DNA from: a virus
Taxonomy: Duplodnaviria; Caudoviricetes
IMG/VR virus record: IMGVR_UViG_3300027798_000045
Location: 1-61,933 of that record
Strand: one strand, 5' to 3'
Length of the DNA: 61,933 bases
Part shown: positions 1 through 61,933 of the stretch, piece after piece
Numbering within the stretch: position 1 is the first letter of the stretch
How the letters are laid out: every line of letters begins with the position of its first letter
Notes under the pieces: generated by a model
What the model saw: only the letters and a program-made list of their open reading frames with translations
The model's database searches: none
Told to the model about the DNA's origin: nothing
Translations under genes and position numbers: made by a program

Positions 1-1
1 G

Positions 2-754
2 TACATCGTTCGTGTTCCTGACGCTTCGATTCCTAGCGCGACCGCTCTTGATTCTTTCTCTGCTGGTTATGTAAAAACTCTTGGAAGCTCAGGGTCTGGA
101 GCAATTAACACTTCTGCCACCATTCCAGTTGCAGACATCAGCGGTGTCTTGACTGTCGCAAAAGGCGGAACCGGGGTCGCAACTGTTCCGACCAATGGAC
201 AGATACCGATTGGAAATGGTTCTGGATACACGGTCGCAAGCCTTACCGCTGGCGCGAACATCACGATCACACCCGGCGCTGGCACAATCACCATCGCTTC
301 TGGAACTGCTACGTTCAACTACGTCACGTTCACCCGTAGAGTGACCGGATCTGCGTTGGCGTTATCCTTAATCACACAGACGAACCCATTTAGCCTTACA
401 GACTTTCCATCAGGAACGTGGGCAACGCTTGATTCAGCTTCTGGATTTGTAGCGGCAACTGGTCGATATGTTGTTCCTTATACGGGATATTATAATATTG
501 ATGTTGTACTGAACATAAGCACAACCGGTGTCGCTTCAGACGTCACGTTTCAGATAAAGAAAAATGGAGCTTCTATTTTTACCAGCCTAGCTTTTACTCC
601 TGGAGCAATAGAGGCTCCGATTGCGTTTTCATACATTGATCAAGCGTCAAATGTTGGTGACTATTATGAAGTTTACTACGTTAGAGGTGCATATACTGGC
701 ACAATGTCTTTGAACGCTAGTTCTTCATTCTCGGTGCACCGCATCCAAGCCTAA
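2..754 (+). CDS. Tail fibre-like protein, 5'-truncated, with C1q/TNF-like C-terminal domain
   Basis: Frame open from base 2; LTVAKGGTG fibre motif; TGRYVVPYTGYYNI and VGDYYEVY resemble C1q-type beta-sandwich signatures. Confidence 0.6.
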   Translation, partial: YIVRVPDASIPSATALDSFSAGYVKTLGSSGSGAINTSATIPVADISGVLTVAKGGTGVATVPTNGQIPIGNGSGYTVASLTAGANITITPGAGTITIASGTATFNYVTFTRRVTGSALALSLITQTNPFSLTDFPSGTWATLDSASGFVAATGRYVVPYTGYYNIDVVLNISTTGVASDVTFQIKKNGASIFTSLAFTPGAIEAPIAFSYIDQASNVGDYYEVYYVRGAYTGTMSLNASSSFSVHRIQA

Positions 755-757
755 CCG

Positions 758-2605
758 ATGAGCGAACGCGCACCGAAAAGGTACACCGATGGATCCGTCA
801 CCTTTGAGGGTGGCGTTGATTCTGGCGTGATGCCGTCAGAGGTGGACAGGAACCAGGTCGCGTTCGCGGTCAATGCCAGCTTCCGTCAGGGATTCGCGTC
901 TCCTCGTCCCGGATTCATCCAGAAGGACATGGTCATCTGCGATTCAATCACCGCAGACAATGCGACGATCACTGCGGACATCACCAACATCACGGCTGAT
1001 GGATATTCGGAGGAGTGCTACAATCCAAGCGGATTGACGGGTATCCTTCAATGCGCTCTTCCGTATATCGCAGACAACGGAAGGACGTTCATCCTGATGT
1101 TGATCAGTGGCAAAGTTTGGCTGTACGACATCGACCAGAACAGCGTCCAAAACATATCCACATCCTCAAGTCTTTATAACCCTTCCAACATCCTTGATGG
1201 ATGGATGGTGCAGGCAGAAAACTTTGTCATCATCCAAGATGGTGTCAGTGATCCTTTGATTTTTAATGGTGTAGGAATCCGAAGAGCCAACATTGATGAG
1301 ATCAAGTGCGGGAGGATGATGGCCTACGTGAACGGGCGAATCTGGTACGCTCTTGAAAATGGGTTCTCATTCAGAGCAACCGATATCGTCTATGGTGACG
1401 GAACGCGCGCGAGCGTTTTGAAGGAAACCGAAAACACTTTCTTGAACGAGGGCGGAGATTTCGCCGTTCCTTCTGATTCTGGCGGTATCACGGCGATGGG
1501 CATACCGGGAAACCCGGACACATCGCTCGGCCAAGGCCCGCTCCTGATCTTCACTCCTCGATACGTTTTCAGCATCAATGCTCCGGTTGATCGTGATATC
1601 TGGAAGAACCTGAGCTATCCAATCCAAGCAATCAGCTTGTTGACCAATGGTGCTCTTGGTTCTAGGTCGGCCATCACTGTCAACGGTGACGTTTTCTATC
1701 GGGCGGTTGATGGAGTGCGCTCGTTCATCATCGCAAGGAGGTCGTTCAACGATTGGGGGAATACCCCGATCAGCAACGAGGTGCTGAACATCACCGACAA
1801 CGATCAGACCAATCTTCTTTGGGCAAGCTCTGCGGTCGTGTTCGACAACCGGCTGTTGATGACTGCACAGCCGAGATATAACTCTGAAGGCGTCATCCAC
1901 AAGGCGTTGCTTGTCCTTGATTTCGACCTGATCACGTCGCTGCGGAAAAAGTTCCCACCGGCTTGGGCTGGAATCTGGACCGGCCTCGACGTGTTGCAGG
2001 TCTTGAAGTCAGAGAATGCTTACGGTGACCGATGCTTCATTCTTGCTCGCGGTTCTGACCAATCAATCCAGTTCTGGGAAATCAGCAAGGCGGAGAAGGA
2101 GGACAACAGCGTTGCGAACGGACCAAGCTCGATTGAGTGGTTGGTGCAGACAAGGGCTTACAACTTTGAGATTCCGTTCGGACTGAAGCGGCTTGATTCA
2201 GGGGACATCTTCATCGATGCGCTTGATGGAACCGCTGCGTTCAATGTGCAGTATCGACCTGACCAATATCCAGGATGGCTGGATTGGGCGAACTGGTCGG
2301 AGTGCGCCACAACGAACCAGTGCAGCAACCTTTGTCCGATTGCTAACTTCCAACCTCAGTACAGGCCGAAGATGCGTCTGCCGACCCCAGAAGATACATC
2401 GTGCAATTCAACCATCAGCACCCCGACCCGTAACTTGTACGAAGTGCAGATGGCTTTGACCATCACCGGATTTTGTCGCATCAAGAGCGTCCGCGTCCAC
2501 GCTTACGATGTCCAGGAGTCTGCTGTCGGAGAGTGCAGGACTTCCCAAGGATGCAAGACGCTTGAAGCGTGCGACGTGAACCCGTTTACTTACACATCGG
2601 AATAA
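758..2605 (+). CDS. Tail tubular/nozzle (stabilisation) protein, phage A
   Basis: 615 aa, beta-rich; homologue of 41724-43532 (TENTFLNEGG[D/A]FAVP, PPAW.G.WTGL); first gene of the tail module. Confidence 0.7.
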   Translation: MSERAPKRYTDGSVTFEGGVDSGVMPSEVDRNQVAFAVNASFRQGFASPRPGFIQKDMVICDSITADNATITADITNITADGYSEECYNPSGLTGILQCALPYIADNGRTFILMLISGKVWLYDIDQNSVQNISTSSSLYNPSNILDGWMVQAENFVIIQDGVSDPLIFNGVGIRRANIDEIKCGRMMAYVNGRIWYALENGFSFRATDIVYGDGTRASVLKETENTFLNEGGDFAVPSDSGGITAMGIPGNPDTSLGQGPLLIFTPRYVFSINAPVDRDIWKNLSYPIQAISLLTNGALGSRSAITVNGDVFYRAVDGVRSFIIARRSFNDWGNTPISNEVLNITDNDQTNLLWASSAVVFDNRLLMTAQPRYNSEGVIHKALLVLDFDLITSLRKKFPPAWAGIWTGLDVLQVLKSENAYGDRCFILARGSDQSIQFWEISKAEKEDNSVANGPSSIEWLVQTRAYNFEIPFGLKRLDSGDIFIDALDGTAAFNVQYRPDQYPGWLDWANWSECATTNQCSNLCPIANFQPQYRPKMRLPTPEDTSCNSTISTPTRNLYEVQMALTITGFCRIKSVRVHAYDVQESAVGECRTSQGCKTLEACDVNPFTYTSE

Positions 2606-2606
2606 T

Positions 2607-3365
2607 ATGGCAAATCTAACACTGATCAACCTTGTTCCTCCAAGCCTTCCTGTAAACTATTGCCCGACCAACTACCAGACGTTGGCCAACGACATCATCA
2701 GTGGGACGCAGGCGGTTTTCAACAGTACCATCGGGAACTCGTTCTTCAACTTTGGAGCATCGTTTCCTGCGATCAACAACCGTGTTTATCCTTGGCTCGA
2801 TGACCAAGGGCTTTGGTGGATCTTCACCCAGGGGTTTTGGATCCGAAAGAACACGGTCGAAGCGGCTGGTCAAGAGCGGCGGATGTTTGTTGGTTCGACG
2901 ATTGATCTTGGGCTGTACGACGGTGGCGATGGTGCAGTCACGGTCACAAGCGTCACAGGTCCGATGTGGGAGATTGATGCAGCGTTCGCGGCACGATTCC
3001 CGGTCGGTGTCGGAGCTTTTGCGGCGAGCGGCGCTGTTGCTGTGAATGGAACCGCAACGGCCACGGCTGTTGTCGGAGAAGACCAACACAAGCTGACCAC
3101 TCCAGAATTAGCAGTTCACACGCACGACATAGCGATACAGGTGTTTGGTCATGGAGGAGAAGATGGAACAAGGGATTCTGCGGATGGCGGAACCTATTCC
3201 AACCCTGTGACAAACAATACGACTGTGTTCCCAGCCGCAACACTTGATACGAGCTTGGACGCGGAAGCGGTTAGCGTAGGTGGCGACATCGCTCACAACA
3301 ACCTTCCTCCGTTCTATGGTGTTTACTTCATCAAGCGGACCGCGCGAGTCTATTACACCAAATGA
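2607..3365 (+). CDS. Tail/collar-associated structural protein
   Basis: GEDQHKLTTPELAVHTH and AHNNLPPFYGVYFIKR resemble tail-collar/baseplate fibre motifs; syntenic with 43536-44510. Confidence 0.6.
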   Translation: MANLTLINLVPPSLPVNYCPTNYQTLANDIISGTQAVFNSTIGNSFFNFGASFPAINNRVYPWLDDQGLWWIFTQGFWIRKNTVEAAGQERRMFVGSTIDLGLYDGGDGAVTVTSVTGPMWEIDAAFAARFPVGVGAFAASGAVAVNGTATATAVVGEDQHKLTTPELAVHTHDIAIQVFGHGGEDGTRDSADGGTYSNPVTNNTTVFPAATLDTSLDAEAVSVGGDIAHNNLPPFYGVYFIKRTARVYYTK

Positions 3366-4333
3366 AACTGATTGTTCAGGACATCCAATCGACGATTGCC
3401 CGCGTTGTCGGCGTGTGTGTCGATGATCCGCGCGTCTATGACTACATCAATCAGGCGTGTCGCCGATTGCTTCACAAGGGTCTTTGGGCGGGAGCGTACG
3501 GTCGGTTCACGATAAACACCGTTGGTGGGTGTATAACTTGGCCTAGACAGATCGAGACGATTGAAGCGGTGGCAGATTGCTGCGGCGTCGGTACTGTTCG
3601 CAACCAATGGTTCGAGTTCCAAGAGAGCGGATATGGATTGCTCGGTGAAAACTCGGCGTGCGCCGGCAAACAGCTTGTCGATCGAGGAACGGTTGTTTCT
3701 TACCGAGACATGTCCGGTGGATTGAACAGCTATATTCGAGTCTATCCAGGCGATGCGTCGGATGTCGGCAAAACCATCACGCTTCAGGGGGTGGACCAGA
3801 ACGGTCAATGGATCAGGACGCTATCTGGAGGCGTTTGGATTGATGGCGAAAAGCTGACCTTGGCTCTTCCGTACGTTCAATCCACCAAGAAGTTCACCAG
3901 CCTTACAGGGGTCATCCGCGAGGCGACGAACACGGCGAGCCGATTGTACGAGTACAATGCTACAACTCTTTTGGAGCTTGATCTGGCTGTGTACGACCCC
4001 GATGAGACGCTTCCTCAGTATCGTCGCAGCTATCTCGCGGACCGTTGCAGCAGCGACGACAGCAAGCCGGTGACGGTCATGGCGAAGATGCGTCACGTCA
4101 ACGCTACCGGAGTGAACGACTATCTGATCCCGCCTTCTCCTGACGCCATCAAGTTGATGGTCATGGCAATCCGCAAAGAGGAGAACGACTTGATACAGGA
4201 AGCAGTGGCCTACGAATCGAAAGCGGTACAGGCTGTACAGGAACAGACGATGCAATATCTTGGCGACGCAGTACACACCATCAGGATGGTCGGGGTCGGC
4301 TTGAACGGTGGAGGTTTTTCCCAATGGTTCTGA
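3362..4333 (+). CDS. Tail adaptor/tubular protein A-like, phage A
   Basis: Homologue of 44514-45566 (CITWPR, NxWFxFQE, LxDRG, QGxDQNG); YINQACRRL N-terminal adaptor-like helix. Confidence 0.6.
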   Translation: MKLIVQDIQSTIARVVGVCVDDPRVYDYINQACRRLLHKGLWAGAYGRFTINTVGGCITWPRQIETIEAVADCCGVGTVRNQWFEFQESGYGLLGENSACAGKQLVDRGTVVSYRDMSGGLNSYIRVYPGDASDVGKTITLQGVDQNGQWIRTLSGGVWIDGEKLTLALPYVQSTKKFTSLTGVIREATNTASRLYEYNATTLLELDLAVYDPDETLPQYRRSYLADRCSSDDSKPVTVMAKMRHVNATGVNDYLIPPSPDAIKLMVMAIRKEENDLIQEAVAYESKAVQAVQEQTMQYLGDAVHTIRMVGVGLNGGGFSQWF

Positions 4334-4416
4334 ATATGAAAACCATGAACATTGAACATGAAAAATCATTCTTGATTGATAATTGCAATCAATTCACAAA
4401 GGAGGAATTTTAATTT

Positions 4417-5274
4417 ATGGCAGAGGGACTTCTTGGGGGCATAATTGGATCCGCTGGCGGTATTTTGGGCGGTTTGCTTGGGGCTGGCAAAAAGCCCGTT
4501 ATTCCAGCATTCAAGCCCATTGATTTTGCCGCAGAGCAAAAACAAGCAATCAAGCAAAACCTTGGTTCATTGTCTTCTGCGTCAGAACTTGCAAGAAAGA
4601 CAACGACTGCTGACCAGAGCGTTCTGGAGGAACAGCTTCGGCGGGCCATCCCTGGTTACGACCAGTTGATTGCACAGGCAGGATCAAACATCGGAGCGTC
4701 TTTGCGAGGCGAAATCTCGCCGGAAATATCTTCACAGGTTCAACGGTCAACCGCTGGACGAGCATTGTCCGGTGGCTTTGGTGGTGCAAGCGGGATGGGC
4801 CGATCGTTGACTGCGCGCGACCTTGGACTGACCGGCATGCAGATCCAGAACCAAGGATTGCAGCAGGCACAGAGCTTTATCCAGCAGCAGCGTATGTTTG
4901 GAATGGTCCAACCGTTCTCGACCAGCAGCATGTTCATCACGCCGGCACAACGCGTCGGGGTTTTGCAGCAGCAGCAGCAAGCTCAATACAGTCGGGATTT
5001 GCAAGCTGCACAGGTGTCTGCTGCTCCAAATCCGATGATGTCTGCTCTTGGTGGATCTCTCTCAACTATTGGTGGTCTTGTTGCTGGTCCTGCGTTCAAT
5101 CAATACTTTGGACAAGGAAATGGGCAGGGCGCACCCGGTGGCCAATCTTCTCCGTACAACTACGGGAATGTAGATAACATGATGAACGGCCCTTCTCAGT
5201 CTCAAAACCTGTATAGTCAGCCGATGAACTTTGGTTCTTCGGGTTACGGAAATTACGGTGTTGGCTACAACTAA
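4417..5274 (+). CDS. Internal virion/ejection protein
   Basis: Gly/Gln-rich with hydrophobic Gly-rich N-terminus; homologous to 45566-46249 (QVxRSxAGRALxGGF...LTARD). Confidence 0.6.
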   Translation: MAEGLLGGIIGSAGGILGGLLGAGKKPVIPAFKPIDFAAEQKQAIKQNLGSLSSASELARKTTTADQSVLEEQLRRAIPGYDQLIAQAGSNIGASLRGEISPEISSQVQRSTAGRALSGGFGGASGMGRSLTARDLGLTGMQIQNQGLQQAQSFIQQQRMFGMVQPFSTSSMFITPAQRVGVLQQQQQAQYSRDLQAAQVSAAPNPMMSALGGSLSTIGGLVAGPAFNQYFGQGNGQGAPGGQSSPYNYGNVDNMMNGPSQSQNLYSQPMNFGSSGYGNYGVGYN

Positions 5275-5282
5275 AAATTCTT

Positions 5283-6626
5283 ATGGCCGACCAATTTCTT
5301 GAAGCATTTCAGATTGGCGCATCGTTGTACGATCGCGCGCAGACACAGCGTAGGATGATGGATCAGGTCAACATGCAAATGGCCGACCAACAGATTCGTA
5401 AGGAGCAATCTGAGCTTCAAAACAAGATTCAGCTCAATGCTTACAATCAAGCCCTGGACGAGCAGTCAAAACTCACGAACGATTATGGAAACATGCAGAC
5501 AAACCTGCAAATGCGTGATGAGTTTTTCAGAAATCCAAAAGCTGAATTTCCAAAATTTCTTCCGGTACAGTCAAAGTCAAACCAGAACGTAATGTTTCAA
5601 GTTAGTCAGCAATTGGATAATTACGCGCCTCGCGCACGACTCCAGAAATCTTTACAGACAATAGAAAACAAACAACTCAGCGATGCGGCTGATATTCAAG
5701 AGCTGTACAATGTTAAGGTTGTAACTTCAGAAGGGTCTATTGATCAGGGTGTTTTTGATAAGTACATGCCGAAACTTCGAGAAGTCAGACAACTAAAAGA
5801 GTACAGCCAAGACGTAAGGGCTGCATATACTCAGACGGATAATACCCTCCCTTTTGAGCAGCGAATTGGTGATGCAATTTTAAAAGCAAAAGAACGCGCA
5901 AAATCTCCAACAGAAAGAACTCAAGAGCGTAACGCTGAACTCGCCATCGCTGAGTACACATCTGCATTTGGAAAACCAGACGAACAGACTGATTCATACA
6001 TCAGGAATAACGCCCTGACTGGTAAGTGGAAAACTCCTGAAGGTAATGATCAGAAACGAATCAGGGGTGACGAAATTATTTCCAACTCTGCGTCAATGCT
6101 TGCTGATCAACTAGATAAATTTGAAAAGCAGTTTGGTGCTGGTGCAATTCAAAAATATGTCGGACTCATTGACGGCAAGGTTGAAGAATTAAAAAGAAAG
6201 ATTTCTTCCGCTAAAACTGAGGAAGAAAAACAAGCGTACGCTTTGCTTCAAAGATTTCAGAGCAACTTTAACACTGTTGCTTTTGAAAAATCTGGCAAGG
6301 CTGTAACCTCTCAGGAAATGGAAAGACTTAAGGCTTCTCTTGGAAATATCCAGAGCAACAACTTTGGTGATGATGTCAGGAACTTTGCGTCTCTTGTTGC
6401 TGAAGATTACTATGGAACTGTCAGGTCGTTCAAGGATCAGTACAGGATTACTCCGGGTCAGGTGAATCAAGCTAATAAGTTTGTTACAAAATACAAATTA
6501 CCATTTCCTACGTTTGGACAGCAGCAATCAGTTACTCCTACCACACCTGATTCATCCACTCCATCGGTGGGCCAGCCTGCTGGTGGTGGCATCAAAATCA
6601 TATCAACTGAAATCCTTGGACAATAA
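5283..6626 (+). CDS. Internal virion/ejection protein (helical, 447 aa)
   Basis: Long helical Gln/Lys-rich ORF in the ejection-protein position after the tail genes. Confidence 0.5.
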   Translation: MADQFLEAFQIGASLYDRAQTQRRMMDQVNMQMADQQIRKEQSELQNKIQLNAYNQALDEQSKLTNDYGNMQTNLQMRDEFFRNPKAEFPKFLPVQSKSNQNVMFQVSQQLDNYAPRARLQKSLQTIENKQLSDAADIQELYNVKVVTSEGSIDQGVFDKYMPKLREVRQLKEYSQDVRAAYTQTDNTLPFEQRIGDAILKAKERAKSPTERTQERNAELAIAEYTSAFGKPDEQTDSYIRNNALTGKWKTPEGNDQKRIRGDEIISNSASMLADQLDKFEKQFGAGAIQKYVGLIDGKVEELKRKISSAKTEEEKQAYALLQRFQSNFNTVAFEKSGKAVTSQEMERLKASLGNIQSNNFGDDVRNFASLVAEDYYGTVRSFKDQYRITPGQVNQANKFVTKYKLPFPTFGQQQSVTPTTPDSSTPSVGQPAGGGIKIISTEILGQ

Positions 6627-6629
6627 CTT

Positions 6630-9467
6630 ATGCCACGCTTTGCTGTAACAGTTGACGACAACGGAGTTCAGAAACGAATTGTTCTGGAATCTGATACTCA
6701 GCCGACAGAAGCGGACGTCCTTTCCGCGTTGCGTGGACAATCGCAATCATCAACCCCAGCCACCCCTGCTCAACCATCCGCTCCTGTCGCTGACCTTGGC
6801 TCTGCTGAACAATTGCAGAGTGCGGTGAATGATGCGAAGAACATTGGTTACGCAAGAGCCGCAGCCGCTGGTGGTGGCGGAGGGTTTATGACATCTCCAG
6901 CAATTCCTGAAGATGTTGCAAGAAAAACCGGCCTTGGAGTTGTTACAACAACTGCTCGCATTGCTCCTCCACTTATTGCCGGTGTTCTTACGGGTGGAAA
7001 TCCTGCTGCAATGGGGCTTGCCGGTTATGCCGGCGAACGAACCGCGCAAAGCATAGAAGGACTTTCTGGCCAACGACAACAGCCGGATTATGGAAAAGAA
7101 TTACAGTCTGGAATTGTTGCTGCAACCCCCGCGCTTGGAATGGTTCAAGGTGTTGCTGGTCCTTTTGCAGCAGGACTTTATCAAGCTGGAAGACAGGCTG
7201 TTGTAAATGCTTCCACTGCCGCTTTTGGTGATGTTATCCAAAAATACATTGATGAAGGAAGGCTTCCAACTTGGGAAGAAATTGGAAAAGAAATCAGTCT
7301 CCCTGCACTTTTTGGAGCGGGTGTTGGCGGCGCTAGTGGAGCAGTAGCGCGACGAGCGAGCTTGCTTACAACCGAACAGCAGATTGCTCAAGCGGGAAGA
7401 GAAGCCTCTGGTCGATTGGAAGTTGTGCTTGGTCCCGAAGCCGCTCCACTTACAGCTACACAGCAAACGGGCAGAAATGTTCCAGGTACATTTGGTCCAG
7501 GCTCTGCCGCACTTGCCGCACAGCAAAGACTTCCAGAAGCGATTCGCGGGAACCTTGGCCTTCCGGTTCAACAGGTAAGAGCAACATCTGCAACCGCACA
7601 GCAAGATATTCTTGGTGCTGAAGCTGTATCAAGGGGAGCACTAAGGACTGGAGCAGCGGGATCCGCTGGCCAAGCCTCTGCTGAAGTCGAAGGAACCATT
7701 GGAACCATTTTGCCTCGCTCTCCAAGGGCGGCATCATTGCAAGACGCAGCAAACAACTCTGTTGGATTCATACGTGGAGAAGATCAACGCCTTGGGGGAA
7801 TCGTTGACAATGCTTACAACAACGTCAGAACAACTCTTACAAGGAGGCTTGGTGGCCAACCTGAAGTTCCAATAGCTCCAAGTCAAAATCTAACCAATAC
7901 AGTAGATGATATTCTTGGCGCGCTTGCGACCGAGGAGCGCATAACAACCACTCCATCTGTTATCATCGGTGGCGCTCCAACAACCACCATTGATCGCATT
8001 CCTTCTCAGTTTTTCAATGAGGCATCTTCGCGCGCAAGAGCATTGCTTGATGTTGCGAGAAGCCCTCAGACCTTTGAACAGATTGTTGGACTCAGGCAGT
8101 CAATCGATGGACTCATCCATCACTTTTCAGAAGTCGCACCGGGCGTCGCTCAGAACCAACTGAGGAGGCTTCGCTCTGCCCTTAAAAATGAAGAGCTTGC
8201 GTCTGCTCGCAGGCTTGGAATTGAGAACGAGGTTGTGACCGCTCAGGGGCTTGCTGAAAACAGGTTCAACTTGCTTCAGGATAATCCGATAATCAGGAGG
8301 GCGTCTATCCCGGCAAGCGACGGGGGGTATCAAAACACAGAGCAGTTCTTTTCTGATCTCGCTAGATCGCCAGAAGGATTCACTTCAATCAGGAATCTTT
8401 TGGCTCCAACCGCGCAGGGGCGTATCCAATTTGACCAGGTTCGGCGTGGTTTTCTTGATTCATTGAGAAGCAGCGCACCTATTGAAATTGGTGGAGTTGC
8501 AACTGAAAACCTTTCTTCCATCGCAAACAACTTCAGGGAGCTTCCTCAAGGGGTGCGAAACATTGTTGCCGGTAGTGAGGCAAACGCAAACAGGCTTCAG
8601 TCTATTTTCAACGATGCTGTTCGCGTTCAAAACGTCGGGATGACAATTCCTGTCGCAACTGGAATCACTCCTCAACAGCTAAATGAAATCACCGATAATG
8701 TTGGAAACATTGCATCTCCTACATTGAGAAACAATGTAATCAATCTAGCGCAGCAAGCTAGGCAGAGGTCGAGAGAGTTTTTCAATACAACCACTAGCCT
8801 CGTTCAGGGAAATCAACTGAATCCAGACGTTGACCCTTCTCAATTTGTCAGAGACTTTTTGTTTAGGTCTGAAAATCCACAGGTTGTACAAAATGCTCTC
8901 AATCAGTTGAATCCTGCGACGCTGAATGCGGTAAGGACAGATGCAGCAACGGCATTGTTGAATCACGTTTCTGAAACCGGGCCTGCAAATCTTCGCAGAG
9001 GTGTTCAAGCTCTTGGAGACATCATAGATGATCCAAACCGGATGCAGATCATTCGTACTGTTTTGGATCCGGCAGACTTCAACATGATCAATGATTACAT
9101 GTTGTGGAATCGCGCAAGGAACATGACGGAGCAAGGGGGGCGTCTTCAACCTGACCAGATTGCAAATTCAATGAGGCGCGCGACTGGAGCAAGGTGGGTA
9201 GTTGACGCAATGGTTGGAAGCGCGCCTGTTCAAAACTTCCTTGCAGCAGTCGTTCGTTTTCCGCAAGCAGGTGCAGGTCTAAAACCAAACATCACTATTC
9301 CTCAAGCAAATGCGTTGGCAAGAAACTCCAACATGTCATTGGTTCAGTTCAATAAAACATGGGATGATTTGTATCAGAAATCTGAAGATGCAAAAGCAAG
9401 CCTTCCAGAAGACAAGCGAAACGTGTTTGAGGATTCTCTTGGTGTTCCCCAAAGGCCAACCAAATGA
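6630..9467 (+). CDS. Large internal virion/DNA transfer protein (945 aa)
   Basis: Ala/Gly-rich hydrophobic N-terminal third, last gene of the ejection module; positional counterpart of 47065-56448. Confidence 0.55.
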   Translation: MPRFAVTVDDNGVQKRIVLESDTQPTEADVLSALRGQSQSSTPATPAQPSAPVADLGSAEQLQSAVNDAKNIGYARAAAAGGGGGFMTSPAIPEDVARKTGLGVVTTTARIAPPLIAGVLTGGNPAAMGLAGYAGERTAQSIEGLSGQRQQPDYGKELQSGIVAATPALGMVQGVAGPFAAGLYQAGRQAVVNASTAAFGDVIQKYIDEGRLPTWEEIGKEISLPALFGAGVGGASGAVARRASLLTTEQQIAQAGREASGRLEVVLGPEAAPLTATQQTGRNVPGTFGPGSAALAAQQRLPEAIRGNLGLPVQQVRATSATAQQDILGAEAVSRGALRTGAAGSAGQASAEVEGTIGTILPRSPRAASLQDAANNSVGFIRGEDQRLGGIVDNAYNNVRTTLTRRLGGQPEVPIAPSQNLTNTVDDILGALATEERITTTPSVIIGGAPTTTIDRIPSQFFNEASSRARALLDVARSPQTFEQIVGLRQSIDGLIHHFSEVAPGVAQNQLRRLRSALKNEELASARRLGIENEVVTAQGLAENRFNLLQDNPIIRRASIPASDGGYQNTEQFFSDLARSPEGFTSIRNLLAPTAQGRIQFDQVRRGFLDSLRSSAPIEIGGVATENLSSIANNFRELPQGVRNIVAGSEANANRLQSIFNDAVRVQNVGMTIPVATGITPQQLNEITDNVGNIASPTLRNNVINLAQQARQRSREFFNTTTSLVQGNQLNPDVDPSQFVRDFLFRSENPQVVQNALNQLNPATLNAVRTDAATALLNHVSETGPANLRRGVQALGDIIDDPNRMQIIRTVLDPADFNMINDYMLWNRARNMTEQGGRLQPDQIANSMRRATGARWVVDAMVGSAPVQNFLAAVVRFPQAGAGLKPNITIPQANALARNSNMSLVQFNKTWDDLYQKSEDAKASLPEDKRNVFEDSLGVPQRPTK

Positions 9468-9616
9468 GCGACTTCGTTGCGGACCCGTTCGTTGCTCCTG
9501 TGCAATCGTTTGATTCTAATAAAAGGACCAAGCAGTCGCTCATTTCTCGTCGCAACAGAGTGAAGAAGAAAATCTCGGTCTATTCAGCTAAAGGATTTCC
9601 GAAGATCAAGCCATGA
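9464..9616 (+). CDS. Small basic protein (50 aa, MSDFVADPF...KGFPKIKP), not in ORF track
   Basis: ATGA overlaps with both neighbouring genes; translated by hand. Confidence 0.55.
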   Translation: MSDFVADPFVAPVQSFDSNKRTKQSLISRRNRVKKKISVYSAKGFPKIKP

Positions 9617-9879
9617 CCTCTCTCTCAAAAAAAGGTAACACCTATCAAGGAAAGAAGGTGTCGCTCAACAAACCGTTCTACACTCCTGGCGAGCGCAAGA
9701 AGAGCGCGGTGTACGTGAAGAACGATAACGGCAATGTTGTGAAGGTCAGGTTCGGCGACCCGGATATGACCATCAAAAAGAACAATCCCGGTCGTAGAAA
9801 GAATTTCCGCGCGCGACACAACTGCTCAGAGGCAAAGGACAAGACAACGCCTAAATTTTGGTCGTGCAAAGCATGGTAA
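9613..9879 (+). CDS. Conserved small basic phage protein
   Basis: VRFGDPDMTIKK...RRKNFRARHNC...FWSCKAW is a pattern I recognise from many phages; function unknown. Confidence 0.75.
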   Translation: MTSLSKKGNTYQGKKVSLNKPFYTPGERKKSAVYVKNDNGNVVKVRFGDPDMTIKKNNPGRRKNFRARHNCSEAKDKTTPKFWSCKAW

Positions 9880-9883
9880 TTTT

Positions 9884-10066
9884 ATGGATAAAATGAAACT
9901 TGGTGGTGGAGGCCGTTACGAAAAACTTATCGGCTCTCTTGAGAAGAAAGGTGTCAAAGACCCTGCTGCTCTCGCGGCATCAATCGGTCGCAAAAAACTC
10001 GGCAAGGAAAAGTTCCAATCGCTTGCCGCTAAAGGTCGGCGTCGAGCGATGAGAAAAGCGTCCTGA
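9884..10066 (+). CDS. Small basic phage protein
   Basis: 60 aa, K/R-rich, DPAALAASIGRKKLG. Confidence 0.65.
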   Translation: MDKMKLGGGGRYEKLIGSLEKKGVKDPAALAASIGRKKLGKEKFQSLAAKGRRRAMRKAS

Positions 10067-11393
10067 ACGCAAGCTCTGCGGTGGCTGGGACTACTCCATT
10101 TCCGAGGAGTCGGAGTTCGTCGGTTCGATTGTCACCGGACACGCACAGCTTGGAATAGTCCAGCCCACGGGCAGTCCCATCAGGGTTTCTACCCAGCGAG
10201 GATTCAGTTTGCCGTTCGTTTCTCCTAATTTCGGTGTCGCGCCCACTTGATTCTGGAGATAAATCTGCTGGCTGTGCGCTTGGTTCTTCTCCTCCGCTGC
10301 GGATGGTGTTCTCCATTGCTTGACCTGTAACGTCAACGGCATCGTTGCCACGTCCCCCTTGGCTTGCCTCAAGGCCCATGTCTCCTGATTCTCGTCTGTG
10401 ACCTTGCCCGACCTTGGTGTCGCCCACAATTGCCGCTTCTCCTTCTCCACCATCTCTACTTGCTGATTGATGGTTTGAGATTGTAGCACTAGGCGACCAT
10501 CCGGTTGTAGCCTGTACGCCCTCTCTCCGGGTTTCGCTGGTTGACCGTCTTTCGTGAATAACGTCTCCACCCTGGCTCCAGCCTCGTTGGCTGATGGCGT
10601 TCTCCATTGAGATGACAACTCTGGGGGGTTCCCATGAGTGTTGGGGGATTGATGGACGACTCGGCCAGACCGTGATTTTTCCAATTTCGTACGGTTTACT
10701 TGATAACCATGAACCTCTGGATGATTGCTCAACCCCAGTTGTCCATAATTCGGACGACAACTGATCTTGCCCGCTTCCGCTGTTGTGGGTGTTGGCCAAG
10801 TCATCATTGTTATGTCCGACAAATTCTCTGGATTGCCTTTGTATGCTCTTGCTGATGGCCCTTTCCAATCCCTCGTCGTTGCGGTTGGCCAAGATGAAGA
10901 CTCGTTTGCGTTGATGAGGCGCGCCAACTTCAGCCGCGCTGAATATGCCCCACGTTGTTCTGTAACCCATTCTTCCCAAGTCTTCGATGACGTTGGACAA
11001 CCCCAACGAGATATGTCCTTCGACATTTTCAAAGAAACAGATACTTGGTCGCATTGAATCAATTCCATCTGCAATCCAAGGCCATAAATGTCTTGGGTCA
11101 TCTTTTCCGGCTCGCTTGCCTGCTGCGCTGAATGGTTGGCATGGATAACCGCCAGTGAGGAGGCCCACTTGGTCACGAAACGCTCCCCAAGGGAAGGTTT
11201 TAAGATCCGGCCAGATAGGTGCCGGGTCCATGAGTCCCGCTTCCATTTTTGCAACCAGGTTCGCAATGGCAAACGCTTCGATCTCACAAAGAGCGACTGT
11301 TCGCAGATTCGGGATGACTCTTTTAAGTCCAAGTTCAATGCCTCCGTATCCAGCGCACAAGCCAACGTGTGTAATTGTTTTGGTAGAATCCAT
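10029..11393 (-). CDS. DNA (cytosine-5) methyltransferase, catalytic alpha polypeptide (copy 1)
   Basis: Motifs I LCAGYGG, IV GYPCQPFS, VI FFENVEG, VIII PHQRKRVF, X LLGNGVVP; motif IX absent from this frame; start reassigned to ATG 11393. Confidence 0.9.
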   Translation of the reverse strand: MDSTKTITHVGLCAGYGGIELGLKRVIPNLRTVALCEIEAFAIANLVAKMEAGLMDPAPIWPDLKTFPWGAFRDQVGLLTGGYPCQPFSAAGKRAGKDDPRHLWPWIADGIDSMRPSICFFENVEGHISLGLSNVIEDLGRMGYRTTWGIFSAAEVGAPHQRKRVFILANRNDEGLERAISKSIQRQSREFVGHNNDDLANTHNSGSGQDQLSSELWTTGVEQSSRGSWLSSKPYEIGKITVWPSRPSIPQHSWEPPRVVISMENAISQRGWSQGGDVIHERRSTSETRREGVQATTGWSPSATISNHQSASRDGGEGEAAIVGDTKVGQGHRRESGDMGLEASQGGRGNDAVDVTGQAMENTIRSGGEEPSAQPADLSPESSGRDTEIRRNERQTESSLGRNPDGTARGLDYSKLCVSGDNRTDELRLLGNGVVPATAELAFRTLFSSLDADL

Positions 11394-11398
11394 GTCAT
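10091..11398 (-). CDS. C5 methyltransferase beta polypeptide in overlapping alternate frame (W-x-T-P modules plus motif IX), copy 1
   Basis: 435-aa ORF starting 5 nt upstream of the alpha ATG; five W-[PRA]-T-[PA] modules; LNPRWVETLMGLPVGWT is motif IX-like; same architecture as M.EcoHK31I. Confidence 0.8.
   Translation of the reverse strand: MTWILPKQLHTLACALDTEALNLDLKESSRICEQSLFVRSKRLPLRTWLQKWKRDSWTRHLSGRILKPSLGERFVTKWASSLAVIHANHSAQQASEPEKMTQDIYGLGLQMELIQCDQVSVSLKMSKDISRWGCPTSSKTWEEWVTEQRGAYSARLKLARLINANESSSWPTATTRDWKGPSARAYKGNPENLSDITMMTWPTPTTAEAGKISCRPNYGQLGLSNHPEVHGYQVNRTKLEKSRSGRVVHQSPNTHGNPPELSSQWRTPSANEAGARVETLFTKDGQPAKPGERAYRLQPDGRLVLQSQTINQQVEMVEKEKRQLWATPRSGKVTDENQETWALRQAKGDVATMPLTLQVKQWRTPSAAEEKNQAHSQQIYLQNQVGATPKLGETNGKLNPRWVETLMGLPVGWTIPSCACPVTIEPTNSDSSEME
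10929..11055 (+). repeat. 127-bp exact repeat, identical to window end 61807-61933
   Basis: Base-by-base comparison; the flanking mismatch is 10928 (C) vs 61806 (T). Confidence 0.95.
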
Positions 11399-11410
11399 TT
11401 TGGTGATGGT

Positions 11411-11629
11411 TTACTTTTTCGCCCGGTGTATCACGCGCGCATCCTCCAATTCGGAGGGCCACGTCATCCAGCCCTTTTCACGGGCCTCGGCGAGCAGGCC
11501 GGGAAGCTCCGCGAGTTCGTTCGCAGACAGCCCCTTCGATTGCATGGCAGCCTTCAACTCTCCGGGGCGAGGTCCGGACTTGTACTCGCCCTTCCATCGC
11601 TTGCTGAATCCGCTGGTGTGGTGACTCAT
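11411..11629 (-). CDS. Hypothetical protein
   Basis: ATGA-coupled to upstream gene in the leftward operon. Confidence 0.6.
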   Translation of the reverse strand: MSHHTSGFSKRWKGEYKSGPRPGELKAAMQSKGLSANELAELPGLLAEAREKGWMTWPSELEDARVIHRAKK

Positions 11630-11898
11630 TCCAGGTCCCCCACCAGCCGATGGCTGGCCTCCGGCGACAGGGTGATGACGCCAGCTTCGACCGCCGCGAC
11701 CGTGGCGGCAATCCGCCGCTCCTCGGCCTTGGTGGCAATCTGGATTCGACGAAGGGCCTTGCCTCCGATGCCACGGCGGACCGCGCGTCGGGTTCCAGGA
11801 CGTGCGGCTGCAACCATGCGGGCCGGTGATGTGATTCGTGACACCACTCGGCCGAGGCCGTGGTGCAGGCTTGGATTCTTGATTTCAAACGTGTTCAT
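11626..11898 (-). CDS. Hypothetical basic protein
   Basis: Start reassigned to ATG 11898 (ATGA overlap). Confidence 0.55.
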   Translation of the reverse strand: MNTFEIKNPSLHHGLGRVVSRITSPARMVAAARPGTRRAVRRGIGGKALRRIQIATKAEERRIAATVAAVEAGVITLSPEASHRLVGDLE

Positions 11899-12089
11899 TG
11901 ATTTTCCTCCACCGTATCGCTCATGCGCGCCGCGCACGCCATCGCCGCGTCCTCGGTGTCGAACATCAGCGGTCGGTCCTCTCCATATCCCGCACCGTCC
12001 CAGACAATCTCTCCAGCTGAGTCGATGATGTGCCAGCCGCGGACATACTCCCTCACTCCGTAGCGTTTGAATGTGGTTGATTTGTTCAT
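11895..12089 (-). CDS. Hypothetical protein
   Basis: ATG start after A-rich leader; operon packing. Confidence 0.6.
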   Translation of the reverse strand: MNKSTTFKRYGVREYVRGWHIIDSAGEIVWDGAGYGEDRPLMFDTEDAAMACAARMSDTVEENQ

Positions 12090-12225
12090 ATTGTTACTAT
12101 CGTTTCCGTTGATTAAACCCCGCCCGATGGTTTTCGCCCCCTATTCCACAATAAGAGACACCGGGCGGGAACCGACCAACGACAGGTTGGCCGGAAAATA
12201 GGTGGCCCGTATCGTGGGCCGGACG

Positions 12226-12483
12226 TTACAGGTTTCGAGTCACCAAGTCCTCCCTGACCGCCGCGGTCACGAACACGTCACCTGGCTCCGGAACCCAGTT
12301 CCACCGGAGCCACCTGACCGGCCCGCGACGCTCGTAGGAGACCGATAGGAGCCTCCGGGGCTTATCGCCGTGGATTCGGCGGGCCGCTGTCGTTCGGACG
12401 CACACAGGATGCTTCGGAAGCGGGTCCAGGCCAAGAGCAATCCGATGGAAACTGACAGACCTGGACGTGACGGAGTGGCTCAC
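12226..12483 (-). CDS. Hypothetical protein
   Basis: GTG 12483 overlaps the stop of the upstream small gene. Confidence 0.4.
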   Translation of the reverse strand: MSHSVTSRSVSFHRIALGLDPLPKHPVCVRTTAARRIHGDKPRRLLSVSYERRGPVRWLRWNWVPEPGDVFVTAAVREDLVTRNL

Positions 12484-12644
12484 AGCTTGCCTTCCCCGTT
12501 GCATGCGCGGCACAGGCCGCTTTGTCGTATGTGGCTGACACCCGTTCCATCGCACACCGGACACGTCCGGCGAAGCTTGCTGAATCCGTACAGCATTACG
12601 GCGATTGCGGCCAAGTAGGCCAGCGAGCACAGGAGGTAAATCAT
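12480..12644 (-). CDS. Small membrane-anchored DnaJ-type zinc-finger protein (54 aa), not in ORF track
   Basis: MIYLLCSLAYLAAIAVMLYGFSKLRRTCPVCDGTG...CRACNGEGKL: TM helix plus two CxxCxGxG; ATGA-coupled. Confidence 0.7.
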   Translation of the reverse strand: MIYLLCSLAYLAAIAVMLYGFSKLRRTCPVCDGTGVSHIRQSGLCRACNGEGKL

Positions 12645-13081
12645 TTAGTTAGTTTGTGAATGTTCCGTTTCCAGTTGCGATTGCCAACCGGGTCTGCGCT
12701 TGGCGGACAGTACCGATTGGCAAGAAAATCCAGTTCATCACCGGGCCGGCCGGATTTGATCCACCTTGTCCGCGAGTTTCGGATGGTGTTGAGGCAGATT
12801 TTGCGCCCGTGCGCGGCGTCGCGGACCTTGATGGACAAGATTCCGTATGGAGCCTTCGCCTTTGCGCCACCTTCCAACTTGTAAATCGCGTTGGCGATTT
12901 CGTCGTCGGTCGCCGCAAGCGCGGAACAGGAGAACGCCATCGCTCCGAGGAGGAGCAAGGCAGGGATGGCGGCGTCCCGGATGGATTGGGCGAGCCTGTG
13001 CCGGGCCAGCCTGCGGTTCAGGCTGGCCGTGAAGTAGAGGTCGATGTCGCCGGGGCGGATGTTTGAGGGGTGGGTTTTCAT
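12641..13081 (-). CDS. Putative lysozyme-fold/transglycosylase-like protein with hydrophobic signal segment
   Basis: IANAIYKLEGG (candidate catalytic Glu after a helix), YGILS, FLANRYCP...NWKRN; preceded by ALLLLGAMAFSCSALA. Confidence 0.5.
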   Translation of the reverse strand: MKTHPSNIRPGDIDLYFTASLNRRLARHRLAQSIRDAAIPALLLLGAMAFSCSALAATDDEIANAIYKLEGGAKAKAPYGILSIKVRDAAHGRKICLNTIRNSRTRWIKSGRPGDELDFLANRYCPPSADPVGNRNWKRNIHKLTK

Positions 13082-13764
13082 TTCGAGAGTTCTCCCGTCC
13101 ACTGTGAAGCCATGGCCGCGGCGATTCCCGGGTACGTCACGGACCTAAGCGCCCATCGGTCCGCGCTGGGGCCCAGCTTGTTCTGCCCGCTGTCCGTCTG
13201 ATTGGACCAGCGCGGCAGGAACCAGGCCCCAGCCAGGGCGCAGGACGGGCACGCCTGCAAATCCTGGACCCGCGAGACCGCCTTGCACCTCTTGCATGCC
13301 CGCCGAGGCGGGACGTACTCGGTAGGCTTGAGCTTGGGCAGTCCCCGAATCCACAGGCACGTTCCCTTCGATGCATCGTGCCCGTACGAGTACGGCTGGA
13401 TGATTTGGTCCGGCTTCCTGATCCGCGTGGAAATCACGCCGACCGGGTTCTCGATGGCCACCCGCGGGCAGTCCGCCTCCATGAAGGCCTGGACGAACGT
13501 CAACGCATCCTCTGTGTGCTGCGGGTCGCGAAGACCCCGCGTCGTCCAGTGTTGCCCGGACGAACACAGGTATGTGCAAGGCGGGTGCGAAATCACCAGA
13601 TTCCACGGGCGGGAGCGGAGCGCGACGAGCGCGTCGCCCTGGATGTGCTGGCCGGGCGATTCTGTGGGGAGCAGGTCGCAAGACCAAGCGTCCGCGCCAA
13701 GGCGCGCGAACGCATCACGGACGGTTCCCGAGAACTCACAGCAAACGAGCACGGAAGGCTTCAC
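13078..13764 (-). CDS. Small phage-type DNA cytosine methyltransferase
   Basis: VLVCCEFSG, WSCDL, HPPCTYL (PC), IENPVG, RSVTYPGIAAAMASQW; contains a CxxC...CxxC insert. Confidence 0.8.
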   Translation of the reverse strand: MKPSVLVCCEFSGTVRDAFARLGADAWSCDLLPTESPGQHIQGDALVALRSRPWNLVISHPPCTYLCSSGQHWTTRGLRDPQHTEDALTFVQAFMEADCPRVAIENPVGVISTRIRKPDQIIQPYSYGHDASKGTCLWIRGLPKLKPTEYVPPRRACKRCKAVSRVQDLQACPSCALAGAWFLPRWSNQTDSGQNKLGPSADRWALRSVTYPGIAAAMASQWTGELSK

Positions 13765-13955
13765 GCGAGACGGCCCTCAAGTTCCGCGATGTCCGTCGCG
13801 ATGCGGGCCGCAGAGTAGCCGCGCACCGGCTTCCCTGTGCGTCGCGCTTGCTCCAAATCGGCCCGCATCGTCGCGAGGTTTTTGCGGAACTGTTCGCGAA
13901 CCTGTGCCTCGGTGCAGCAAAGCGTCCGGGCGAGTTGTGGGATGGTAGGTTTCAT
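13761..13955 (-). CDS. Hypothetical protein
   Basis: Coupled to both neighbours. Confidence 0.55.
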   Translation of the reverse strand: MKPTIPQLARTLCCTEAQVREQFRKNLATMRADLEQARRTGKPVRGYSAARIATDIAELEGRLA

Positions 13956-14143
13956 TTCGCGTCACAGTAGTCTTGGAAGGAACCGACGCCTTTCAAGTAT
14001 GCCGCCGCAAACCACGCGCGGCCCGGAAACCAGCCGAGTTTTTCCCCGGCGTAGTCGTTCAATCGCTTGAGACTGTGCCGCTTCGCCCCTTTCTTCGCGT
14101 CTGTAATGTTTCCGTTTACTAGGTTGTCGAACACTTTTTGCAT
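13952..14143 (-). CDS. Hypothetical protein
   Basis: ATG start, operon packing. Confidence 0.6.
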   Translation of the reverse strand: MQKVFDNLVNGNITDAKKGAKRHSLKRLNDYAGEKLGWFPGRAWFAAAYLKGVGSFQDYCDAK

Positions 14144-14211
14144 ATCGTTTCTGTGTTAGTTGTGAATCCGCAGAATGCGCGCCGACCGAGGCCGGCGCGA
14201 CTTCTAGGGAT

Positions 14212-14517
14212 TCAGGCTGTCGCTTTGGCGATGGCGAGGCGGATAACGTCCCGCGTCCCCTGTGTCGAATCGAACGGTCGGGCCGGAGATAGGCGTTCAA
14301 TCGTCGCCTGCGCCAGTTCCAAAGCCGCCAGCAACTCCGGGGCCGCCGCAATCAGGCGGGCGTTGGCGTCCCCTTCCGTCTGACCCGTGACGCCGCCTAG
14401 GCCGTTGCACTCTGCGAAAATTGAGGTCGATCCATCGGGGCGCTTGTGGCCGATTGGGATGCTGTTTCGGTCGGTGTAGCGTTCCAGCGCGAGCCACGGC
14501 CCTTGTGTGTGTTTCAT
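14212..14517 (-). CDS. Conserved phage early protein (HTxGPW...ANARLIAAAPELL family)
   Basis: MKHTQGPW and ANARLIAAAPELLAALE are hallmark motifs of a widespread phage family. Confidence 0.8.
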   Translation of the reverse strand: MKHTQGPWLALERYTDRNSIPIGHKRPDGSTSIFAECNGLGGVTGQTEGDANARLIAAAPELLAALELAQATIERLSPARPFDSTQGTRDVIRLAIAKATA

Positions 14518-14595
14518 TCTGTTATGGTTGTTCGTTGTTTTCCACTGTGCAAACGTCGGCCTCGCCCGCAGACGGGCCGGTTGTTTGGACGGTGG

Positions 14596-15045
14596 CTATT
14601 CGCACACGGCCAACCCGCGCGTGTAGATTTCGTCCAGCTTCTCGCCGGGGCGCACGTCCGAAGCGCGGAGGAGGTACAGAGCGCAGCCGCGCGGGTCGGT
14701 TTGGTGATAGTATTGAAAGCGCCCCTCGCCAGACCCGGCCGGGTCAACGCGGAAGTTACGGGCCGCGACAAGCAAGTGTAGCCGTTTAAGCGCGCCCGCT
14801 TCCCGGTCAGGGATAGCCTCGCGGCGGACCTTGCTGCCGGCCTTGTGGGAGTGGACGACGCGGAACGGCTTGCCGGTTTTCTCGTCGCGTTCGATGGACC
14901 AAGACGCGAAATCGTTGCTGTCGCCGCATTCTTGCTCGCCCCATCGAGAAAGCGTCATCGAAATGCGGCGGATCTGCCAAGCCTCGTCGGCCGTGAAGCC
15001 GAGGGCGGTGATGCGTTGAATCAGTTCCGTGGTGCGTTTAGTCAT
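14596..15045 (-). CDS. Conserved hypothetical early protein
   Basis: IPDREAGALKRL and YYHQTDPRGCALY motifs; ATG after A-rich leader. Confidence 0.7.
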   Translation of the reverse strand: MTKRTTELIQRITALGFTADEAWQIRRISMTLSRWGEQECGDSNDFASWSIERDEKTGKPFRVVHSHKAGSKVRREAIPDREAGALKRLHLLVAARNFRVDPAGSGEGRFQYYHQTDPRGCALYLLRASDVRPGEKLDEIYTRGLAVCE

Positions 15046-15102
15046 AGGTTTTCTAGGTTCGTGGTTTTCTGTGCGGTTTTGGGGGTGAAAATTGCGGGCC
15101 GG

Positions 15103-15492
15103 TTAGCGAACACCGTAGCACTTCAAAAGCCGCGCGATACGCATGGCGCTGGACCCGGAAACCGTGCGGGGGACGTGCATGGAAACGGAAACCGCCTCGC
15201 CGTCCATGTCCATCGCGCCGCCGTACGTGAACCAGCGCGGCGGGGACGTGCGGGAGACGGGGCAGGAATCGGCCTCAACCGGGCCGTGAGACTCGCGGGC
15301 GGTCAGGAACTCCACCGCGTCCCTGAGGCAGAAAACGGACGGGACTTCCGGGGACCAATCGGATTCTGCGGGCGAGATCCACGGGCCGCGGCCCGCATCG
15401 GAGACGAAGCCGCGCCGATCGGCGTCCCCGTCGCGGACGGATTCTTCTGTGACGACTTCAAAGGTGAGGCGAAAGCGTTGTTTCATGTTCAA
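15103..15492 (-). CDS. Hypothetical early protein
   Basis: TFEVVTEESVRDGDADRRGF; fits the leftward gene series. Confidence 0.65.
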   Translation of the reverse strand: MNMKQRFRLTFEVVTEESVRDGDADRRGFVSDAGRGPWISPAESDWSPEVPSVFCLRDAVEFLTARESHGPVEADSCPVSRTSPPRWFTYGGAMDMDGEAVSVSMHVPRTVSGSSAMRIARLLKCYGVR

Positions 15493-15522
15493 TCGGTTCT
15501 ATGCGTTGCGGTTGCGGGCTGG

Positions 15523-15915
15523 TTATTCGGTGACAAGCCGTTCCCCGGCTTCAATCGCGGCCATCAAATCACATTGGACGCATTCGAGTTCCGAGGACAC
15601 CTGAGCCAGCGCCTCCGTCACTTCCCGGGGGAACAATTCCGAGTTCTCGCCGTCCATCCCGTCCATTCCCTTCCGTTCCGCGTAGCGGTAAGATTCAGCG
15701 GCGGCACCCATGAACGAAAGGAGCGTCTCGAAAGCGTCCTCAACGGTGCGGGACATCGGCGACAACCGAAGGCCCGCAACGCGGTGTTCGCCGAAAGGCC
15801 CGTCCAAAACGAACCCGGAGCGGTCCAGCGAGACTGTGACGGTTTCGGCTCCCGTGCCGATGGCGATGGCGGGGAGGAGGCGGGCGGAGATACTAAATGG
15901 AGCGTGCAGTTGCAT
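15523..15915 (-). CDS. Hypothetical acidic early protein
   Basis: Globular composition; leftward gene series. Confidence 0.65.
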   Translation of the reverse strand: MQLHAPFSISARLLPAIAIGTGAETVTVSLDRSGFVLDGPFGEHRVAGLRLSPMSRTVEDAFETLLSFMGAAAESYRYAERKGMDGMDGENSELFPREVTEALAQVSSELECVQCDLMAAIEAGERLVTE

Positions 15916-16014
15916 GGCGTGGTATGGTTGCGGGCCGTGTGGCGGTTCGTGGTTTCCGGGCCGGTTCTGACCGCCCGCTAGGCCCCCCCGTTGCCGAGGG
16001 GACCGCGCGGGAGG

Positions 16015-16443
16015 TCAGACTTCCGTTTCGATTTCTAGGACAATCCCAAGCTCCGCGATGAATGCGGGCGTCAGCCGATCCAAGGCGTCCCCGTTCAGGT
16101 CCTTGGCGTAAATGCCGTGATCCTTGTCGGGGGTTGGACCGCCGCGCCCGTTGGGCCGGTATCCGTAAGCCTCATCCCAACACGCTTGTGCGTGATACAT
16201 CTCTTTGCCCTCTGGCATGGATTCGATGCGATGGAATTCTTCAAGGGCGTCGTCAGCCGTGGGGAAGAACTCATCTTCCGCGATACCGTAGGAGTCTTGC
16301 CACGTCCGGGCACGTACGATACCGGACACGCCCATGCTGTCGCGGTGGATCCAGAGCGGGCCGAAGCCGTCGTCGTAAACGGGAATCGGCGTGCCGTGGG
16401 CAAAGCGGGCGGAAACGAGGCGTTGGTTGTCTTGTAGGTTCAT
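16015..16443 (-). CDS. Hypothetical acidic early protein
   Basis: Globular composition; followed by a GC-rich hairpin region near 15980-16003. Confidence 0.65.
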   Translation of the reverse strand: MNLQDNQRLVSARFAHGTPIPVYDDGFGPLWIHRDSMGVSGIVRARTWQDSYGIAEDEFFPTADDALEEFHRIESMPEGKEMYHAQACWDEAYGYRPNGRGGPTPDKDHGIYAKDLNGDALDRLTPAFIAELGIVLEIETEV

Positions 16444-16465
16444 GAGTTTAGAGGGTCAGGGGGAT

Positions 16466-16762
16466 TCAAGCCGCGCGGATTTCGTCGATCGTGAACGAGG
16501 GCAGGCCGCGGGAAGCAAGCCAACGCTCAATTTGCGCGCACGTCGGCGGCGTTTGGCGGGCCGCGCGGATGGCCGCGAAATCCACCTTCATCCCCGTGCC
16601 TTCGCAGGTCGGGCAGTTGTCGCGGGCCTGTCCGGGCCGGCAGAAGCACGGGCGGCCAGTGATCGGGGTCCAGCCGACGGTTGCGGCAGGTTTCGGTTGC
16701 GGGCTGGTCGGGAGGTTTTGTTTCACGTCCACAGGAAACCACGCCTGCCGCCCCGCGTCCAC
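16466..16762 (-). CDS. Small zinc-finger protein (start may be GTG 16726)
   Basis: CFC...CPTCEGTG. Confidence 0.55.
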   Translation of the reverse strand: MDAGRQAWFPVDVKQNLPTSPQPKPAATVGWTPITGRPCFCRPGQARDNCPTCEGTGMKVDFAAIRAARQTPPTCAQIERWLASRGLPSFTIDEIRAA

Positions 16763-16799
16763 ATCTTTCTAATGTGATTTCACTCACAAGCGCGAACGT

Positions 16800-17045
16800 G
16801 AAACGGGAGCGCGGAACGGGAGCGCGGAACGTGGGACGCGGAGCGCGGGACCGCGGACCGCGGAGCGGAGCGGCGGAGCGGCGGAGCGGCGGAGCGGACG
16901 GCGGAGCGCGGAGCGGAGCGGAGCGGCTGGACGCGGCGCGGAGCGCAGGACGCGGAGCGGAGCGCAGGACGCGGAGCGCAGGACCGGACCGCAGGACGAC
17001 AGGACGACAGGACCTCAGGACCAGACCAGACCCACAGCCAGGCAC
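16800..17045 (+). repeat. Strand-skewed, nearly T-free array of short drifting repeats (GGAGC, GCGGAGC, CAGGAC, CCAGA)
   Basis: Directly visible; no credible protein in any frame. Confidence 0.9.
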
Positions 17046-17138
17046 GCATACCTAAGCAACTCGATCAGGTTACTCAGGATGGAGAAACCGGAACCGGAGG
17101 CTTGACTTGCGGGGCAATCCTAAGTAACTCGATCAAGT

Positions 17139-17504
17139 ATGCCGGGATTAGAATTCCAGACCCCAAAAACGACACCGAAATCGCTTGCCCGTAGGCAGGC
17201 AAGGGCAGGAACAGTTATGGCGCTGATGCGAGCGAGCGAACCGGCGGCCATGATGCTGGCCTGTCGGCGTGAATGGTTGGCCATGACGGAGCTCGCGCGG
17301 GACGGCTCGCTCGAAGTGTCCGATCGCGTTGCGGCTCTCGGCGGGGCCGTGAAGGTCCGCGACCAGCTGCTCGAGCTGCTGGCTATCCCTCGCCGGCCGG
17401 TCGCTGGCGCGAAGGCTACCCGCAGCGCCGACCTTTCCACCATGCAAGCCTTCGACCTCCCCGAAATGCCCGTTGTCCCCGCTCAGGATTCCCCGAATCC
17501 CTGA
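17139..17504 (+). CDS. Hypothetical helical protein, candidate terminase small subunit
   Basis: Isolated rightward 121-aa ORF next to repeats and G-tracts; function inferred from context only. Confidence 0.4.
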   Translation: MPGLEFQTPKTTPKSLARRQARAGTVMALMRASEPAAMMLACRREWLAMTELARDGSLEVSDRVAALGGAVKVRDQLLELLAIPRRPVAGAKATRSADLSTMQAFDLPEMPVVPAQDSPNP

Positions 17505-17521
17505 GCAATCCAGCGCCAAAG

Positions 17522-17715
17522 CACAAGCCTGATAGGCTTGTGACCGGGTGCGGTGCCGACCAGCTGCGCCGTGGGCGCGACCTCCGCGGCGATTAGGACG
17601 ACCTCCGCGGCGGCCCCGGCCGCGACGTGCCGACCAGCTGCGCCGTGGGCCGACCTCGGGCAAGGAATCTCTTTTTCCCCGGGCCGGGAGGGGGCCGGGG
17701 GGCCGGGGGAGGGGG
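17522..17715. repeat. Hairpin, 24-bp direct repeats and G-tract cluster (candidate packaging/terminus site)
   Basis: CACAAGCCT-GAT-AGGCTTGTG at 17522-17542; GTGCCGACCAGCTGCGCCGTGGGC at 17553 and 17627; G-runs at 17681-17715. Confidence 0.7.
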
Positions 17716-18004
17716 CTTTTCGACCCCAGGCCCACCCGCAAACCCCCTCTCAATACTTCCGGAAGTTTCCCACCGGGTTTCCTCCAGGACGGCTCGGACC
17801 CCCGCCTCCGCTGTCCTCACTCTCTAGACAAATAAAAACGCTCTGGCGGTGGCACCACGGCGCGGGAATCGGTACTGCAAGCTAAGGGTCAACTCACCCT
17901 GACGGTGTAGAGTCTGCCGCTGTCGTCGGGCTGGAACCTCTCCGCCGCCATGCCTGACGCAGGCTGTCGGATGCCCCGAGAACGCCCCGGAACCCGCCTG
18001 AAAG

Positions 18005-18260
18005 GCTTACCGGCGAGTAATCCAGCGGTAAACCCAATTCCGACCAATGAAGACGGCCAATTCCCCCTTTACTTACTTAATTACTTACCTAGATAGATAG
18101 ATAGATAAGGAGAGAGGGGTGTCTCTCTGGGGGTGTCTCTCTCACGATGACTCTCTTTCTATCTCCTAGGGGCTCTGTGTGGCGGAATCCCGGTAATCAG
18201 TAATTATTTTTGTAAACGGCTCCGCCGCATGGAGTTACCCGGATTTACCCTCCGGTATGT
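18005..18260. promoter_or_regulatory. Candidate replication origin
   Basis: Non-coding and AT-rich in a GC-rich genome; TTAC/GTAA iterations, (TAGA)n, two GGGGTGTCTCTCT; directly downstream of the primase-helicase. Confidence 0.5.
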
Positions 18261-18373
18261 CCGGCCAGAAATCGTAAGTCTCGCCCGAGATTCTGCATTA
18301 AACGACACGAAAAAGCCCAAGCGTCGTGCTCGGGCTGTGTTTGACCGCTGAGTGCGCGGCCCGCAGTTTTCGC

Positions 18374-20923
18374 TCAGAGCATGTCCGGCTGGACCGACTC
18401 CGCCCGGTTTCCGAACCCGCAGGCGACGAGAGGGAGGATGGTGGACTTCTTGGACTTCTCCCCGTACGGGGTGTAAACGGAGGTCTTCGCCCCGTCGATT
18501 TGTCGCAGGTTGTCAGTCCATCGGTCGTCGAATTGTGTGCCTCGATAAATAGATGACAGTGATGTGTGGCGTACCGCAACATGCACTCCGTTGTATGATG
18601 GATAGACTCCGAGGCGGGTTAATGTCTCGCGTGCGGCGTACGCTCTCGGGTCGGGTTTGTTCGCGTAGAACATCGACAGCAGCTCCGAAACGGTGTGGTC
18701 GAAGCGGGCTGCGGAGTCGTCTTGGAGCGTGGTCCGATGCTCCATCAAGATGTCCACGGCCCGGATTTTGTCGGTGTCGATGGCCGGCTCGTCGGCCTCG
18801 GCGTCCAGCGGCCACTGGCTCGCGACCCACTCGGCTGCCTCCTCCGGCGTCGGGGCCTCGTCGCTCCCCAGGCACCAGTGGCCCGCGGCGATGGGGCCGT
18901 ACTGCTGCGCCCGACGCGCGTCGCCGAGATGGTTTACAATGGCCTGCTGGAATATCCCCGCCGTGGCCCGGATGACGGCAGCCATCGAGATTGCCCGAGA
19001 CCGGATTCCCTCGCAGAAATCCGGCTGGCCGGTCGTCGCCGCGATGAGCTGGCGCGTTTTCAGGAAGATTGCTGGGTCCTCGGCATGGCGCTTGACCAGC
19101 TCGGCCTGCGCGAACCGGGACTCGTCGGCGAATTCAGTCGCGGCTTTGGCGATCGAGGAGAGCAGGAAGCACGACCGGACGCGGTAGGTCACAGCCTCGC
19201 CGGAGGCGGAGCCCTTGATGATGGCGGCTCCGGTCTCCGCGGACGCCATGCGGGAGAGTTCGAGGATGCCCTGGATGCGCTTGGCGGAGCGTTCGTCTTT
19301 GACCTCGGCCTCGTCCATCAGGACCGGAAGCGCGTCGCAGCCGAGCGAGTGGCGGATGCCGGCCTCCGTCGTCGAGGAGAGGGCGCAGACCGAGATGGGT
19401 CCGAGGATGGGCGCGATGTAGGACTTCCAGATGTAGGACTTCCCGGAGCCGGACTCGCCGTTCAAGGTGAGGTGCGGCCTCCAGTCGAGCGCGCCGCAGA
19501 CGATGGCGGAGAACACCCAGCCGGAGAGGACCCAGCTCTTGGACGGGTCACGCCACGGGAACCGCTCGCAGACAGCGGTGAGTTTGGCCCGGTCGGAAAG
19601 GGAGGCGGCCTTCGAGAGTTGGATGGGTCTCGTTTTTCGCACCGGGTAGTAGTATGGCGAGTCGTGCTCATGGATGGGTTTCTCGACCCCGTTGACGTAG
19701 AGGCGGTCCCCGGCGTGGAACACCACGGAATCGTCCGCCTCGACCCAGCAGCCGGCCCCGCGGATGCGCGACGGATCGAAGTAGCCTGCGGAATGGCCCG
19801 CACGGAACAGCCAGTCCATGGCGTCGTGCCAGTCGATGCGAGTTTTCGAGCCAGGGAAGCGCGACTCCCACCAGGCCAGCGGCGCGATGGTCAGCAGGTT
19901 CGACTCGGAGTGCGCTGGCGCAGGGAGCTTCGTGATGAGCCCGTTCTCGGAGGCTAGGTAGTGGTAGCAGGAATCGGTGTACCCAAGGAACCGGAACGGC
20001 GGGGCTTCGGCGGCAGGCTCAGGGGGTGGAGCGGGCATCGTCACCCCGGCCGCGTCGAACAGCCCCTGAATCGAGATGCCGTCCGGAACCGGGTCGGCGA
20101 GATCCCAGCCGTCCGGCAGGTCGTCGGTGCGGACGACGAGCGCGTTCGGTAGGCGAGCCTTGAGGTAGGTCATCGCGTCCCGGCCTGCCTTGTCGGCGTC
20201 GGGCCACAGCCGGATGGGCGTCTGCCGTTCGAGCAAGGGCTTCCAGTCCACCGCTGACGCGCGGCCCGAACCTCCCTGCCAGGTGATGCAGACGCATCCA
20301 GGGAACTGCCGGGCTGCCGCGTCGGCGGTTTTCTCGCCCTCGACGACAAGGACCGGGGCGTCCGGCCGGCTGGTGAGTTTGTGGAGGTTGTAGATTGGGT
20401 TGCAATCGGGGTTCTTCCAGCCGCGAAAACGCGGGGTGCCGTCGATGATACGGAGGGGGAGGATGTCTTTCTTGCCGTCGGGCAGGTCGAACCGGACGAC
20501 CCAGCCGATCACGGACCCGTCGGCCGCGTGGTACGTCCACGCCTTGGAGCCGTAGCGCCAGACGGTTTCGTCCTTGGATTTGAATCCGACCTTGAGCGGG
20601 TCGGTGGGTCGCGGCGCGCTCGGGTCCCGCGGGGTGTTGGGAACCCCGAGGTATTCGCGAGCCCACTTGAACGTGAGGCCCATGTTCCCGTGCGCCTGGT
20701 TGGCGTTCACGAGGTCGAAGATGTCCCCGCCCTCGTTGTTCGACAGGTCGTGCCAGAGACCCGCCTTGGGGCCTTCCAGCTCGACATCCATCGAATCTCC
20801 GGGGTCCCCGGAGACGTTCCCGACCTTCCATTGGTGCCCGACCCGTTTCCCGGCCGGCAGGAGCTTCTCGCAGATTTCCTCGACACGCCCGTTCAGCAGG
20901 CCGCGCAGTTCGTTGGTTTCCAT
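18374..20923 (-). CDS. Primase-helicase (N-terminal domain, TOPRIM, P-loop helicase)
   Basis: VLVVEGEKTADAA and WPDADKAG (TOPRIM); GESGSGKS Walker A; VLMDEAE Walker B. Confidence 0.9.
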   Translation of the reverse strand: METNELRGLLNGRVEEICEKLLPAGKRVGHQWKVGNVSGDPGDSMDVELEGPKAGLWHDLSNNEGGDIFDLVNANQAHGNMGLTFKWAREYLGVPNTPRDPSAPRPTDPLKVGFKSKDETVWRYGSKAWTYHAADGSVIGWVVRFDLPDGKKDILPLRIIDGTPRFRGWKNPDCNPIYNLHKLTSRPDAPVLVVEGEKTADAAARQFPGCVCITWQGGSGRASAVDWKPLLERQTPIRLWPDADKAGRDAMTYLKARLPNALVVRTDDLPDGWDLADPVPDGISIQGLFDAAGVTMPAPPPEPAAEAPPFRFLGYTDSCYHYLASENGLITKLPAPAHSESNLLTIAPLAWWESRFPGSKTRIDWHDAMDWLFRAGHSAGYFDPSRIRGAGCWVEADDSVVFHAGDRLYVNGVEKPIHEHDSPYYYPVRKTRPIQLSKAASLSDRAKLTAVCERFPWRDPSKSWVLSGWVFSAIVCGALDWRPHLTLNGESGSGKSYIWKSYIAPILGPISVCALSSTTEAGIRHSLGCDALPVLMDEAEVKDERSAKRIQGILELSRMASAETGAAIIKGSASGEAVTYRVRSCFLLSSIAKAATEFADESRFAQAELVKRHAEDPAIFLKTRQLIAATTGQPDFCEGIRSRAISMAAVIRATAGIFQQAIVNHLGDARRAQQYGPIAAGHWCLGSDEAPTPEEAAEWVASQWPLDAEADEPAIDTDKIRAVDILMEHRTTLQDDSAARFDHTVSELLSMFYANKPDPRAYAARETLTRLGVYPSYNGVHVAVRHTSLSSIYRGTQFDDRWTDNLRQIDGAKTSVYTPYGEKSKKSTILPLVACGFGNRAESVQPDML

Positions 20924-20926
20924 GGT

Positions 20927-21097
20927 TCAGAATTTCCGAGCTGAGTCGTAGGCGTCCCTGAGCGTGAGGCGTTCCGGCTTGGCGCGCGAGCGGTGGGGTT
21001 TGAAGCAGAGCACGCCGTCCTTGAATTGGACACGGATTTTTTGGCCGGCTGGCCCGGAGATGAACCCGAGGTTGGCGGTTGAGGAGCGGGGTTTCAT
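20927..21097 (-). CDS. Small basic protein (56 aa, MKPRSSTANL...), not in ORF track
   Basis: ATGA-coupled to upstream gene; fills the gap before the primase. Confidence 0.5.
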   Translation of the reverse strand: MKPRSSTANLGFISGPAGQKIRVQFKDGVLCFKPHRSRAKPERLTLRDAYDSARKF

Positions 21098-21330
21098 GCG
21101 AGTTCGTCCTCCGAAAATGCGAGTGTGTAGCGTCGGTGAGCAAGGTAGCTGTTGTCGTATTCCGAGGCTCGTTTCGCTGTGACGGACGGCCAGTAGCCAC
21201 GGCGACTGTCATGCACCTCTCGGAAACATCTCACGGCCCGCCACCGGGCCTTCGGTTCCGTAGTCGCAAACGTGATGAGAATCCACCGGTCCACCTCCAC
21301 CTTCCACGCGACGGGTTCTTGGTAGGTCAT
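21094..21330 (-). CDS. Hypothetical protein
   Basis: ATGA-coupled on both sides. Confidence 0.55.
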   Translation of the reverse strand: MTYQEPVAWKVEVDRWILITFATTEPKARWRAVRCFREVHDSRRGYWPSVTAKRASEYDNSYLAHRRYTLAFSEDELA

Positions 21331-21692
21331 AGGGATGGCCTCCAGTTCTCCATCGCGAATTTCGCAATACGCGGGCAGGACGTGACCATGGCGATTCCGC
21401 CTCCGTTCTCGACGTTGCGTTTCCAGATGTGCTGCATGGACGAGGTCCTGCCACCGGTGGGGGCCTTCACCTCAATCGACGTGAACACCGCAACCTTGCG
21501 GCCCGTATCCTCCGGACGGATCGTGTACTCGGTCCAGCCGATGAGGTCTGCGGAGCCCGGAAATAGGCCGTAGCGAATGACGCGCGGCCCGTCCATGGCA
21601 CGGGCCACTCCGACGTTGTTGCGGAAAATCCGCACGTTCAGCATCCCGCCGACGGCGGCTTTGATGCGGGAGAGAACTTCGGATTCGTTCAT
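21327..21692 (-). CDS. VRR-NUC domain nuclease
   Basis: RIFRNNVG, PGSADLIG, IEVKAPTG...Q...GGIA. Confidence 0.85.
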   Translation of the reverse strand: MNESEVLSRIKAAVGGMLNVRIFRNNVGVARAMDGPRVIRYGLFPGSADLIGWTEYTIRPEDTGRKVAVFTSIEVKAPTGGRTSSMQHIWKRNVENGGGIAMVTSCPRIAKFAMENWRPSL

Positions 21693-21913
21693 CGTTTTGA
21701 CTCCAAAGCCTCTGCGGCAATCTGAGATTCGGTTGAGCGATTGCCACGATAGTCGGTGTTCGCGATGCGGCGGAGAGCATCCTCAAGTTGCTTGATGTGG
21801 GTGCGGCGGAGAACATCCTCAAGTTGCTTGATGTGGGCTTTCAACCTGATGTTTTCATCACGCAGTTCATCACGCTCGTCGGCTATCGTGTCGATGATGC
21901 TTGGCGTATTCAT
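21689..21913 (-). CDS. Coiled-coil hypothetical protein with 36-bp tandem duplication
   Basis: HIKQLEDxLRR twice; DNA repeat at 21766-21837. Confidence 0.6.
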   Translation of the reverse strand: MNTPSIIDTIADERDELRDENIRLKAHIKQLEDVLRRTHIKQLEDALRRIANTDYRGNRSTESQIAAEALESKR

Positions 21914-22170
21914 ACCCGCCCCCCAATCAGCAACGGGTGCTCAATCTGCCGCAGGTCGAGCTTCGCGGGCTCGGGTTTCGACGGCTTAATTCTCACAATC
22001 TGCCACAGGTCATCGAGCGACATCTCGTTCGAGAGCCGCTTGCTGTACAGGGTTCGGAAATACAGGGTTCCATCCTCCGGCTGATACGTGACGCGGGTCA
22101 CTCGACCGACTCCATCCTCCGATTTCCACTCGATGTCTCCTAGGTGTGCTTGGCGTGTGCGTGGTTTCAT
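21910..22170 (-). CDS. Hypothetical protein
   Basis: Operon packing. Confidence 0.6.
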   Translation of the reverse strand: MKPRTRQAHLGDIEWKSEDGVGRVTRVTYQPEDGTLYFRTLYSKRLSNEMSLDDLWQIVRIKPSKPEPAKLDLRQIEHPLLIGGRV

Positions 22171-22173
22171 GGT

Positions 22174-22386
22174 TTATTTGGTTGTAACTGGCCTGAGAAA
22201 ACTGACCCACTCCTTCAACTTCGTTTCGGCCTCGGCACGTTCAAGCCCTGTGACCGGGAACGTCGGCAGTACTCGCGTGTGCTGCTGGAGCCCCTTCCAC
22301 AGACGCGGCCCGACCGGGTTCACGCCCGCGTAAGACGTGATTGCCACCATCCATTTGTCGCCGTCGGGTTGGATGGAGAGGTTCAT
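22174..22386 (-). CDS. Hypothetical protein
   Basis: ATGA-coupled to the helicase. Confidence 0.55.
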   Translation of the reverse strand: MNLSIQPDGDKWMVAITSYAGVNPVGPRLWKGLQQHTRVLPTFPVTGLERAEAETKLKEWVSFLRPVTTK

Positions 22387-23765
22387 GCTGCGGCAGAGTG
22401 GCGTTGCTTGCGTGCGTTGAACCGATGAATCGCCCAGCCCGCGCGGTAGCCCCTCTGCTTCGCCAGAGCCATCAGGTCCGCCAGCGTCTGCGCCTTACCT
22501 TCTTCGCGCAATCGCATCCGTGACGCGGCGACCTTTTCGGCGTCGAGAGCTTCCAGCTCACCTTCGCGCTGCTCCAGCTCGCGGGCTTTCGACACCCGCT
22601 CCTCGCCACACTGAGGGCAGGACGTTCCCGTGAACACGGCGTAGCACTTCTCGCATTGGCGCGTGTCCAGGAGGTCGTCCTTCTTGCGTTTCTTCGCGGA
22701 GCCTCCCTCAAGCGACCACTCGCGGCGCTCCTCGGCGAGACCGTGCCGAAGGCAGTTTCCGACGTGGTCCAGGATGACCGCCTGCTGCTTGCCCGGCGAC
22801 ACCCGTAACGCGCGACCGACCTGCTGGAGATGAAGCGCCAGCGAGGCCGTGGGGCGCAGCAGGATGGCGGCGTCCACCGAAGGCAAGTCGAAGCCCTCCG
22901 AGACGATTTCGCACGACGTGAGCACGCTCACGCGGCCCGCAGTCAGGTCAGCCACGCGCTGCCGGCGCTCGTCTCGCGTCAGTGTGCCGTCGATAGTCGC
23001 CGACGGAATCCCCGCGGCCCGGAACTGCTCCGCGACGTGCTCCGCGTGCTTGAGGTTCACGCAGAACGCGACAGCTTTGCATCCAAGCGCGTACTTCCGG
23101 TAGTGCGCGACCGCGTCCCCGGTAATCGACGGCTTGTCCATCAACTCCGCGGACTCCTGCTTCGAGAACTCGCCGGCCATTTTCCGCAGGCTGGACACGT
23201 CGATGGCGGTTTTCGGGGCGTAGTACACCGGGACCGCGAGGAATCCGTAGTCGATGAGCCATTGAACCTCCGGGCCGCGCACGAGGGTCTGGAAGAACTC
23301 GCCGAGGCCGCGTCCGTCGAGCCGCTCCGGGGTCGCCGTGACGCCGAGGAACTTGGCTTTTGGGTACTGCGCGAAGACCTTTGCCCACTGGCCTGCGGTG
23401 CTGTGGTGACATTCGTCGATAACGATAAAGTCAGGGCTCGGAAGCTGGTCAAAGCGGCGAACAAGCGTCTGAATTGACGCCACCTGGACCGCCTGCTTCG
23501 GCTCAACCTGCTCACCGGCGCGCACCATGCCGTGCTGGACCCCGACTACTGAGAGCGTGGCCGAAATCTGGTCCAGAATCTCCGCTCGGTGGGCAATCAC
23601 CCAGACTCGGAGGCCCTTTGCTGCGGCGTTTTTGACCACGTACGAGAACAGCACAGTCTTTCCGGACCCGGTCGGCGAAACCAAGCCCTGGCGCGTGAAC
23701 CCACGTCGAAACCCGTCACGAAGTTCTTCAATCAGGGAGGTTTGGTAGGGGCGAAGTTGCATCAA
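22383..23765 (-). CDS. SF2 DEAH/DECH helicase with C-terminal zinc ribbon
   Basis: LRPYQ, PTGSGKT, DECHH, TATP, EGFDLP, QQVGRALR, CEKC...CPQC. Confidence 0.92.
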   Translation of the reverse strand: MMQLRPYQTSLIEELRDGFRRGFTRQGLVSPTGSGKTVLFSYVVKNAAAKGLRVWVIAHRAEILDQISATLSVVGVQHGMVRAGEQVEPKQAVQVASIQTLVRRFDQLPSPDFIVIDECHHSTAGQWAKVFAQYPKAKFLGVTATPERLDGRGLGEFFQTLVRGPEVQWLIDYGFLAVPVYYAPKTAIDVSSLRKMAGEFSKQESAELMDKPSITGDAVAHYRKYALGCKAVAFCVNLKHAEHVAEQFRAAGIPSATIDGTLTRDERRQRVADLTAGRVSVLTSCEIVSEGFDLPSVDAAILLRPTASLALHLQQVGRALRVSPGKQQAVILDHVGNCLRHGLAEERREWSLEGGSAKKRKKDDLLDTRQCEKCYAVFTGTSCPQCGEERVSKARELEQREGELEALDAEKVAASRMRLREEGKAQTLADLMALAKQRGYRAGWAIHRFNARKQRHSAAA

Positions 23766-23874
23766 CGTGCAGACGTTCGCTTAACCATCGAAAACACGCA
23801 ATTCAATTCGTGAAAAACTTTCTACGACCGTCCGTGTCGGTCAAAACTCGCGTTTTATTGAGCAAAATCACCTA

Positions 23875-23902
23875 TTGACGACCGCGCCACGAGTGGTACA
23901 AC
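23875..23902 (+). promoter_or_regulatory. Sigma70-like promoter for the capsid operon
   Basis: TTGACG, 16-nt spacer, TGG-TACAAC (extended -10). Confidence 0.5.
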
Positions 23903-24106
23903 ACGTCCATGGCGCAAACTCTGGCTCGCCACCTGAGCGGTCCTCACGTTCGGGGAAATCGGTAAGTGCAGGTTGAAGAACCTGCCCGGCTCCACGGCCC
24001 GGATTCACCACCGGGGTTGGTTTGCAGACGCCTCGCGTTCGCATTCCACCCCGATTTGCCTTTTGAGGGGATGGCGACAAACCCAAAGGCATAGGAAAAT
24101 CACAAT

Positions 24107-25627
24107 ATGGCTAGTGGAGATAAGATCAGTTGCAAGGCGTTCTTCGCCTCCGTGCTCACTCAAGAGCCGGTTTACGACAAGGAAATCCTCAAGGACGTTC
24201 GCCCCACCGAGGGCGGCTTGATGGGTTACTACCAGACCGGCATGTTCGACGCCTATTCCGGCGTGGAGCACACCTTCGACCGGTTTAACGACGTGTACCC
24301 TGACGTGACCAAGCCCTGGTCGGACGTGAGCGGTACTCAATGCGTGGGCAGCCCCTGCGACCCCGACGAGAACAAGATTGCTTGGGGCACGACCCGCAAG
24401 ACCTACGGCCGCCAGAAGACCTCTTGGGCGACCGATGTTCTCTGCTTCGACGAGATCATGACCCGGACCCGCGCGAAGGAGCATTTCGCGCAGATCATCG
24501 CGGACGTGCTCAAGCCGGCGACGCAGCGGATCATGTCCTTCTACCTGGCCCGCCGCGCTGCGGAACTGGCCGGCAAGAAGCTCGCCATCACGGCTGCCGG
24601 CCTCGTGGACTTCACGTTCACCTGGGACTCGGGCGGCTACCAGTACATGACCGCAACGCAGGACCCGACCGGCCGCTTGACGCCGGAGATCCTGCGCTCC
24701 CGCGTGTACCGCCAGTACGCGCTCGGCGCAATCGACATGGCGAAGGAAGGCTTCGACCGTTTGGAGCTGCACACCGACATCGACACGTTCCACTACCTGT
24801 CCAAGCAGGACCCGGTGCTTCTGGATGCGTGGCGCTTCGGTGAGTTCGGGCCGGCCGCGAAGGAGTTCTTCAAGTACGGGTTCAGCGGGTACGTCGGCGA
24901 CTTCATGGTGAAGTGCCTCATGTTCCCGATCCGGTTCAACAAGGTGTCGGCGGGCCGATACCAGGTCGTTCTGCCGTACAAGAACGTCGCGACCACGCTC
25001 GGCATCCGGTCCGAGTACAACGAGGACTACGAGAAGGCCCAGTGGCAGTTCTCGTACATCAACAACAAGCGCGCCCTCCGCGTCATGCCGTTCAAGCCGG
25101 AGGCGGTCAACAAGGAGATGCCGTTCCTCGTCCGCGACTACGCCGGCCGCTGGAAGTTCGGCACCAACGACCTCGGTGCGGACTGCAACGGCAAGCCCGT
25201 TGACAACGTCCGCGGCAACAAGGGCAAGTTCTACGCCGACTTCGATCTGGCTGTGAAGCCGGAGCACGACGAGTGGCTGGAGCTGCTGTTCCACAAGCGC
25301 GACCGGCCCTGCATCACCATCGTGAGCACCTGCAACACCGACCCCGGCTACCCGCAGCAGTACTACAACTCCTACCCGGAGAGCTGCCCGAGCGTGCTCG
25401 TGTTCACCGCCGTCGCCAAGGGTGGCGTGTACACCATCGCCGCGAACTCGATCACGGCAGACGGGAACGTGGTCACCCACATCGCGGTCAGTCAGGCAAC
25501 CCTCGCCGGCCTCATTGCATCGCTGCCGACCCTCGGTGGCACCTGGTCGATCTACGATTCGACCACGCTCAAGATCCAACTCAGCGGCTCGACGTTCAGT
25601 TCGATCACACTGCCGTTCGCGATCTAA
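24107..25627 (+). CDS. Major capsid protein with C-terminal beta extension
   Basis: 506 aa, strongest codon bias in the window, promoter upstream and UUCG hairpin downstream; no other capsid candidate. Confidence 0.75.
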   Translation: MASGDKISCKAFFASVLTQEPVYDKEILKDVRPTEGGLMGYYQTGMFDAYSGVEHTFDRFNDVYPDVTKPWSDVSGTQCVGSPCDPDENKIAWGTTRKTYGRQKTSWATDVLCFDEIMTRTRAKEHFAQIIADVLKPATQRIMSFYLARRAAELAGKKLAITAAGLVDFTFTWDSGGYQYMTATQDPTGRLTPEILRSRVYRQYALGAIDMAKEGFDRLELHTDIDTFHYLSKQDPVLLDAWRFGEFGPAAKEFFKYGFSGYVGDFMVKCLMFPIRFNKVSAGRYQVVLPYKNVATTLGIRSEYNEDYEKAQWQFSYINNKRALRVMPFKPEAVNKEMPFLVRDYAGRWKFGTNDLGADCNGKPVDNVRGNKGKFYADFDLAVKPEHDEWLELLFHKRDRPCITIVSTCNTDPGYPQQYYNSYPESCPSVLVFTAVAKGGVYTIAANSITADGNVVTHIAVSQATLAGLIASLPTLGGTWSIYDSTTLKIQLSGSTFSSITLPFAI

Positions 25628-25639
25628 TCGCACCTCGCG

Positions 25640-25665
25640 CCCCATCGGCCTTCGGGCCGGTGGGG
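25640..25665 (+). terminator. GC-rich hairpin with UUCG loop after the capsid gene (terminator or stabiliser)
   Basis: CCCCATCGGCC-TTCG-GGCCGGTGGGG; no clear U-tract. Confidence 0.6.
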
Positions 25666-25738
25666 TCCGCATTTGGAATCGACACCGGCTGGTTTCCGAA
25701 GCCAACCGACCACGGTTCCCGATGCAGACCCCACACTT

Positions 25739-26005
25739 ATGATGAACTCAAAAATGCAGGACGGCCGACCGCTCGACGGCATGGGCCGGATGATGGATGC
25801 CCCGAAAATGGTCATGTTCGACCCGCCCGAGGGGGTCGAACTCAAGGGCGAATCAGGCCGTGCCATGGTCGATTGGAGCATGATGGACGGGAAAATCCAC
25901 ATCACCGCGTTCGACGGCGTGAGCCTTGGGTCCGGCGCGGCTGACAAGGCCGAGGACGCCATGGAATCCGAAACCGTAACCACCGAAGAGGAGGCATACT
26001 CGTGA
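25739..26005 (+). CDS. Small acidic protein
   Basis: Start reassigned to ATG 25739; coupled to the next gene. Confidence 0.6.
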   Translation: MMNSKMQDGRPLDGMGRMMDAPKMVMFDPPEGVELKGESGRAMVDWSMMDGKIHITAFDGVSLGSGAADKAEDAMESETVTTEEEAYS

Positions 26006-26406
26006 CCGCTCAAGAAATCGCATCACTGTCGGCGTGCTTTGATTGCACGAACCCAGGCCAGCTCCAGGCGTGGATTGCGACGCTGCTGAACGTCATCGCC
26101 TCCGGGCCGGGCGGGGTTGGCGGAACCGTGGTCACGTCGAGCGCAGGGCTTGCAACGTCCACGACCGCCTTGGCTGCCGATTCGGCCCGCTACTCGTTCA
26201 CCATCCAGAATCAAGCCGCGGCGCATTTGCACGTCAAGCTGGGGGCGGGGGCCACGACCTTAAACTACGACTACATCCTAAGCGCGGCTTCTGTGGCCGC
26301 AAACGGCACCGGTGGGTCGCTTACGGTTGCCGGGTACAAGGGCATCGTCTCCGTCGCGGCGGCCGGCACGCCGTCGTACACCGCGTTCTCACTGGCATCG
26401 AGTTGA
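26002..26406 (+). CDS. Virion structural/decoration protein
   Basis: ALAADSARYSFTIQNQ...VKLG spike-base-like beta fold; N-terminal ACFDC. Confidence 0.55.
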   Translation: MTAQEIASLSACFDCTNPGQLQAWIATLLNVIASGPGGVGGTVVTSSAGLATSTTALAADSARYSFTIQNQAAAHLHVKLGAGATTLNYDYILSAASVAANGTGGSLTVAGYKGIVSVAAAGTPSYTAFSLASS

Positions 26407-26412
26407 AAAATT

Positions 26413-26829
26413 ATGAGCGTACCGGCCATTGCTACACTTCGGGCTGAGTCCGCTGACATCATTGCTGTCTGCGGGCGCGGGCAAATTGACGCAATTCTGG
26501 CCGGCGCGGTTGCCGCCGCTGCAACTGGCGGCCCGCTGTCTGGAACGGCAACAGCTCAGTCGCTCATCACCGACTGCCAGCCACTGATAGACCAGGCTGA
26601 TAACGATGCTAAAGCAATAATGCTAAGGTATTTTTTGAAGTACCTAGCATCGTCCGCACCGGGAGTAATAACTGTTGGAGTTGACGGTTCTAACTGGGTT
26701 TTCAAAAACGGAAACGGCTATTTGCTATTTGACGACGGCCTGTATCGCAAAAACGCTGGAGCTATGGTTGAGGGTCAACCACAAGGCGGCTACGAAAACA
26801 CAGGGTACACCTACGCAAACATTCCATGA
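26413..26829 (+). CDS. Hypothetical structural protein
   Basis: Within the structural operon, coupled to the tailspike. Confidence 0.55.
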   Translation: MSVPAIATLRAESADIIAVCGRGQIDAILAGAVAAAATGGPLSGTATAQSLITDCQPLIDQADNDAKAIMLRYFLKYLASSAPGVITVGVDGSNWVFKNGNGYLLFDDGLYRKNAGAMVEGQPQGGYENTGYTYANIP

Positions 26830-29618
26830 AATATCTGATTCCATTTCTTTTCTCGCTGCAATTGCTCGCGGCTGCGTCGTTGTCGGTCACGTACGACTCG
26901 GTGACCAAGACGGTAGCGCCCTCCAACCTGGTTCTTATCGCGCCGCTGACCGCCACCGTCCCAAGCACCGGCAACAGCGTTGCGAACAAAACCTATGTTG
27001 ACGCGCTCGGCCTTAATCAGGGATGGGTCAATGTCAAGAACGCGCCATACAATGCCGTTGGCAACGGAGCATCAGACGACACGACTGCGCTTCAATCAGC
27101 TTTAAACTCCGGGTTTAATGTCTTTCTTCCGTCGGGCGACTACAAAATCACAGCGAGTCTCACCAACTCAATGTATCGCAAAATTAACGGCCAGGGACGC
27201 AGCGTCTCAAGCATATCGGCGACCACGACCAACACAGCGTTGGTGTTTGAATCCGCAATCCCTAGCTCGGGAGACATCAACGCTTCGTTTGAGTTGAAAG
27301 ACCTTGCCATCTACGCAAAAAACGCGGTGGCAATTAATCAGGTCGGCATCACAAACTGGGACAGCCAGAGCGCAGTTGCTAACCTTCGATTCATTCATTG
27401 CACCTTTTCGGGAACGTATCAGACTCTTAACGACCCGCTGGCTGGTACGACGAACGTCCCTACCTTGGCTTTTTTGGTCAGCGAAGGCGTCGGAATCAAA
27501 GCTGCGAAGCTGTACGACTCACTAATTCAGAACTGCTTCATTTTTGGGTTTGGCATTGGAGTCTATTTGGATGCTTGTGACATCAACAACATCGACACTT
27601 GCAGACTGAACCAGAACGCGCGACACATCCACCTGACCAAACACGACGGCGTAGGTTCGCAGAACAAAATCAAGAACAACGACATCCTCATCAACTGGCG
27701 AGTCGGCGGAATCTACGAGGACCAGACGCGATGGAACACCATCGAGGACAACTATTTTGAGTCAAACTACGCGTCAAGCCAGTACTGGATAAACTACCAA
27801 GGCGAGGGAACGACTTTCCAAAACAACCGCATCGACGCGCCGGTCGGTACAATCCCAATCATATCCATCAACGCTGGTGGGCCGGGTGTGATACTCGCCG
27901 GAAACAGGGGCGGTTCTGATCGTACCATAGAAATTCTGCACGATTTTTGGAACGGAAACAGCGCCCAGCAAACACTTGTCCAGTTCGCTGACAATCTGTC
28001 CACATTCCCAGAGACGCTGTCGCCGCAATGTTCATACACAAAGCGCACCAGCTCTCGGGTCTGGGGGCCTTACAGCCCAAAACGTCTGCTTGGAAACGCA
28101 TCGACTAATTGGCCGTGGGGCACGACCTCCGGTGGCCTTCCCGGCATTAGCACGGTGACCAGTGGCAACCTCATCGTCCAAATGGCGACCGAGTCCACGG
28201 ACGACTCTCTGGAGGTTTCAATCACAGCAGAGGCTGCTGGCGGCTATGTGAACGTGAAATGGGGAGGGACGAGCGTGTGGCTTGCTGACTGGTCCACGAG
28301 CACAAACCTCCAGACCGTCACCCGTCAGATTGTCCGACCGTCTGGGGTGCTGCCTGATTCCGGTCTCGTCTTCGAGTTTGCCGCGAGCCAAGGCTACATC
28401 TGCGGGATCCAGCTGACCCCGAGTCCGCAAAACATCCAAGGCGCGACGCTCACCATCAGCACCAACACGGCGCTGAGTGGGACCGTCGCTGTGCAAGCGG
28501 CAGCTGCGGGTTCGGCTGCAACCCACTTCCCGGTTTTCACGGCGACACCGGCATCCGCAGCGACGACGGTCAAGATGCGTACCGCAGCGGAAGTCCGGTC
28601 CGACATCGGAGCTGGCACCGGTTCAGTCACCAGCGTGGCTGTCACTGTCCCGTCGCTTCTATCTATTACGGGGTCTCCTATCACAACTTCGGGCACGCTG
28701 GCGGTCAGTTATTCAGGTACGGCTCTCCCAGTTGCCAACGGTGGCACCGGACTGACGGCGCTCGGAAGCGGCGTGACAACGGGTTTGGCCGCTGCGACCA
28801 CCGGGACACTTGGGTTTGTCCGGTCGGATTCGCCTGACATCACAGGCAGTATGTCCGTGGACGGCGGCACTCTTAAAGTGGATGGTGTCAACAACCGGGT
28901 TGGGGTGAACAAAGCAATACCTGCTTACACTTTGGATGTCGGCGGGCGAATTTCATACAGCACTACAATCGGAGAAGGTGCTGACGTGACGCTGTCGTCT
29001 TCGGGGACAACGATTCAACACGCATTGTCGGCGACGTGGGTAGGCCAGAACTTCTACGCGGGCGGCACAAACGCCATCGCCTTGACCAAATCGGGCACCA
29101 CCATCTTGGGGCCGCTATCGACGCCAGCAGGTCAGACCAGCCCGACATACACCTCCACCGTCGCCATTGGCACCGCTCCGCTCACGGTCACAAGCACGAC
29201 CAAAGTGACTAACCTGAACTCGGACACGCTCGACGGTCTTGACTCGACCGCGTTCCAGCCGATAAACGCCACACTTACCGCCGTTGCGGCTGGCACGGCG
29301 CAGACTCTCGCATCTACTATCATCACCGTGACCGAGAACACCCAGACCGGAACGACCTACACCGTCCTGTCCACGGACAACGGCAAGGTAGTCACACTCA
29401 GCAACGCCGCGGCCATCACGGTGACGGTCCCGACGCTCTCGGCCGGGTTCTCCTGCACCTTCATCCAGAAGGGCGCGGGCCAAGTGACGTTCACGGCGTC
29501 CGGCACCACCGTCAGCAACGCGCACAGCCAGACGAAGACCTTCGGCCAGTACGCAACGGTTACGCTCTACGGCCTGTCCTCAACCACGTTCGTCCTAGCC
29601 GGCGACACTGGCACCTGA
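26826..29618 (+). CDS. Tailspike/fibre with pectate-lyase-like beta-helix
   Basis: VNVKNAPYNAVGNGASDDTTALQSALN...VFLPSGDY (pectate_lyase_3-like start), Asn-rich beta-helix repeats, LPVANGGTG, C-terminal fibre module. Confidence 0.8.
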   Translation: MKYLIPFLFSLQLLAAASLSVTYDSVTKTVAPSNLVLIAPLTATVPSTGNSVANKTYVDALGLNQGWVNVKNAPYNAVGNGASDDTTALQSALNSGFNVFLPSGDYKITASLTNSMYRKINGQGRSVSSISATTTNTALVFESAIPSSGDINASFELKDLAIYAKNAVAINQVGITNWDSQSAVANLRFIHCTFSGTYQTLNDPLAGTTNVPTLAFLVSEGVGIKAAKLYDSLIQNCFIFGFGIGVYLDACDINNIDTCRLNQNARHIHLTKHDGVGSQNKIKNNDILINWRVGGIYEDQTRWNTIEDNYFESNYASSQYWINYQGEGTTFQNNRIDAPVGTIPIISINAGGPGVILAGNRGGSDRTIEILHDFWNGNSAQQTLVQFADNLSTFPETLSPQCSYTKRTSSRVWGPYSPKRLLGNASTNWPWGTTSGGLPGISTVTSGNLIVQMATESTDDSLEVSITAEAAGGYVNVKWGGTSVWLADWSTSTNLQTVTRQIVRPSGVLPDSGLVFEFAASQGYICGIQLTPSPQNIQGATLTISTNTALSGTVAVQAAAAGSAATHFPVFTATPASAATTVKMRTAAEVRSDIGAGTGSVTSVAVTVPSLLSITGSPITTSGTLAVSYSGTALPVANGGTGLTALGSGVTTGLAAATTGTLGFVRSDSPDITGSMSVDGGTLKVDGVNNRVGVNKAIPAYTLDVGGRISYSTTIGEGADVTLSSSGTTIQHALSATWVGQNFYAGGTNAIALTKSGTTILGPLSTPAGQTSPTYTSTVAIGTAPLTVTSTTKVTNLNSDTLDGLDSTAFQPINATLTAVAAGTAQTLASTIITVTENTQTGTTYTVLSTDNGKVVTLSNAAAITVTVPTLSAGFSCTFIQKGAGQVTFTASGTTVSNAHSQTKTFGQYATVTLYGLSSTTFVLAGDTGT

Positions 29619-30370
29619 TGAAAACCAAGTTGGCGATACTCTTGGCGCTGTGCCTTCCGGCCTGCGCGCAGTTCAGGTTCTTTCACGCGCTGGCGACGTG
29701 GAAGGGCTCCGCGGACACGAACTCTCCGCAACTTTACCTGCCGCTTGCCGAGGCCAGTGGTAACGCCATCGCCACGACCGGCCCAAACTTCACGCAGTCC
29801 GGGACTGTCGGCGCGCTGTCTCCAGGTCGCGGAACCTACACGACCAACAACTATTTCAGCCACTCGGACAGCTTCGCCCAGAACATGGGGTCAAACAGTT
29901 TCACAGTCACGGCGTGGGTGAAGTCCTCCTACTACTACACGAACCTCGGCTCCGTAATCATTGAATCCGGAAGCTCAACCAACTGGCACTTTAAGCTTCT
30001 TGGCCCGTACAATGACGGCGTGGACAACTTTGATGTGATTTTGGACATGAGGGACTCCACCAACGGCACGAAGTCAATCGGGCTGGGTGCGTTTGCGACC
30101 AACGTGAACTCATGGAACTTCATCGTTGGGCAATTTAATCAGCCGGCCAACGCGCTATCGGTGTCGGTGAACGCATCAACGTCCGCCACCAATTCATCAT
30201 CGGCGACCGCAATGGGCTCTCCTTCATCCCAGACATTCAAAGTGGGCGCTCCAGTTTCTGACATCGTGGCGTCACCGTTCACTGGGTACATCCAGCACCT
30301 TCGAGTTTACACGCGGCTTCTTTCTGGAACTGAACTCACCAATCTTTACAACGGCGGAACTCCGAACTAA
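29618..30370 (+). CDS. LamG/concanavalin-like lectin-fold virion protein
   Basis: FTVTAWVK, WNFIVG, FTGYIQHLRVYTRLLSGTELTNLYN. Confidence 0.8.
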   Translation: MKTKLAILLALCLPACAQFRFFHALATWKGSADTNSPQLYLPLAEASGNAIATTGPNFTQSGTVGALSPGRGTYTTNNYFSHSDSFAQNMGSNSFTVTAWVKSSYYYTNLGSVIIESGSSTNWHFKLLGPYNDGVDNFDVILDMRDSTNGTKSIGLGAFATNVNSWNFIVGQFNQPANALSVSVNASTSATNSSSATAMGSPSSQTFKVGAPVSDIVASPFTGYIQHLRVYTRLLSGTELTNLYNGGTPN

Positions 30371-30374
30371 TACC

Positions 30375-30623
30375 ATGGACCACTCCGACCCCATTGTCAC
30401 TGAGACCACCAACCGGTCCGGAGCTTTCCTTGCGGACACGCTCAAAGCCGCGCTGCCGGTAGGCGGTGGCAGCGCGTTGGCCACACTGCACAGCGCCGAC
30501 GTGGTGGTCACCTTCGCGACCCACGTCATCGGCCTATGCGCCGCGGCCGTCGGGCTCGCGTGGTACGTCGTCCGACTGCGAAAAGACCTTCGGACCCGCA
30601 GCAAGCCATCCACCAAAAACTGA
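30375..30623 (+). CDS. Holin-like membrane protein
   Basis: Hydrophobic segment followed by a basic C-terminus. Confidence 0.5.
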   Translation: MDHSDPIVTETTNRSGAFLADTLKAALPVGGGSALATLHSADVVVTFATHVIGLCAAAVGLAWYVVRLRKDLRTRSKPSTKN

Positions 30624-30625
30624 CC

Positions 30626-30805
30626 ATGAACGAAACCTATCAATCCATCCTCCGCTCGTTCCTCAAAGTCGGGGCCGGCGTGCTCGTCACCAAGGGCATC
30701 ACCGACTCCGCTGGAGCCGAGACCATCGTCGGCTCGCTTATCGGACTCGTCTCCGTGGTTTGGGGCATCATCGCCGCGCGTACCGCAGCGGCGAACAAAT
30801 CGTGA
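30626..30805 (+). CDS. Holin (two TM helices)
   Basis: SILRSFLKVGAGVLVTKG...IVGSLIGLVSVVWGII. Confidence 0.7.
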   Translation: MNETYQSILRSFLKVGAGVLVTKGITDSAGAETIVGSLIGLVSVVWGIIAARTAAANKS

Positions 30806-31053
30806 CCACCATCATCGGCGCGCTGCTGGCGCTCCTGGCGGCTCTGGCCCCTGCGCTCGCGCGCTGGATCAAGAGCCGCCAGGACCGAGCCGCCGATCCC
30901 GAGACCGCCCGACAACGGCGTATCGACCTAGCCACCCATGACATCGCAACGACACCGCCAGGACTGGCTCCTGCTGCTAGCGCCAACGGCCTTGATGATC
31001 TTGATGCTTTGGAGCGGTTGCGCTCGCAAGCAGATCGTCATCGTCCAGAGTGA
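30802..31053 (+). CDS. i-spanin (Rz-like)
   Basis: GTG start, N-terminal TM helix, overlaps the lipoprotein ORF. Confidence 0.55.
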   Translation: MTTIIGALLALLAALAPALARWIKSRQDRAADPETARQRRIDLATHDIATTPPGLAPAASANGLDDLDALERLRSQADRHRPE

Positions 31054-31180
31054 CGACGCAGTGGTGAGGCTCAAGGTCGGCACCGCCTACACGCCGCCGA
31101 GGGATGGCTGGTACATGACCGACAGCCTCTACATGAGGTATCGCCGCGCGGTCGCGGACAAGATTGCGGAGAACAAATAA
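30938..31180 (+). CDS. o-spanin (Rz1-like lipoprotein)
   Basis: Hydrophobic stretch ending in lipobox-like LWSGC; overlaps the Rz-like gene in another frame. Confidence 0.6.
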   Translation: MTSQRHRQDWLLLLAPTALMILMLWSGCARKQIVIVQSDDAVVRLKVGTAYTPPRDGWYMTDSLYMRYRRAVADKIAENK

Positions 31181-31181
31181 A

Positions 31182-31205
31182 AACGGCGTCCTTCGGGACG
31201 CCGTT
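31182..31205. terminator. Bidirectional terminator between convergent operons
   Basis: AACGGCGTCC-TTCG-GGACGCCGTT with A-tract on the left and T-rich sequence on the right. Confidence 0.75.
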
Positions 31206-31226
31206 CTCGTTTCTGGACCGACCGGA

Positions 31227-32450
31227 TCAGACGTACGCTGGCGCGTTGTCGATGGCGCGCTCCCAATCGCTCACGTCGGAGTCGGCCTTGCCGGGAGCCG
31301 GAGGAGTAGTCTTGCCTTCGCCCGGAACGCTTCCCTCGAACTCGGCCAGCTTCTTCTTGAGGGTCTCGATTTCATCGACCGCCTTGTTCAGCCGAAGGCG
31401 AGTGAACCCGAACGCTTCCGCGCGGGCCACCATACGAGCCTGCGCCTTGACCATCAGCTCGGAACGCTGCCGCGCGTCGGTGCCCTCCGGGATTCCCTTG
31501 CCGCGCACCGCCATTTCAGTGAGCGCGCGGTTCTTGCGGACAAGGTCGGCCTCCTCGTCGTTCTTCGGGTCGTGGCCGAACAACTCTGGGTAGTTGGTCG
31601 GGAACGAGTCGCGCTCCGAGTTGAACAGAGACTGGAGCGATCCGTTGAACTCCTCGGCCTCGCGCTGGCTCTGAGCCGTCAGCTCCTCGCCCTTGGTCTT
31701 CCAGTGTTCGATGGCGGCGTCTTTCTCCTTCCCGAGCGCCAAGATGGTGGAACGGTGGCGCATCACCTCGGACGATGCCGGACCGAACCACTTCGCGGCG
31801 GTCCTGGCGGCTTCGATTGGCGGCATCCGCATAAGGGCCTGGATATGGCCGTAGTTGGCCTCGGATTCCGTGCCGTCGTCGTTGATGATCGTGGCCCCAT
31901 TTAGGTCTTCGATGGCGGCCCGCCACGCATCCTTGATTGGCTTCTCGTGTTTGGCTTGAAACTCGGGCGACTTCGAGTAGTCGAGGAACCGGATTCTCGA
32001 ATCCAGCTCGGTCTTCTCCTTCACGACTACTTCCAGCTCGGCCCGGACGCGAGCCTCGGCGTCTTTCTCGCCGGCCTTGCGGGCTTCCGCAGCTTCCGTG
32101 CGGAGCTTGGCGAGGTCCGCGGCCAGCGTGTCTCGCTCCTTCTTGGTGGTCTCGTAAACGGTTCGGAACTCCTTGAGCGATGAAGGCTCGGCCGCGGGCT
32201 TTGGAGGCTCTGGCGAGGCTGTGGCGGCCGGCGTTGCAGCCTGCTTGGGTTTGCCTCGGAGAGCTTCGAGGTCTTCGTCCCCGACGTTCACCGGTGCGGG
32301 CGTGGCAACGGGGGCGACGGTGGCCGGTGCAGGCTCAGAGGCAGGCGCTGGCGCTACTGCGACTACGGGTGCCGCTTGCTGCGGCGAGTCTTGCGGCATA
32401 TCGGACGGCATTGCGTCGATAGCGGCTTCAAAATCAGTGGTTGGGTCCAT
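31227..32450 (-). CDS. Scaffolding protein
   Basis: Pro/Ala-rich acidic N-terminus, coiled coils; downstream of the portal. Confidence 0.65.
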   Translation of the reverse strand: MDPTTDFEAAIDAMPSDMPQDSPQQAAPVVAVAPAPASEPAPATVAPVATPAPVNVGDEDLEALRGKPKQAATPAATASPEPPKPAAEPSSLKEFRTVYETTKKERDTLAADLAKLRTEAAEARKAGEKDAEARVRAELEVVVKEKTELDSRIRFLDYSKSPEFQAKHEKPIKDAWRAAIEDLNGATIINDDGTESEANYGHIQALMRMPPIEAARTAAKWFGPASSEVMRHRSTILALGKEKDAAIEHWKTKGEELTAQSQREAEEFNGSLQSLFNSERDSFPTNYPELFGHDPKNDEEADLVRKNRALTEMAVRGKGIPEGTDARQRSELMVKAQARMVARAEAFGFTRLRLNKAVDEIETLKKKLAEFEGSVPGEGKTTPPAPGKADSDVSDWERAIDNAPAYV

Positions 32451-32456
32451 GTTTCG

Positions 32457-32735
32457 TTAGTTTAGCTCGGGTTCAAGTTCTCCCGATGTGGTGCGTTTTT
32501 GAGGTTTAGGAACAGTCGAGAGATTTAGGAAGGTTTCGATGAAATCCTTCGCGCCTTGACGGCGGCAGTTGGAATTCCAGCCGTGCGCCGGGTTGTCGGA
32601 GCCGGGAAGCCCGAACGAGTAGGCCGCGAAGGCGTCGAGCAGGAACTCACGGAACTCCGCGTTGTCAACGAGGGCGCGGTGTCGTTCGGCTCGTTCTTTT
32701 TTGGACAGGAACTGTGATTTGGGGTCTAGGTTCAT
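32457..32735 (-). CDS. Small portal-adjacent protein
   Basis: Typical small gene between portal and scaffold; RRQGAKDFIETF. Confidence 0.6.
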   Translation of the reverse strand: MNLDPKSQFLSKKERAERHRALVDNAEFREFLLDAFAAYSFGLPGSDNPAHGWNSNCRRQGAKDFIETFLNLSTVPKPQKRTTSGELEPELN

Positions 32736-35020
32736 TGGGGTGTTTCAGTTTTCGCCATCGCTTGATTTTCCGACTCCGCTTGCGCTCTTGCGTTTCCGCG
32801 GATGATTTCCGCCGAAGTCTTGGCGTCGCCCGTAGCGACGTTTGCCATCGTTTGGACGGCCTTGTTCTGCTGGTTCTGGATGAACTGCTGCTGCTTGTTC
32901 TCCATCTTCTGCTGCGCGTCGGCCTTCTTGATTTCCGACTTGGCCTGCGCCTCAATCAGCATCGCCTGAACCTTTGCTTGGACCTCGGGGCTCATGCCTT
33001 GCCCTTGTGCGCCCTGCTCCTGCGCTGCCTGCTGCTGCGTCTGGATCTGCTTGATGTACGCCTGCACGAAGTTGGCGGCCTGGCCGAGGGCGTCGGACAT
33101 CTGCTTGACCATCTCCACATTCGCCTCGTCTTGGGCCAGCAACGCGATGCGCTGCTCGATTGTGGAGATGACGTTTGCGAGGCCCTGGACGAGCGGCACG
33201 GTCGGGGCGCTGTTCCCGCTGTTAATCTTCTGCAAATCCGAGTCGAGCATCTCCAGCCAGACCTGGACCAGCTCGGCGTTGTTGACCCCTTCCGTAAGTA
33301 CGACGGGCTGGCCGGCGATGAGTGTCCCCCACGCGAGGGTGGCGGTCTGCATCGTCTTGGACGACTGCTGCACGTCGAGCGGGATGAGCCGGTCGGCGAG
33401 GAGAGGGTCGTCCGTGTTCGCCTCGACGTACATGTGCAGGATGCGCTGCTGCGCTGCTGCTGGCATCGCGGCCCGCACAGCCATCAGGCGGTCGGACTGA
33501 GCAATCGAGAGCATCTTGTTGCCGTTACCCATGGCGCGCTCGGGCTCGATGACCCAGCAATCCACGTCGAAGACCGACTTATCCACGCCGTCGGCCATGC
33601 AGGCGTCCCGGAACGCCTTGCAATCGGGGTGATCGAGCGTGCAGAAGCGCCGGCCAAGCTCCCGGTACTGCGGGATGGCGTAGGCGTAGGCCCGGTTCAG
33701 CATCGACCCGACGAGCGCGTTGGTCGAAGTGACCTTCGCCATGATTTCCGTCGCGGTCTGCTCCTTGTTGGTGCCGTTGTCCACGTCGTTGACGTAGGAT
33801 GCAGACGACTCAGCCATCATCTGCCGGTTCATCGACATCGCGGACCCGACGAGAGCCTCGTTGATGGTGTGCCGCTCGTTCGGCTGCACGATGGCGAGCC
33901 CTTCCGGGATTATGCCAAGGTGTTTCAGCTCGACCTTGTTCAGCCGCTCCTCGTCGCCGGTCGCCACGTCGCGGAAGTACCACAGCATCGACTCGAAGAC
34001 GCTGTCTTGGAATTTGCAGCGGATGCGGTTCTGGAGGTGGCAGACCGAGTACAGCAGGTAGCCAAGGGACCGGACCGTGTGCCACCGGAACGGAGGAACG
34101 ACTGCTCCGTCGGCAAATTGGACGTGCAGGATTTCCGAGAGATTGGACCCGTACTCAGCGCGGCCTTCGTAGAGGAACTGTGCCTTCTGGTTGGAATCGA
34201 TTGCGCCATACGTCGCCGTCTGCGGGTCGAGAATGAGCTTCCGGGACCACTTCTTCGCCTCTTCGTCGAGGTAGTAGAAGTCGAAGACCTGAACGGTAGG
34301 CGCGGCGTCAGAGCCCCAGAATCCGGAGTTTTCCTTGAAGTCCTCTGCAAGCCGTTCGAGGTCGTACTGCGAGTAATCCTGTTTCTGCTGCTGGCCGGTC
34401 ATCTGTCGGAGCTGCTTGAGGACAGCTTGGACAAGAGGCTTGTTCCACCCGGCGTCCACGTTCTTGCCGGAGGTCATGCGGACGAGGTCCGCAGCGGTGT
34501 AGTTGTTTCGCGTGGCAAAGTAGTTCAGGTTCTCAAGGCTCTTGAGCGTTCGAGACGGGACCAGCATGTCATCCAAGCCGCGGGCGGATGGGCACCAATC
34601 CTTCTTGCGCCCCCACGTCACCGGCCCGACGCCGTGCAGCACGGAGCTGGCGAACTGCGAGTCCAGAACTTCCGTGAAGCGCATGTCGCGTTTCAGGCGC
34701 TTGTTGATCTGCTTGGTGATGATTGCACCCCACTCGTCACGCTTGAACACAGGGCCTTTATCGAGGCCGACCGTGAAGAAGTTGGACGGCTTCATAAAAG
34801 CGTCCGTGAACTGGCTGCGCGCTTGGTGGATGATGCGCGTGCCTTCGAGGAAGTTGACGTTCGTCTCGATGCGGTTGTCGCGCGCCTCGGCATCGGTGTA
34901 CGGCGCGTTGCCGTTGAACAGGTCCGCGATGCGGGCGCGGTTCCGGGAGCGCGGCAGCCCGACGGTCTGCATCTCCTGGATCATCGTGGAGATGAACGCG
35001 GCGTCTTTGAATGTGCTCAC
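32732..35020 (-). CDS. Portal protein
   Basis: ~762 aa; EQTATEIMA motif; Gln-rich coiled-coil C-terminus of P22-type portals; GTG 35020 coupled to the upstream stop. Confidence 0.8.
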   Translation of the reverse strand: MSTFKDAAFISTMIQEMQTVGLPRSRNRARIADLFNGNAPYTDAEARDNRIETNVNFLEGTRIIHQARSQFTDAFMKPSNFFTVGLDKGPVFKRDEWGAIITKQINKRLKRDMRFTEVLDSQFASSVLHGVGPVTWGRKKDWCPSARGLDDMLVPSRTLKSLENLNYFATRNNYTAADLVRMTSGKNVDAGWNKPLVQAVLKQLRQMTGQQQKQDYSQYDLERLAEDFKENSGFWGSDAAPTVQVFDFYYLDEEAKKWSRKLILDPQTATYGAIDSNQKAQFLYEGRAEYGSNLSEILHVQFADGAVVPPFRWHTVRSLGYLLYSVCHLQNRIRCKFQDSVFESMLWYFRDVATGDEERLNKVELKHLGIIPEGLAIVQPNERHTINEALVGSAMSMNRQMMAESSASYVNDVDNGTNKEQTATEIMAKVTSTNALVGSMLNRAYAYAIPQYRELGRRFCTLDHPDCKAFRDACMADGVDKSVFDVDCWVIEPERAMGNGNKMLSIAQSDRLMAVRAAMPAAAQQRILHMYVEANTDDPLLADRLIPLDVQQSSKTMQTATLAWGTLIAGQPVVLTEGVNNAELVQVWLEMLDSDLQKINSGNSAPTVPLVQGLANVISTIEQRIALLAQDEANVEMVKQMSDALGQAANFVQAYIKQIQTQQQAAQEQGAQGQGMSPEVQAKVQAMLIEAQAKSEIKKADAQQKMENKQQQFIQNQQNKAVQTMANVATGDAKTSAEIIRGNARAQAESENQAMAKTETPQ

Positions 35021-35775
35021 GGTGCGTATCCTCGCTCTTTCAGCCACTGGATTGCAACTGCGGGATGCGGCCCGTTGTAGATTCCGAACGGCCGGTCGAA
35101 CTCGATGGTGTCCGCCCACGGCTTACCGGAAGCCTCGGCGTCCACAAGACGCTGGTCGTAGCTACCGACGAGGACCGGCTGGAGGAACTTGGACTTGCGG
35201 TAGAATGCCTCCTGTTTCCGGATGAATCCGTAGTGGAAAATGGACATCCCGGTCTTGATGGCGCGAATCCTGATTTCCGGTTCACCTTCCGGTCGCGGCT
35301 CGTCGGATGGCATCCAGAGCGAGGTTGGGCCGGCGCGCACAACAGCCTCTCCGCAGACGTGGCCCGCGGGGGCGAGGCGCTTCGTGTCACCCCAGAAGTT
35401 CAACCGGTCGAACCAGACGCAATCCTTGGATTTGGCGTGCTCCTTGAGCTGCTGAACGTGCCACTCCGGAAGAACCTCGTCGGCGTCGAGCGCGAGCTGG
35501 TACGGGAACTGGCAATGCCGACGCACGTTGTTCAACCATGCGATGAGTCGTTCAGGATTGCGCTCCTCGGGTCCTACGCGCTCGTAGTGGACGATTCGCA
35601 CCGGGCAGGTGTTGCCGCCAACGGCAATCGCCTCAACGCGCTCCAGTGTCCCGTCGTCGGATTTCGCGACGCCCACGACGACCTCATCGCACGCGGCCCG
35701 CATCGACAGGATGCACTCCTCGAAGCAGTAGTCGTTCACGACCCCGTCCTGAACGTATGTGTAGCCTGAAATCAT
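35017..35775 (-). CDS. GT-A fold (GT2-like) glycosyltransferase
   Basis: DEVVV...SDDGT, LDADEVL, FHYG. Confidence 0.8.
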   Translation of the reverse strand: MISGYTYVQDGVVNDYCFEECILSMRAACDEVVVGVAKSDDGTLERVEAIAVGGNTCPVRIVHYERVGPEERNPERLIAWLNNVRRHCQFPYQLALDADEVLPEWHVQQLKEHAKSKDCVWFDRLNFWGDTKRLAPAGHVCGEAVVRAGPTSLWMPSDEPRPEGEPEIRIRAIKTGMSIFHYGFIRKQEAFYRKSKFLQPVLVGSYDQRLVDAEASGKPWADTIEFDRPFGIYNGPHPAVAIQWLKERGYAP

Positions 35776-36020
35776 TGGTGTAAATCGTAGTTTCTTTGGA
35801 ATGTCACGTCGTCAATGACTGTCACAAGGCCGGGCTTGATTTTCAACAGCCAGTCTCCGAGGCGGGCCGTGACGTACCCGCGGGCTACGCGCACGTTCAG
35901 AACGCGGTCATTCAGCGTGATGTCCGTTCCAGCCCACGACATCAGCTCGTTCGCCTGCTCCGCGTTGTTGACAGTGAACTGTCGAACCTCGAATTCCGCG
36001 GGTTTAAGGTGGGCTTTCAA
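35772..36020 (-). CDS. Small conserved phage protein
   Basis: TTG start with GGAGG; KPAEFEVRQF...GDWLL...FQRNY. Confidence 0.55.
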   Translation of the reverse strand: MKAHLKPAEFEVRQFTVNNAEQANELMSWAGTDITLNDRVLNVRVARGYVTARLGDWLLKIKPGLVTVIDDVTFQRNYDLHQ

Positions 36021-36550
36021 AGCTTCCTCCCCACGAACATCACGGTGTAGTCCCCGTCGAACAGGTTCGTCAGTGTGTCGATCACGGGCTCTACGATTCC
36101 GAGACGCCGGAAGTACTCCGACAGCTCGCCGGCCCGCGACTCGTGGGTGTGCGCGCAATTTGGCGGCTGGCCGCGGTCCAGAGCAGCCTTCCAAAGCGCC
36201 TTGTCGGGCACGAGGATGACGATGTAACCGCCCGGCTTCACGACGCGCGCCCACTCGGTGAGAACCGGGTCCCAATCGAAGAAATCCTCCAGCAAATGCG
36301 ACGAGTAGAGGAAGTCGAGCGTCCCGTCCCTGAACGGCAGGTTCTTTGCGTCGCCGCCATAGTGGATTGCGTGCCTCGGGTCGTGTTCGCTGTGGTACGT
36401 CGCGAACTCGCCGCGCGGGAGGTCCATCGAAATCGCCCACGGGACGACAGGGTCGCCTCCGGACCCGATGTCCACGCCGTTGCCGTTGCAGTATGGGACC
36501 GTGAGGTCGCGATACTTGGCCGTCTCTGAGTTTTCGTGTCCTTTGCTCAT
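36017..36550 (-). CDS. Class I SAM-dependent methyltransferase (small-molecule/glycan type)
   Basis: VDIGSGG, LPFRDGTLDFLYSSHLLE, EWARVVKPGG. Confidence 0.85.
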   Translation of the reverse strand: MSKGHENSETAKYRDLTVPYCNGNGVDIGSGGDPVVPWAISMDLPRGEFATYHSEHDPRHAIHYGGDAKNLPFRDGTLDFLYSSHLLEDFFDWDPVLTEWARVVKPGGYIVILVPDKALWKAALDRGQPPNCAHTHESRAGELSEYFRRLGIVEPVIDTLTNLFDGDYTVMFVGRKL

Positions 36551-37296
36551 GTTAGTAGGGGTGTTACAAGCTCCTTGAAGATGTGATTCAAATCTCGGCA
36601 TTCCAAGAGGTATCCACGGCTGGGCGGTTCAGCATTTTCGACAGCCTGACGCCACGTATCCGTGTCGGCGAACGCAGGCACCTCCTTGAAGCAGCAGAAC
36701 CGGTTGCTGTACGGCCTGAAAATCACCGTCGGCCGACCGAGCAGCATCGACCAGTAGGCCCCGTGGAAGGTATTCGTCACGACGACCCGCCCGCTCGATA
36801 GGAACCGGATGACGTTCTCGAAGTAGGAGAACGGCTGCCGATTCTGGAGCCTCGGCGCGTTCACGGACAGCGGAATCTGGGCCGCGTGGTGCTCGTAGAT
36901 GACGAACGGATGCCTCGGCGCGTGCGGCACGTTGAACGCGGGGTGCAGGCACGACGGGCACGGCACGTAATCCCACGGATTGCCGTGGTCCCGGAGCCCG
37001 GCCGCCGCGAACGAGTCGAGAAACTTCGGCCAAATGAACTGCTCGGTGTCGTGGGTGTTCATCCCGATTCCCCACGCGACGCAGGGTTTACCGCGGGCTG
37101 CGACTTGGCTCAGGGTGTCCATCCATTTCCCGTGCAGCATCCCGCCACCCCCTATCAGGTAGGCGTCCGCGTTCGGGATGCTCGACTGGATGTCCACGGG
37201 CCGCACCTTCGAGCGCAGGTCGCGGAAGTACCGCAGCGGGGAGCACGCTTGGTCCCCGATGTTGTCCGGGTCGATGCGATGGATGTTCAGGGTCAT
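36547..37296 (-). CDS. Polysaccharide pyruvyltransferase-like protein
   Basis: NIGD, IGGGG, WGIG, GLRD, VVTNTFHG. Confidence 0.7.
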   Translation of the reverse strand: MTLNIHRIDPDNIGDQACSPLRYFRDLRSKVRPVDIQSSIPNADAYLIGGGGMLHGKWMDTLSQVAARGKPCVAWGIGMNTHDTEQFIWPKFLDSFAAAGLRDHGNPWDYVPCPSCLHPAFNVPHAPRHPFVIYEHHAAQIPLSVNAPRLQNRQPFSYFENVIRFLSSGRVVVTNTFHGAYWSMLLGRPTVIFRPYSNRFCCFKEVPAFADTDTWRQAVENAEPPSRGYLLECRDLNHIFKELVTPLLT

Positions 37297-39272
37297 CGCG
37301 TCGGCGGGTTGTGCTCGAAATACCGCCTCCACTTCCGGACGAAAATCTTCATCGCGTCGGTCGCGAGCTTGGCCTTCATCGGGGACGTGGTCTGAGACTC
37401 GTCGTGGATGCCTACCGCGGTCGGTTCGTACATGACCTTCCAGCCATCACGGCGAACCTTCATGCAGAGGTCGGTGTCCTCGGCGTAGCAGTCGTACTCC
37501 TCGTCGAACCCGCGCACGCCGTAGAACGCAGACCGCCTGACGAGCGCCGAGGCGAACGTGACGCACTCCAGCTCAGTCAGGGCCGTGATACTGACAGCCC
37601 TGCGTCGGTGGTCGATGTGACCGAACCCGATGTCTCCAGTATTCCGACCCATCCCGCCGTGTTGAATCGTTCCATCCGGATACCAGAGTTGCGCGCCCAC
37701 GACGGCAACCTTCGGGTCGTGCATCGCGGCCCGCATCGCGCCCACCGAGCCGGCGTTCATGTAGCAGTCGTCGTTGAGCATCAGGAGGTGCTCTCCGGTC
37801 GCCACCCGCGCGCCCCTCATGCACGTTTTCCCGTACCCGGTCCTGAACCCGGTGGGCGGCACCACGCGCACGCCCGGCCGCATCCCGACGAATCCTGCTG
37901 TGCCGTCGAACGCCACGATTACCTCGTCCACTTGGTCGCGCACCGCCGCGATGCAGCGGTCCAGCCGCGCGTCCACCTTGTACACTGGGATGATTGCCGA
38001 AACCTTGCCGTTCGAGTGCGACGTGAGCCGCTCGTTCACAGCGGTCGCGATGGCGTGGCCGGGGATGGCTTGGCACGGCGGGTCCTGCTGGTTGATGGGA
38101 CAGTGGAACTCGCCGCAGCGGATGCACGACAGCGGCGCGGAGGCGGTCGAGTAATCGGTCAGCTCCGTGAGGCGAAGCTGGGTGTCGTTGCACGTCTCCA
38201 GAACCACGACCCGCTTGTTGAACGCGGCGGCGACGTGGAGCGGGCCGGTGTCGGGCGTAACGACGAGGTCGCTCAGGTAGATGAGCGCCATGAGGTCGCG
38301 GAAGCTGCGAATCTGGACGGGCAGGATGTTCGCCGTGGCATCGCCTTGAAACGCCCACACGCACGACCCGTTGATGAGCCCTGCGGCGGTCGAAAGTGAA
38401 TCCAGCTTCACGGCCCGGTTTGGCCATGAGCCAGACTTGGGCACCATGGCGACCCACGGCTTCGGGTAGCGCGAGAGCTGGTCCCGCATCGCCATGATTT
38501 CCTGCTCCATGAGGAACAGGTTCGGGACGCGGTTGTGAAAATCGGGAACCGGGAAACCTCCCGCGCGTAGTTGCTCCGACGCGGCCTCCAGCATCAGCAG
38601 GCCGATGTCCTTCTTGTTCCGGTCCGGGCTTTTCTCGTACGTCTTGTCCAGCTCGACGGTGGTTTTCCTGCCGTCCGTGATGAAACCAGCGACGTGCGGG
38701 TGGTTGTTGAGCGGGTGGCGAGCGCCGGCCGAGCACGCAAAATTCACGTCGTACCCGAGCGCGTGCATCTTGGTCGCCAGAATCGACGCGAGAATCACGT
38801 CACCGAGCGCGTCCATGCGGCGGATGGACACCGTGGGCCGCTCAGGTTTGGCGACGTGGACGGGCGCGGGTTCCGGAGCGGGTTCTGGAGCGGCTGACTC
38901 GGTCACGTACCAGCACGTCGGCGGAAACTCGGCCGGCTGGAGGTGTTTCAGGGGCACCCAAACCTTGAGTTTTAGGTGGCACCCGCAGGATTGGCAGGTG
39001 TGCAGGTTTGCGTCGTTCCCGGTGCGGAGATCGATCTGACTGCGGAGGGATTCCTGCTGGCGGATTGCCTCGGCGATGGACGTTTCGAGACGCTTCCTGC
39101 GGATGACGTTCTGGGGACACTGGGCACAGATGGCGGCCCGCCGTTCAGCAAGCGCGGGCACAACGGGGTCGCCGCCGTCGCCAATCCACTCGGCAAGGGT
39201 CTTCGCTGCAACCGCGTCCTGCTTGACGCGGTCAACGGCCGCACGTACGGCATCCGCTAGACGTTGAAGCAT
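37293..39272 (-). CDS. Fusion of Cys-rich domain, GT9-like and GT2 glycosyltransferases
   Basis: CAQC...CQSCGC; RMDALGDVI and VVTPDTGPLHVAAAF (GT9); SAIIP, LNDD, IQHGG, GFDEEY...EDTDLC (GT2). Confidence 0.85.
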   Translation of the reverse strand: MLQRLADAVRAAVDRVKQDAVAAKTLAEWIGDGGDPVVPALAERRAAICAQCPQNVIRRKRLETSIAEAIRQQESLRSQIDLRTGNDANLHTCQSCGCHLKLKVWVPLKHLQPAEFPPTCWYVTESAAPEPAPEPAPVHVAKPERPTVSIRRMDALGDVILASILATKMHALGYDVNFACSAGARHPLNNHPHVAGFITDGRKTTVELDKTYEKSPDRNKKDIGLLMLEAASEQLRAGGFPVPDFHNRVPNLFLMEQEIMAMRDQLSRYPKPWVAMVPKSGSWPNRAVKLDSLSTAAGLINGSCVWAFQGDATANILPVQIRSFRDLMALIYLSDLVVTPDTGPLHVAAAFNKRVVVLETCNDTQLRLTELTDYSTASAPLSCIRCGEFHCPINQQDPPCQAIPGHAIATAVNERLTSHSNGKVSAIIPVYKVDARLDRCIAAVRDQVDEVIVAFDGTAGFVGMRPGVRVVPPTGFRTGYGKTCMRGARVATGEHLLMLNDDCYMNAGSVGAMRAAMHDPKVAVVGAQLWYPDGTIQHGGMGRNTGDIGFGHIDHRRRAVSITALTELECVTFASALVRRSAFYGVRGFDEEYDCYAEDTDLCMKVRRDGWKVMYEPTAVGIHDESQTTSPMKAKLATDAMKIFVRKWRRYFEHNPPTR

Positions 39273-39558
39273 GAAGTGCGTGAATGGTTGCGGTGGTTTG
39301 CCCGTCCGGGATGGACTCGCAATAGGACGGGTCGTTGCCGAGCCGGGCGCAGGTAAAAGCGTCTAGGTCGGCCGAAATCGAGAGCGAATCAAGCGGCAAC
39401 GGGTAGCCCGGATTCGCCTGACGATGCTCCGTGACGCGCTTCACGGTGGTCGCAAACGAGTCGGACATCGGGAGCGGCGCGGACCAGTTTGTCTCAGGCT
39501 GCCTGAAAATCCAGCCACCTGGAGGGAACGAATTGCGGTTTTTCAGGACGTAGCGCAT
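39232..39558 (-). CDS. Small Cys-containing protein (PPGGW motif)
   Basis: Operon position; overlaps the GT fusion start; ends GCRTCGR. Confidence 0.6.
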   Translation of the reverse strand: MRYVLKNRNSFPPGGWIFRQPETNWSAPLPMSDSFATTVKRVTEHRQANPGYPLPLDSLSISADLDAFTCARLGNDPSYCESIPDGQTTATIHALHASTSSGCRTCGR

Positions 39559-39561
39559 GGG

Positions 39562-39876
39562 TTAACCGTTGAACTCCACCGTTCCACTCGCAATCGAAAG
39601 CTCTCCGTACCACCGACCGTCTCGCGCCTGCGCGGCCTTGGGGTACACGCGACCGGCGACCGTCACCCTACGGCCCGCGGTAAGCTCTCCGAGGCTCCGA
39701 CGAATCGTGCTTCCGAACAGCGATATGGACACCCTCTGAGCACGGTCGCTTCCGGGAGGGTGCGGATCGAGGAAAATGTTGAACGCCACGAACGACGGCT
39801 TGTTCGCGTCAGGAGGCTCAACAACCACGGCATCGTGCTCGATTGTACCGGTGGTGATTCCGTGGACAGAAGTCAT
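39562..39876 (-). CDS. OB-fold/SSB-like protein
   Basis: ISLFG...LTAGRRVTVAGRV resembles the SSB core; ATG 39876 coupled to the terL stop. Confidence 0.45.
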   Translation of the reverse strand: MTSVHGITTGTIEHDAVVVEPPDANKPSFVAFNIFLDPHPPGSDRAQRVSISLFGSTIRRSLGELTAGRRVTVAGRVYPKAAQARDGRWYGELSIASGTVEFNG

Positions 39877-41681
39877 ACGGAAGTGAGTGAGTGGCGGGCT
39901 GACAGGTCGCGCTGCATGGTTGCTTTCTTTTTCAGCCACTCAGGGGTGGCGCGTTTCGTGACTACTCCAACTCCAGCTCCAGACGCAATCTTGAAACCGC
40001 GTCTCCGAGCGACTTCAATAGCCGCAACCAGCGAATCCCACAAGTCCGGACTTCGTCCCATGCGAAGTTTTGTGATGTCCTTGGTCTCGACATCGACCTT
40101 GCCGTTCTTGTTGATGCCCCACTCGCGGCTCGCACCCTCCTCGGCGCACTCACGCGAGAGCTGCCGGATTTGCTTGCCTTCTACGACGAGCCGTGACGCA
40201 AACCAGAGCGCGGTGACGTTCTTCCCGTAGGCTTCTCGCTCAGTTTTCGGGTCGCCCTCGCGCACAGGCCGCGAGTCGGAAGGCAGGCCACCGAACTCGA
40301 TTGGAACGACCATCGGGGACCAGAGCCTGGCGAACGCGGACATCAGCGTGCCGCGGCCCGTCGAATCGAACCCGACGTTTTCAGGAGCAATCCCGCGCGA
40401 TTCAGCGTATGATTTCACCCATGACGCGATTTGTTCTTCGGGTTCTACGCCTGTTTTGGGGCTTACTGGAACGATTGCCTGGGGTTCGGTCATGGCTATC
40501 CCAATGGTCCCGTCCACAAGCGGTCCGAACGTCAGGTCGGTCAGGGAGCATCGGTCGCCGCCAACACCGGAGTAGGCGGCGTCCACGGCGATGACCCGCG
40601 TGAGCTTCTTCACGTCGAGCCAGACGGCCTCCTCGAACGCACGGTTGGCCTCGCAAGACGACAGCGTGACGACGCGCCGGCTGCCGCCCGTCTTGGGCAT
40701 GCAGCCGAGGTTCATCATCGAGAACTGGAGCGAGTCTCGGCCGTAGTACGCAAGGTCGTTGTCGATGTCCTCCGGCTTGATGAGCCACGGGAACGGGTTC
40801 ACCCCGCGCGGGTAGTCGTAGTTCGGGCTGTCGTACCCGCAGATTTGTATGGCCCGCCCACCAATCGACCGCGTGTTCCAGACGCGCGTCCGCTCCTCGT
40901 AGCCGAGGCCGTCCCAGCCGCCCGCTGACGGGTGCGGCTCGCAGATAATCCCGAGCGCGTCGTTCTGGTCTTTCGGATTTCCAAGGGCGATGAGCTGGAA
41001 ATCAGGGTTTTTCCGAAGGTTCGCCACGGAATCGAGGAACCCGCGGGCCATGAGCGACGCTTCGTCCGCGATGAGCACGACGCGGTCGTTCTTTAGGCCG
41101 ACGTAGTTCGACAGACCAACGAACTGGCCGCCGACTTTGCACGCCACGCCGATGATGCCGTCGCGGTAGTCCTGCGCGTCGTCCTCCGCGTCGGCCATGG
41201 TGAGCATGTACCGGCTTTCAATGATTCTGCCCGGAAGGTGCGGTCGGCGAATCTTCGCGGAGTTGAACAGCTCCTTGACCGACCCCCAAACGCGGAGCTG
41301 GAGGCCCTGCGTGGTGGTGGTGGACATTATGACCGACGTGTTCTGCGGCCAGATGAACAGCTTGGTGAGCCCGTAGGCCGCGGCGCAGTACGTCTTGCCG
41401 GAGGAGGCTGGCCCCATGACGCCGGTCTCCTTGTTGCGCGCGAACTCGGGGATCAGGAGGTTCGACCACTTGTGCCACGCGAACCGCGGCCAGAGGCACT
41501 TCATCGCCTCCTTGTAGTGCCAGTCGATGCCGTTGCCGTAGCGGACGCCGTTGCCGATGATGTACCCGCCCGACCGGACCATGGTTTTCTCTCGCTCAAA
41601 CGGGTCGAGAGTTTTCCACTTGAGGTCGAGGTAGTTTCCAGTCCTGATTTCAGCCTCTGAGGCGACGTTCTTAGAATCCAT
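39873..41681 (-). CDS. terL: Terminase large subunit
   Basis: GPASSGKT Walker A, VLIADE Walker B, GNP coupling motif, AVDAA/FDSTG/SPDLWDS nuclease acidic residues. Confidence 0.9.
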   Translation of the reverse strand: MDSKNVASEAEIRTGNYLDLKWKTLDPFEREKTMVRSGGYIIGNGVRYGNGIDWHYKEAMKCLWPRFAWHKWSNLLIPEFARNKETGVMGPASSGKTYCAAAYGLTKLFIWPQNTSVIMSTTTTQGLQLRVWGSVKELFNSAKIRRPHLPGRIIESRYMLTMADAEDDAQDYRDGIIGVACKVGGQFVGLSNYVGLKNDRVVLIADEASLMARGFLDSVANLRKNPDFQLIALGNPKDQNDALGIICEPHPSAGGWDGLGYEERTRVWNTRSIGGRAIQICGYDSPNYDYPRGVNPFPWLIKPEDIDNDLAYYGRDSLQFSMMNLGCMPKTGGSRRVVTLSSCEANRAFEEAVWLDVKKLTRVIAVDAAYSGVGGDRCSLTDLTFGPLVDGTIGIAMTEPQAIVPVSPKTGVEPEEQIASWVKSYAESRGIAPENVGFDSTGRGTLMSAFARLWSPMVVPIEFGGLPSDSRPVREGDPKTEREAYGKNVTALWFASRLVVEGKQIRQLSRECAEEGASREWGINKNGKVDVETKDITKLRMGRSPDLWDSLVAAIEVARRRGFKIASGAGVGVVTKRATPEWLKKKATMQRDLSARHSLTSV

Positions 41682-41723
41682 CTTGCGGAACGCTCGCAGT
41701 TCGGGCCTGATTGCTCAAGAGCG

Positions 41724-43532
41724 ATGACGAACGACCGAAACCGGCTGGTTGACGGATACCTGTCCTACGAGGCCGGTGTCGATTCCGGCTTCGCGCCGAA
41801 TCTCATCGGCGTCAACCAGCTTGCGTGGGCCGTGAACACGACGGTTCGTGGCGGTTTCCCAACCCCGCGGCCCGGATGGCGGAAGATTACCTGCACGCTG
41901 CCGTCCGGCCTGTTCCAAGGCGCGGGCCAGTACATCGCAGACCCTATCGAAGGTGCGCCAACCGGCCTCCCGTACATCGCGGTGTCGATCAGCGGCCTGA
42001 TTCACCGGATCAGCATCAGCGAGAATTACGCCGTCACGAACATCAGCATCCCGAGCGACCCGAACCAAGCCGACCTGCCGCACGCATGGTTTCAGCAGGC
42101 CGAGAACTGGCTCATCGTCCAGAACGGGTCGAATTTGCCGTACCTCTACAACGGAGCGTCGGCGATTCGGTCCGACCCCGAGACGCAGGTCCCTGTTGGA
42201 GGGCCGATGGCGTACGGCAAGGGCCGTCTATGGGTGGCCCGTGACAACCTGTACTACGGCGGCGACCTCGTTTACAGCGACCCGGCGCTCGGGCGGAACT
42301 CGGTCATCTACTACACCGAAAACACGTTCCTGAACGAAGGTGGAGCGTTTGCCGTGCCGGGCGGGAACATCACCGGCCTCGCGTTCGCCGCAAACCTCGA
42401 CAGCTCGCTCGGGGACGGCGACCTCATGGTGTTCACGACGAGCAACGTGTTCGCGTTCTCGGCACCCATCGACCGCGATGTCTGGAAAGACCTCCAGTAC
42501 CCCATCCAGCGGTTCGCGCTGCTGAATTTCGGGGCGCTGAACCACGAGTCGATTGCGGTCGTGAACGGCGACTTGCTGTTCCGGTCGCAGGACGGCATCC
42601 GGTCGCTCATGGTAGCCCGCCGCGACTTCACCGATTGGGGGCAGAGCCCGATCAGCCGGCAAGTCGTTCGCGCGCTCAAGTACGACACGTTGAACCGCCT
42701 CGGCGCGGCGTCGGCGGTGAACTTCGACAACCGATTCCTGCTCACTATCCAGCCGCAGCAGGACCAAGCGCACGGCACGTACCACCGCGGCCTCGTGGCG
42801 CTCGACTACGACCTCGTGTCCGGGATGGGCACGAAGCTGCCGCCTGCTTGGGAGGGCGTCTGGACGGGGCTGAACATCCTGCGAATCCTGACCGTTCGTG
42901 TCGAAAACGTGGACCGGTGCTACATTTTCGCGCTGTCGGAGACGAACGAAATCGAGCTTTGGGAGGTCACGCGCGGCGACCGGTTTGACCAAGACGGAAC
43001 CGACGACGTGCGAATCAAGTGGGCTATCGAGACCCGCTCCACAACGTTCGCGAAGCCGTTCGACGCGAAGCGGCTCGAAGCGATGGACCAGTGGTACGAC
43101 CAGCTCACCGGGCAACTCGACGTGACGGCCCGCTTCCGGCCGAACCTGTCGGAGTGCTGGACGCCGTGGGCCACGTACTCGGACTGCGCGCAGTACCGGA
43201 GCTGCGACCCGGTGACGCCCGGAGACTGCCAGATTCCGGCATATTTCCGGTCTCAGTCGCGGGCCAGGATGGCGTTCACGCGCCCCCCAGACGTGGTGGA
43301 CCCTCAAACTGGACGCTTTACTCGCATCGGCTATGAGTTTCAAATGCGGTTGGAGCTTGAAGGGTACGCCCGACTCCAGCGGTTGCAGTTCGTGACCAAC
43401 GCCGAGCAGGACGATATGTACGGGGACGCTTCCAAGACGGAGTGCATCACGGTCGCCGGGGGCGACTGCTCCACGGGTTCGTGTGGCGCGGTGACGTGCT
43501 GTGACCCGGACGACTTCACCTACAAAATCTGA
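41724..43532 (+). CDS. Tail tubular/nozzle (stabilisation) protein, phage B
   Basis: Homologue of 758-2605. Confidence 0.7.
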   Translation: MTNDRNRLVDGYLSYEAGVDSGFAPNLIGVNQLAWAVNTTVRGGFPTPRPGWRKITCTLPSGLFQGAGQYIADPIEGAPTGLPYIAVSISGLIHRISISENYAVTNISIPSDPNQADLPHAWFQQAENWLIVQNGSNLPYLYNGASAIRSDPETQVPVGGPMAYGKGRLWVARDNLYYGGDLVYSDPALGRNSVIYYTENTFLNEGGAFAVPGGNITGLAFAANLDSSLGDGDLMVFTTSNVFAFSAPIDRDVWKDLQYPIQRFALLNFGALNHESIAVVNGDLLFRSQDGIRSLMVARRDFTDWGQSPISRQVVRALKYDTLNRLGAASAVNFDNRFLLTIQPQQDQAHGTYHRGLVALDYDLVSGMGTKLPPAWEGVWTGLNILRILTVRVENVDRCYIFALSETNEIELWEVTRGDRFDQDGTDDVRIKWAIETRSTTFAKPFDAKRLEAMDQWYDQLTGQLDVTARFRPNLSECWTPWATYSDCAQYRSCDPVTPGDCQIPAYFRSQSRARMAFTRPPDVVDPQTGRFTRIGYEFQMRLELEGYARLQRLQFVTNAEQDDMYGDASKTECITVAGGDCSTGSCGAVTCCDPDDFTYKI

Positions 43533-43535
43533 GCC

Positions 43536-44510
43536 ATGGCTGCCGTCATCACACTTTCCGCAGGAACGCTACCTCCTCCGTCGTGCTACGCCGACGAGCA
43601 GGAGCGCCTCGATGCCTACGTGGCAGCCATCACGGCCACGCTCACCGGTGGCATCCAATGGCAGTCCTCGCAGGGTGCGCCTTCGGACCTGACGCTCTAC
43701 TGGCTCCGCTTGGACGTGAGCAACCGGCCCGTCGAGGCGTTGAAATACTCGACCGCGGACGGGGCGTGGGTCCGGTATCTGGACGAGGTAATTTTCCTCG
43801 GGGACGCGACCGGCACGCTTGGGAACTACCAGTCGGCTCCGGTGCCGCAGTTCCTCACCAGCGCGACGGCGTACGCCTACGGTCGGATGTACGTCTTCAA
43901 GGCTCCGCACACGAACACCGGGGCCGCGACGCTGAACATCAACCTCCTCGGGTCTCGGCCGATCACGCGGGCTGGAGCAGTCGCGTTGGTCGCGGGCGAC
44001 ATCGTCGTTGAGCAGATGATTATCGTCGTGTACGACGGCACGAATTTCCAGATGCTGAACCCGTCCGCGCAGGCGACGGTTTCGGTGTCGAACATCACGC
44101 CCGGGACGGACCGGCAGTTTCTCAGGACCAGCTCGACTCCGGCCACGGTTTGGGAGTCGGCTTACATCACGCCGGAGGCGAGCTACCAAGCGATTCCTGC
44201 GGCCGGCGCGAAGGTTGAGTTGTCGCACGGGTTTAGCGTGGTTCCGATTGCGTGGACCATCGGAATCGTGTGCATTGCTGACACTGGCGATTTAGGGTAC
44301 GCAAAGTATGATTACATCGACGTAGGCGGCCTGCTTCGTGCTGGGCTTTCAGAGAGCGACCATCGCACAACCGGGTACGCAACGACTAGCGTGCTTGGTA
44401 TGGTAAGGGGGTCGCTTGTTGACTTTGTTAGCATCAACAACAAGGGGACTGGAGTCGTCACCGCCATCGACACGGCCAAGTGGCGAGTCATGGCTCGCGC
44501 CATCCGCTGA
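43536..44510 (+). CDS. Tail fibre/adaptor-like structural protein
   Basis: FKAPHTNTGAATLNIN...LVAGDI...VVYDGTNFQMLN is a common fibre domain. Confidence 0.65.
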   Translation: MAAVITLSAGTLPPPSCYADEQERLDAYVAAITATLTGGIQWQSSQGAPSDLTLYWLRLDVSNRPVEALKYSTADGAWVRYLDEVIFLGDATGTLGNYQSAPVPQFLTSATAYAYGRMYVFKAPHTNTGAATLNINLLGSRPITRAGAVALVAGDIVVEQMIIVVYDGTNFQMLNPSAQATVSVSNITPGTDRQFLRTSSTPATVWESAYITPEASYQAIPAAGAKVELSHGFSVVPIAWTIGIVCIADTGDLGYAKYDYIDVGGLLRAGLSESDHRTTGYATTSVLGMVRGSLVDFVSINNKGTGVVTAIDTAKWRVMARAIR

Positions 44511-44513
44511 ACC

Positions 44514-45566
44514 ATGAGCCGCCTCAACCTAGCGCAAGTCAAAGCCTCCTCGATTCCCGCCGCCATTGGAATCGGGGCCTGCGACCCGCGGTTCATCACG
44601 ACGCTGAACGAGGCTCAGGAACGGCTCGCCAACGCCGGCAAGTGGTGGGGCACGTACAAGCGCCTCCGCATTTGCGTCACGGCGAACTGCATCACCTGGC
44701 CGCGCGACGTGAAGGTAGTCGAAGGCTTCATCCAATGCGGTTTCTCGCTACCCATCGCGAACGCATGGTTCGATTTTCAGGAAAACGTCCGGTCTCCGGC
44801 CGTCGGCGGCTGCCAGTGTGACGGCTCGATGCTCCTTGACCGCGGGCTGGTCTCTCAAAACCGGGACTTCTCGACGCCGTCCAAGATTCGGCTGTACCCC
44901 GCGTCTGCGACCGACGCCGGCAAGCGGGTTCTCATCCAGGGCCTCGACCAGAACGGCGTGGCGGTCCGCACGCTAGATGGAACGACGTGGGTGGACGGCG
45001 AGTACCTAACCCTCGCGAGCCCGTTCGTCACCTCGACGTTCACGTACTCCGCGCCGGGCCTCACGGGCGTCCAGAAGCCGCTCACGAACTCGCGGGTGCT
45101 GGCGTACTCGGTCGCTGCAAACTCCGGGAACGAGACGCAGATTGCCGTCTGGGATTCCAGCGAGCGCAACCCATCGTACCGTAGGTCGTACCTGACCAAC
45201 CTCGCGCAGCTCTGCGGCGACACGGCGTCGTGCAACTCGTGCGCCGACGAGGGCGACGGGTGCGTGTCGGCCATGGAGGACTGCTCGAACATCGTCGCCG
45301 AGACGATTGTCCGGCTCGAATTTGTGCCCGTGGTCGTCGATTCCGACTGGTGCTTCATCGGGAACATCGGGGCCTTGAAATCGGCCATGAAGTGCTTGGT
45401 GAAGGAGGACAAGAATTTGCAGCAGGAGGCGATGGTGGACTGGATGCAGGCAATCAGGCTGCTTCGGTCCGAGCTGGATGCGTACAGCCCGCCCGACCAG
45501 ATTGCGGTGAACGTGCAAGTGATGGGAACCGCGCCGGTTTGGCGTGTAACTGGAGGATTTGTCTAA
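44514..45566 (+). CDS. Tail adaptor/tubular protein A-like, phage B
   Basis: Homologue of 3362-4333. Confidence 0.6.
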   Translation: MSRLNLAQVKASSIPAAIGIGACDPRFITTLNEAQERLANAGKWWGTYKRLRICVTANCITWPRDVKVVEGFIQCGFSLPIANAWFDFQENVRSPAVGGCQCDGSMLLDRGLVSQNRDFSTPSKIRLYPASATDAGKRVLIQGLDQNGVAVRTLDGTTWVDGEYLTLASPFVTSTFTYSAPGLTGVQKPLTNSRVLAYSVAANSGNETQIAVWDSSERNPSYRRSYLTNLAQLCGDTASCNSCADEGDGCVSAMEDCSNIVAETIVRLEFVPVVVDSDWCFIGNIGALKSAMKCLVKEDKNLQQEAMVDWMQAIRLLRSELDAYSPPDQIAVNVQVMGTAPVWRVTGGFV

Positions 45567-46249
45567 TGGAAATGATGGGACTAGGCACCCTGATGGGTGC
45601 CAACGCGGCGAAGATGGCTCAGAGGAAGCTGGACGAAATCGTCCGGATGCCTGAGTTGGACGTTGGCAACGCCTACGGGCAGGCCATCGGGGCAATCAAC
45701 GCCAACCAAGCCGGTGCGGAGGGGGTGGCTCGTCGCACAAATCAGTTCAACCAAGGACAGATTAACGACGTTCTGGAACAGGGAGTTCCTGGATTCTCGG
45801 AGATGCAGCGGCGTCGCGTCAAACAGGCGACGGACCTGCTCGGCGGCGGCATCCCGGAGGACGTGCAGCGCCAGGTGTACCGGTCGTCGGCAGGTCGCGC
45901 GCTGCAAGGCGGGTTCTCGGGGTCTCCGGCTGGCCGCAACCTCACGGCCCGCGACTTCGGCCGCACGTCGCTGGACATGATTGATCGCGGAAACCAGATG
46001 ACGGGCAGCATTCTGTCGAGTACACCGTTGGCGCGCACGCAGGGGAGCAACGACATCCTGAACCTGTCGGGCGGCGATTTCGCGAAGCTCCGGTCGAACG
46101 AGCGGACCGAGAAGATGTCCGCGATGCGCGACCGGGCAATCGCCCCCGGCGCTACGGCGGTTGGTGGGCAGGGCCTCCAGCAGATGGGCAAGTCACTGAT
46201 GGAGCTGGCCGGTTCGATGGGTGGTGCGGCGAGGGGCGGAGGCATGTAA
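45566..46249 (+). CDS. Internal virion/ejection protein
   Basis: Start reassigned to ATG 45566; homologue of 4417-5274. Confidence 0.6.
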   Translation: MEMMGLGTLMGANAAKMAQRKLDEIVRMPELDVGNAYGQAIGAINANQAGAEGVARRTNQFNQGQINDVLEQGVPGFSEMQRRRVKQATDLLGGGIPEDVQRQVYRSSAGRALQGGFSGSPAGRNLTARDFGRTSLDMIDRGNQMTGSILSSTPLARTQGSNDILNLSGGDFAKLRSNERTEKMSAMRDRAIAPGATAVGGQGLQQMGKSLMELAGSMGGAARGGGM

Positions 46250-46260
46250 CCGATACGATT

Positions 46261-47052
46261 ATGGCGCAACAGCAATCAATTCCAGGCGTGTTCGCCTACC
46301 TATCCGAAGGTGGCCCAAGGCTGGCCGAGTCGTTCACGTCCGGCATGAACGCGGGCAGTCGCGTGAAGGCTCAACAGTCCGAGGATGCTCGTGCGAAGGC
46401 AGACCAAGAGTTCCGCGCGGACAAGGAAAAGTACAACCGCGGCCGCGACACGACTGAAGACACGTACAAGCGTGGCCGTGACACGACCGAGGACCAGTTC
46501 AAACGCGACGCGATTGCGCGGCAGGACGAGATGAACAAGCAGGGTCTCATGCAGCGTTACGGGCAGGACCTCAAGTACGCCGCGGATGGGTCGGTGGATT
46601 TGCAGTCGTCGGAGAATGCCAGAAACCAACGCGCACTTGACGCGCAGGCTGCGGAGGCGTACGGCCAACAGAGTGGGCTTGGCGTCGAGGGGCCGTTCCC
46701 GCAGAACGTGATGGAGAATCCAGCGTATCCGGTCGGCGCAGCCAAGGGGATGGCAGAGAAGGTCAGGTTGGATAACGCATCAAAGATTGCAGAGGACAGA
46801 AACAACGAGCGTTTTTTAGACGCACTAATGCGTGGAAGTGGAGGGTATGGAGCTGAAAAAACTCCTCCTGAAATCACCGAACTAAACGGTGTTCCTGGAG
46901 TCAGCAGCAACGGTCGATTTACGCCGCTGACGGGAGACTCCCTGCGCGGCTACCGTCAGGCGCACCGGCCGAAGACCAACGCTGCACCGACCGCACCGAC
47001 CATCCGCGTCACCCGTGGACCGAACGGCGAAATCACCATCACCCGCCCGTAG
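46261..47052 (+). CDS. Internal virion/ejection protein
   Basis: Position in the module; tandem RGRDTTED repeat. Confidence 0.5.
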   Translation: MAQQQSIPGVFAYLSEGGPRLAESFTSGMNAGSRVKAQQSEDARAKADQEFRADKEKYNRGRDTTEDTYKRGRDTTEDQFKRDAIARQDEMNKQGLMQRYGQDLKYAADGSVDLQSSENARNQRALDAQAAEAYGQQSGLGVEGPFPQNVMENPAYPVGAAKGMAEKVRLDNASKIAEDRNNERFLDALMRGSGGYGAEKTPPEITELNGVPGVSSNGRFTPLTGDSLRGYRQAHRPKTNAAPTAPTIRVTRGPNGEITITRP

Positions 47053-47064
47053 CCCTCAAACACC

Positions 47065-50000
47065 ATGCCGAAACTTGTCGATTTCGAGGGAGTCGGAACC
47101 GTCGAGGTTCCGGATGATTTCCGTGACTCTGAGCTGACCGACCTCTACGGCCAGCTCTCCCAAGGTCGCCACTCCTCCGCGGCGAATGCGTTCATGCGGG
47201 CCGGAGGTGAGATGCTCGGTGGTGCCCTGTCCGGCGCGGCCAGAGTCATCCAAGCGTTCCCGCCTCCGACGCACAACCCGTACACCGGCGCTCCCATCCC
47301 GCGCGGGCCGGCAGTTCCGCTCGAAGAGGAGCCCATCTACAAGTTCGGGCAGGACCTGTCTGCCGGCGCTCGCGAAGCCTACCCCGTCAACCCGCTTCAC
47401 GCCGACAACCTCGAAACCGCCGTCGCGTCCGGGGCGGGTTCCGTGGTCGGGCTTCTGCCGTCTGCGCTTGCCGGCCCGCTGGCACCGGTGGCATCCGGCC
47501 TTACCTACGGCCTCTCCTCCGGAGAACAGGGCGCACAAGAGGCGTCGCAGTCCATCGACAACCAGATTGCCCAAGCTCTCGCGAAGGGCGACGAGGAGAC
47601 GGCGCAGCGGCTCACGCAAGCGAAGCCCGGCATCGTGAACAAAGCATTCGCGGGGTACGGCCTCGCGGGCGCTCTGTCCGAGGGCGCGCTCGGTGTGGCT
47701 GGAAAGCTCCCGATGCTCGCGAAGATGGGTGCGAAGCGCGGCGTCGTGAACAGCGCGCTGCGTGGGGCTGGAACGGAGGCGCTGCAAGAGGGCGGAGAGC
47801 AGGCCATTCAGAACATCACGTCGAAAGCGCTCTACGACCCGAACCGTTCGATAACCGAAGGCGTCACCATGAACGCCGGCGCGGGAGGCATCGTTGGCGG
47901 ACTGTTCGGCGGCGGCGCGGCATCCCTCGGGGCGCGTCAGCGCAAGGCCCGTCTCGACGCCATCCGGGCGGACCGAGCTGGTCGCGTGCTGAACCCCATG
48001 AGCCCAGAGGACGCAGCTCTGGCCCCGCTGTCCGCGAGCGCCGTGAAGTCCACCGCGGCGGAGGCGGAGGATTTCCTGAGCAAGCAGCTCACGGCGGAGG
48101 ACCTCGGGCTGGATACGGGTGCCGCACCGGTGAACCCAGACGCGGCCTACCAGCCTCCGGTCGCGACAGGCCCGGTCGCCACGGTTGCGACGCCGGAGGA
48201 GATTGCACAGGCGAAAGCCGATGCTGAGGCGCAAGCGGCTCCAGGACCGGCAGCCACCGTCACAGCCGGCACACCAACGGTCACTCCGACTCCCGAACCT
48301 CCCGAGGTTATCGCCGCGCAGCTCGCGCTCACAGCCAGCCCGGATTCGTCCAAGGCGGTCACGCTGGTCACGCCCGGCGAGGACGTGCCACCCGTTCCAG
48401 AGGGCCTGCAAGCCGCGGAGACGCAGCACGGGACCGCGATTTTCAACCCGCAGAAAACGACGGAGCAGCAGGTCGAGGAGGCCGCGGCGGGCGACATCTT
48501 CGACCCCGCGTTGCTCGGGATGGGCGCGGCCGTGCCCGAGTCCGAGGTGGCCGTAACGACCACCGGCCCGGATGGAACCCGGAACGTGCTCTCGGAGCTG
48601 GTGACGGAAGAAACCGTCCAGCAGGCCATGCAGGCGCAGCAAGCGGCTGTTCCGGGCGGGACCACGGAAGTCGTGCCTGCGGGCCAAGTGTTGCAGGAGA
48701 GGGGGCGGGGAGCAGGCTCTGATATTTTGGGCATCATTTCTGACGCTCGCGCTACGCAGGCACGCTTTCTGAAAGAAAAAGGAACAACGATTGAGGAAGC
48801 ACGAAAACTGCCAAAGACACAGCAGGCAAAACTGCAATCCGATTACGAAGCGTGGCTAAAGACGGAAGGCGGATTCACTATTGCGCCGCAAGCAGGCGAC
48901 ACTACGGGATGGAAAAGAACGCAAGACTGGCGCAAGGCCGTTGAACAAGTTACAGACATTGAGGATAAACTGGACTGGCTTCGGGCTGTTGCAAACAACA
49001 GAGGTTCTAAAGCGACTGCGCTGGATTTGTCGGACGCACTAGACAAAGTGGAATCATTGCGCCGCGAATGGCCGGAGCATAGCCGCATTGGGAACGCTCT
49101 ATGGGACATCGCTCAAAACCCAGCGGCATCAGCAGAAACGAAAGCGCGGGCAATGGCGGCTCGTGAAGATTTGCTTTCTCAAGGGGGAAAGTTCCCCGAC
49201 CTCGCGACCACCCCCACCGCCGAGACAGGGGCGAAGGGGAAGATAATTGGTGAGCGTGTTATTCCAAAAGATTGGACAGTTTTGACCGAACAGGAAAATC
49301 CGCCACTCGACAGAGACTTGGCTGACTACTCGAAATGGAGACGGGACATTGCAGCCAGAGTTCTTCCTGAAGGAACTCACATTGAACGGGAGTCGTTGCA
49401 GATGGAAATTTCAAATGCAATTTCCGAAGAAACTGCCAAAAAGAATCCAGACGGGAAACCAAAGTATGACCAGTGGCAGACGCATATTGTCGGACAGAGA
49501 ATCGCCGGAGAGTTGATTACGGGCAAACGCGCTGACATTCTCAGAAAAGCCAAAGACCGCGCCTTGCGGGATGAATACTCTCAATGGGACATGGGCATGG
49601 AATGGCTGGATGACAAGCCAGCCCCGCTATCTGTTGAAGCATACAAGAAACACAGCAATGGAAAACCGTTGCCGGATGGCTTCGTAAAAGAAGGCGACCG
49701 CTACGTTTTCAAACCAAAGCCCGCCGCCGAGGCAGGGGCGAAGGGGACAAGTCTTGCTGAACTCCAATCCAAGCGTGATGCAACCGAGGCACAGCGAAAA
49801 GCCGAGGATGCCAGGCCGAGAAAGCAAGGATTGCGAAGCGCCAAGGCAATAGATTTACAAAAGCAGGTCGAAGAACTCGACGCGCAAATCGCACCACTGA
49901 AAGACGCAGAGCAGGCGCGCTTCAAGGCAGAAGCCACAACCCAAGAATCACAGGCGAGATTGGAAAAAGAGCGTATCGACAAAACGCCGTTGTCTGGGGA

Positions 50001-53000
50001 CGAAAAGACGGAACTTGAAAGCCTGCGATTCTCACTGGAATACCGAGGCAATCTACCAGCGGACAGGGGTGCTCGGTTGCGAGAACTTGAGATTCGAGAA
50101 AAGATCGCGCCCGCCCCCGCCGCCGAGACAGTGGCGAAGGGGAAGCCGGTGGAAACCGGAGTGGTTGATACGATTGCTGGGCGCATGGGCTTGTCCGAGT
50201 TCGAGAATAAAGGTTACGCGCCAGAACAAGTAACTCGCCAGAACTGGATTGATCTTCAACGCGCCGAACGGCGACGCCTTGGACAACAGGAAGGTGGAGA
50301 TAATCGCAACGCGCCTTGGGCAGAATACGAAAACTTCCACGAAGACGCGGTAAAGCGAGCACTTGCGAAAGGTGAAGAGGTTGATTCTCAAGTCTTGGCC
50401 GACTACCCCAACCTCGCCCCCACCACCCAGCCCGCCCCCAAGCCGGTGGAGCAGATGACGGCGGAGGAGCAGGCCCAAGTCAGCGACGACGTGACATGGA
50501 GGACGGGGGCCGGCGACATGGCGCGTGCGACAGTTCAGCGCATTTCAAAATTACCCTACGACGCAGAGCCGATGGCGGATGTGGACTGGTTCGGAGTTAA
50601 GCGCGTTCCAGTGTCGCAGCTTAGGATTGTGAAAAAGTCTTCCCGGCGCGTGTTCGGGGAACAATCGGCAGCAAAATCCGCAGCAGCTCAGACCCCTCAA
50701 ACCGTTGCGGCAGACGCTCCAAAAGCGGTAAGAGGAAAAGTCGAGGTAAAGGTTCGCAACCCATACGGATTAGCTCCAGAAAACGAAAAGATTCAGACAG
50801 TCACAGGAAAGATAATCACGCTTGATTCCGCATCCGGCCATGAGTTTGTAATTTACCCAACTGGGAAATACTGGAGAGTAGTTGAGAAAACTACCGGAAG
50901 TTCGTTTGGAAACGAAACCAAGACAACTCAAAAAGATGCAATAGAATCCGCAGAATTTGCGTTAAGGTCGGTAAAGCCGGGGCTGTTCAACCAAGTGGTA
51001 AAAGATGCTGAAAAGCTGAATCCAGACCTCAAGGCCACACCCTCACCCGCCGCCACTGCCCCGCAGCCCGCCGCGGTCCCGACCGAAGGCGTCGGTTCCA
51101 TCTACACCGGCCAGCTCAAGGGCGAACCGGCATGGGTGGTTCAGCAGGGGGAAAAGAAGGGTGTCGGCGACACAATCTGGCGCTCGCGATCGGAGGCCGA
51201 GAAGGAATCTGCCGGAACAATAAAGCGCATCGCTCGGCGCGCGGAGATTCTGAAAGAGGAGGAGGCTGCGAAGGCAAAGGCTGCGGCAGACCTTGCCGAA
51301 CAAAGCAAGCTCGACGGCTTCGAGGAAGGCATGACGCCGGTGCAGCTCGGCCGCGCTAGGAAGGTGCTGTCTGAGACCCGCACAATCTGGAACGGAAAAG
51401 AGGACACGCGCAGGAACCACATCAAGCGCCTCGTGAACGAGGGGCGCACCATTGACGTTGGGCCGAACGGCAAGCGTAGGCTCATCACTCCCGACGGGTC
51501 GTTCTTCGGCGAGGACCAGACCACGAAGCTCGGGATGGACTACGCCGCGCATCTGATCGAGAACCGGAACGAAGAGGCTCAGGTCGCGGTCGAGCAGCCC
51601 GCCCCGGCACTCCCCTCCGAACCTGCCCGCGTCCAACTCCGTTCCGGCCCGCAAACCTACACCATCGAGGAGCAACTGCCCGCGCATAAGGGAGACCAAC
51701 CCGGCGAGGTGTACTTCCGGGTCAAGAACGAGAAGACGGGCGAGGTGCAGACCGTCGAGTCAGGGGATTTGAAGCCGGTCAAGGGGAAGGCCGGCGCGCA
51801 GGCTCAGGCCGACCCCGTCGAAGCCATCCTGACCCGCGCGATTGACGCGACCAACCCGCAGGGCAAGACGTTCGACTTCGTCTCCGGCGTTTCCCACGCG
51901 GTCGCGCACACCGCCCTGAAAATCGCTCGCGCGGTGTACATCTCGACGCGGGACATGGCCGCTGCCGTGCGGGCCGCCGTCGCCCACATGCGCGACAACG
52001 CGACGGAGGGGTTCAACGAGGCCAAGGCGGAGGCGAAAGTAAGGGAGGCGCTGGGGGAGGGCCGTTCTGATTCGAGTATTTGGGAAATTCCAAACCAAGA
52101 AATCACCAGCGCAGATACTTCAATAAACGAACGGAAAACTCCGGCAACTTTCTCTAAGGTTTCGTTTGAGCCTGGAACTAAAAATGCAGACATAGGAGGT
52201 GGCAGGTTTGATAATGCTACCGAGTTGCTATCTAAGATTGGTGTTGAGAACGTAATCTTTGACCCGTTCAACCGTTCGCGGGCAGAAAATGAGGTGGCCG
52301 TTGGGAAAATTTCAAACGGGCAGTCCGATACAGCCACGGTGAACAATGTGCTGAACGTCATCAGTGACCCGGAAAACCGAGACAGGGTGATAGCGCAAGC
52401 GGCGGACGCCATCAAGGAAGACGGGACCGCCTACTTCCTGATCTACGAAGGCGACAAGACCGGGACCGGCAGGGTCACAAAGTCCGCCAACGGAGTGCCT
52501 GGAAGCTGGCAGGAAAACAGAAGCGCAGCATCGTATGTAAATGAAATCAGTGACCATTTTTCAGAAGTCAGCCGCTCTGGGAATCTGATTGCAGCAAGGG
52601 GGCCAATCAAGGAGACGGCAAAGGTTCAGAAGGCGCTTGGTAACACGAAGGCATCCAAGCGCAATAGCCTTCGCGTCCGACTATCCAGGGAGGCGCTCAC
52701 GGACCTCGCACTATCTCAGGCGAAGTGGAGGGACTGGTACAAGGAGCACCAGGACACACTCGACGCATTCTTCGGAAGCGACGCTGGCCTGTTCCAGAAA
52801 ATCCTAGCCATCACCTCGCAGGCGGCTTCGGTGAAGGCAAACGTCGGGCTCGCATTGAAGGCGTTCGCGCAGTTCAAGCAGGGCCTTGATTTCGACGGCA
52901 AGACGCGCGGCGAGGAGTCGTCCGGGTATCTTCCGGCAGTCATCGGGAACCTGAACGCGCTTCGGGCCGAGACGCAGATTCAGGGCCGGAAGATTGGCGC

Positions 53001-56000
53001 GTACACGTCCGCGAACGAGGGCAAGACCGATTCCGTTGTCGTTGACCGGCACATCGCCAGGATGCTGTTCGGGGTCGATACCCCGTCCGCCGCGCAGTAC
53101 GCGAAGGCGTCCAAGGTTCTGACGGAAATCGCCAACGAGCTTGGATGGGAACCTCGTCAGGTTCAGGCAGCACTTTGGGCCGCATCAATCGTAAAATCTG
53201 GAAAGGAACCGCAATCTTATGGACAATATCTCAGGACGTTACACTCAAGAGGAACCCTCAAAGAGCGAATTGGACACGTTGTTGACCGAAGCTCAGAAGT
53301 CCATGGAAATGGCGGACTCGGGGTCGCTGATTCTGGAGGAGTTCAAGAGGCGGATGGAGGCGGAAAGCAGCCCGAGGCCGACGCGGTAGAGGGGTTTTTC
53401 AACAGGGCCATCGAGGTCACGGACCCGAGGGGGAAAGCCTTCGACTTCGTCTCGGGTGTTTCCTACGCGGTGGCAAACGCGGCACTCAAAATCGCGCGGG
53501 CCGTGTACATCCGAACTCGCGATATGGCTTCCGCTGTTCGCGCGGCGGTGGAGCACATACGGGAGAACTCCGAAATCGGATTCGATGAGGCGGCAGCCGA
53601 ATCCAAGATCCGTGAGACGCTATCCAGCGAGCCCGCCATCCAGCCCCCCGCCGCCGCACCCGGAGCCCGCACGCAAGAATCCCGCGGGCAGTTCACGGGG
53701 CTCATCACGCGCGACGGGGCCGCACAGTGGTCCGAGGCTGCGGCCGGCTGGATCAAGCAGTTCAACGGCGACCTGAACGCGGCAACGGTGGCGGCAATCG
53801 GCGGCGAACTTCCGTCCGACGTGCGGCAGTTCGTTTTTGGGCAGCTCCTGGAGCTGACGAATCAGGCCATCGCGACGACGAAGAACCCCGTCGAACGGAA
53901 CCAGCTCCTGAACCTGCAAGCCCGGCAGGCGGACGCGATGAAGGACTCCGGCGCGCTCGGCGGCAAGACCCTCGCGGCCCGCTTCCTCGCGATGAAAGCC
54001 ATCGAGCACATCATGCCGGTGTTGCTCTACCGCGGCCTCGTCCGGAAGGCGCAGCTCCAGGCCATCCCGTTCACGAGTGTCACGTCGGATGCGGTCCGGT
54101 CGTGGCTCACGCAAGCCGGCCGACAGGCTGTCGCGGAGACACGCGAGGCGATGACCAAGGCCAACGCAGTCGTGGCCCGCGTACTGAAACAGCAAGTCTC
54201 CGATTACGGCCAGACATGGCGCGACATCGTCACAGCCTCCACGGAAGCACAGGGAAACCATCGCGCGGAGATCTTCAAGCGCATCGCCGCCCACCCGGCG
54301 CTCCAGGGGCTCGACCAAGCCTCGCAAATCGAGCTGACGAACCTTCTGTCGGACGCTTGGGAGCGCGAGCGGATGAAAATCTTCCGGGCTGAGTTCCGGA
54401 AAATGGTCCCGCTCCCGAAGAAAACCAAGGAGGTCGATGCGAAGAAGCTGTTCGACGCGATTCCTGACCTCGTCAAGCAGGCGAACCTCGGCCTCCTCGA
54501 CGACGAGCAGTTCCGTGACGCGCTCGCCAAGCGGTACGGCGTGGCGTCCGTGAACGATGCGACCGCTCGCCGGCTGAACGAGATGGCGCAGCAAGCGCAG
54601 AAGGCTCCGTCGGGGGTGATGAGAAGCCGCATCCTGTCGCAGATGGTGGACCTGATTCAAGTCGCTGGCGGAATCTCGAAGGCGCACGTCCTGCGCGACT
54701 ACTGGTACGCCGCGGTGCTATCCAGCCCGCGCACGCAGGTCGATAACGGGATGGCTCTCCTGAACGGAGCGTTGATGACGGCGCTTGCGTCCGCGCGTGA
54801 CCCGCAGGCAGCTCCGTTCGTGTGGCGCGCGTTCACGTCTGGTCTCGCGGAGGCGGGCCGTGATTTCGTTCCCATCCTCCAAGGCGAGCGGTGGCGCATG
54901 TCGAACATCGACATCGACCGGCCCGCGTCCGTGCTGGACGCGCTCCAGAAAAGCCCGAACTACGCCGCGAAGGCTCTAGGCTCGTTTGCCTACGTCGGCC
55001 GTCTTATTGCCGCCCTCGACCATCTGAACACGCTGGCGACCCGTGAGGCGATGCTGGCGTGGGCAATCCACCGGTCCACGGATGGCGACGCCCGCGAGAT
55101 GATGCGCCCCGGACCACAGGACATCGCCGCGGCCCGAGAGCGCGCTGTTCAGGAGGGCACGCCGGCCGCGCTGGTTCAGAAACGCACCCGTGAAATTCTG
55201 GAGGAGCGCATCTCCCCGGAGCTGCTCCTCTCTGCGACGACCATCGGGCAGGAGGCGGCCTACCAGAGCGAACCGTACGGGTTCCTCGGGTACTTCTACC
55301 GGGCCATCAAGGGCCTCGACAAACTGCCCTACGTCGGAGGCGTTTCGCGCATCCTGTCCGGCACCGCGTTCGCCCGGTACGCGGTCAACGCATCGAACGA
55401 CATGCTGAACTACGCAGCCCCGATTGCGCTGTTCAGGTGGTACGTTTCCGCGACCGAGAGGCAGGCAACCTCGAAGTTGAACTTCACCCCGGAGCAGCGG
55501 GACCTGATTTTGATGAAGGCCGCGCTCGGAACCGTGGCAGCAACGGCCGCGGCGGCGGCGTTCCTTGGCGGCGGAGACGACGACAAGAAGAAGCGGGCTA
55601 TCGACATCCAAGGGTCGTTCCGGTCGCTCGAAGGACCGAAGCGAAACCAGCTCCTGGCCGAGGGAAACATCCCCTACTCCATCCGCATCGGGAACACGTA
55701 CGTATCCTACCGGCAGCTTCCGGTGGCCGCTATTCTCGGGACCATCGGTGAGATGCGTGACCGGCAGAAGTACCAGCCGGATCAGTGGAAGGAAGAGTCT
55801 GTCGCGGCAAACATCGGCAACGGTGCGATTGCCGGCATGTTCCTCGTCCGAGACTCGGCTGCAATCAGCTCGTTCATGGACTTCCTCGGCGTCGCAAACG
55901 CCTACAAGTACGACGTGAAGGGCATCTCCGAGAAGTCCATCCCGAGGTACGTGTCGAAGATGCTCGGGTCGCTGGTGCCGAACGCCGCGAAAGACGTCGA

Positions 56001-56448
56001 AGCCTGGGTTGACCCGTCGCTGTACCGCGGCAACTCAGCCGGTGAGTATTTCCTCCAGCAGCTTCCGCTTGCGCGCCAACTTGCAGGTGAAGGCCCGCTT
56101 CTGAATCTCTTCGGCGAGCCGGTTCAGGCCGACAAGTACCCGTGGTCTCGCTGGGTGAGCGGCAGGGAAGTTTCTCCGGAGTGGGAGGCGGCCGGCAACC
56201 TGGCGGCCCGCGGCCTGTTCTTGCCCCAAGTCGCCGGGTTCTCGGTCACGAATGACGACGGAACCCGGCGCAAGGCCACTCCGCGCGAGCTGTACGCCTA
56301 CCAGCGCGAGGTCGGCGCGGGCTACAAGGAGTTCATCCGCGAGAACGCAGCGGAACTGCAAACGATGGACGCGAAGGAAGCGGCGGATTTCATCAAGCGA
56401 GAGACATCTGCAATTCGCCGCGGCGTGCGGTTCGACATCCAGCCTTGA
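47065..56448 (+). CDS. Giant polyvalent ejection protein (3127 aa) with MTase and HhH-glycosylase-like domains
   Basis: Ejection-type N-terminus; NADIGGG...DPFNR...NNVLNVI (SAM MTase); WY...LAITSQ...VVVDRH...QVQAALW; helical C-terminal domain. Confidence 0.8.
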   Translation: MPKLVDFEGVGTVEVPDDFRDSELTDLYGQLSQGRHSSAANAFMRAGGEMLGGALSGAARVIQAFPPPTHNPYTGAPIPRGPAVPLEEEPIYKFGQDLSAGAREAYPVNPLHADNLETAVASGAGSVVGLLPSALAGPLAPVASGLTYGLSSGEQGAQEASQSIDNQIAQALAKGDEETAQRLTQAKPGIVNKAFAGYGLAGALSEGALGVAGKLPMLAKMGAKRGVVNSALRGAGTEALQEGGEQAIQNITSKALYDPNRSITEGVTMNAGAGGIVGGLFGGGAASLGARQRKARLDAIRADRAGRVLNPMSPEDAALAPLSASAVKSTAAEAEDFLSKQLTAEDLGLDTGAAPVNPDAAYQPPVATGPVATVATPEEIAQAKADAEAQAAPGPAATVTAGTPTVTPTPEPPEVIAAQLALTASPDSSKAVTLVTPGEDVPPVPEGLQAAETQHGTAIFNPQKTTEQQVEEAAAGDIFDPALLGMGAAVPESEVAVTTTGPDGTRNVLSELVTEETVQQAMQAQQAAVPGGTTEVVPAGQVLQERGRGAGSDILGIISDARATQARFLKEKGTTIEEARKLPKTQQAKLQSDYEAWLKTEGGFTIAPQAGDTTGWKRTQDWRKAVEQVTDIEDKLDWLRAVANNRGSKATALDLSDALDKVESLRREWPEHSRIGNALWDIAQNPAASAETKARAMAAREDLLSQGGKFPDLATTPTAETGAKGKIIGERVIPKDWTVLTEQENPPLDRDLADYSKWRRDIAARVLPEGTHIERESLQMEISNAISEETAKKNPDGKPKYDQWQTHIVGQRIAGELITGKRADILRKAKDRALRDEYSQWDMGMEWLDDKPAPLSVEAYKKHSNGKPLPDGFVKEGDRYVFKPKPAAEAGAKGTSLAELQSKRDATEAQRKAEDARPRKQGLRSAKAIDLQKQVEELDAQIAPLKDAEQARFKAEATTQESQARLEKERIDKTPLSGDEKTELESLRFSLEYRGNLPADRGARLRELEIREKIAPAPAAETVAKGKPVETGVVDTIAGRMGLSEFENKGYAPEQVTRQNWIDLQRAERRRLGQQEGGDNRNAPWAEYENFHEDAVKRALAKGEEVDSQVLADYPNLAPTTQPAPKPVEQMTAEEQAQVSDDVTWRTGAGDMARATVQRISKLPYDAEPMADVDWFGVKRVPVSQLRIVKKSSRRVFGEQSAAKSAAAQTPQTVAADAPKAVRGKVEVKVRNPYGLAPENEKIQTVTGKIITLDSASGHEFVIYPTGKYWRVVEKTTGSSFGNETKTTQKDAIESAEFALRSVKPGLFNQVVKDAEKLNPDLKATPSPAATAPQPAAVPTEGVGSIYTGQLKGEPAWVVQQGEKKGVGDTIWRSRSEAEKESAGTIKRIARRAEILKEEEAAKAKAAADLAEQSKLDGFEEGMTPVQLGRARKVLSETRTIWNGKEDTRRNHIKRLVNEGRTIDVGPNGKRRLITPDGSFFGEDQTTKLGMDYAAHLIENRNEEAQVAVEQPAPALPSEPARVQLRSGPQTYTIEEQLPAHKGDQPGEVYFRVKNEKTGEVQTVESGDLKPVKGKAGAQAQADPVEAILTRAIDATNPQGKTFDFVSGVSHAVAHTALKIARAVYISTRDMAAAVRAAVAHMRDNATEGFNEAKAEAKVREALGEGRSDSSIWEIPNQEITSADTSINERKTPATFSKVSFEPGTKNADIGGGRFDNATELLSKIGVENVIFDPFNRSRAENEVAVGKISNGQSDTATVNNVLNVISDPENRDRVIAQAADAIKEDGTAYFLIYEGDKTGTGRVTKSANGVPGSWQENRSAASYVNEISDHFSEVSRSGNLIAARGPIKETAKVQKALGNTKASKRNSLRVRLSREALTDLALSQAKWRDWYKEHQDTLDAFFGSDAGLFQKILAITSQAASVKANVGLALKAFAQFKQGLDFDGKTRGEESSGYLPAVIGNLNALRAETQIQGRKIGAYTSANEGKTDSVVVDRHIARMLFGVDTPSAAQYAKASKVLTEIANELGWEPRQVQAALWAASIVKSGKEPQSYGQYLRTLHSRGTLKERIGHVVDRSSEVHGNGGLGVADSGGVQEADGGGKQPEADAVEGFFNRAIEVTDPRGKAFDFVSGVSYAVANAALKIARAVYIRTRDMASAVRAAVEHIRENSEIGFDEAAAESKIRETLSSEPAIQPPAAAPGARTQESRGQFTGLITRDGAAQWSEAAAGWIKQFNGDLNAATVAAIGGELPSDVRQFVFGQLLELTNQAIATTKNPVERNQLLNLQARQADAMKDSGALGGKTLAARFLAMKAIEHIMPVLLYRGLVRKAQLQAIPFTSVTSDAVRSWLTQAGRQAVAETREAMTKANAVVARVLKQQVSDYGQTWRDIVTASTEAQGNHRAEIFKRIAAHPALQGLDQASQIELTNLLSDAWERERMKIFRAEFRKMVPLPKKTKEVDAKKLFDAIPDLVKQANLGLLDDEQFRDALAKRYGVASVNDATARRLNEMAQQAQKAPSGVMRSRILSQMVDLIQVAGGISKAHVLRDYWYAAVLSSPRTQVDNGMALLNGALMTALASARDPQAAPFVWRAFTSGLAEAGRDFVPILQGERWRMSNIDIDRPASVLDALQKSPNYAAKALGSFAYVGRLIAALDHLNTLATREAMLAWAIHRSTDGDAREMMRPGPQDIAAARERAVQEGTPAALVQKRTREILEERISPELLLSATTIGQEAAYQSEPYGFLGYFYRAIKGLDKLPYVGGVSRILSGTAFARYAVNASNDMLNYAAPIALFRWYVSATERQATSKLNFTPEQRDLILMKAALGTVAATAAAAAFLGGGDDDKKKRAIDIQGSFRSLEGPKRNQLLAEGNIPYSIRIGNTYVSYRQLPVAAILGTIGEMRDRQKYQPDQWKEESVAANIGNGAIAGMFLVRDSAAISSFMDFLGVANAYKYDVKGISEKSIPRYVSKMLGSLVPNAAKDVEAWVDPSLYRGNSAGEYFLQQLPLARQLAGEGPLLNLFGEPVQADKYPWSRWVSGREVSPEWEAAGNLAARGLFLPQVAGFSVTNDDGTRRKATPRELYAYQREVGAGYKEFIRENAAELQTMDAKEAADFIKRETSAIRRGVRFDIQP

Positions 56449-56626
56449 TGGCTTCACGCCAAGCCTCCGCGACATGCGTAGCGGTCGGAGTATTCGAGCC
56501 GGCCAGCGAATTGAGACGACACTCCATCGTGTAGCATCCGTCGTTCGTCAGCAGGCTCCAGTCCGCGGTCGCGGCAAGCAGGCGGTCCTCGTCGGAGCCT
56601 TCCGGGATGTGGGTCACGGGTATCAC
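56393..56626 (-). CDS. Hypothetical protein
   Basis: GTG coupled to the exonuclease stop; converges on the giant gene. Confidence 0.35.
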   Translation of the reverse strand: MIPVTHIPEGSDEDRLLAATADWSLLTNDGCYTMECRLNSLAGSNTPTATHVAEAWREAIKAGCRTARRGELQMSLA

Positions 56627-57423
56627 CTGACCTCCCTCGTCCACGCCGCCACATCGACGTACTGGATTCCGCCGCCGTAGGACGCCGGCCACACGCCGGA
56701 CGCCTTGTGCCCCGCGTACCGGTCGAGCCACGCCCTCGCCTGCTCGCGCGCCGCGGCCCGCTGCTCGTCGCGCAGCATGTAAACCCCGACCGCGTGCGGC
56801 TTCTCGTTCCCAACCACGATGAACACGAACTGCCGAGCCTCATCGGTCTCATCGCGCCACAGGTCGGTGTACCACGCATCCTGGATGTCGTAGCGCCACG
56901 ACGCGACGGCCTTCGCGAACCCGCGAGGTGACGGGTCCTCGGCCGTCTTGAGGTCCACGATGACCGGCTTACCGTTGACCTCGACCTCCTCGGACTGCCA
57001 GTCGAGCAGGCCCTTCAAGGCGAGCCCGGTCTTCGGGTCGGTGTGGAATACGGCGGTCGATGGCGCTCCACGGCGGAGCAGGGCGGCGGCGTCCGGGCAG
57101 TTCTTCACGGCCTCGGCCATCGCGTGCGCCTTGGACATCTGCTCCTCGGTCGCGACCGTGATGCCGGCGTCAAGCTGCGCGTCACGCCACTCGCGCGCTT
57201 CCTTGGTGCGGTACGAGTCGAACGGCGACTGCGTGTACGTGAACTTCGTCCCGAAGACCAACGACTCCGTGAGCAGGCCCAAGACCTGCGACGACGACGG
57301 CTTGGATTTCGTGGATTCCGCGAGCTGAACCGCGGCCGGGCAGTCCGAGAATGCCTTGAGCGTGGACTGGTTGACGCCTTCGGCGCGGCGATAGACGTGG
57401 TCGGGGCAGAGTTCGGTTATCAC
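56623..57423 (-). CDS. PD-(D/E)XK exonuclease (RecE/ExoVIII-like, DUF3799 type)
   Basis: VNQSTLK, LKGLLDW, IVDLKT, YDIQDAWY, FVFIVV. Confidence 0.85.
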   Translation of the reverse strand: MITELCPDHVYRRAEGVNQSTLKAFSDCPAAVQLAESTKSKPSSSQVLGLLTESLVFGTKFTYTQSPFDSYRTKEAREWRDAQLDAGITVATEEQMSKAHAMAEAVKNCPDAAALLRRGAPSTAVFHTDPKTGLALKGLLDWQSEEVEVNGKPVIVDLKTAEDPSPRGFAKAVASWRYDIQDAWYTDLWRDETDEARQFVFIVVGNEKPHAVGVYMLRDEQRAAAREQARAWLDRYAGHKASGVWPASYGGGIQYVDVAAWTREVR

Positions 57424-58412
57424 ACGCCCTCCTTCTTCGTGAGCTGCCGCAGGATAGCGCGCTCGCTGCGCTTCACGAACGCGACGAGTTCGGGTGTGAC
57501 GGGCGAGAGGCTCCGGTCTGCGTTCGCCTCGATGATGGCCTCGTGGCCAGGCCACTCGTTATCGACGGCTTTCGACAGGAACACCGTCATCGGGATCTCG
57601 TTCTCGCCAAGCCAACGACCCAGCCACACCTGCGAGTTTGCGTCGGGTTCGGATGCGGCGGGGGGGAACTGAAACACGGGGGCGGGTTCCAGGGTGGGCT
57701 CCACCACGACCTCCGCAGCCGGAGCCACCGTCACAACCGGCTGCACCACGACCGCGTCCACCGGGACCTCCGTCGCTGCGGCGGGCCGGCGAGTGCGGCG
57801 CGGTGCCTCGACCTCCTTGATGACCGGTTGAACCGTGACTTCGTGGACCGGCATGTCCTCCGCCTCGTCGCGCGTGACCATGCCGAGCGAAACCTCAGGG
57901 GCGTACGCACGGGTCCAGAACGCCGCGGCCCGGTACTGGAGCATCTGCTCAGGCATGGTCTTCCACTTCGAGCCGGCCTTCGTGTGCCAGCCTTCGGCCT
58001 TCGCCATTGCAATCGAGACGCACGACCCGACCAGCTCCTCGCCGGTCTTGAGATCCTTGGCGACCGCGCGGCAGCCCCACTCGTCGGTGCCCTCCGTGCC
58101 GCTGAACCGGAACCGCAGCGGGGAGAACTTCCCGGACTGGTTCACGGTGGCGATGAGGAACGGCGAGCCGAGCGACGGACGCCCGTGGATGACGTGCATG
58201 TTCTGCATCACGGCCAGCACGGACGCCCCGAGGCGGCCCGACAGCTCCATCGCGATGAGCACGTTGCCCATGTTTGCGGAACCGCGGTAGATTTCCGGGA
58301 CGAGGGACGAGCTGCACAGGGCGTTGCCGATGCGCTGCGCGACGACGAACGATGCCTCCCCGGAGAACGGGGAGATGGGTTGGTTGCTGTGGTTTACGGT
58401 TGCGATTTCCAT
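57420..58412 (-). CDS. ssDNA-annealing recombinase (RecT-like)
   Basis: SSLVPEIYRG, VMQNMHVIHGRPS, MAKAEGW, KWKTMPEQMLQYRA; paired with the exonuclease. Confidence 0.8.
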   Translation of the reverse strand: MEIATVNHSNQPISPFSGEASFVVAQRIGNALCSSSLVPEIYRGSANMGNVLIAMELSGRLGASVLAVMQNMHVIHGRPSLGSPFLIATVNQSGKFSPLRFRFSGTEGTDEWGCRAVAKDLKTGEELVGSCVSIAMAKAEGWHTKAGSKWKTMPEQMLQYRAAAFWTRAYAPEVSLGMVTRDEAEDMPVHEVTVQPVIKEVEAPRRTRRPAAATEVPVDAVVVQPVVTVAPAAEVVVEPTLEPAPVFQFPPAASEPDANSQVWLGRWLGENEIPMTVFLSKAVDNEWPGHEAIIEANADRSLSPVTPELVAFVKRSERAILRQLTKKEGV

Positions 58413-58429
58413 ATTTTACGTGCGTTTGC

Positions 58430-58482
58430 TGTTAGCTGATGAGTGCGTTGGGTGGCGGACGTGTTAGCTGATGAGTGCGTTG
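58430..58482 (+). repeat. Two 21-bp direct repeats TGTTAGCTGATGAGTGCGTTG
   Basis: Exact copies at 58430-58450 and 58462-58482. Confidence 0.9.
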
Positions 58483-58670
58483 AGGTCTTCGATGCTGAAA
58501 CGGACCATGCCGTCGAGCGAACGCTTCGGGAGCTTCCCGTCGCGGACTAGGGTCTTGATGTAGCTTACGGAGCAGTTGAGGTGCGCCGCGGCCGTCTCGT
58601 ACGTCCGCCAAGGGCCGGTCGTTTCGAGCACCGCTTTCCGGACAGTTCGCTGCATGGCTTGGTCAGTCAC
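58464..58670 (-). CDS. Excisionase-like HTH protein
   Basis: WRTYETAAAHLNCSVSYIKTLVRDGKLP...VRFSIEDL (HTH_17/Xis pattern). Confidence 0.8.
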   Translation of the reverse strand: MTDQAMQRTVRKAVLETTGPWRTYETAAAHLNCSVSYIKTLVRDGKLPKRSLDGMVRFSIEDLNALIS

Positions 58671-58693
58671 GGCGCGACGATGTCGGAAAAGAC

Positions 58694-59221
58694 TTGCGTA
58701 GTCAAGCGGTTGATTGTAGAAATCTTCGCGTGACGACCGTAACGACGCATCAAATGGTTCCGGCCGATGCCCACAGCTTGTCCGTATTGATGCGCGGCAT
58801 CGCTGGCGAGCGGGAGTGGTTCATGGATACCGGGCGCGCGAACGCTGGCGTGTCCATTGGAGACATCGTGATTGCCGAGCAGCGCGGCGGAATCGGAGCG
58901 GTGGCTATCGACCCGAATCCCATCGCCTTCGCCTGCATCTGGCCCGAGCGTCATCAGTACGAAGGTTTCGATCACGTCGGCCGGCTGTCGATGGGCGTCG
59001 CGAAGCAGTATCGCCGGCAGGGAATCGGCCGGAAGCTCCTCGAAGCCGTGCTGGCCGCGACGAAATTCGAGCGCGTCGAGCTGGAGGTCTTCGAGCACAA
59101 CGAGGCTGCCGTCGCGCTGTACCGCCAGTTCGGATTCGAGACCGAAGGCGTGAAGCGCAACGCGAGATTTTTGGACGGAAAATACATGAACCTCGTACTT
59201 ATGGCGCGTCTCCGCGCATGA
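58694..59221 (+). CDS. GNAT acetyltransferase (start uncertain)
   Basis: MGVAKQYRRQGIGRKLL, LEVFEHNEAAVALYRQFGF. Confidence 0.85.
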   Translation: MRSQAVDCRNLRVTTVTTHQMVPADAHSLSVLMRGIAGEREWFMDTGRANAGVSIGDIVIAEQRGGIGAVAIDPNPIAFACIWPERHQYEGFDHVGRLSMGVAKQYRRQGIGRKLLEAVLAATKFERVELEVFEHNEAAVALYRQFGFETEGVKRNARFLDGKYMNLVLMARLRA

Positions 59222-60204
59222 AACCCACCCGCTGGTCCTCCCTTGCCGACGCCTACCTGAGCGCCGGCTGCCCTGGACGTAACGGGATGCCCAAATCCCC
59301 GACGGCCGCTTCCATGGACCGCATCCGCATTGAGCGACTGCGGCCCACCTTCGGGCGCAGCAAGCTGGCGAACATCGGCCTCCTATCCGCCATCACGTAC
59401 GGTCGCAGCCAGACCGAACGCCCGCGGGCCGCTGAGCAGGAACTCGACACGCTGTCGGCCACGCTGTCGTTCGCTGCGCTGCACGGCTGGATTCCAGTGA
59501 ACCCAATCGTGCGCCGGCCGAAGCTCCAGAACGCCGCCGACGTGCGCCATTGCCGCGAGGTGATGCCGGTGGACGGCGACGAGCTGCACAGGCTAGCCTC
59601 GGAGATGTTCAGCGACGTAGCCAGCGAGGCCACCGGGTGGCAGATGCTGTTCGAGGCGCTGACGGGCTGTCGCACGTCGGAGATCCTGTCGTTTCGGATG
59701 GACGCCAAGTCGAAGCAGGAGCCGGGCTACATCGAGGGCCGGTTCCTGTACGTGCGGCGGTCCAAGGCGGGCCGGTTCCCGTTCGTGACGCTCCACCCCG
59801 CGCTCGTGACTGCGATCGAGTGGCATCGCAAGTGGCACGCCGCGACGTACGGTGACGCTTCGCCCTGGTGGTTTCCCGGCCGCGACCTGGCCCGCCCGCT
59901 GAACCGGGTGTCGCTGACGCACCGGCTGGCCGCGATTTGCAAGCGCCTTGGCCTCGGGCATCGTACCAGCCACGGGATGCGCGCGTTCTTCGTGACCGTG
60001 ATGCGGTCGCGAGGCACGTCGAACGAGCAGGTTGCGGCCATGATCGGCGACCGGACATCCTCGCTCATCGAGACGACCTACGGCGCGTTGCCCGAGGTCT
60101 GGTCGGGAGGCGAGCCGATGGATTGGATGCCGCGCGAGGGCGCTCCGGCTTGGAAGATTTTTGATGCACACAACGAACACGTAAACCAACCATGCAATTC
60201 CTAA
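59218..60204 (+). CDS. int: Tyrosine recombinase/integrase
   Basis: TGCRTSEI, HGMR, MIGD...TTY catalytic residues; ATG 59218 coupled to the GNAT stop. Confidence 0.88.
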   Translation: MKPTRWSSLADAYLSAGCPGRNGMPKSPTAASMDRIRIERLRPTFGRSKLANIGLLSAITYGRSQTERPRAAEQELDTLSATLSFAALHGWIPVNPIVRRPKLQNAADVRHCREVMPVDGDELHRLASEMFSDVASEATGWQMLFEALTGCRTSEILSFRMDAKSKQEPGYIEGRFLYVRRSKAGRFPFVTLHPALVTAIEWHRKWHAATYGDASPWWFPGRDLARPLNRVSLTHRLAAICKRLGLGHRTSHGMRAFFVTVMRSRGTSNEQVAAMIGDRTSSLIETTYGALPEVWSGGEPMDWMPREGAPAWKIFDAHNEHVNQPCNS

Positions 60205-60503
60205 ACATCGACGTAACACTCATCGACAAGACCGGCCTGATTCCCGGCAAGCCGAAGCCGGACGGACGGATTCCGAAGTACGTGGACCTCACGCTCCACG
60301 ATAACAAGGCGGGCCGCGACCAGTACGGCAACGACGGGTTCGTGACCCAGAGCTTGCCAAAGGAGCGCCGGCAGGCCGGAGAAAAGGGTCCGATTCTCGG
60401 GAACTGGAAGCACTACGAGCAGCGTGCGGCTGGAGCGCCGGTGCCGGCCCCGGTGAAGCCAGCCGCTCCGAAAACCCCAGAAGACGACGACATCCCGTTC
60501 TGA
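60192..60503 (+). CDS. Phage ssDNA-binding protein-like
   Basis: DQYGNDGFVTQ, GPILGN, acidic C-terminal DDDIPF tail. Confidence 0.65.
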   Translation: MQFLNIDVTLIDKTGLIPGKPKPDGRIPKYVDLTLHDNKAGRDQYGNDGFVTQSLPKERRQAGEKGPILGNWKHYEQRAAGAPVPAPVKPAAPKTPEDDDIPF

Positions 60504-60514
60504 ACCCCGAAATC

Positions 60515-60820
60515 ATGGACACATCCATCATCCCAAACACCCCCGGCGCGCAGCTTGCAACCCAAGGCGCAGGAACTCCGAAGACCATCACCCCCGAGGA
60601 GCGCGAGGCCCGCAAGCAGCGCATGGCGAAGGCCAGGGCTGCGCGGAAGCCGAAGTCGGAGGTCGCGGCACCTGTCGCGCCGGCTCCGGTCGCGCCGGTC
60701 GCACCCCGCGTCCACGTCGCGCAGTCCGTCACGCTGACGCCTCCGCCATCCACCCAGCGCGTCCACATCTCGATGGGCATCGCGATTCCGCCTCCGGTGC
60801 AGATTCTCAGGCCGAGGTGA
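60515..60820 (+). CDS. Basic Pro/Ala-rich hypothetical protein
   Basis: ATG start, followed by a terminator. Confidence 0.5.
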   Translation: MDTSIIPNTPGAQLATQGAGTPKTITPEEREARKQRMAKARAARKPKSEVAAPVAPAPVAPVAPRVHVAQSVTLTPPPSTQRVHISMGIAIPPPVQILRPR

Positions 60821-60836
60821 CGCACCCAGAAACAGG

Positions 60837-60873
60837 ACAGCCGCCTCAAGTACGAGGCGGCTGTTTTCGTTTC
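60837..60873. terminator. Intrinsic terminator between convergent units
   Basis: ACAGCCGCCTC-AAGTAC-GAGGCGGCTGT followed by TTTCGTTTC. Confidence 0.75.
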
Positions 60874-60888
60874 GGGGCCGGAGGTGGG

Positions 60889-61932
60889 TTACAAGTCGCT
60901 CGCCAGCGTCCTGAACGCAAGCTCTGCTGTGGCTGGCACTACGCCATTTCCGAGGAGTCGGAGTTCGTCGGTTCTATTGTCACAGGACACGCACAGCTTG
61001 GCATAGTCCAGCCCACGGGCAGTCCCATCAGGGTTTCTACCCAGCGAGGGTTGAGTTTCCCCTGCGTGTGCAGCTTCTTCACCTGATCCGCAATACCCAC
61101 TTGCGGATCTTTCGGCGTACGGTTGGTCAGTTTTACTCCTTCTGGCTTTGCTTCGATTAACTGCGAGGTTGGTGTTCTCCACGCTTTCGGTGTCGCGCCC
61201 ACTTGATTCTGGAGATAAATCTGCTGGCTGTGCGCTTGGTTCTTCTCCTCCGCTACGGATGGTGTTCTCCATTGCTTGACCTGTAACGTCAACGGCATCG
61301 TTGCCACGTCCCCCTTGGCTTGCCTCAAGGCCCATGTCTCCGGGTTCTCGTCTGTGACCTTGCCCGATCTTGGCGTCGCCCACGATTGCCGCTTCTCCTT
61401 CTCCACCATCTCTACTTGCTGATTGATGGTTTGAGATTGTAGCACCAGGCGACCATCCGGTTGTAGCCTGTACGCCCTCTCTCCGGGTTTCGCTGGTTGA
61501 CCGTCTTTCGTGAATAACGTCTCCACCCTGGCTCCAGCCTCGTTGGCTGATGGCGTTCTCCATTGAGATGACAACTCTGGGCGGTTCCCATGAGTGCTGG
61601 GGCTGGCTGGGGCGGGACGGCCATTGGCAATAGCTTGCTGCACGGCGATTGTCAAAGGCGTCCCCATTCCGTTCCCATTGCGATGCTTCTCTATGTTTCG
61701 AGCCTTCCTCGCCTCCCATGAGGCTAATGTTTCCCCATCGTTCACTACGGCTCCGCTTGGAGTGGGCCAAGATGAAGACCCGTTTGCGTTGATGAGGCGC
61801 GCCAATTTCAGCCGCGCTGAATATGCCCCACGTTGTTCTGTAACCCATTCTTCCCAAGTCTTCGATGACGTTGGACAACCCCAACGAGATATGTCCTTCG
61901 ACATTTTCAAAGAAACAGATACTTGGTCGCAT
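60889..61932 (-). CDS. C5 methyltransferase alpha polypeptide, copy 2 (5' part cut by window end)
   Basis: FFENVEG, PHQRKRVF, LLGNGVVP; near-identical to copy 1 outside the variable modules. Confidence 0.88.
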   Translation of the reverse strand: MRPSICFFENVEGHISLGLSNVIEDLGRMGYRTTWGIFSAAEIGAPHQRKRVFILAHSKRSRSERWGNISLMGGEEGSKHREASQWERNGDAFDNRRAASYCQWPSRPSQPQHSWEPPRVVISMENAISQRGWSQGGDVIHERRSTSETRREGVQATTGWSPGATISNHQSASRDGGEGEAAIVGDAKIGQGHRREPGDMGLEASQGGRGNDAVDVTGQAMENTIRSGGEEPSAQPADLSPESSGRDTESVENTNLAVNRSKARRSKTDQPYAERSASGYCGSGEEAAHAGETQPSLGRNPDGTARGLDYAKLCVSCDNRTDELRLLGNGVVPATAELAFRTLASDL

Positions 61933-61933
61933 T
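60939..61933 (-). CDS. C5 methyltransferase beta polypeptide, copy 2 (alternate frame, 5'-truncated)
   Basis: Five W-x-T-P modules and LNPRWVETLMGLPVGWT. Confidence 0.8.
   Translation of the reverse strand, partial: CDQVSVSLKMSKDISRWGCPTSSKTWEEWVTEQRGAYSARLKLARLINANGSSSWPTPSGAVVNDGETLASWEARKARNIEKHRNGNGMGTPLTIAVQQAIANGRPAPASPSTHGNRPELSSQWRTPSANEAGARVETLFTKDGQPAKPGERAYRLQPDGRLVLQSQTINQQVEMVEKEKRQSWATPRSGKVTDENPETWALRQAKGDVATMPLTLQVKQWRTPSVAEEKNQAHSQQIYLQNQVGATPKAWRTPTSQLIEAKPEGVKLTNRTPKDPQVGIADQVKKLHTQGKLNPRWVETLMGLPVGWTMPSCACPVTIEPTNSDSSEMA

Follow-up and report, generated by a model that had tools for sequence, protein, structure and literature searches.

Does one stretch of phage DNA encode two full-length polypeptides in two frames of the same strand, and do the two chains act together as one enzyme? 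The question is raised by a gene in the window, that is, the whole stretch of 61,933 nucleotides analysed here (IMG/VR record IMGVR_UViG_3300027798_000045; Caudoviricetes). A sequence-only reading of the window had proposed a cytosine-5 (C5) methyltransferase composed of two polypeptides, alpha and beta, read from two frames in the manner of M.EcoHK31I. This proposal is supported by the conservation of both frames, by selection, by the prediction of an alpha–beta complex and by two relatives with a different partition of motifs between the chains (L010 and L008). The gene, with two full-length frames on the same strand, most likely encodes a heterodimeric DNA (cytosine-5) methyltransferase, and we regard this reading as probable.

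Organization of the locus

The dual-frame gene is on the minus strand. Its coordinates and its two open reading frames (ORFs) of 454 and 435 residues, which start 5 nt apart on one strand and both stay open, had been read correctly from the sequence (Table 1). The ATG of alpha lies 5 nt downstream of the ATG of beta in the -1 register, and both starts are contained within ATGACATGG. Paired starts 2, 5 or 8 nt apart are present in all 57 related loci checked, the spacing being +5 in 27, +2 in 24 and +8 in 6 of them. The +2 relatives have ATGTGG, in which GTG is the alpha start. A Shine-Dalgarno-like tetramer is not seen upstream of the window gene, and a shared Shine-Dalgarno site has been rejected as a general feature because such a tetramer lies upstream in only 21 of the 57 loci.

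The second copy of the gene, the 5' part of which is cut by the end of the window, is also open in both frames, as had been noticed in the sequence-only reading. It is a mosaic paralogue and not a duplicate, with three blocks of 93-99% identity lying between unrelated blocks.

Table 1. Features of the dual-frame gene and of its paralogue in the window
Feature	Position	Strand	Length or residues	Description
ORF beta	10091..11398	-	435 aa + stop	alpha covers all but its first 5 nt
ORF alpha	10029..11393	-	454 aa + stop	putative C5-methyltransferase catalytic subunit
Dual start	11390..11398	-		ATGACATGG; beta ATG 11398-11396, alpha ATG 11393-11391
Alpha catalytic part	10884..11393	-	alpha 1-170	motifs I LCAGYGG, IV GYPCQPFS, VI ENV, VIII QRKRVFI
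Alpha island	10617..10667	-	alpha 243-259	WPSRP..WEPPRV, within the linker region
Alpha C-terminus	10029..10133	-	alpha 421-454 + stop	motif X (..LLGNGVVP..) and C-terminal helix
Beta N-domain	10889..11398	-	beta 1-170	overprinted on the alpha catalytic core
Beta module array	10217..10891	-	beta 170-394	five W-x-T-P/A modules
Beta C-terminal block	10139..10216	-	beta 395-420	NGKLNPRWVETLMGLPVGWT.., motif-IX-like, invariant
Second dual-frame copy	60889..61933	-		paralogue; alpha-like 60889-61932, beta-like 60939-61931

Conservation of and selection on the two frames

Chance cannot explain the open frames. When codons are shuffled with the alpha protein kept fixed, the beta frame acquires a mean of 8.7-8.9 stop codons, and the reciprocal shuffle with the beta protein kept fixed yields a mean of 14-29 stops; none of 2000 shuffles in either direction is stop-free. 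The third sense frame of the gene contains 24 stops, and the alternative frames of six neighbouring ORFs contain 4-48. Both frames are open over 942-1719 nt, with starts spaced 2-8 nt apart, in 80 of 100 related loci drawn from many samples and phyla (74 of the 80 viral and 6 of the 20 genomic loci). Alpha is in the -1 register of beta in every one of the 80 two-frame loci. At least 9 of the remaining 20 loci are also two-frame, lying outside the filters used for the count. Exceptions are an in-frame alpha stop in two relatives (L051 and L022) and an altered motif IV in another (L095). Strain-to-strain indels are multiples of three (189, 192 and 240 nt), and no indels are listed at the stretch in four independent runs. 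When the stretch is divided into 30 bins, contigs from RNA libraries span 26 and 16 of them, which neither demonstrates transcription nor bears on translation.

The variability of codon phases along the gene shows that the selected frame is alpha over beta residues 1-165, beta over residues 166-420 and again alpha over residues 421-435. The entropy at the 4-fold sites of alpha is 0.49 (n=20) over beta residues 1-80, 1.48 (n=13) over residues 81-120 and 0.70 (n=11) over residues 121-170, with Mann-Whitney p=2.7e-5 (1-80 vs 81-120) and 1.3e-3 for the differences. Since the synonymous sites of alpha are constrained over beta residues 1-80, this stretch is truly dual-coding. Residues 1-80 and 121-170 of beta are under purifying selection of their own, residues 81-120 are unconstrained, and Pro-6, Thr-11, Ala-33, Pro-44, Thr-58 and Gly-63 of beta are conserved although their wobble bases vary. 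The frame-specific selection check suggested along with the sequence-only reading reveals, by wobble variability and 4-fold-site entropy, purifying selection in each of the two frames. Both frames are open, conserved and under selection in a very large family, the beta part of which comprises 26,571 representative clusters (E<=1e-3).

The alpha chain

The AF2 model of alpha alone consists of a C5-methyltransferase core and a motif X helix, with a disordered middle. Residues 1-170 have pLDDT values mostly of 85-95, and the alpha wobble is the most variable codon phase in this region. The match to Pfam PF00145 is limited to residues 10-204 (E 3.5e-32) and includes motif I at residues 12-18, of which Tyr-16, Gly-17 and Gly-18 are invariant among 58 sequences. 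Motifs IV, VI and VIII, the columns of which are invariant, align with their counterparts in M.HhaI and E. coli Dcm (hhalign probability of 95.6% for Dcm). The alpha profile matches M.HhaI with an E value of 5.6e-17, and a Foldseek search with the alpha model also finds M.HhaI (E 4.6e-11). Motif X at residues 429-436 is invariant, the columns of residues 421-454 show a mean frequency of the commonest residue of 0.97, and the helix of residues 436-453 has pLDDT values of 83-92. The motif X region is matched by profile positions 292-319 of phrog_1008 and by the profile end of phrog_363, which aligns to alpha residues 2-445. Alpha thus carries motifs I-VIII and X, as had been noticed in the sequence-only reading. 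A motif IX and a target-recognition domain are not found in the alpha chain, and its TIGR00675 score of 84.4 bits is under the cut-off of 100.65 of that family.

The middle of alpha had been described as junk, which is true of most of it: residues 195-420 have no family match and, one island aside, are unconserved and disordered in the model. The description fails for the island at residues 243-259, the columns of which are invariant or nearly so among the 58 sequences. The alpha wobble is the most variable phase there, the beta 4-fold sites Gly-245 and Gly-256 are frozen across the island, and alpha residues 240-262 fall in the predicted alpha–beta interface. In the relatives L008 and L010, alpha stops shortly after the island.

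The beta chain

W-x-T-P modules had been noticed where alpha looks like junk, and the five modules of beta, at Trp-170, Trp-201, Trp-265, Trp-325 and Trp-362, indeed occupy this region. The beta wobble is the most variable phase in the array, the number of modules varies from 1 to 7 among relatives, and modules have been swapped between the two copies of the gene in the window. The alpha frame of the array encodes disordered, unconserved linkers with pLDDT values below 50. The array lies outside the predicted alpha–beta interface. The modules are presumably the target-recognition part of the enzyme.

The columns from Lys-397 to Trp-413 in the C-terminal block of beta are invariant, and the beta wobble is the variable phase in this block. 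The assignment of motif IX to beta is upheld only insofar as the invariant block is motif-IX-like, its likeness to E. coli Dcm not being significant: the sole stretch aligned by hhalign, NGKLNPRWVETLMGL with Dcm residues 399-413, has an E value of 0.45 and a probability of 0.13%. We take these Dcm residues to be the place of its motif IX. [quoted passage not shown] These relatives argue for a role of beta as a methyltransferase subunit.

Beta had been thought to consist of target recognition and motif IX only. This picture is too narrow, because its first ~170 residues are also under selection and are predicted to hold alpha. Searches of Pfam, NCBIfam and PDB sequences with beta give no match, and an ESM Atlas search with beta residues 1-170 retrieves unnamed viral clusters alone (scores of 0.90-0.92). 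Beta by itself models poorly in AF2 (mean pLDDT of 54 and pTM of 0.26). It had also been expected that gene callers would miss beta. However, 3192 database proteins match it, most of them labelled 'hypothetical protein' and some, depending on the source, 'predicted transcriptional regulator'; it is the pairing of alpha with beta that goes unnoticed. Three candidates for stand-alone beta genes (L015, L017 and L019) have been rejected, each being two-frame as well. A single-frame fusion has also been rejected: among the 120 matches listed to beta residues 250-435, only P0370 carries PF00145, and it is a chimera with alpha and then beta in sequence.

Predicted complex and possible mechanism

Structure prediction of alpha and beta as a complex, proposed as a check when the gene was first noticed, has passed its controls. 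The ipSAE score is 0.85 in three runs compared with 0.01 for the best of three controls. Of 157 solved complexes, 116 attain the ipSAE mark, as do 2 of 215 mismatched pairs; the score, obtained with purpose-made alignments that both derive from the same DNA, may partly reflect the likeness to solved single-chain C5 methyltransferases. The runs share at least 63% of contacts, and the pLDDT of the partners is at least 59. In the model, beta contacts alpha through residues 1-9, 32-40, 55-86 and 127-172, its C-terminal block is placed against the motif X and motif I regions of alpha, residues 395-426 of beta belonging to the predicted clamp, and the best-supported contacts are not between residues of overlapping codons. 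The prediction supports, but does not prove, the binding of alpha and beta to each other.

A possible mechanism begins with ribosomes that would choose between two start codons spaced by 5 nt. Translation of the alpha frame would yield the large catalytic domain with motifs I-VIII, the island as a short hinge-like element and the helix of motif X; between them would run long disordered linkers, on which the sole demand may be the absence of a stop codon. The beta frame would produce the N-domain of about 170 residues, the variable W-x-T-P array and the invariant motif-IX-like end. The N-domain and the C-terminal block of beta would clamp alpha, leaving the module array free, presumably for reading the DNA target. 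Both frames would be translated, the pair would methylate cytosine with a specificity set by the modules, and the enzyme would protect phage DNA from restriction.

Alternative explanations

One alternative is that one frame is translated and the other is open through base composition, or that the layout is an assembly artefact. This is hardly credible given that none of the 2000 shuffles reproduces the open frames, that the layout recurs in 80 of 100 independent loci, which come from many samples and phyla, that each frame is under separate purifying selection and that the four independent runs list no indels. Programmed ribosomal frameshifting between the frames could instead yield a single canonical methyltransferase chain, and the order of selected frames does match the motif order of a monomer (I-VIII, variable region and IX, X). 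However, the alpha-frame island in the middle would require four shifts (+1, -1, +1, -1). Frameshifting would also leave unexplained the stop-free alpha linkers and first 170 codons of beta in 80 of 100 loci, the protein-level conservation of the extreme N-terminus of beta and the paired starts in 57 of 57 loci, and is therefore highly improbable.

It is also conceivable, albeit unlikely, that beta is a real protein with an independent DNA-binding, anti-defence or regulatory function and that alpha is a self-sufficient short C5 methyltransferase. The occurrence on a single chain of motifs I-VIII and X together with the island, the end-to-end alignment with phrog_363, the lack of significant likeness of beta to any target-recognition domain or motif IX and the regulator names on some beta-like proteins would agree with such independence. 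However, the places expected for the target-recognition domain and motif IX are not filled by any conserved or foldable segment of alpha, motif X is fused to the beta end in L010 and L008, and the predicted interface sets the beta C-terminal block on the motif X and I regions of alpha. In addition, beta-like segments and motif X come together in the single profile phrog_1008, and the nested relatives from Paenibacillus phages carry the annotation cytosine methyltransferase.

Comparison with known systems

M.EcoHK31I is the closest known case to the heterodimeric methyltransferase proposed here. According to PMC2836561 and PMC3404938, both alpha and beta of M.EcoHK31I are required, beta is produced from another frame of the alpha gene, and motifs I-VIII and X are on alpha whereas motif IX is on beta. 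The window beta, too, is read from a second frame within the alpha gene. In M.EcoHK31I, beta is small and nested in alpha, and the target-recognition domain is on alpha. In contrast, the overlap is complete here: beta begins 5 nt ahead of alpha and extends over the entire gene, its 170-residue N-domain lies over the catalytic motifs, and the variable region belongs to it as a whole; the family is also huge. The middle of the window alpha is an unconserved linker, unlike that of M.EcoHK31I alpha as described.

GenBank records of Paenibacillus larvae phages (Fernvirus: Leyra, Bloom and others) contain a methyltransferase CDS of ~345 aa with a nested 234-aa CDS in another frame, both annotated as 'DNA cytosine methyltransferase'. 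The available part of PMC6070908, on Paenibacillus larvae phages, has no discussion of the overlap. W-x-T-P modules and a LNPEWVECLMGFPIGWT end, like those of the window beta, are present in the nested protein, which matches beta residues 246-414 or 321-414 with 31-38% identity. Its start lies ~60 codons inside alpha, unlike the adjoining starts of the window gene.

The genes of M.AquI presumably do not overlap. M.AquI is a split C5 methyltransferase with motifs IX and X on its small subunit, according to PMC3404938. The relatives L010 and L008 show the same partition, whereas motif X is on alpha in the window gene. Among 50,697 GenBank phage records, the 'DNA methyltransferase' of phage C75C1 (OQ984151.1) is the sole full-length match to the beta frame, covering 94% of the query with 30% identity. 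Both frames are open in C75C1, and the annotation covers the alpha frame alone. The openly searchable literature has yielded no account of a methyltransferase pair that overlaps completely.

Implications

If both chains are made, the gene is a conserved 1.3-kb same-strand overlap with demonstrable purifying selection in both frames, occurring in sequence clusters that number tens of thousands, from freshwater phages and from prophages of many phyla. M.EcoHK31I would then no longer be an isolated oddity but the first example to be studied of a widespread design, and many 'hypothetical proteins' and short, domain-lacking phage methyltransferases would be halves of one enzyme. Such genes would provide a natural system for codon sharing by two proteins, for one ribosome-binding region feeding two frames and for the rebuilding of specificity through swaps of modules in which both frames have to remain open. 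Gene callers retain one frame or the other, and therefore predictions of methylation capacity and of phage–host relations that rest on their calls are incomplete.

A broader proposal, which we advance only tentatively, is that the 'short' C5 methyltransferases of phages and prophages form a very large class in which the complete two-frame layout is the rule. In each ORF one part would be ancestral and another overprinted, and the W-x-T-P modules would be exchangeable target-recognition cassettes. If true, few families of same-strand overlapping genes known in prokaryotic viruses would be larger or longer (1-1.7 kb), and the cassettes would render the enzyme multispecific and open to reprogramming by module swaps. 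Regular use of the beta frame by ribosomes would then also account for the expression of 'hidden' out-of-frame HNH homing endonucleases in methylase genes. [quoted passage not shown] The actinophage methylases of PMC11855218 have no match to the window beta at E<=1e-5. Out-of-frame HNH insertions like that of ShiLan are also carried by members of the present family (L022, L092 and L097), with the HNH ORF in the beta frame, and alpha stays open through the ~600-nt HNH insertion in L092 and L097.

Layout of the gene

The sequence-only reading of a heterodimeric C5-methyltransferase encoded in two frames is supported, with corrections, by the layout of the gene, the selection acting on it, a predicted complex and natural variants. 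The two overlapping same-strand ORFs that it described are found at 10029-11398 on the minus strand. The start codons of the catalytic chain, alpha, and of its proposed partner, beta, both lie in the nonamer ATGACATGG, and so alpha is in the -1 register of beta, with codon position 1 of alpha corresponding to position 3 of beta. Residues 1-170 of alpha contain C5-methyltransferase motifs I, IV, VI and VIII, motif X is located at the alpha end, and the Pfam match to PF00145 is confined to residues 10-204. Beta, which has no match in Pfam, NCBIfam or PDB sequences, contains five W-x-T-P/A modules and has a motif-IX-like C-terminal end, NGKLNPRWVETLMGLPVGWT.

Reading frames and associated features in the window and in related loci (L-numbered)
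Feature	Position	Strand	Length	Remark
Alpha ORF	11393 to 10029	minus	454 aa	
Beta ORF	11398 to 10091	minus	435 aa	
72-codon ORF	11411-11629	minus	72 codons	stop 12 nt upstream of beta ATG
Giant ORF	47065-56448	plus	3127 aa	inside high-GC part
Integrase-like ORF (phrog_1)	58816-60204			after high-GC part, before second copy
Second copy	60889-61933			both frames open; 5' part lost at window end
L010 alpha	L010:2958-3803		282 aa	ends just past island
L010 beta	L010:2974-4863		630 aa	motif-IX-like block, then motif X
(GA)n tract	L008:3677-3720			read as ERERERERE; precisely at frame switch
HNH endonuclease ORFs	L022:4207-4779, L092:1262-1876, L097:3853-4452		191-205 aa	beta frame
Alpha in-frame stop	L051:3567-3569			in linker
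Alpha in-frame stop	L022:3381-3383			in motif VI

Selection in the two frames

In 58 sequences chosen from 77, with beta proteins less than 85% identical, the most variable codon phase is the wobble position of alpha over beta residues 1-165, that of beta over residues 166-420, except for a short island at 243-262, and again that of alpha over residues 421-435. The frame-switch order alpha, beta, alpha is the motif order of the monomeric enzyme, which is not the whole story of the selection pattern. Conserved four-fold codons of alpha have a third-position entropy of 0.49 over beta residues 1-80 (n = 20) and of 0.70 over 121-170 (n = 11), compared with 1.48 over the middle segment, 81-120 (n = 13; Mann-Whitney test against this segment: p = 2.7e-5 for 1-80 and p = 1.3e-3 for 121-170). 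Conversely, beta P6, T11, A33, P44, T58 and G63 are kept despite variation of their wobble bases, which are first codon positions of alpha. Therefore, the N-terminal domain of beta is under selection as a protein, overprinted on the catalytic motifs of alpha. Outside the island, WPSRP..WEPPRV (243-259), and some positions that precede motif X, the alpha linkers show no amino-acid constraint.

Structure models

In an AF2 model of alpha alone, built from an alignment of 58 rows, the C-terminal helix is confident, and residues 1-190 form a confident Rossmann-type core, which Foldseek places on M.HhaI (E 4.6e-11), M.HaeIII and DNMT1. Residues 195-430 have a pLDDT below 50, with a slight rise at the island. 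The earlier impression that the alpha middle looks like junk does not extend to the conserved island. The model of beta alone is poor (mean pLDDT 54), and no solved analogue of its N-terminal domain was found (0 PDB sequence matches). Prediction of the alpha-beta complex, which had been proposed as a check, gives an ipSAE of 0.85 in all three runs compared with 0.01 for the best of three controls; of 157 solved complexes and 215 mismatched pairs, 116 and 2, respectively, attain that mark. Contact agreement between the runs is at least 63% and partner pLDDT at least 59. The model supports alpha-beta binding, short of demonstrating it.

The predicted interface consists of alpha residues 6-75, 128-161, 240-262 (island) and 413-453 (motif X region) and beta residues 1-9, 32-40, 55-86, 127-172 and 395-426, with the module array (beta 173-394) lying outside it. 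Three caveats apply to this prediction. The input alignments are author-built, and both derive from the same DNA, although the best predicted contacts (alpha 60 to beta 4 and alpha 430 to beta 403, for instance) join residues without shared codons. In addition, the predicted packing of the motif IX-X part may echo solved monomeric enzymes.

Natural variants

Two related loci, L010 and L008, carry motif X on beta, with alpha ending after the island in both, and so the catalytic-domain helix is able to sit on either chain, an exchange that is difficult to account for without assembly of the two chains. This partition is that of M.AquI as described in an excerpt of PMC3404938. The (GA)n tract at the L008 frame switch may be a site prone to slippage or an artefact of assembly. 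In L022, L092 and L097, an HNH ORF directly follows the recoded, truncated end of beta, resembling the 'hidden HNH' of phage methylases in an excerpt of PMC11855218. The alpha frame is uninterrupted across the insert of about 600 nt in L092 and L097, which indicates selection on alpha to continue as far as motif X. Beta-frame translation might explain the expression of such HNH ORFs. In Staphylococcus phage CUB-EPI_14, a related HNH is present within a CDS annotated as cytosine methyltransferase.

Contigs of strain variants skip 189, 192 or 240 nt, all multiples of three, in the module region (window 10425-10887), and no further indels are listed in the strain variants of four independent runs. 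PCP replaces PCQ in motif IV of L095; this oddity and the alpha stops of L051 and L022 may represent decaying copies or sequencing errors.

Alternative explanations and the preferred reading

The double open frame exceeds chance expectation: when the alpha protein is fixed and synonymous codons are shuffled, the beta frame has a mean of 8.7-8.9 stops and is stop-free in 0 of 2000 shuffles, and the reciprocal shuffle with the beta protein fixed gives a mean of 14-29 stops in the alpha frame, again with 0 of 2000 stop-free. There are 24 stops in the third sense frame of the window gene and 4-48 in the alternative frames of six neighbouring ORFs. Beside these counts, a gene using one frame only is very improbable. 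Equally improbable is frameshifting that would yield a single chain. Database protein P0370 is a chimera that follows the alpha frame as far as motif IV and the beta frame from there on, probably owing to an indel within the stretch where beta is unconstrained. Paired starts are found in all 57 non-redundant loci with sufficient upstream sequence, at a spacing of 5 nt in 27, 2 nt in 24 (ATGTGG, with alpha initiating on GTG) and 8 nt in 6. A Shine-Dalgarno-like tetramer is present upstream in 21 of the 57 and absent upstream of the paired starts of the window gene; no obvious Shine-Dalgarno sequence lies between the 72-codon ORF and the beta ATG, and translational coupling from that ORF into both starts is possible.

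The least improbable of the three alternatives, and still an unlikely one, is that beta is an unrelated protein overprinted on a methyltransferase. None of the 120 beta homologues listed has a Pfam domain, and their names are 'hypothetical protein' or 'predicted transcriptional regulator'; on the other side stand the predicted complex and the exchange of motif X between chains. The preferred reading, a probable one, is that the window gene would work like M.EcoHK31I minus two of its descriptive features. According to excerpts of PMC2836561 and PMC3404938, M.EcoHK31I requires both chains, its alpha carries motifs I-VIII, motif X and the target-recognition domain, and its beta, entirely inside another frame of the alpha gene, carries motif IX. 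In contrast, the window beta is not a small nested chain, and it includes the variable region.

Distribution

Of 7373 database candidates, 3192 are homologues of beta at E<=1e-3, typically 45-55% identical over the full length. When 1.84 billion representatives are searched with a beta profile, 26,571 clusters pass E<=1e-3, of which 10,553 also pass E<=1e-10 and 2,095 pass E<=1e-30. The alpha middle (residues 195-420) has just 20 matches among 1010 candidates. Both frames are open by strict criteria in 80 of 100 related loci (74/80 from viral contigs and 6/20 genomic), with an overlap of 942-1719 nt (median 1245) and an invariable -1 register of alpha relative to beta. The 20 uncounted loci are likewise two-frame but have motifs that diverge more (L011-L015, L017, L019), are two-frame without passing the motif or length filter (L095, L100), have motif X in the beta frame (L008, L010), an HNH insertion (L022, L092, L097) or one in-frame stop in alpha (L051), or are short or unclear (L002, L003, L016, L018, L020). 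The genomic matches are MAGs labelled Verrucomicrobia, Alpha- and Gammaproteobacteria, Saccharibacteria, Bacteroidales, Dehalococcoidia, Saprospiraceae and others, and the window stretch itself is present in 24 runs of 24 studies, almost all freshwater metagenomes.

In GenBank records of Paenibacillus larvae phages, a second CDS is annotated inside the methyltransferase CDS in an alternate frame, and the protein of this nested CDS is related to the window beta; the overlap is not discussed in the excerpt of their genomics paper (PMC6070908). Among cultured-phage records, a full-length beta-frame match is found in C75C1 only, where the alpha frame alone is annotated. No description of a fully overlapping methyltransferase pair was found in the open full-text literature.

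Second copy and surrounding DNA

The second copy is open in both frames, as had been noted from the sequence. Compared with copy 1 (10029-11462), it consists of three blocks 93-99% identical alternating with unrelated blocks; the swaps lie in the module region, and both frames are open throughout. Copy 2 is a mosaic paralogue of copy 1. The GC content of the 61,933-base virus record is about 50% over 1-12 kb, a part which contains tail-protein matches and copy 1, and rises to about 62% between 12 and 58.8 kb; this uneven composition could reflect two phage-derived ends around host-like DNA, or one mosaic element.

Follow-up and report, generated by a model that had tools for sequence, protein, structure and literature searches.

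The Bacillus phage enzymes M.SPRI, M.Phi3TI and M.H2I (the subject of Wilke et al. 1988 and others) reportedly carry tandem recognition units between motifs VIII and IX. These units are said to vary among related phages, with self-protection of the phage DNA as their presumed role, and the enzymes, described as single polypeptides read in one frame, are reportedly of demonstrated multispecificity. M.AquI and the gp91/gp90 pair of Mycobacterium phage Tucker are two-chain C5 methyltransferases in which the break falls within the variable region or ahead of it; in this type the genes overlap at their ends only (68 nt in Tucker) and it is the second chain that has motif X, this chain in Tucker consisting of two LPTP units, then motifs IX and X. 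In M.EcoHK31I, a heterodimeric C5 methyltransferase of E. coli HK31 (Lee, Kam & Shaw 1995), according to the passages that describe it in PMC2836561 and PMC3404938, a different reading frame within the alpha gene codes for the beta chain, and the two chains must associate and are both required.

The locus described here lies in IMG/VR virus record IMGVR_UViG_3300027798_000045, the whole 61,933 nt of which were analysed and are called the window below; its features are collected in the table. We propose that the stretch flagged by the sequence-only reading (60939-61775) corresponds to the 3′ two-thirds of a gene for a phage C5 cytosine methyltransferase, and that this gene would be translated in two frames of the same extent with overlapping start codons. 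The alpha frame would encode the large catalytic domain (motifs I-VIII), a long disordered linker, a docking island (WPSRPGxPQHxWEPPR) and motif X, and the beta frame (+1) the variable region, an array of W-x-T-P modules, with motif IX after it. Beta is predicted to dock on alpha via motif IX together with motif X and the island, so that a complete enzyme may be rebuilt as in heterodimeric M.EcoHK31I. Allele 2 would belong to an abundant phage of 62% GC (closed cycle 10929..61806) and allele 1 to a rarer one of 50% GC (left arm, 1..~11416), two phages of the same waters that the assembler would have linked through a 127-mer common to both. The alleles differ in whole modules, either exchanged or inserted, always by multiples of three bases and stop-free in both frames, and each module may be a separate target-recognising unit, giving several methylated motifs and protection from several restriction systems. 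We put the probability of this explanation as a whole (a two-chain, two-frame enzyme; alleles of two phages; cassettes) at roughly 0.6.

Table. Positions in the window of the two methyltransferase alleles and associated features.
Feature	Position	Strand	Details
Allele 2 alpha frame	60889..61933	minus	3′ 347 codons; contig end removes 5′ part; from ORF list
Allele 2 beta frame	60939..61931	minus	+1 relative to alpha; 330 codons; truncated by contig end
Allele 1 alpha ORF	10029..11462	minus	477 codons counted from GTG
Allele 1 beta ORF	10091..11398	minus	435 aa
Overlapping starts ATGACATGG	11391..11398	minus	beta ATG 11398-11396; alpha ATG 11393-11391
Alpha island WPSRPSQPQHSWEPPRVV	61570..61623	minus	allele 1 counterpart 10614-10667
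Motif IX LNPRWVETLMGLPVGWT, beta frame	61005..61055	minus	allele 1: 10157-10207
Motif X core GNGVVP, alpha frame	60934..60951	minus	allele 1: 10086-10103
V1 of allele 2	61582..61780	minus	199 nt; one module, WPTPSGAVVND
V1 of allele 1	10626-10902	minus	277 nt; two modules
V2 of allele 2	61050..61184	minus	135 nt; extra module WRTPTSQLIEA...
V2 of allele 1	10202-10228	minus	27 nt
Terminal repeat	61807..61933		last 127 nt; exact copy of 10929-11055

The alpha ORF of allele 1, which probably starts at the ATG at 11393 to give 454 aa, carries motifs I-VIII, then the disordered linker, the island and motif X. Pfam PF00145 matches it with an E-value of 3.9e-32, at profile positions 4-194 of 324 only, and TIGR00675 matches at 1.3e-23, under its cut-off. 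The truncated alpha frame of allele 2 retains motif VI (ENV), motif VIII (QRKR), the linker, the island WPSRPSQPQHSWEPPR and motif X, and PF00145 matches its aa 2-71 (E 3.7e-10; found also in a genome scan with this profile). Alpha has the C5 methyltransferase signature of motifs I (FxGxG), IV (PCQ), VI (ENV) and VIII (QxRxR) in one chain, and the residues of these motifs are invariant among 32 aligned alpha chains; it departs from a one-chain C5 enzyme in that the variable region and motif IX lie in the +1 frame, and motif X follows some 240 disordered residues. The island is nearly invariant in the same 32 chains and occurs once per gene (49 locus rows).

Beta of allele 1 begins with an N-terminal ‘shadow’ of the catalytic domain, followed by five W-x-T-P modules (at 10891, 10798, 10606, 10426 and 10315) and motif IX; allele 2 likewise has five modules, with W codons starting at 61769, 61562, 61382, 61271 and 61181, and motif IX. 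The phage family phrog_1008, ‘DNA methyltransferase’, matches beta of allele 1 (E 8.7e-21). Motif IX is assigned to beta because PF00145 places it there in a fused relative: in the natural in-frame fusion L071 the profile spans positions 1-294 of 324, over the W-x-T modules and LNPRWVETLMG. The start codons overlap in 49 of 49 unique start regions, either as ‘ATGTGGAT’ (alpha GTG at +2) or as ‘ATGACATGGAT’ (alpha ATG at +5).

The sequence-only reading had claimed that the locus is double-coding, and this is borne out: both frames are open in both alleles, and the third frame has 24 stops. With the beta protein held fixed, alpha was open in a fraction of 0.0002 of 5000 synonymous permutations, and the converse test on the N-terminal part gave 0.0012; the joint openness of the two frames exceeds chance by these permutation tests. 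Nucleotide diversity in the N-terminal part is 0.211/0.134/0.348 at alpha codon positions 1/2/3, and amino-acid identity there is 0.77 for alpha, 0.59 for beta and 0.55 for the third frame. Within the modules (two types, with 4 and 5 unique DNAs) substitutions number 79/103/211 at beta codon positions 1/2/3, which points to purifying selection in the beta frame. Alpha-frame selection is absent from the middle of alpha, except for the 17-codon island, where diversity is 0.158/0.128/0.409 at alpha positions and identity is 0.84 in alpha and 0.53 in beta. As this alpha-selected island lies between beta-selected modules, both frames need to be read through the middle of the gene.

We surveyed 112 related loci, of which 66 were unique and assessable; the locus set includes the isolate genome of Geminisphaera colitermitum TAV2 (L142; alpha 444 aa, beta 443 aa), and also covers Phage C75C1, Paenibacillus larvae phages and Escherichia phage K1ind1. 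The two frames are co-terminal in 60 of the 66 (the pattern is broken at L008, L022, L116, L061, L071 and L074), and 52 have motifs I-VIII and X in alpha, motif IX in beta, and frame ends at most 150 nt apart; the third frame has 7-30 stops across the 66. That beta has no Pfam or NCBIfam family match would suit a chance open frame without a product. We give that reading almost no credence, as it is already contradicted by conservation and by selection at beta codon positions, and as the 3147 relatives of beta, the permutation tests, the 66-locus survey, the L071 fusion and the complex model (below) all speak against it.

Along the DNA the conserved parts run alpha, beta, alpha, which is the canonical order, and natural variants have one of the two junctions in frame: motifs I-VIII are fused to the modules and motif IX in L071/L072, and beta continues into motif X in L042. 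This could mean that programmed frameshifting occurs twice, by +1 behind motif VIII and by -1 behind motif IX, to give one polypeptide with the canonical series of motifs I-VIII, variable region, IX and X, the rest of each frame being an untranslated shadow. Such a shadow, however, would not remain stop-free along 1.3 kb, as is the case at 60 of 66 loci; the alpha-selected island sits between beta-selected modules, the starts of both frames overlap, and no slippery site is evident by eye at either junction. The chains of M.EcoHK31I are also separate and both needed, as far as the passages cited above describe them. We consider frameshifting improbable and retain two separately translated chains as the preferred reading. 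When single-frame fusions were sought with the module region as query, within one length class, none of the best 120 of 1855 matches carried PF00145.

Structural modelling suggests how these two chains might come together. The AF2 model of alpha of allele 1 has pLDDT 55-92 per 10-residue block over residues 1-190, 32-41 over 190-242 and 259-429, and 80-90 over 430-452 (the C-terminal helix with motif X). The complex model docks beta onto alpha with an ipSAE of 0.85 (runs 0.80/0.85/0.86), the best of three controls reaching 0.00; 58 of 80 solved complexes pass the ipSAE mark, as do 2 of 110 mismatched pairs, calibration counts that are only rough because our own alignments were used. At least 52% of the contacts agree between runs, with a partner pLDDT of at least 54. 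The predicted contacts are between beta 394-426 and alpha 413-437, alpha 239-261 and motif I; motif X would meet beta 400-414, and the island (interface residues 239-261) is predicted in contact with motif IX of beta. The model is confident for modules 4-5 and motif IX only, and the ipSAE value may come from the model’s memory of IX/X packing in solved single-chain C5 methyltransferases. Modelled alone, beta has a mean pLDDT of 56.8, with W-x-T-P cores below 50. A beta profile gave 0 matches to solved structures at E<=10, and L027, with its minimal beta, matched them at chance level only (E around 1); Foldseek found nothing at E<=0.001 with the beta model, which is too poor for this use, and the protein atlas returned only unnamed, mostly viral clusters.

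The two alleles had been taken for two methyltransferase copies in one genome, and here the sequence-only reading is not supported, in view of the terminal repeat and of depth differences. The 127-nt repeat is the node at which the assembly path re-enters, closing a cycle (10929..61806) of 50,878 nt, and GC content is 45-54% over 1-11 kb as against about 62% beyond. Depths were taken per Logan contig and are rough: the left arm and allele-1 V1 have 82.9 and 49 in run X3 versus 1822.6 for the allele-2 contig, 427 and 421.6 versus at least 5835 in X2, and 27.2 and 24.7 versus 128.4 in X5. In these three runs the depth over allele 2 and the region of 62% GC is about 4 to 30 times that over allele 1 and the left arm of 50% GC. 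One X3 contig spans 10929-12092 with 0 differences at a depth of 1838.6, and in the deep contigs the variant letters are exactly those of allele 2, with a loose end that equals window 60875-60904. A faithful genome, with two paralogous methylase genes 50 kb apart in one phage, would agree with the IMG/VR record, which gives one linear virus and is 100% complete by CheckV, and with run X1, where the depths of the two genomes are similar (25.9-30.4 versus 35.6-51.5). Against it stand the depth gaps in X2, X3 and X5, the exact, k-mer-sized repeat and the GC jump, and we regard it as very improbable. Given the exact terminal repeat and the depth gap in public runs, we read the record as a tadpole-shaped assembly of two phages: the copies are alleles of two different phages merged in one contig, not paralogues.

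Relatives of the left arm and the window share a gene order (945-aa gene, alpha-beta methylase, phrog_757-type methylase), so that the two phages may be really related around the methylase gene. Another contig encodes P0001, a protein of 445 aa whose C-terminal part equals beta of allele 2 (330 of 330 aa) and whose remaining N-terminus is that of allele 1 (115 of 115). No viral or metagenome contig matched a 39-mer specific to allele 2, scanning metagenome contigs at the protein level brought up no allele-2 contig (top match 68%), and among viral contigs there was no close relative of the integrase. Many related contigs terminate inside the methylase gene.

In comparing the alleles, we found that each beta ORF does have the five modules described earlier, three of them common at 98% nucleotide identity and two private. 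The common block (WRTPSANE, WATPRSGK, WRTPSxAEE) shows 9 differences in 418 nt between 10229-10646 and 61185-61602; WPTATTRDWKG and WPTPTTAEAGK are found in allele 1 only, and WPTPSGAVVND and WRTPTSQLIEA in allele 2 only. Runs X1, X3 and X5 have the same 126-letter V2 insertion in their high-depth contigs. The swaps leave both frames open, as had been proposed, V1 differing by 78 nt and V2 by 108 nt, which are whole codons. That divergence begins at the W-x-T codons is right for two of the four borders: the 5′ border of V1 lies directly after TGGCC, and that of V2 three nt before TGGAGAAC. It fails for the other two, which fall at the alpha-frame island (WPSRPS..WEPPR) and at GKLNP, that is, motif IX.

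When homologues were split into modules and these were clustered, the combinatorial reuse for which the sequence-only reading had proposed a test was found: neither order nor content is fixed, 568 modules falling into 153 clusters and 154 proteins having 146 architectures (the proteins are the best matches to allele 1, and the regular expression and clustering thresholds are our own). Even close relatives, at least 86% identical in the N-terminal part, differ in their module sets. Across the alpha-beta family the modules act as cassettes, in a pattern that fits specificity cassettes. We infer that they recognise DNA targets from their position between motifs VIII and IX and from their behaviour; the term target-recognising is used on these two grounds, as there is no match to a solved structure and the beta model is poor.

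It is also conceivable that the two-chain enzyme is real but that its W-x-T-P modules do not each determine specificity on their own: they could be structural or DNA-affinity repeats, or spacers, of one variable region, with mosaicism as neutral recombination noise and one motif, or a relaxed one, for all alleles. In favour of this, no module matches a solved target-recognition domain and the W-x-T-P cores are of low confidence in the model; position effects of a structural kind are suggested by module types that are first-only or last-only (others being promiscuous interior types) and by the order of types that occur together, since of 612 such pairs only 8 are found both ways round. A structural repeat that duplicated in tandem would, however, yield some proteins with the same type twice, and there are 0 in 154, with 21.2 expected (minimum 10 in 2000 reshuffles). 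The same catalytic chain also comes with anything from 0-1 to 8 units, types hold discrete lengths whatever their neighbours, and the modules show purifying selection in the beta frame. We hold this alternative to be unlikely and keep to modules as probable specificity cassettes.

Among the 3147 database proteins related to beta at E<=1e-5, the best 120 have no Pfam domain or functional name, being labelled ‘hypothetical protein’, ‘predicted transcriptional regulator’ (twice) or nothing at all. Gene callers retain alpha or beta, not both, and alpha chains are recorded as complete methylases despite the missing variable region and motif IX, so that a prediction of specificity from alpha alone would mislead. 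Near base-for-base sharing by unrelated phages, together with a hypervariable middle, makes metagenome assemblies break or mis-join in this gene, and the ‘complete’ record studied here is a two-phage chimera. If each module is a recognition unit, these genes are a natural experiment on the building and exchange of C5 methylase specificity; they are also an extreme test case of two proteins that share one DNA sequence while still recombining. Naturally split C5 methylases serve as scaffolds for targeted methylation, according to a passage in PMC2836561.

More tentatively, and at somewhat less than even odds, we suggest a system spread widely among phages, with two full-length chains of one enzyme coded by about 1.3 kb, the second being a combinatorial library of one to eight exchangeable recognition cassettes, each of which would add one methylated motif and have to read as stop-free linker in the other frame; phages of unlike composition (50% and 62% GC) may trade the gene and its cassettes to match host restriction.

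The locus had been put forward as an under-described system. Under-annotated it is, but its two-frame layout has precedents in M.EcoHK31I, as described in part above, and in nested ‘DNA cytosine methyltransferase’ CDS pairs in GenBank, namely those of Paenibacillus larvae phages (Bloom gp56/57) and Escherichia phage K1ind1 (gp32/33). These nested pairs share the alpha/beta +1 nesting and an inner ORF with WxTP unit(s) and LNPxxxxWLMG; they differ in having one to three units and a beta that begins within alpha. The nesting is not discussed in the literature that we found, PMC6070908 merely listing the genes in the part that bears on them; our literature search gave nothing relevant on WPTP in methyltransferases or on overlapping frames of a phage cytosine methyltransferase, and no such cluster was found in the relevant portions of the GeneTack paper (PMC3711429).

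A tblastn search with beta against 50,697 phage records (E<=1e-5) matched 48 Paenibacillus records, Phage C75C1 and one record labelled ‘Bacteriophage’, with no Bacillus phage and no similarity of the SPR/phi3T type; against 72,556 plasmids it gave a single weak Paenibacillus match. Tandem units are present in the window as in the SPR/phi3T type, but on a second chain in another frame, and multispecificity is here what we infer. Compared with the M.AquI/Tucker type, whose layout the window relative L042 shares (units, then motifs IX and X), the overlap in the window is total and motif X is kept on the catalytic chain. M.EcoHK31I is alike in that the window beta also lies in another frame within alpha, with motifs I-VIII and X in alpha and motif IX in beta. 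In contrast, by the partial descriptions on which we compare them, M.EcoHK31I has its target-recognition domain assigned to alpha and its beta is a short internal ORF, whereas the window beta runs full length from overlapping starts and bears the whole variable region as 0-8 modules, the middle of alpha being a predicted disordered linker with a docking island.

Two minus-strand frames are open over the same DNA at the window's right end: an alpha frame with motifs VI (ENV), VIII (QRKR) and terminal X (GNGVVP) of a C5 cytosine methyltransferase, and a beta frame with five W-x-T-P units and then LNPRWVETLMGLPVGWT as its C-terminal end. This 5′-cut version (allele 2) has a complete counterpart, allele 1. 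The sequence-only reading, largely correct in its account of the sequence, listed three units common to both versions, which we find as one 418-nt block with 9 differences, and two private to each. The length gaps in V1 and V2, the two variable stretches between the alleles, are 78 and 108 nt, both whole codons. Divergence was also said to begin at the W-x-T codons; this holds for two of the four borders, which lie at or adjoin the TGG of W-x-T-P, but not for the other two, of which one falls on an alpha-frame motif and the other on motif IX.

Coordinates of the methylase frames and of two further genes in the window
Feature	Position	Strand	Remarks
Allele 2 alpha frame	60889..61932	minus	347 codons, begins mid-gene at motif VI (ENV)
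Allele 2 beta frame	60939..61931	minus	330 codons, one base further on than alpha
Allele 1 alpha	10029..11462	minus	part of complete second version
Allele 1 beta	10091..11398	minus	part of complete second version
Second, unrelated DNA methyltransferase	13078-13764	minus	phrog_757, E 2.7e-60; 1.6 kb upstream of the two-frame methylase
Giant ORF	47065-56448	plus	3127 aa

A homologue of the phrog_757 methyltransferase, 69-72% identical, lies on the same side in relatives of the left arm (L007, L076). The translation of the giant ORF contains an internal duplication, two segments of ~65 aa starting GK(T/A)FDFVSGVS..., and its DNA has a 41-nt repeat three times, at 49213, 49720 and 50116.

The presence of two copies in one genome, as first read, proved to be an assembly artefact. 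The window spans the entire IMG/VR record, listed there as linear with 100% completeness; its final 127 nt exactly repeat 10929-11055, the pattern expected when a de Bruijn assembly path re-enters a node. GC content is 45-54% for bases 1-11,000 versus ~62% for the remainder, and the relatives of this left arm are ~50%-GC viral contigs, which match the window to ~11416, including the whole methylase, and diverge beyond. When Logan contigs from four freshwater runs (X1, X2, X3 and X5) were placed on window 8000-14500, three runs gave depths for the two sides that lay 4- to 30-fold apart, rough as contig depths are. In X3 the left arm stood at 82.9 and allele-1 V1 at 49, against 1822.6 for the allele-2 contig and 1838.6 for a contig matching 10929-12092 with 0 differences; in X2 at 427 and 421.6, against 5835 and more for the allele-2 contig and GC-rich part; and in X5 the left arm stood at 27.2 and 24.7, against 128.4 (allele-2 contig) and 101-108 (GC-rich part). 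Depths were similar in X1 (left arm 25.9-30.4, allele-1 V1 30.1, allele 2 and GC-rich part 35.6-51.5). The X3 allele-2 contig has the extra 126 letters and the variant letters of allele 2; throughout the deep contigs the variant letters match allele 2 exactly, and the loose end that these contigs have before 10057 is identical to window 60875-60904. A 445-aa beta protein from another contig (P0001) consists of the first 115 residues of allele 1 and all 330 of allele 2. Together, the terminal repeat, depths, deep-contig letters and P0001 indicate that allele 2 runs on into 11056 onwards, closing a 50,878-nt cycle (10929..61806). The window is thus a joined, tadpole-shaped assembly: the cycle is an abundant 62%-GC phage with allele 2, and the 10.9-kb arm belongs to a different, rarer ~50%-GC phage, whose gene is allele 1. 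Closure of the cycle was sought in other assemblies and not found there.

The cycle encodes an integrase, RecT, exonuclease, primase, helicase and terminase. Many related viral contigs (L007-L074) start or stop inside or directly beside the methylase gene, which suggests that this gene regularly breaks metagenome assemblies. Contigs from X1 and X5 depart from the window at 10982 and 11506 into letters absent from it, which represent additional variants or flanks of the methylase gene in the same waters.

The double coding itself is well supported, and it is conserved. The third frame of allele 1 has 24 stops, and when synonymous codons were permuted with one protein kept, the other frame stayed open in 0.0002 of trials for the middle of the gene and in 0.0012 for its N-terminal part. 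Of the 112 related loci compared, which lie on viral, metagenome or genome contigs (including the isolate genome of Geminisphaera colitermitum TAV2), 66 were unique with both ORFs closed inside the locus; those left out comprised 26 failing the N-terminal regex, 11 duplicates, 8 running off the locus and 1 without an alpha start codon where expected. The frames are co-terminal in 60 of the 66, the pattern being broken in 6, and in 52 alpha carries motifs I-VIII and X, beta carries IX, and the ends lie at most 150 nt apart. Start codons overlap in all 49 unique start regions, as ATGTG (beta ATG, alpha GTG) or ATGACATGG. The same nesting occurs in Phage C75C1, where beta is 30% identical and carries no annotation, and in Paenibacillus larvae phages and Escherichia phage K1ind1, where both ORFs are annotated as methyltransferases. 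One relative (L074 1399-1917) has nearly the whole gene deleted, so that the beta N-terminus runs in frame straight into the motif X end; the open frame that results has 173 codons from stop to stop.

A database search with beta gave 3147 relatives at E<=1e-5, and the best 120 showed no Pfam family; nor did PF00145 appear among the best 120 of 1855 matches to the module region only. We pooled database hits, loci and the two alleles into 158 unique beta chains, divided these at each W.T[PA] and grouped the resulting 568 units with thresholds of 60% identity and 70% coverage, which gave 153 types, 79 of them singletons; the proteins had been selected as best matches to allele 1, and we set both the unit definition and the thresholds ourselves. 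The suggested combinatorial reuse was borne out, with 146 architectures in 154 unit-bearing chains and neither content nor order fixed. Some types (of the WPTAxxRDxKG kind) occur only first, and others are confined to the last place. Types in the interior are promiscuous: 23 different predecessors and 24 successors were counted for the commonest one. Both orders were seen for 8 of 612 co-occurring type pairs. No chain carries the same type twice, against 21.2 expected if types were reassorted at random (the lowest value in 2000 trials being 10). Close relatives of the window alleles (N-part at least 86% identical) have 3 to 6 units in differing sets, and minimal forms (L027) have a single WPT-type unit, written WPTI and outside the W.T[PA] count. 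Cassette-like behaviour is therefore well supported; that the modules confer multispecific methylation and serve anti-restriction we put at about even odds.

The Pfam C5 methylase model stops at profile position 194 of 324 on alpha. In L071, a natural variant whose catalytic part continues in frame into W-x-T units (as does that of L072, from another metagenome), it reaches position 294, spanning units and LNPRWVETLMG, which indicates that the units fill the variable region and that the terminal motif is motif IX. L071 also has more W-x-T-P/WPSP-type units (e.g. MEWYTPDVPNGG, WPSPRASDAEHGGPNQRG) at 1162-1473 and 2600-2867, in ORFs flanking the methylase and outside the enzyme proper. In AlphaFold models, alpha is largely folded over residues 1-190 (blocks 55-92) and disordered over 190-242 and 259-429 (pLDDT 32-41), with a confident C-terminal helix, and beta alone is poorly modelled (mean pLDDT 56.8). 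In the complex, beta 394-426 is predicted to dock onto alpha motif X, motif I and a conserved alpha-frame island, with ipSAE 0.85 (runs 0.80, 0.85 and 0.86; best of three controls 0.00), contact agreement between runs of at least 52% and partner pLDDT of at least 54. Among solved complexes 58 of 80 attain the ipSAE mark, as do 2 of 110 mismatched pairs; these counts are rough here because own alignments were used. This pass may partly reflect the known motif IX/X packing of solved single-chain enzymes. With the large and small domains on separate chains, the layout follows the domain structure of M.HhaI and M.HaeIII as outlined in PMC3404938.

In the N-terminal third, nucleotide diversity at alpha positions 1/2/3 is 0.211/0.134/0.348 and amino-acid identity is 0.77 for alpha, 0.59 for beta and 0.55 for the third frame; alpha is, to judge from these values, the selected protein and beta a shadow merely kept open. 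The pattern is reversed in the modules, where, for two module types only, substitutions at beta positions 1/2/3 number 79/103/211 and identity is 0.84 for beta, 0.75 for alpha and 0.71 for the third frame. The 17-codon island, WPSRPGxPQHxWEPPR, occurs once per gene, almost invariant, mid-gene with modules on either side; its diversity at alpha positions is 0.158/0.128/0.409, and its identity 0.84 in alpha and 0.53 in beta. Since an alpha-selected island is flanked by beta-selected modules, both frames are, on this evidence, read through the middle, which argues for two full-length chains over one chain made by two frameshifts.

Bacillus phage multispecific methylases carry tandem recognition domains within a single chain; similarity of beta to them was searched for in phage records and none was found. 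Mycobacterium phage Tucker gp91/gp90 is, by sequence, a split methylase with a short overlap of 68 nt (L152 1486-2482), in the second chain of which IX and X follow two LPTP units. Two methyltransferase CDS stand under one match in many records of mycobacteriophages and of Xanthomonas and Escherichia phages. Two-chain C5 methylases may, on such sequence grounds, be common in phages. M.AquI is a split C5 methylase with a short overlap, according to PMC3404938. A literature search found no published description of a total-overlap, cassette-bearing two-frame methylase; passages of a Paenibacillus phage paper list the methylase genes only (PMC6070908). The characterised heterodimer M.EcoHK31I, as described in passages of PMC2836561 and PMC3404938, encodes beta in another frame inside alpha; its alpha chain carries motifs I-VIII and X together with the recognition domain, its beta chain carries IX, and activity requires both. 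In contrast to that placement of its recognition domain, all putative recognition units of the two-frame family lie in beta. The family thus combines two ideas, the second-frame chain of M.EcoHK31I and the tandem units of the Bacillus phage enzymes, and goes beyond both in its total overlap, shared start and variable unit number.
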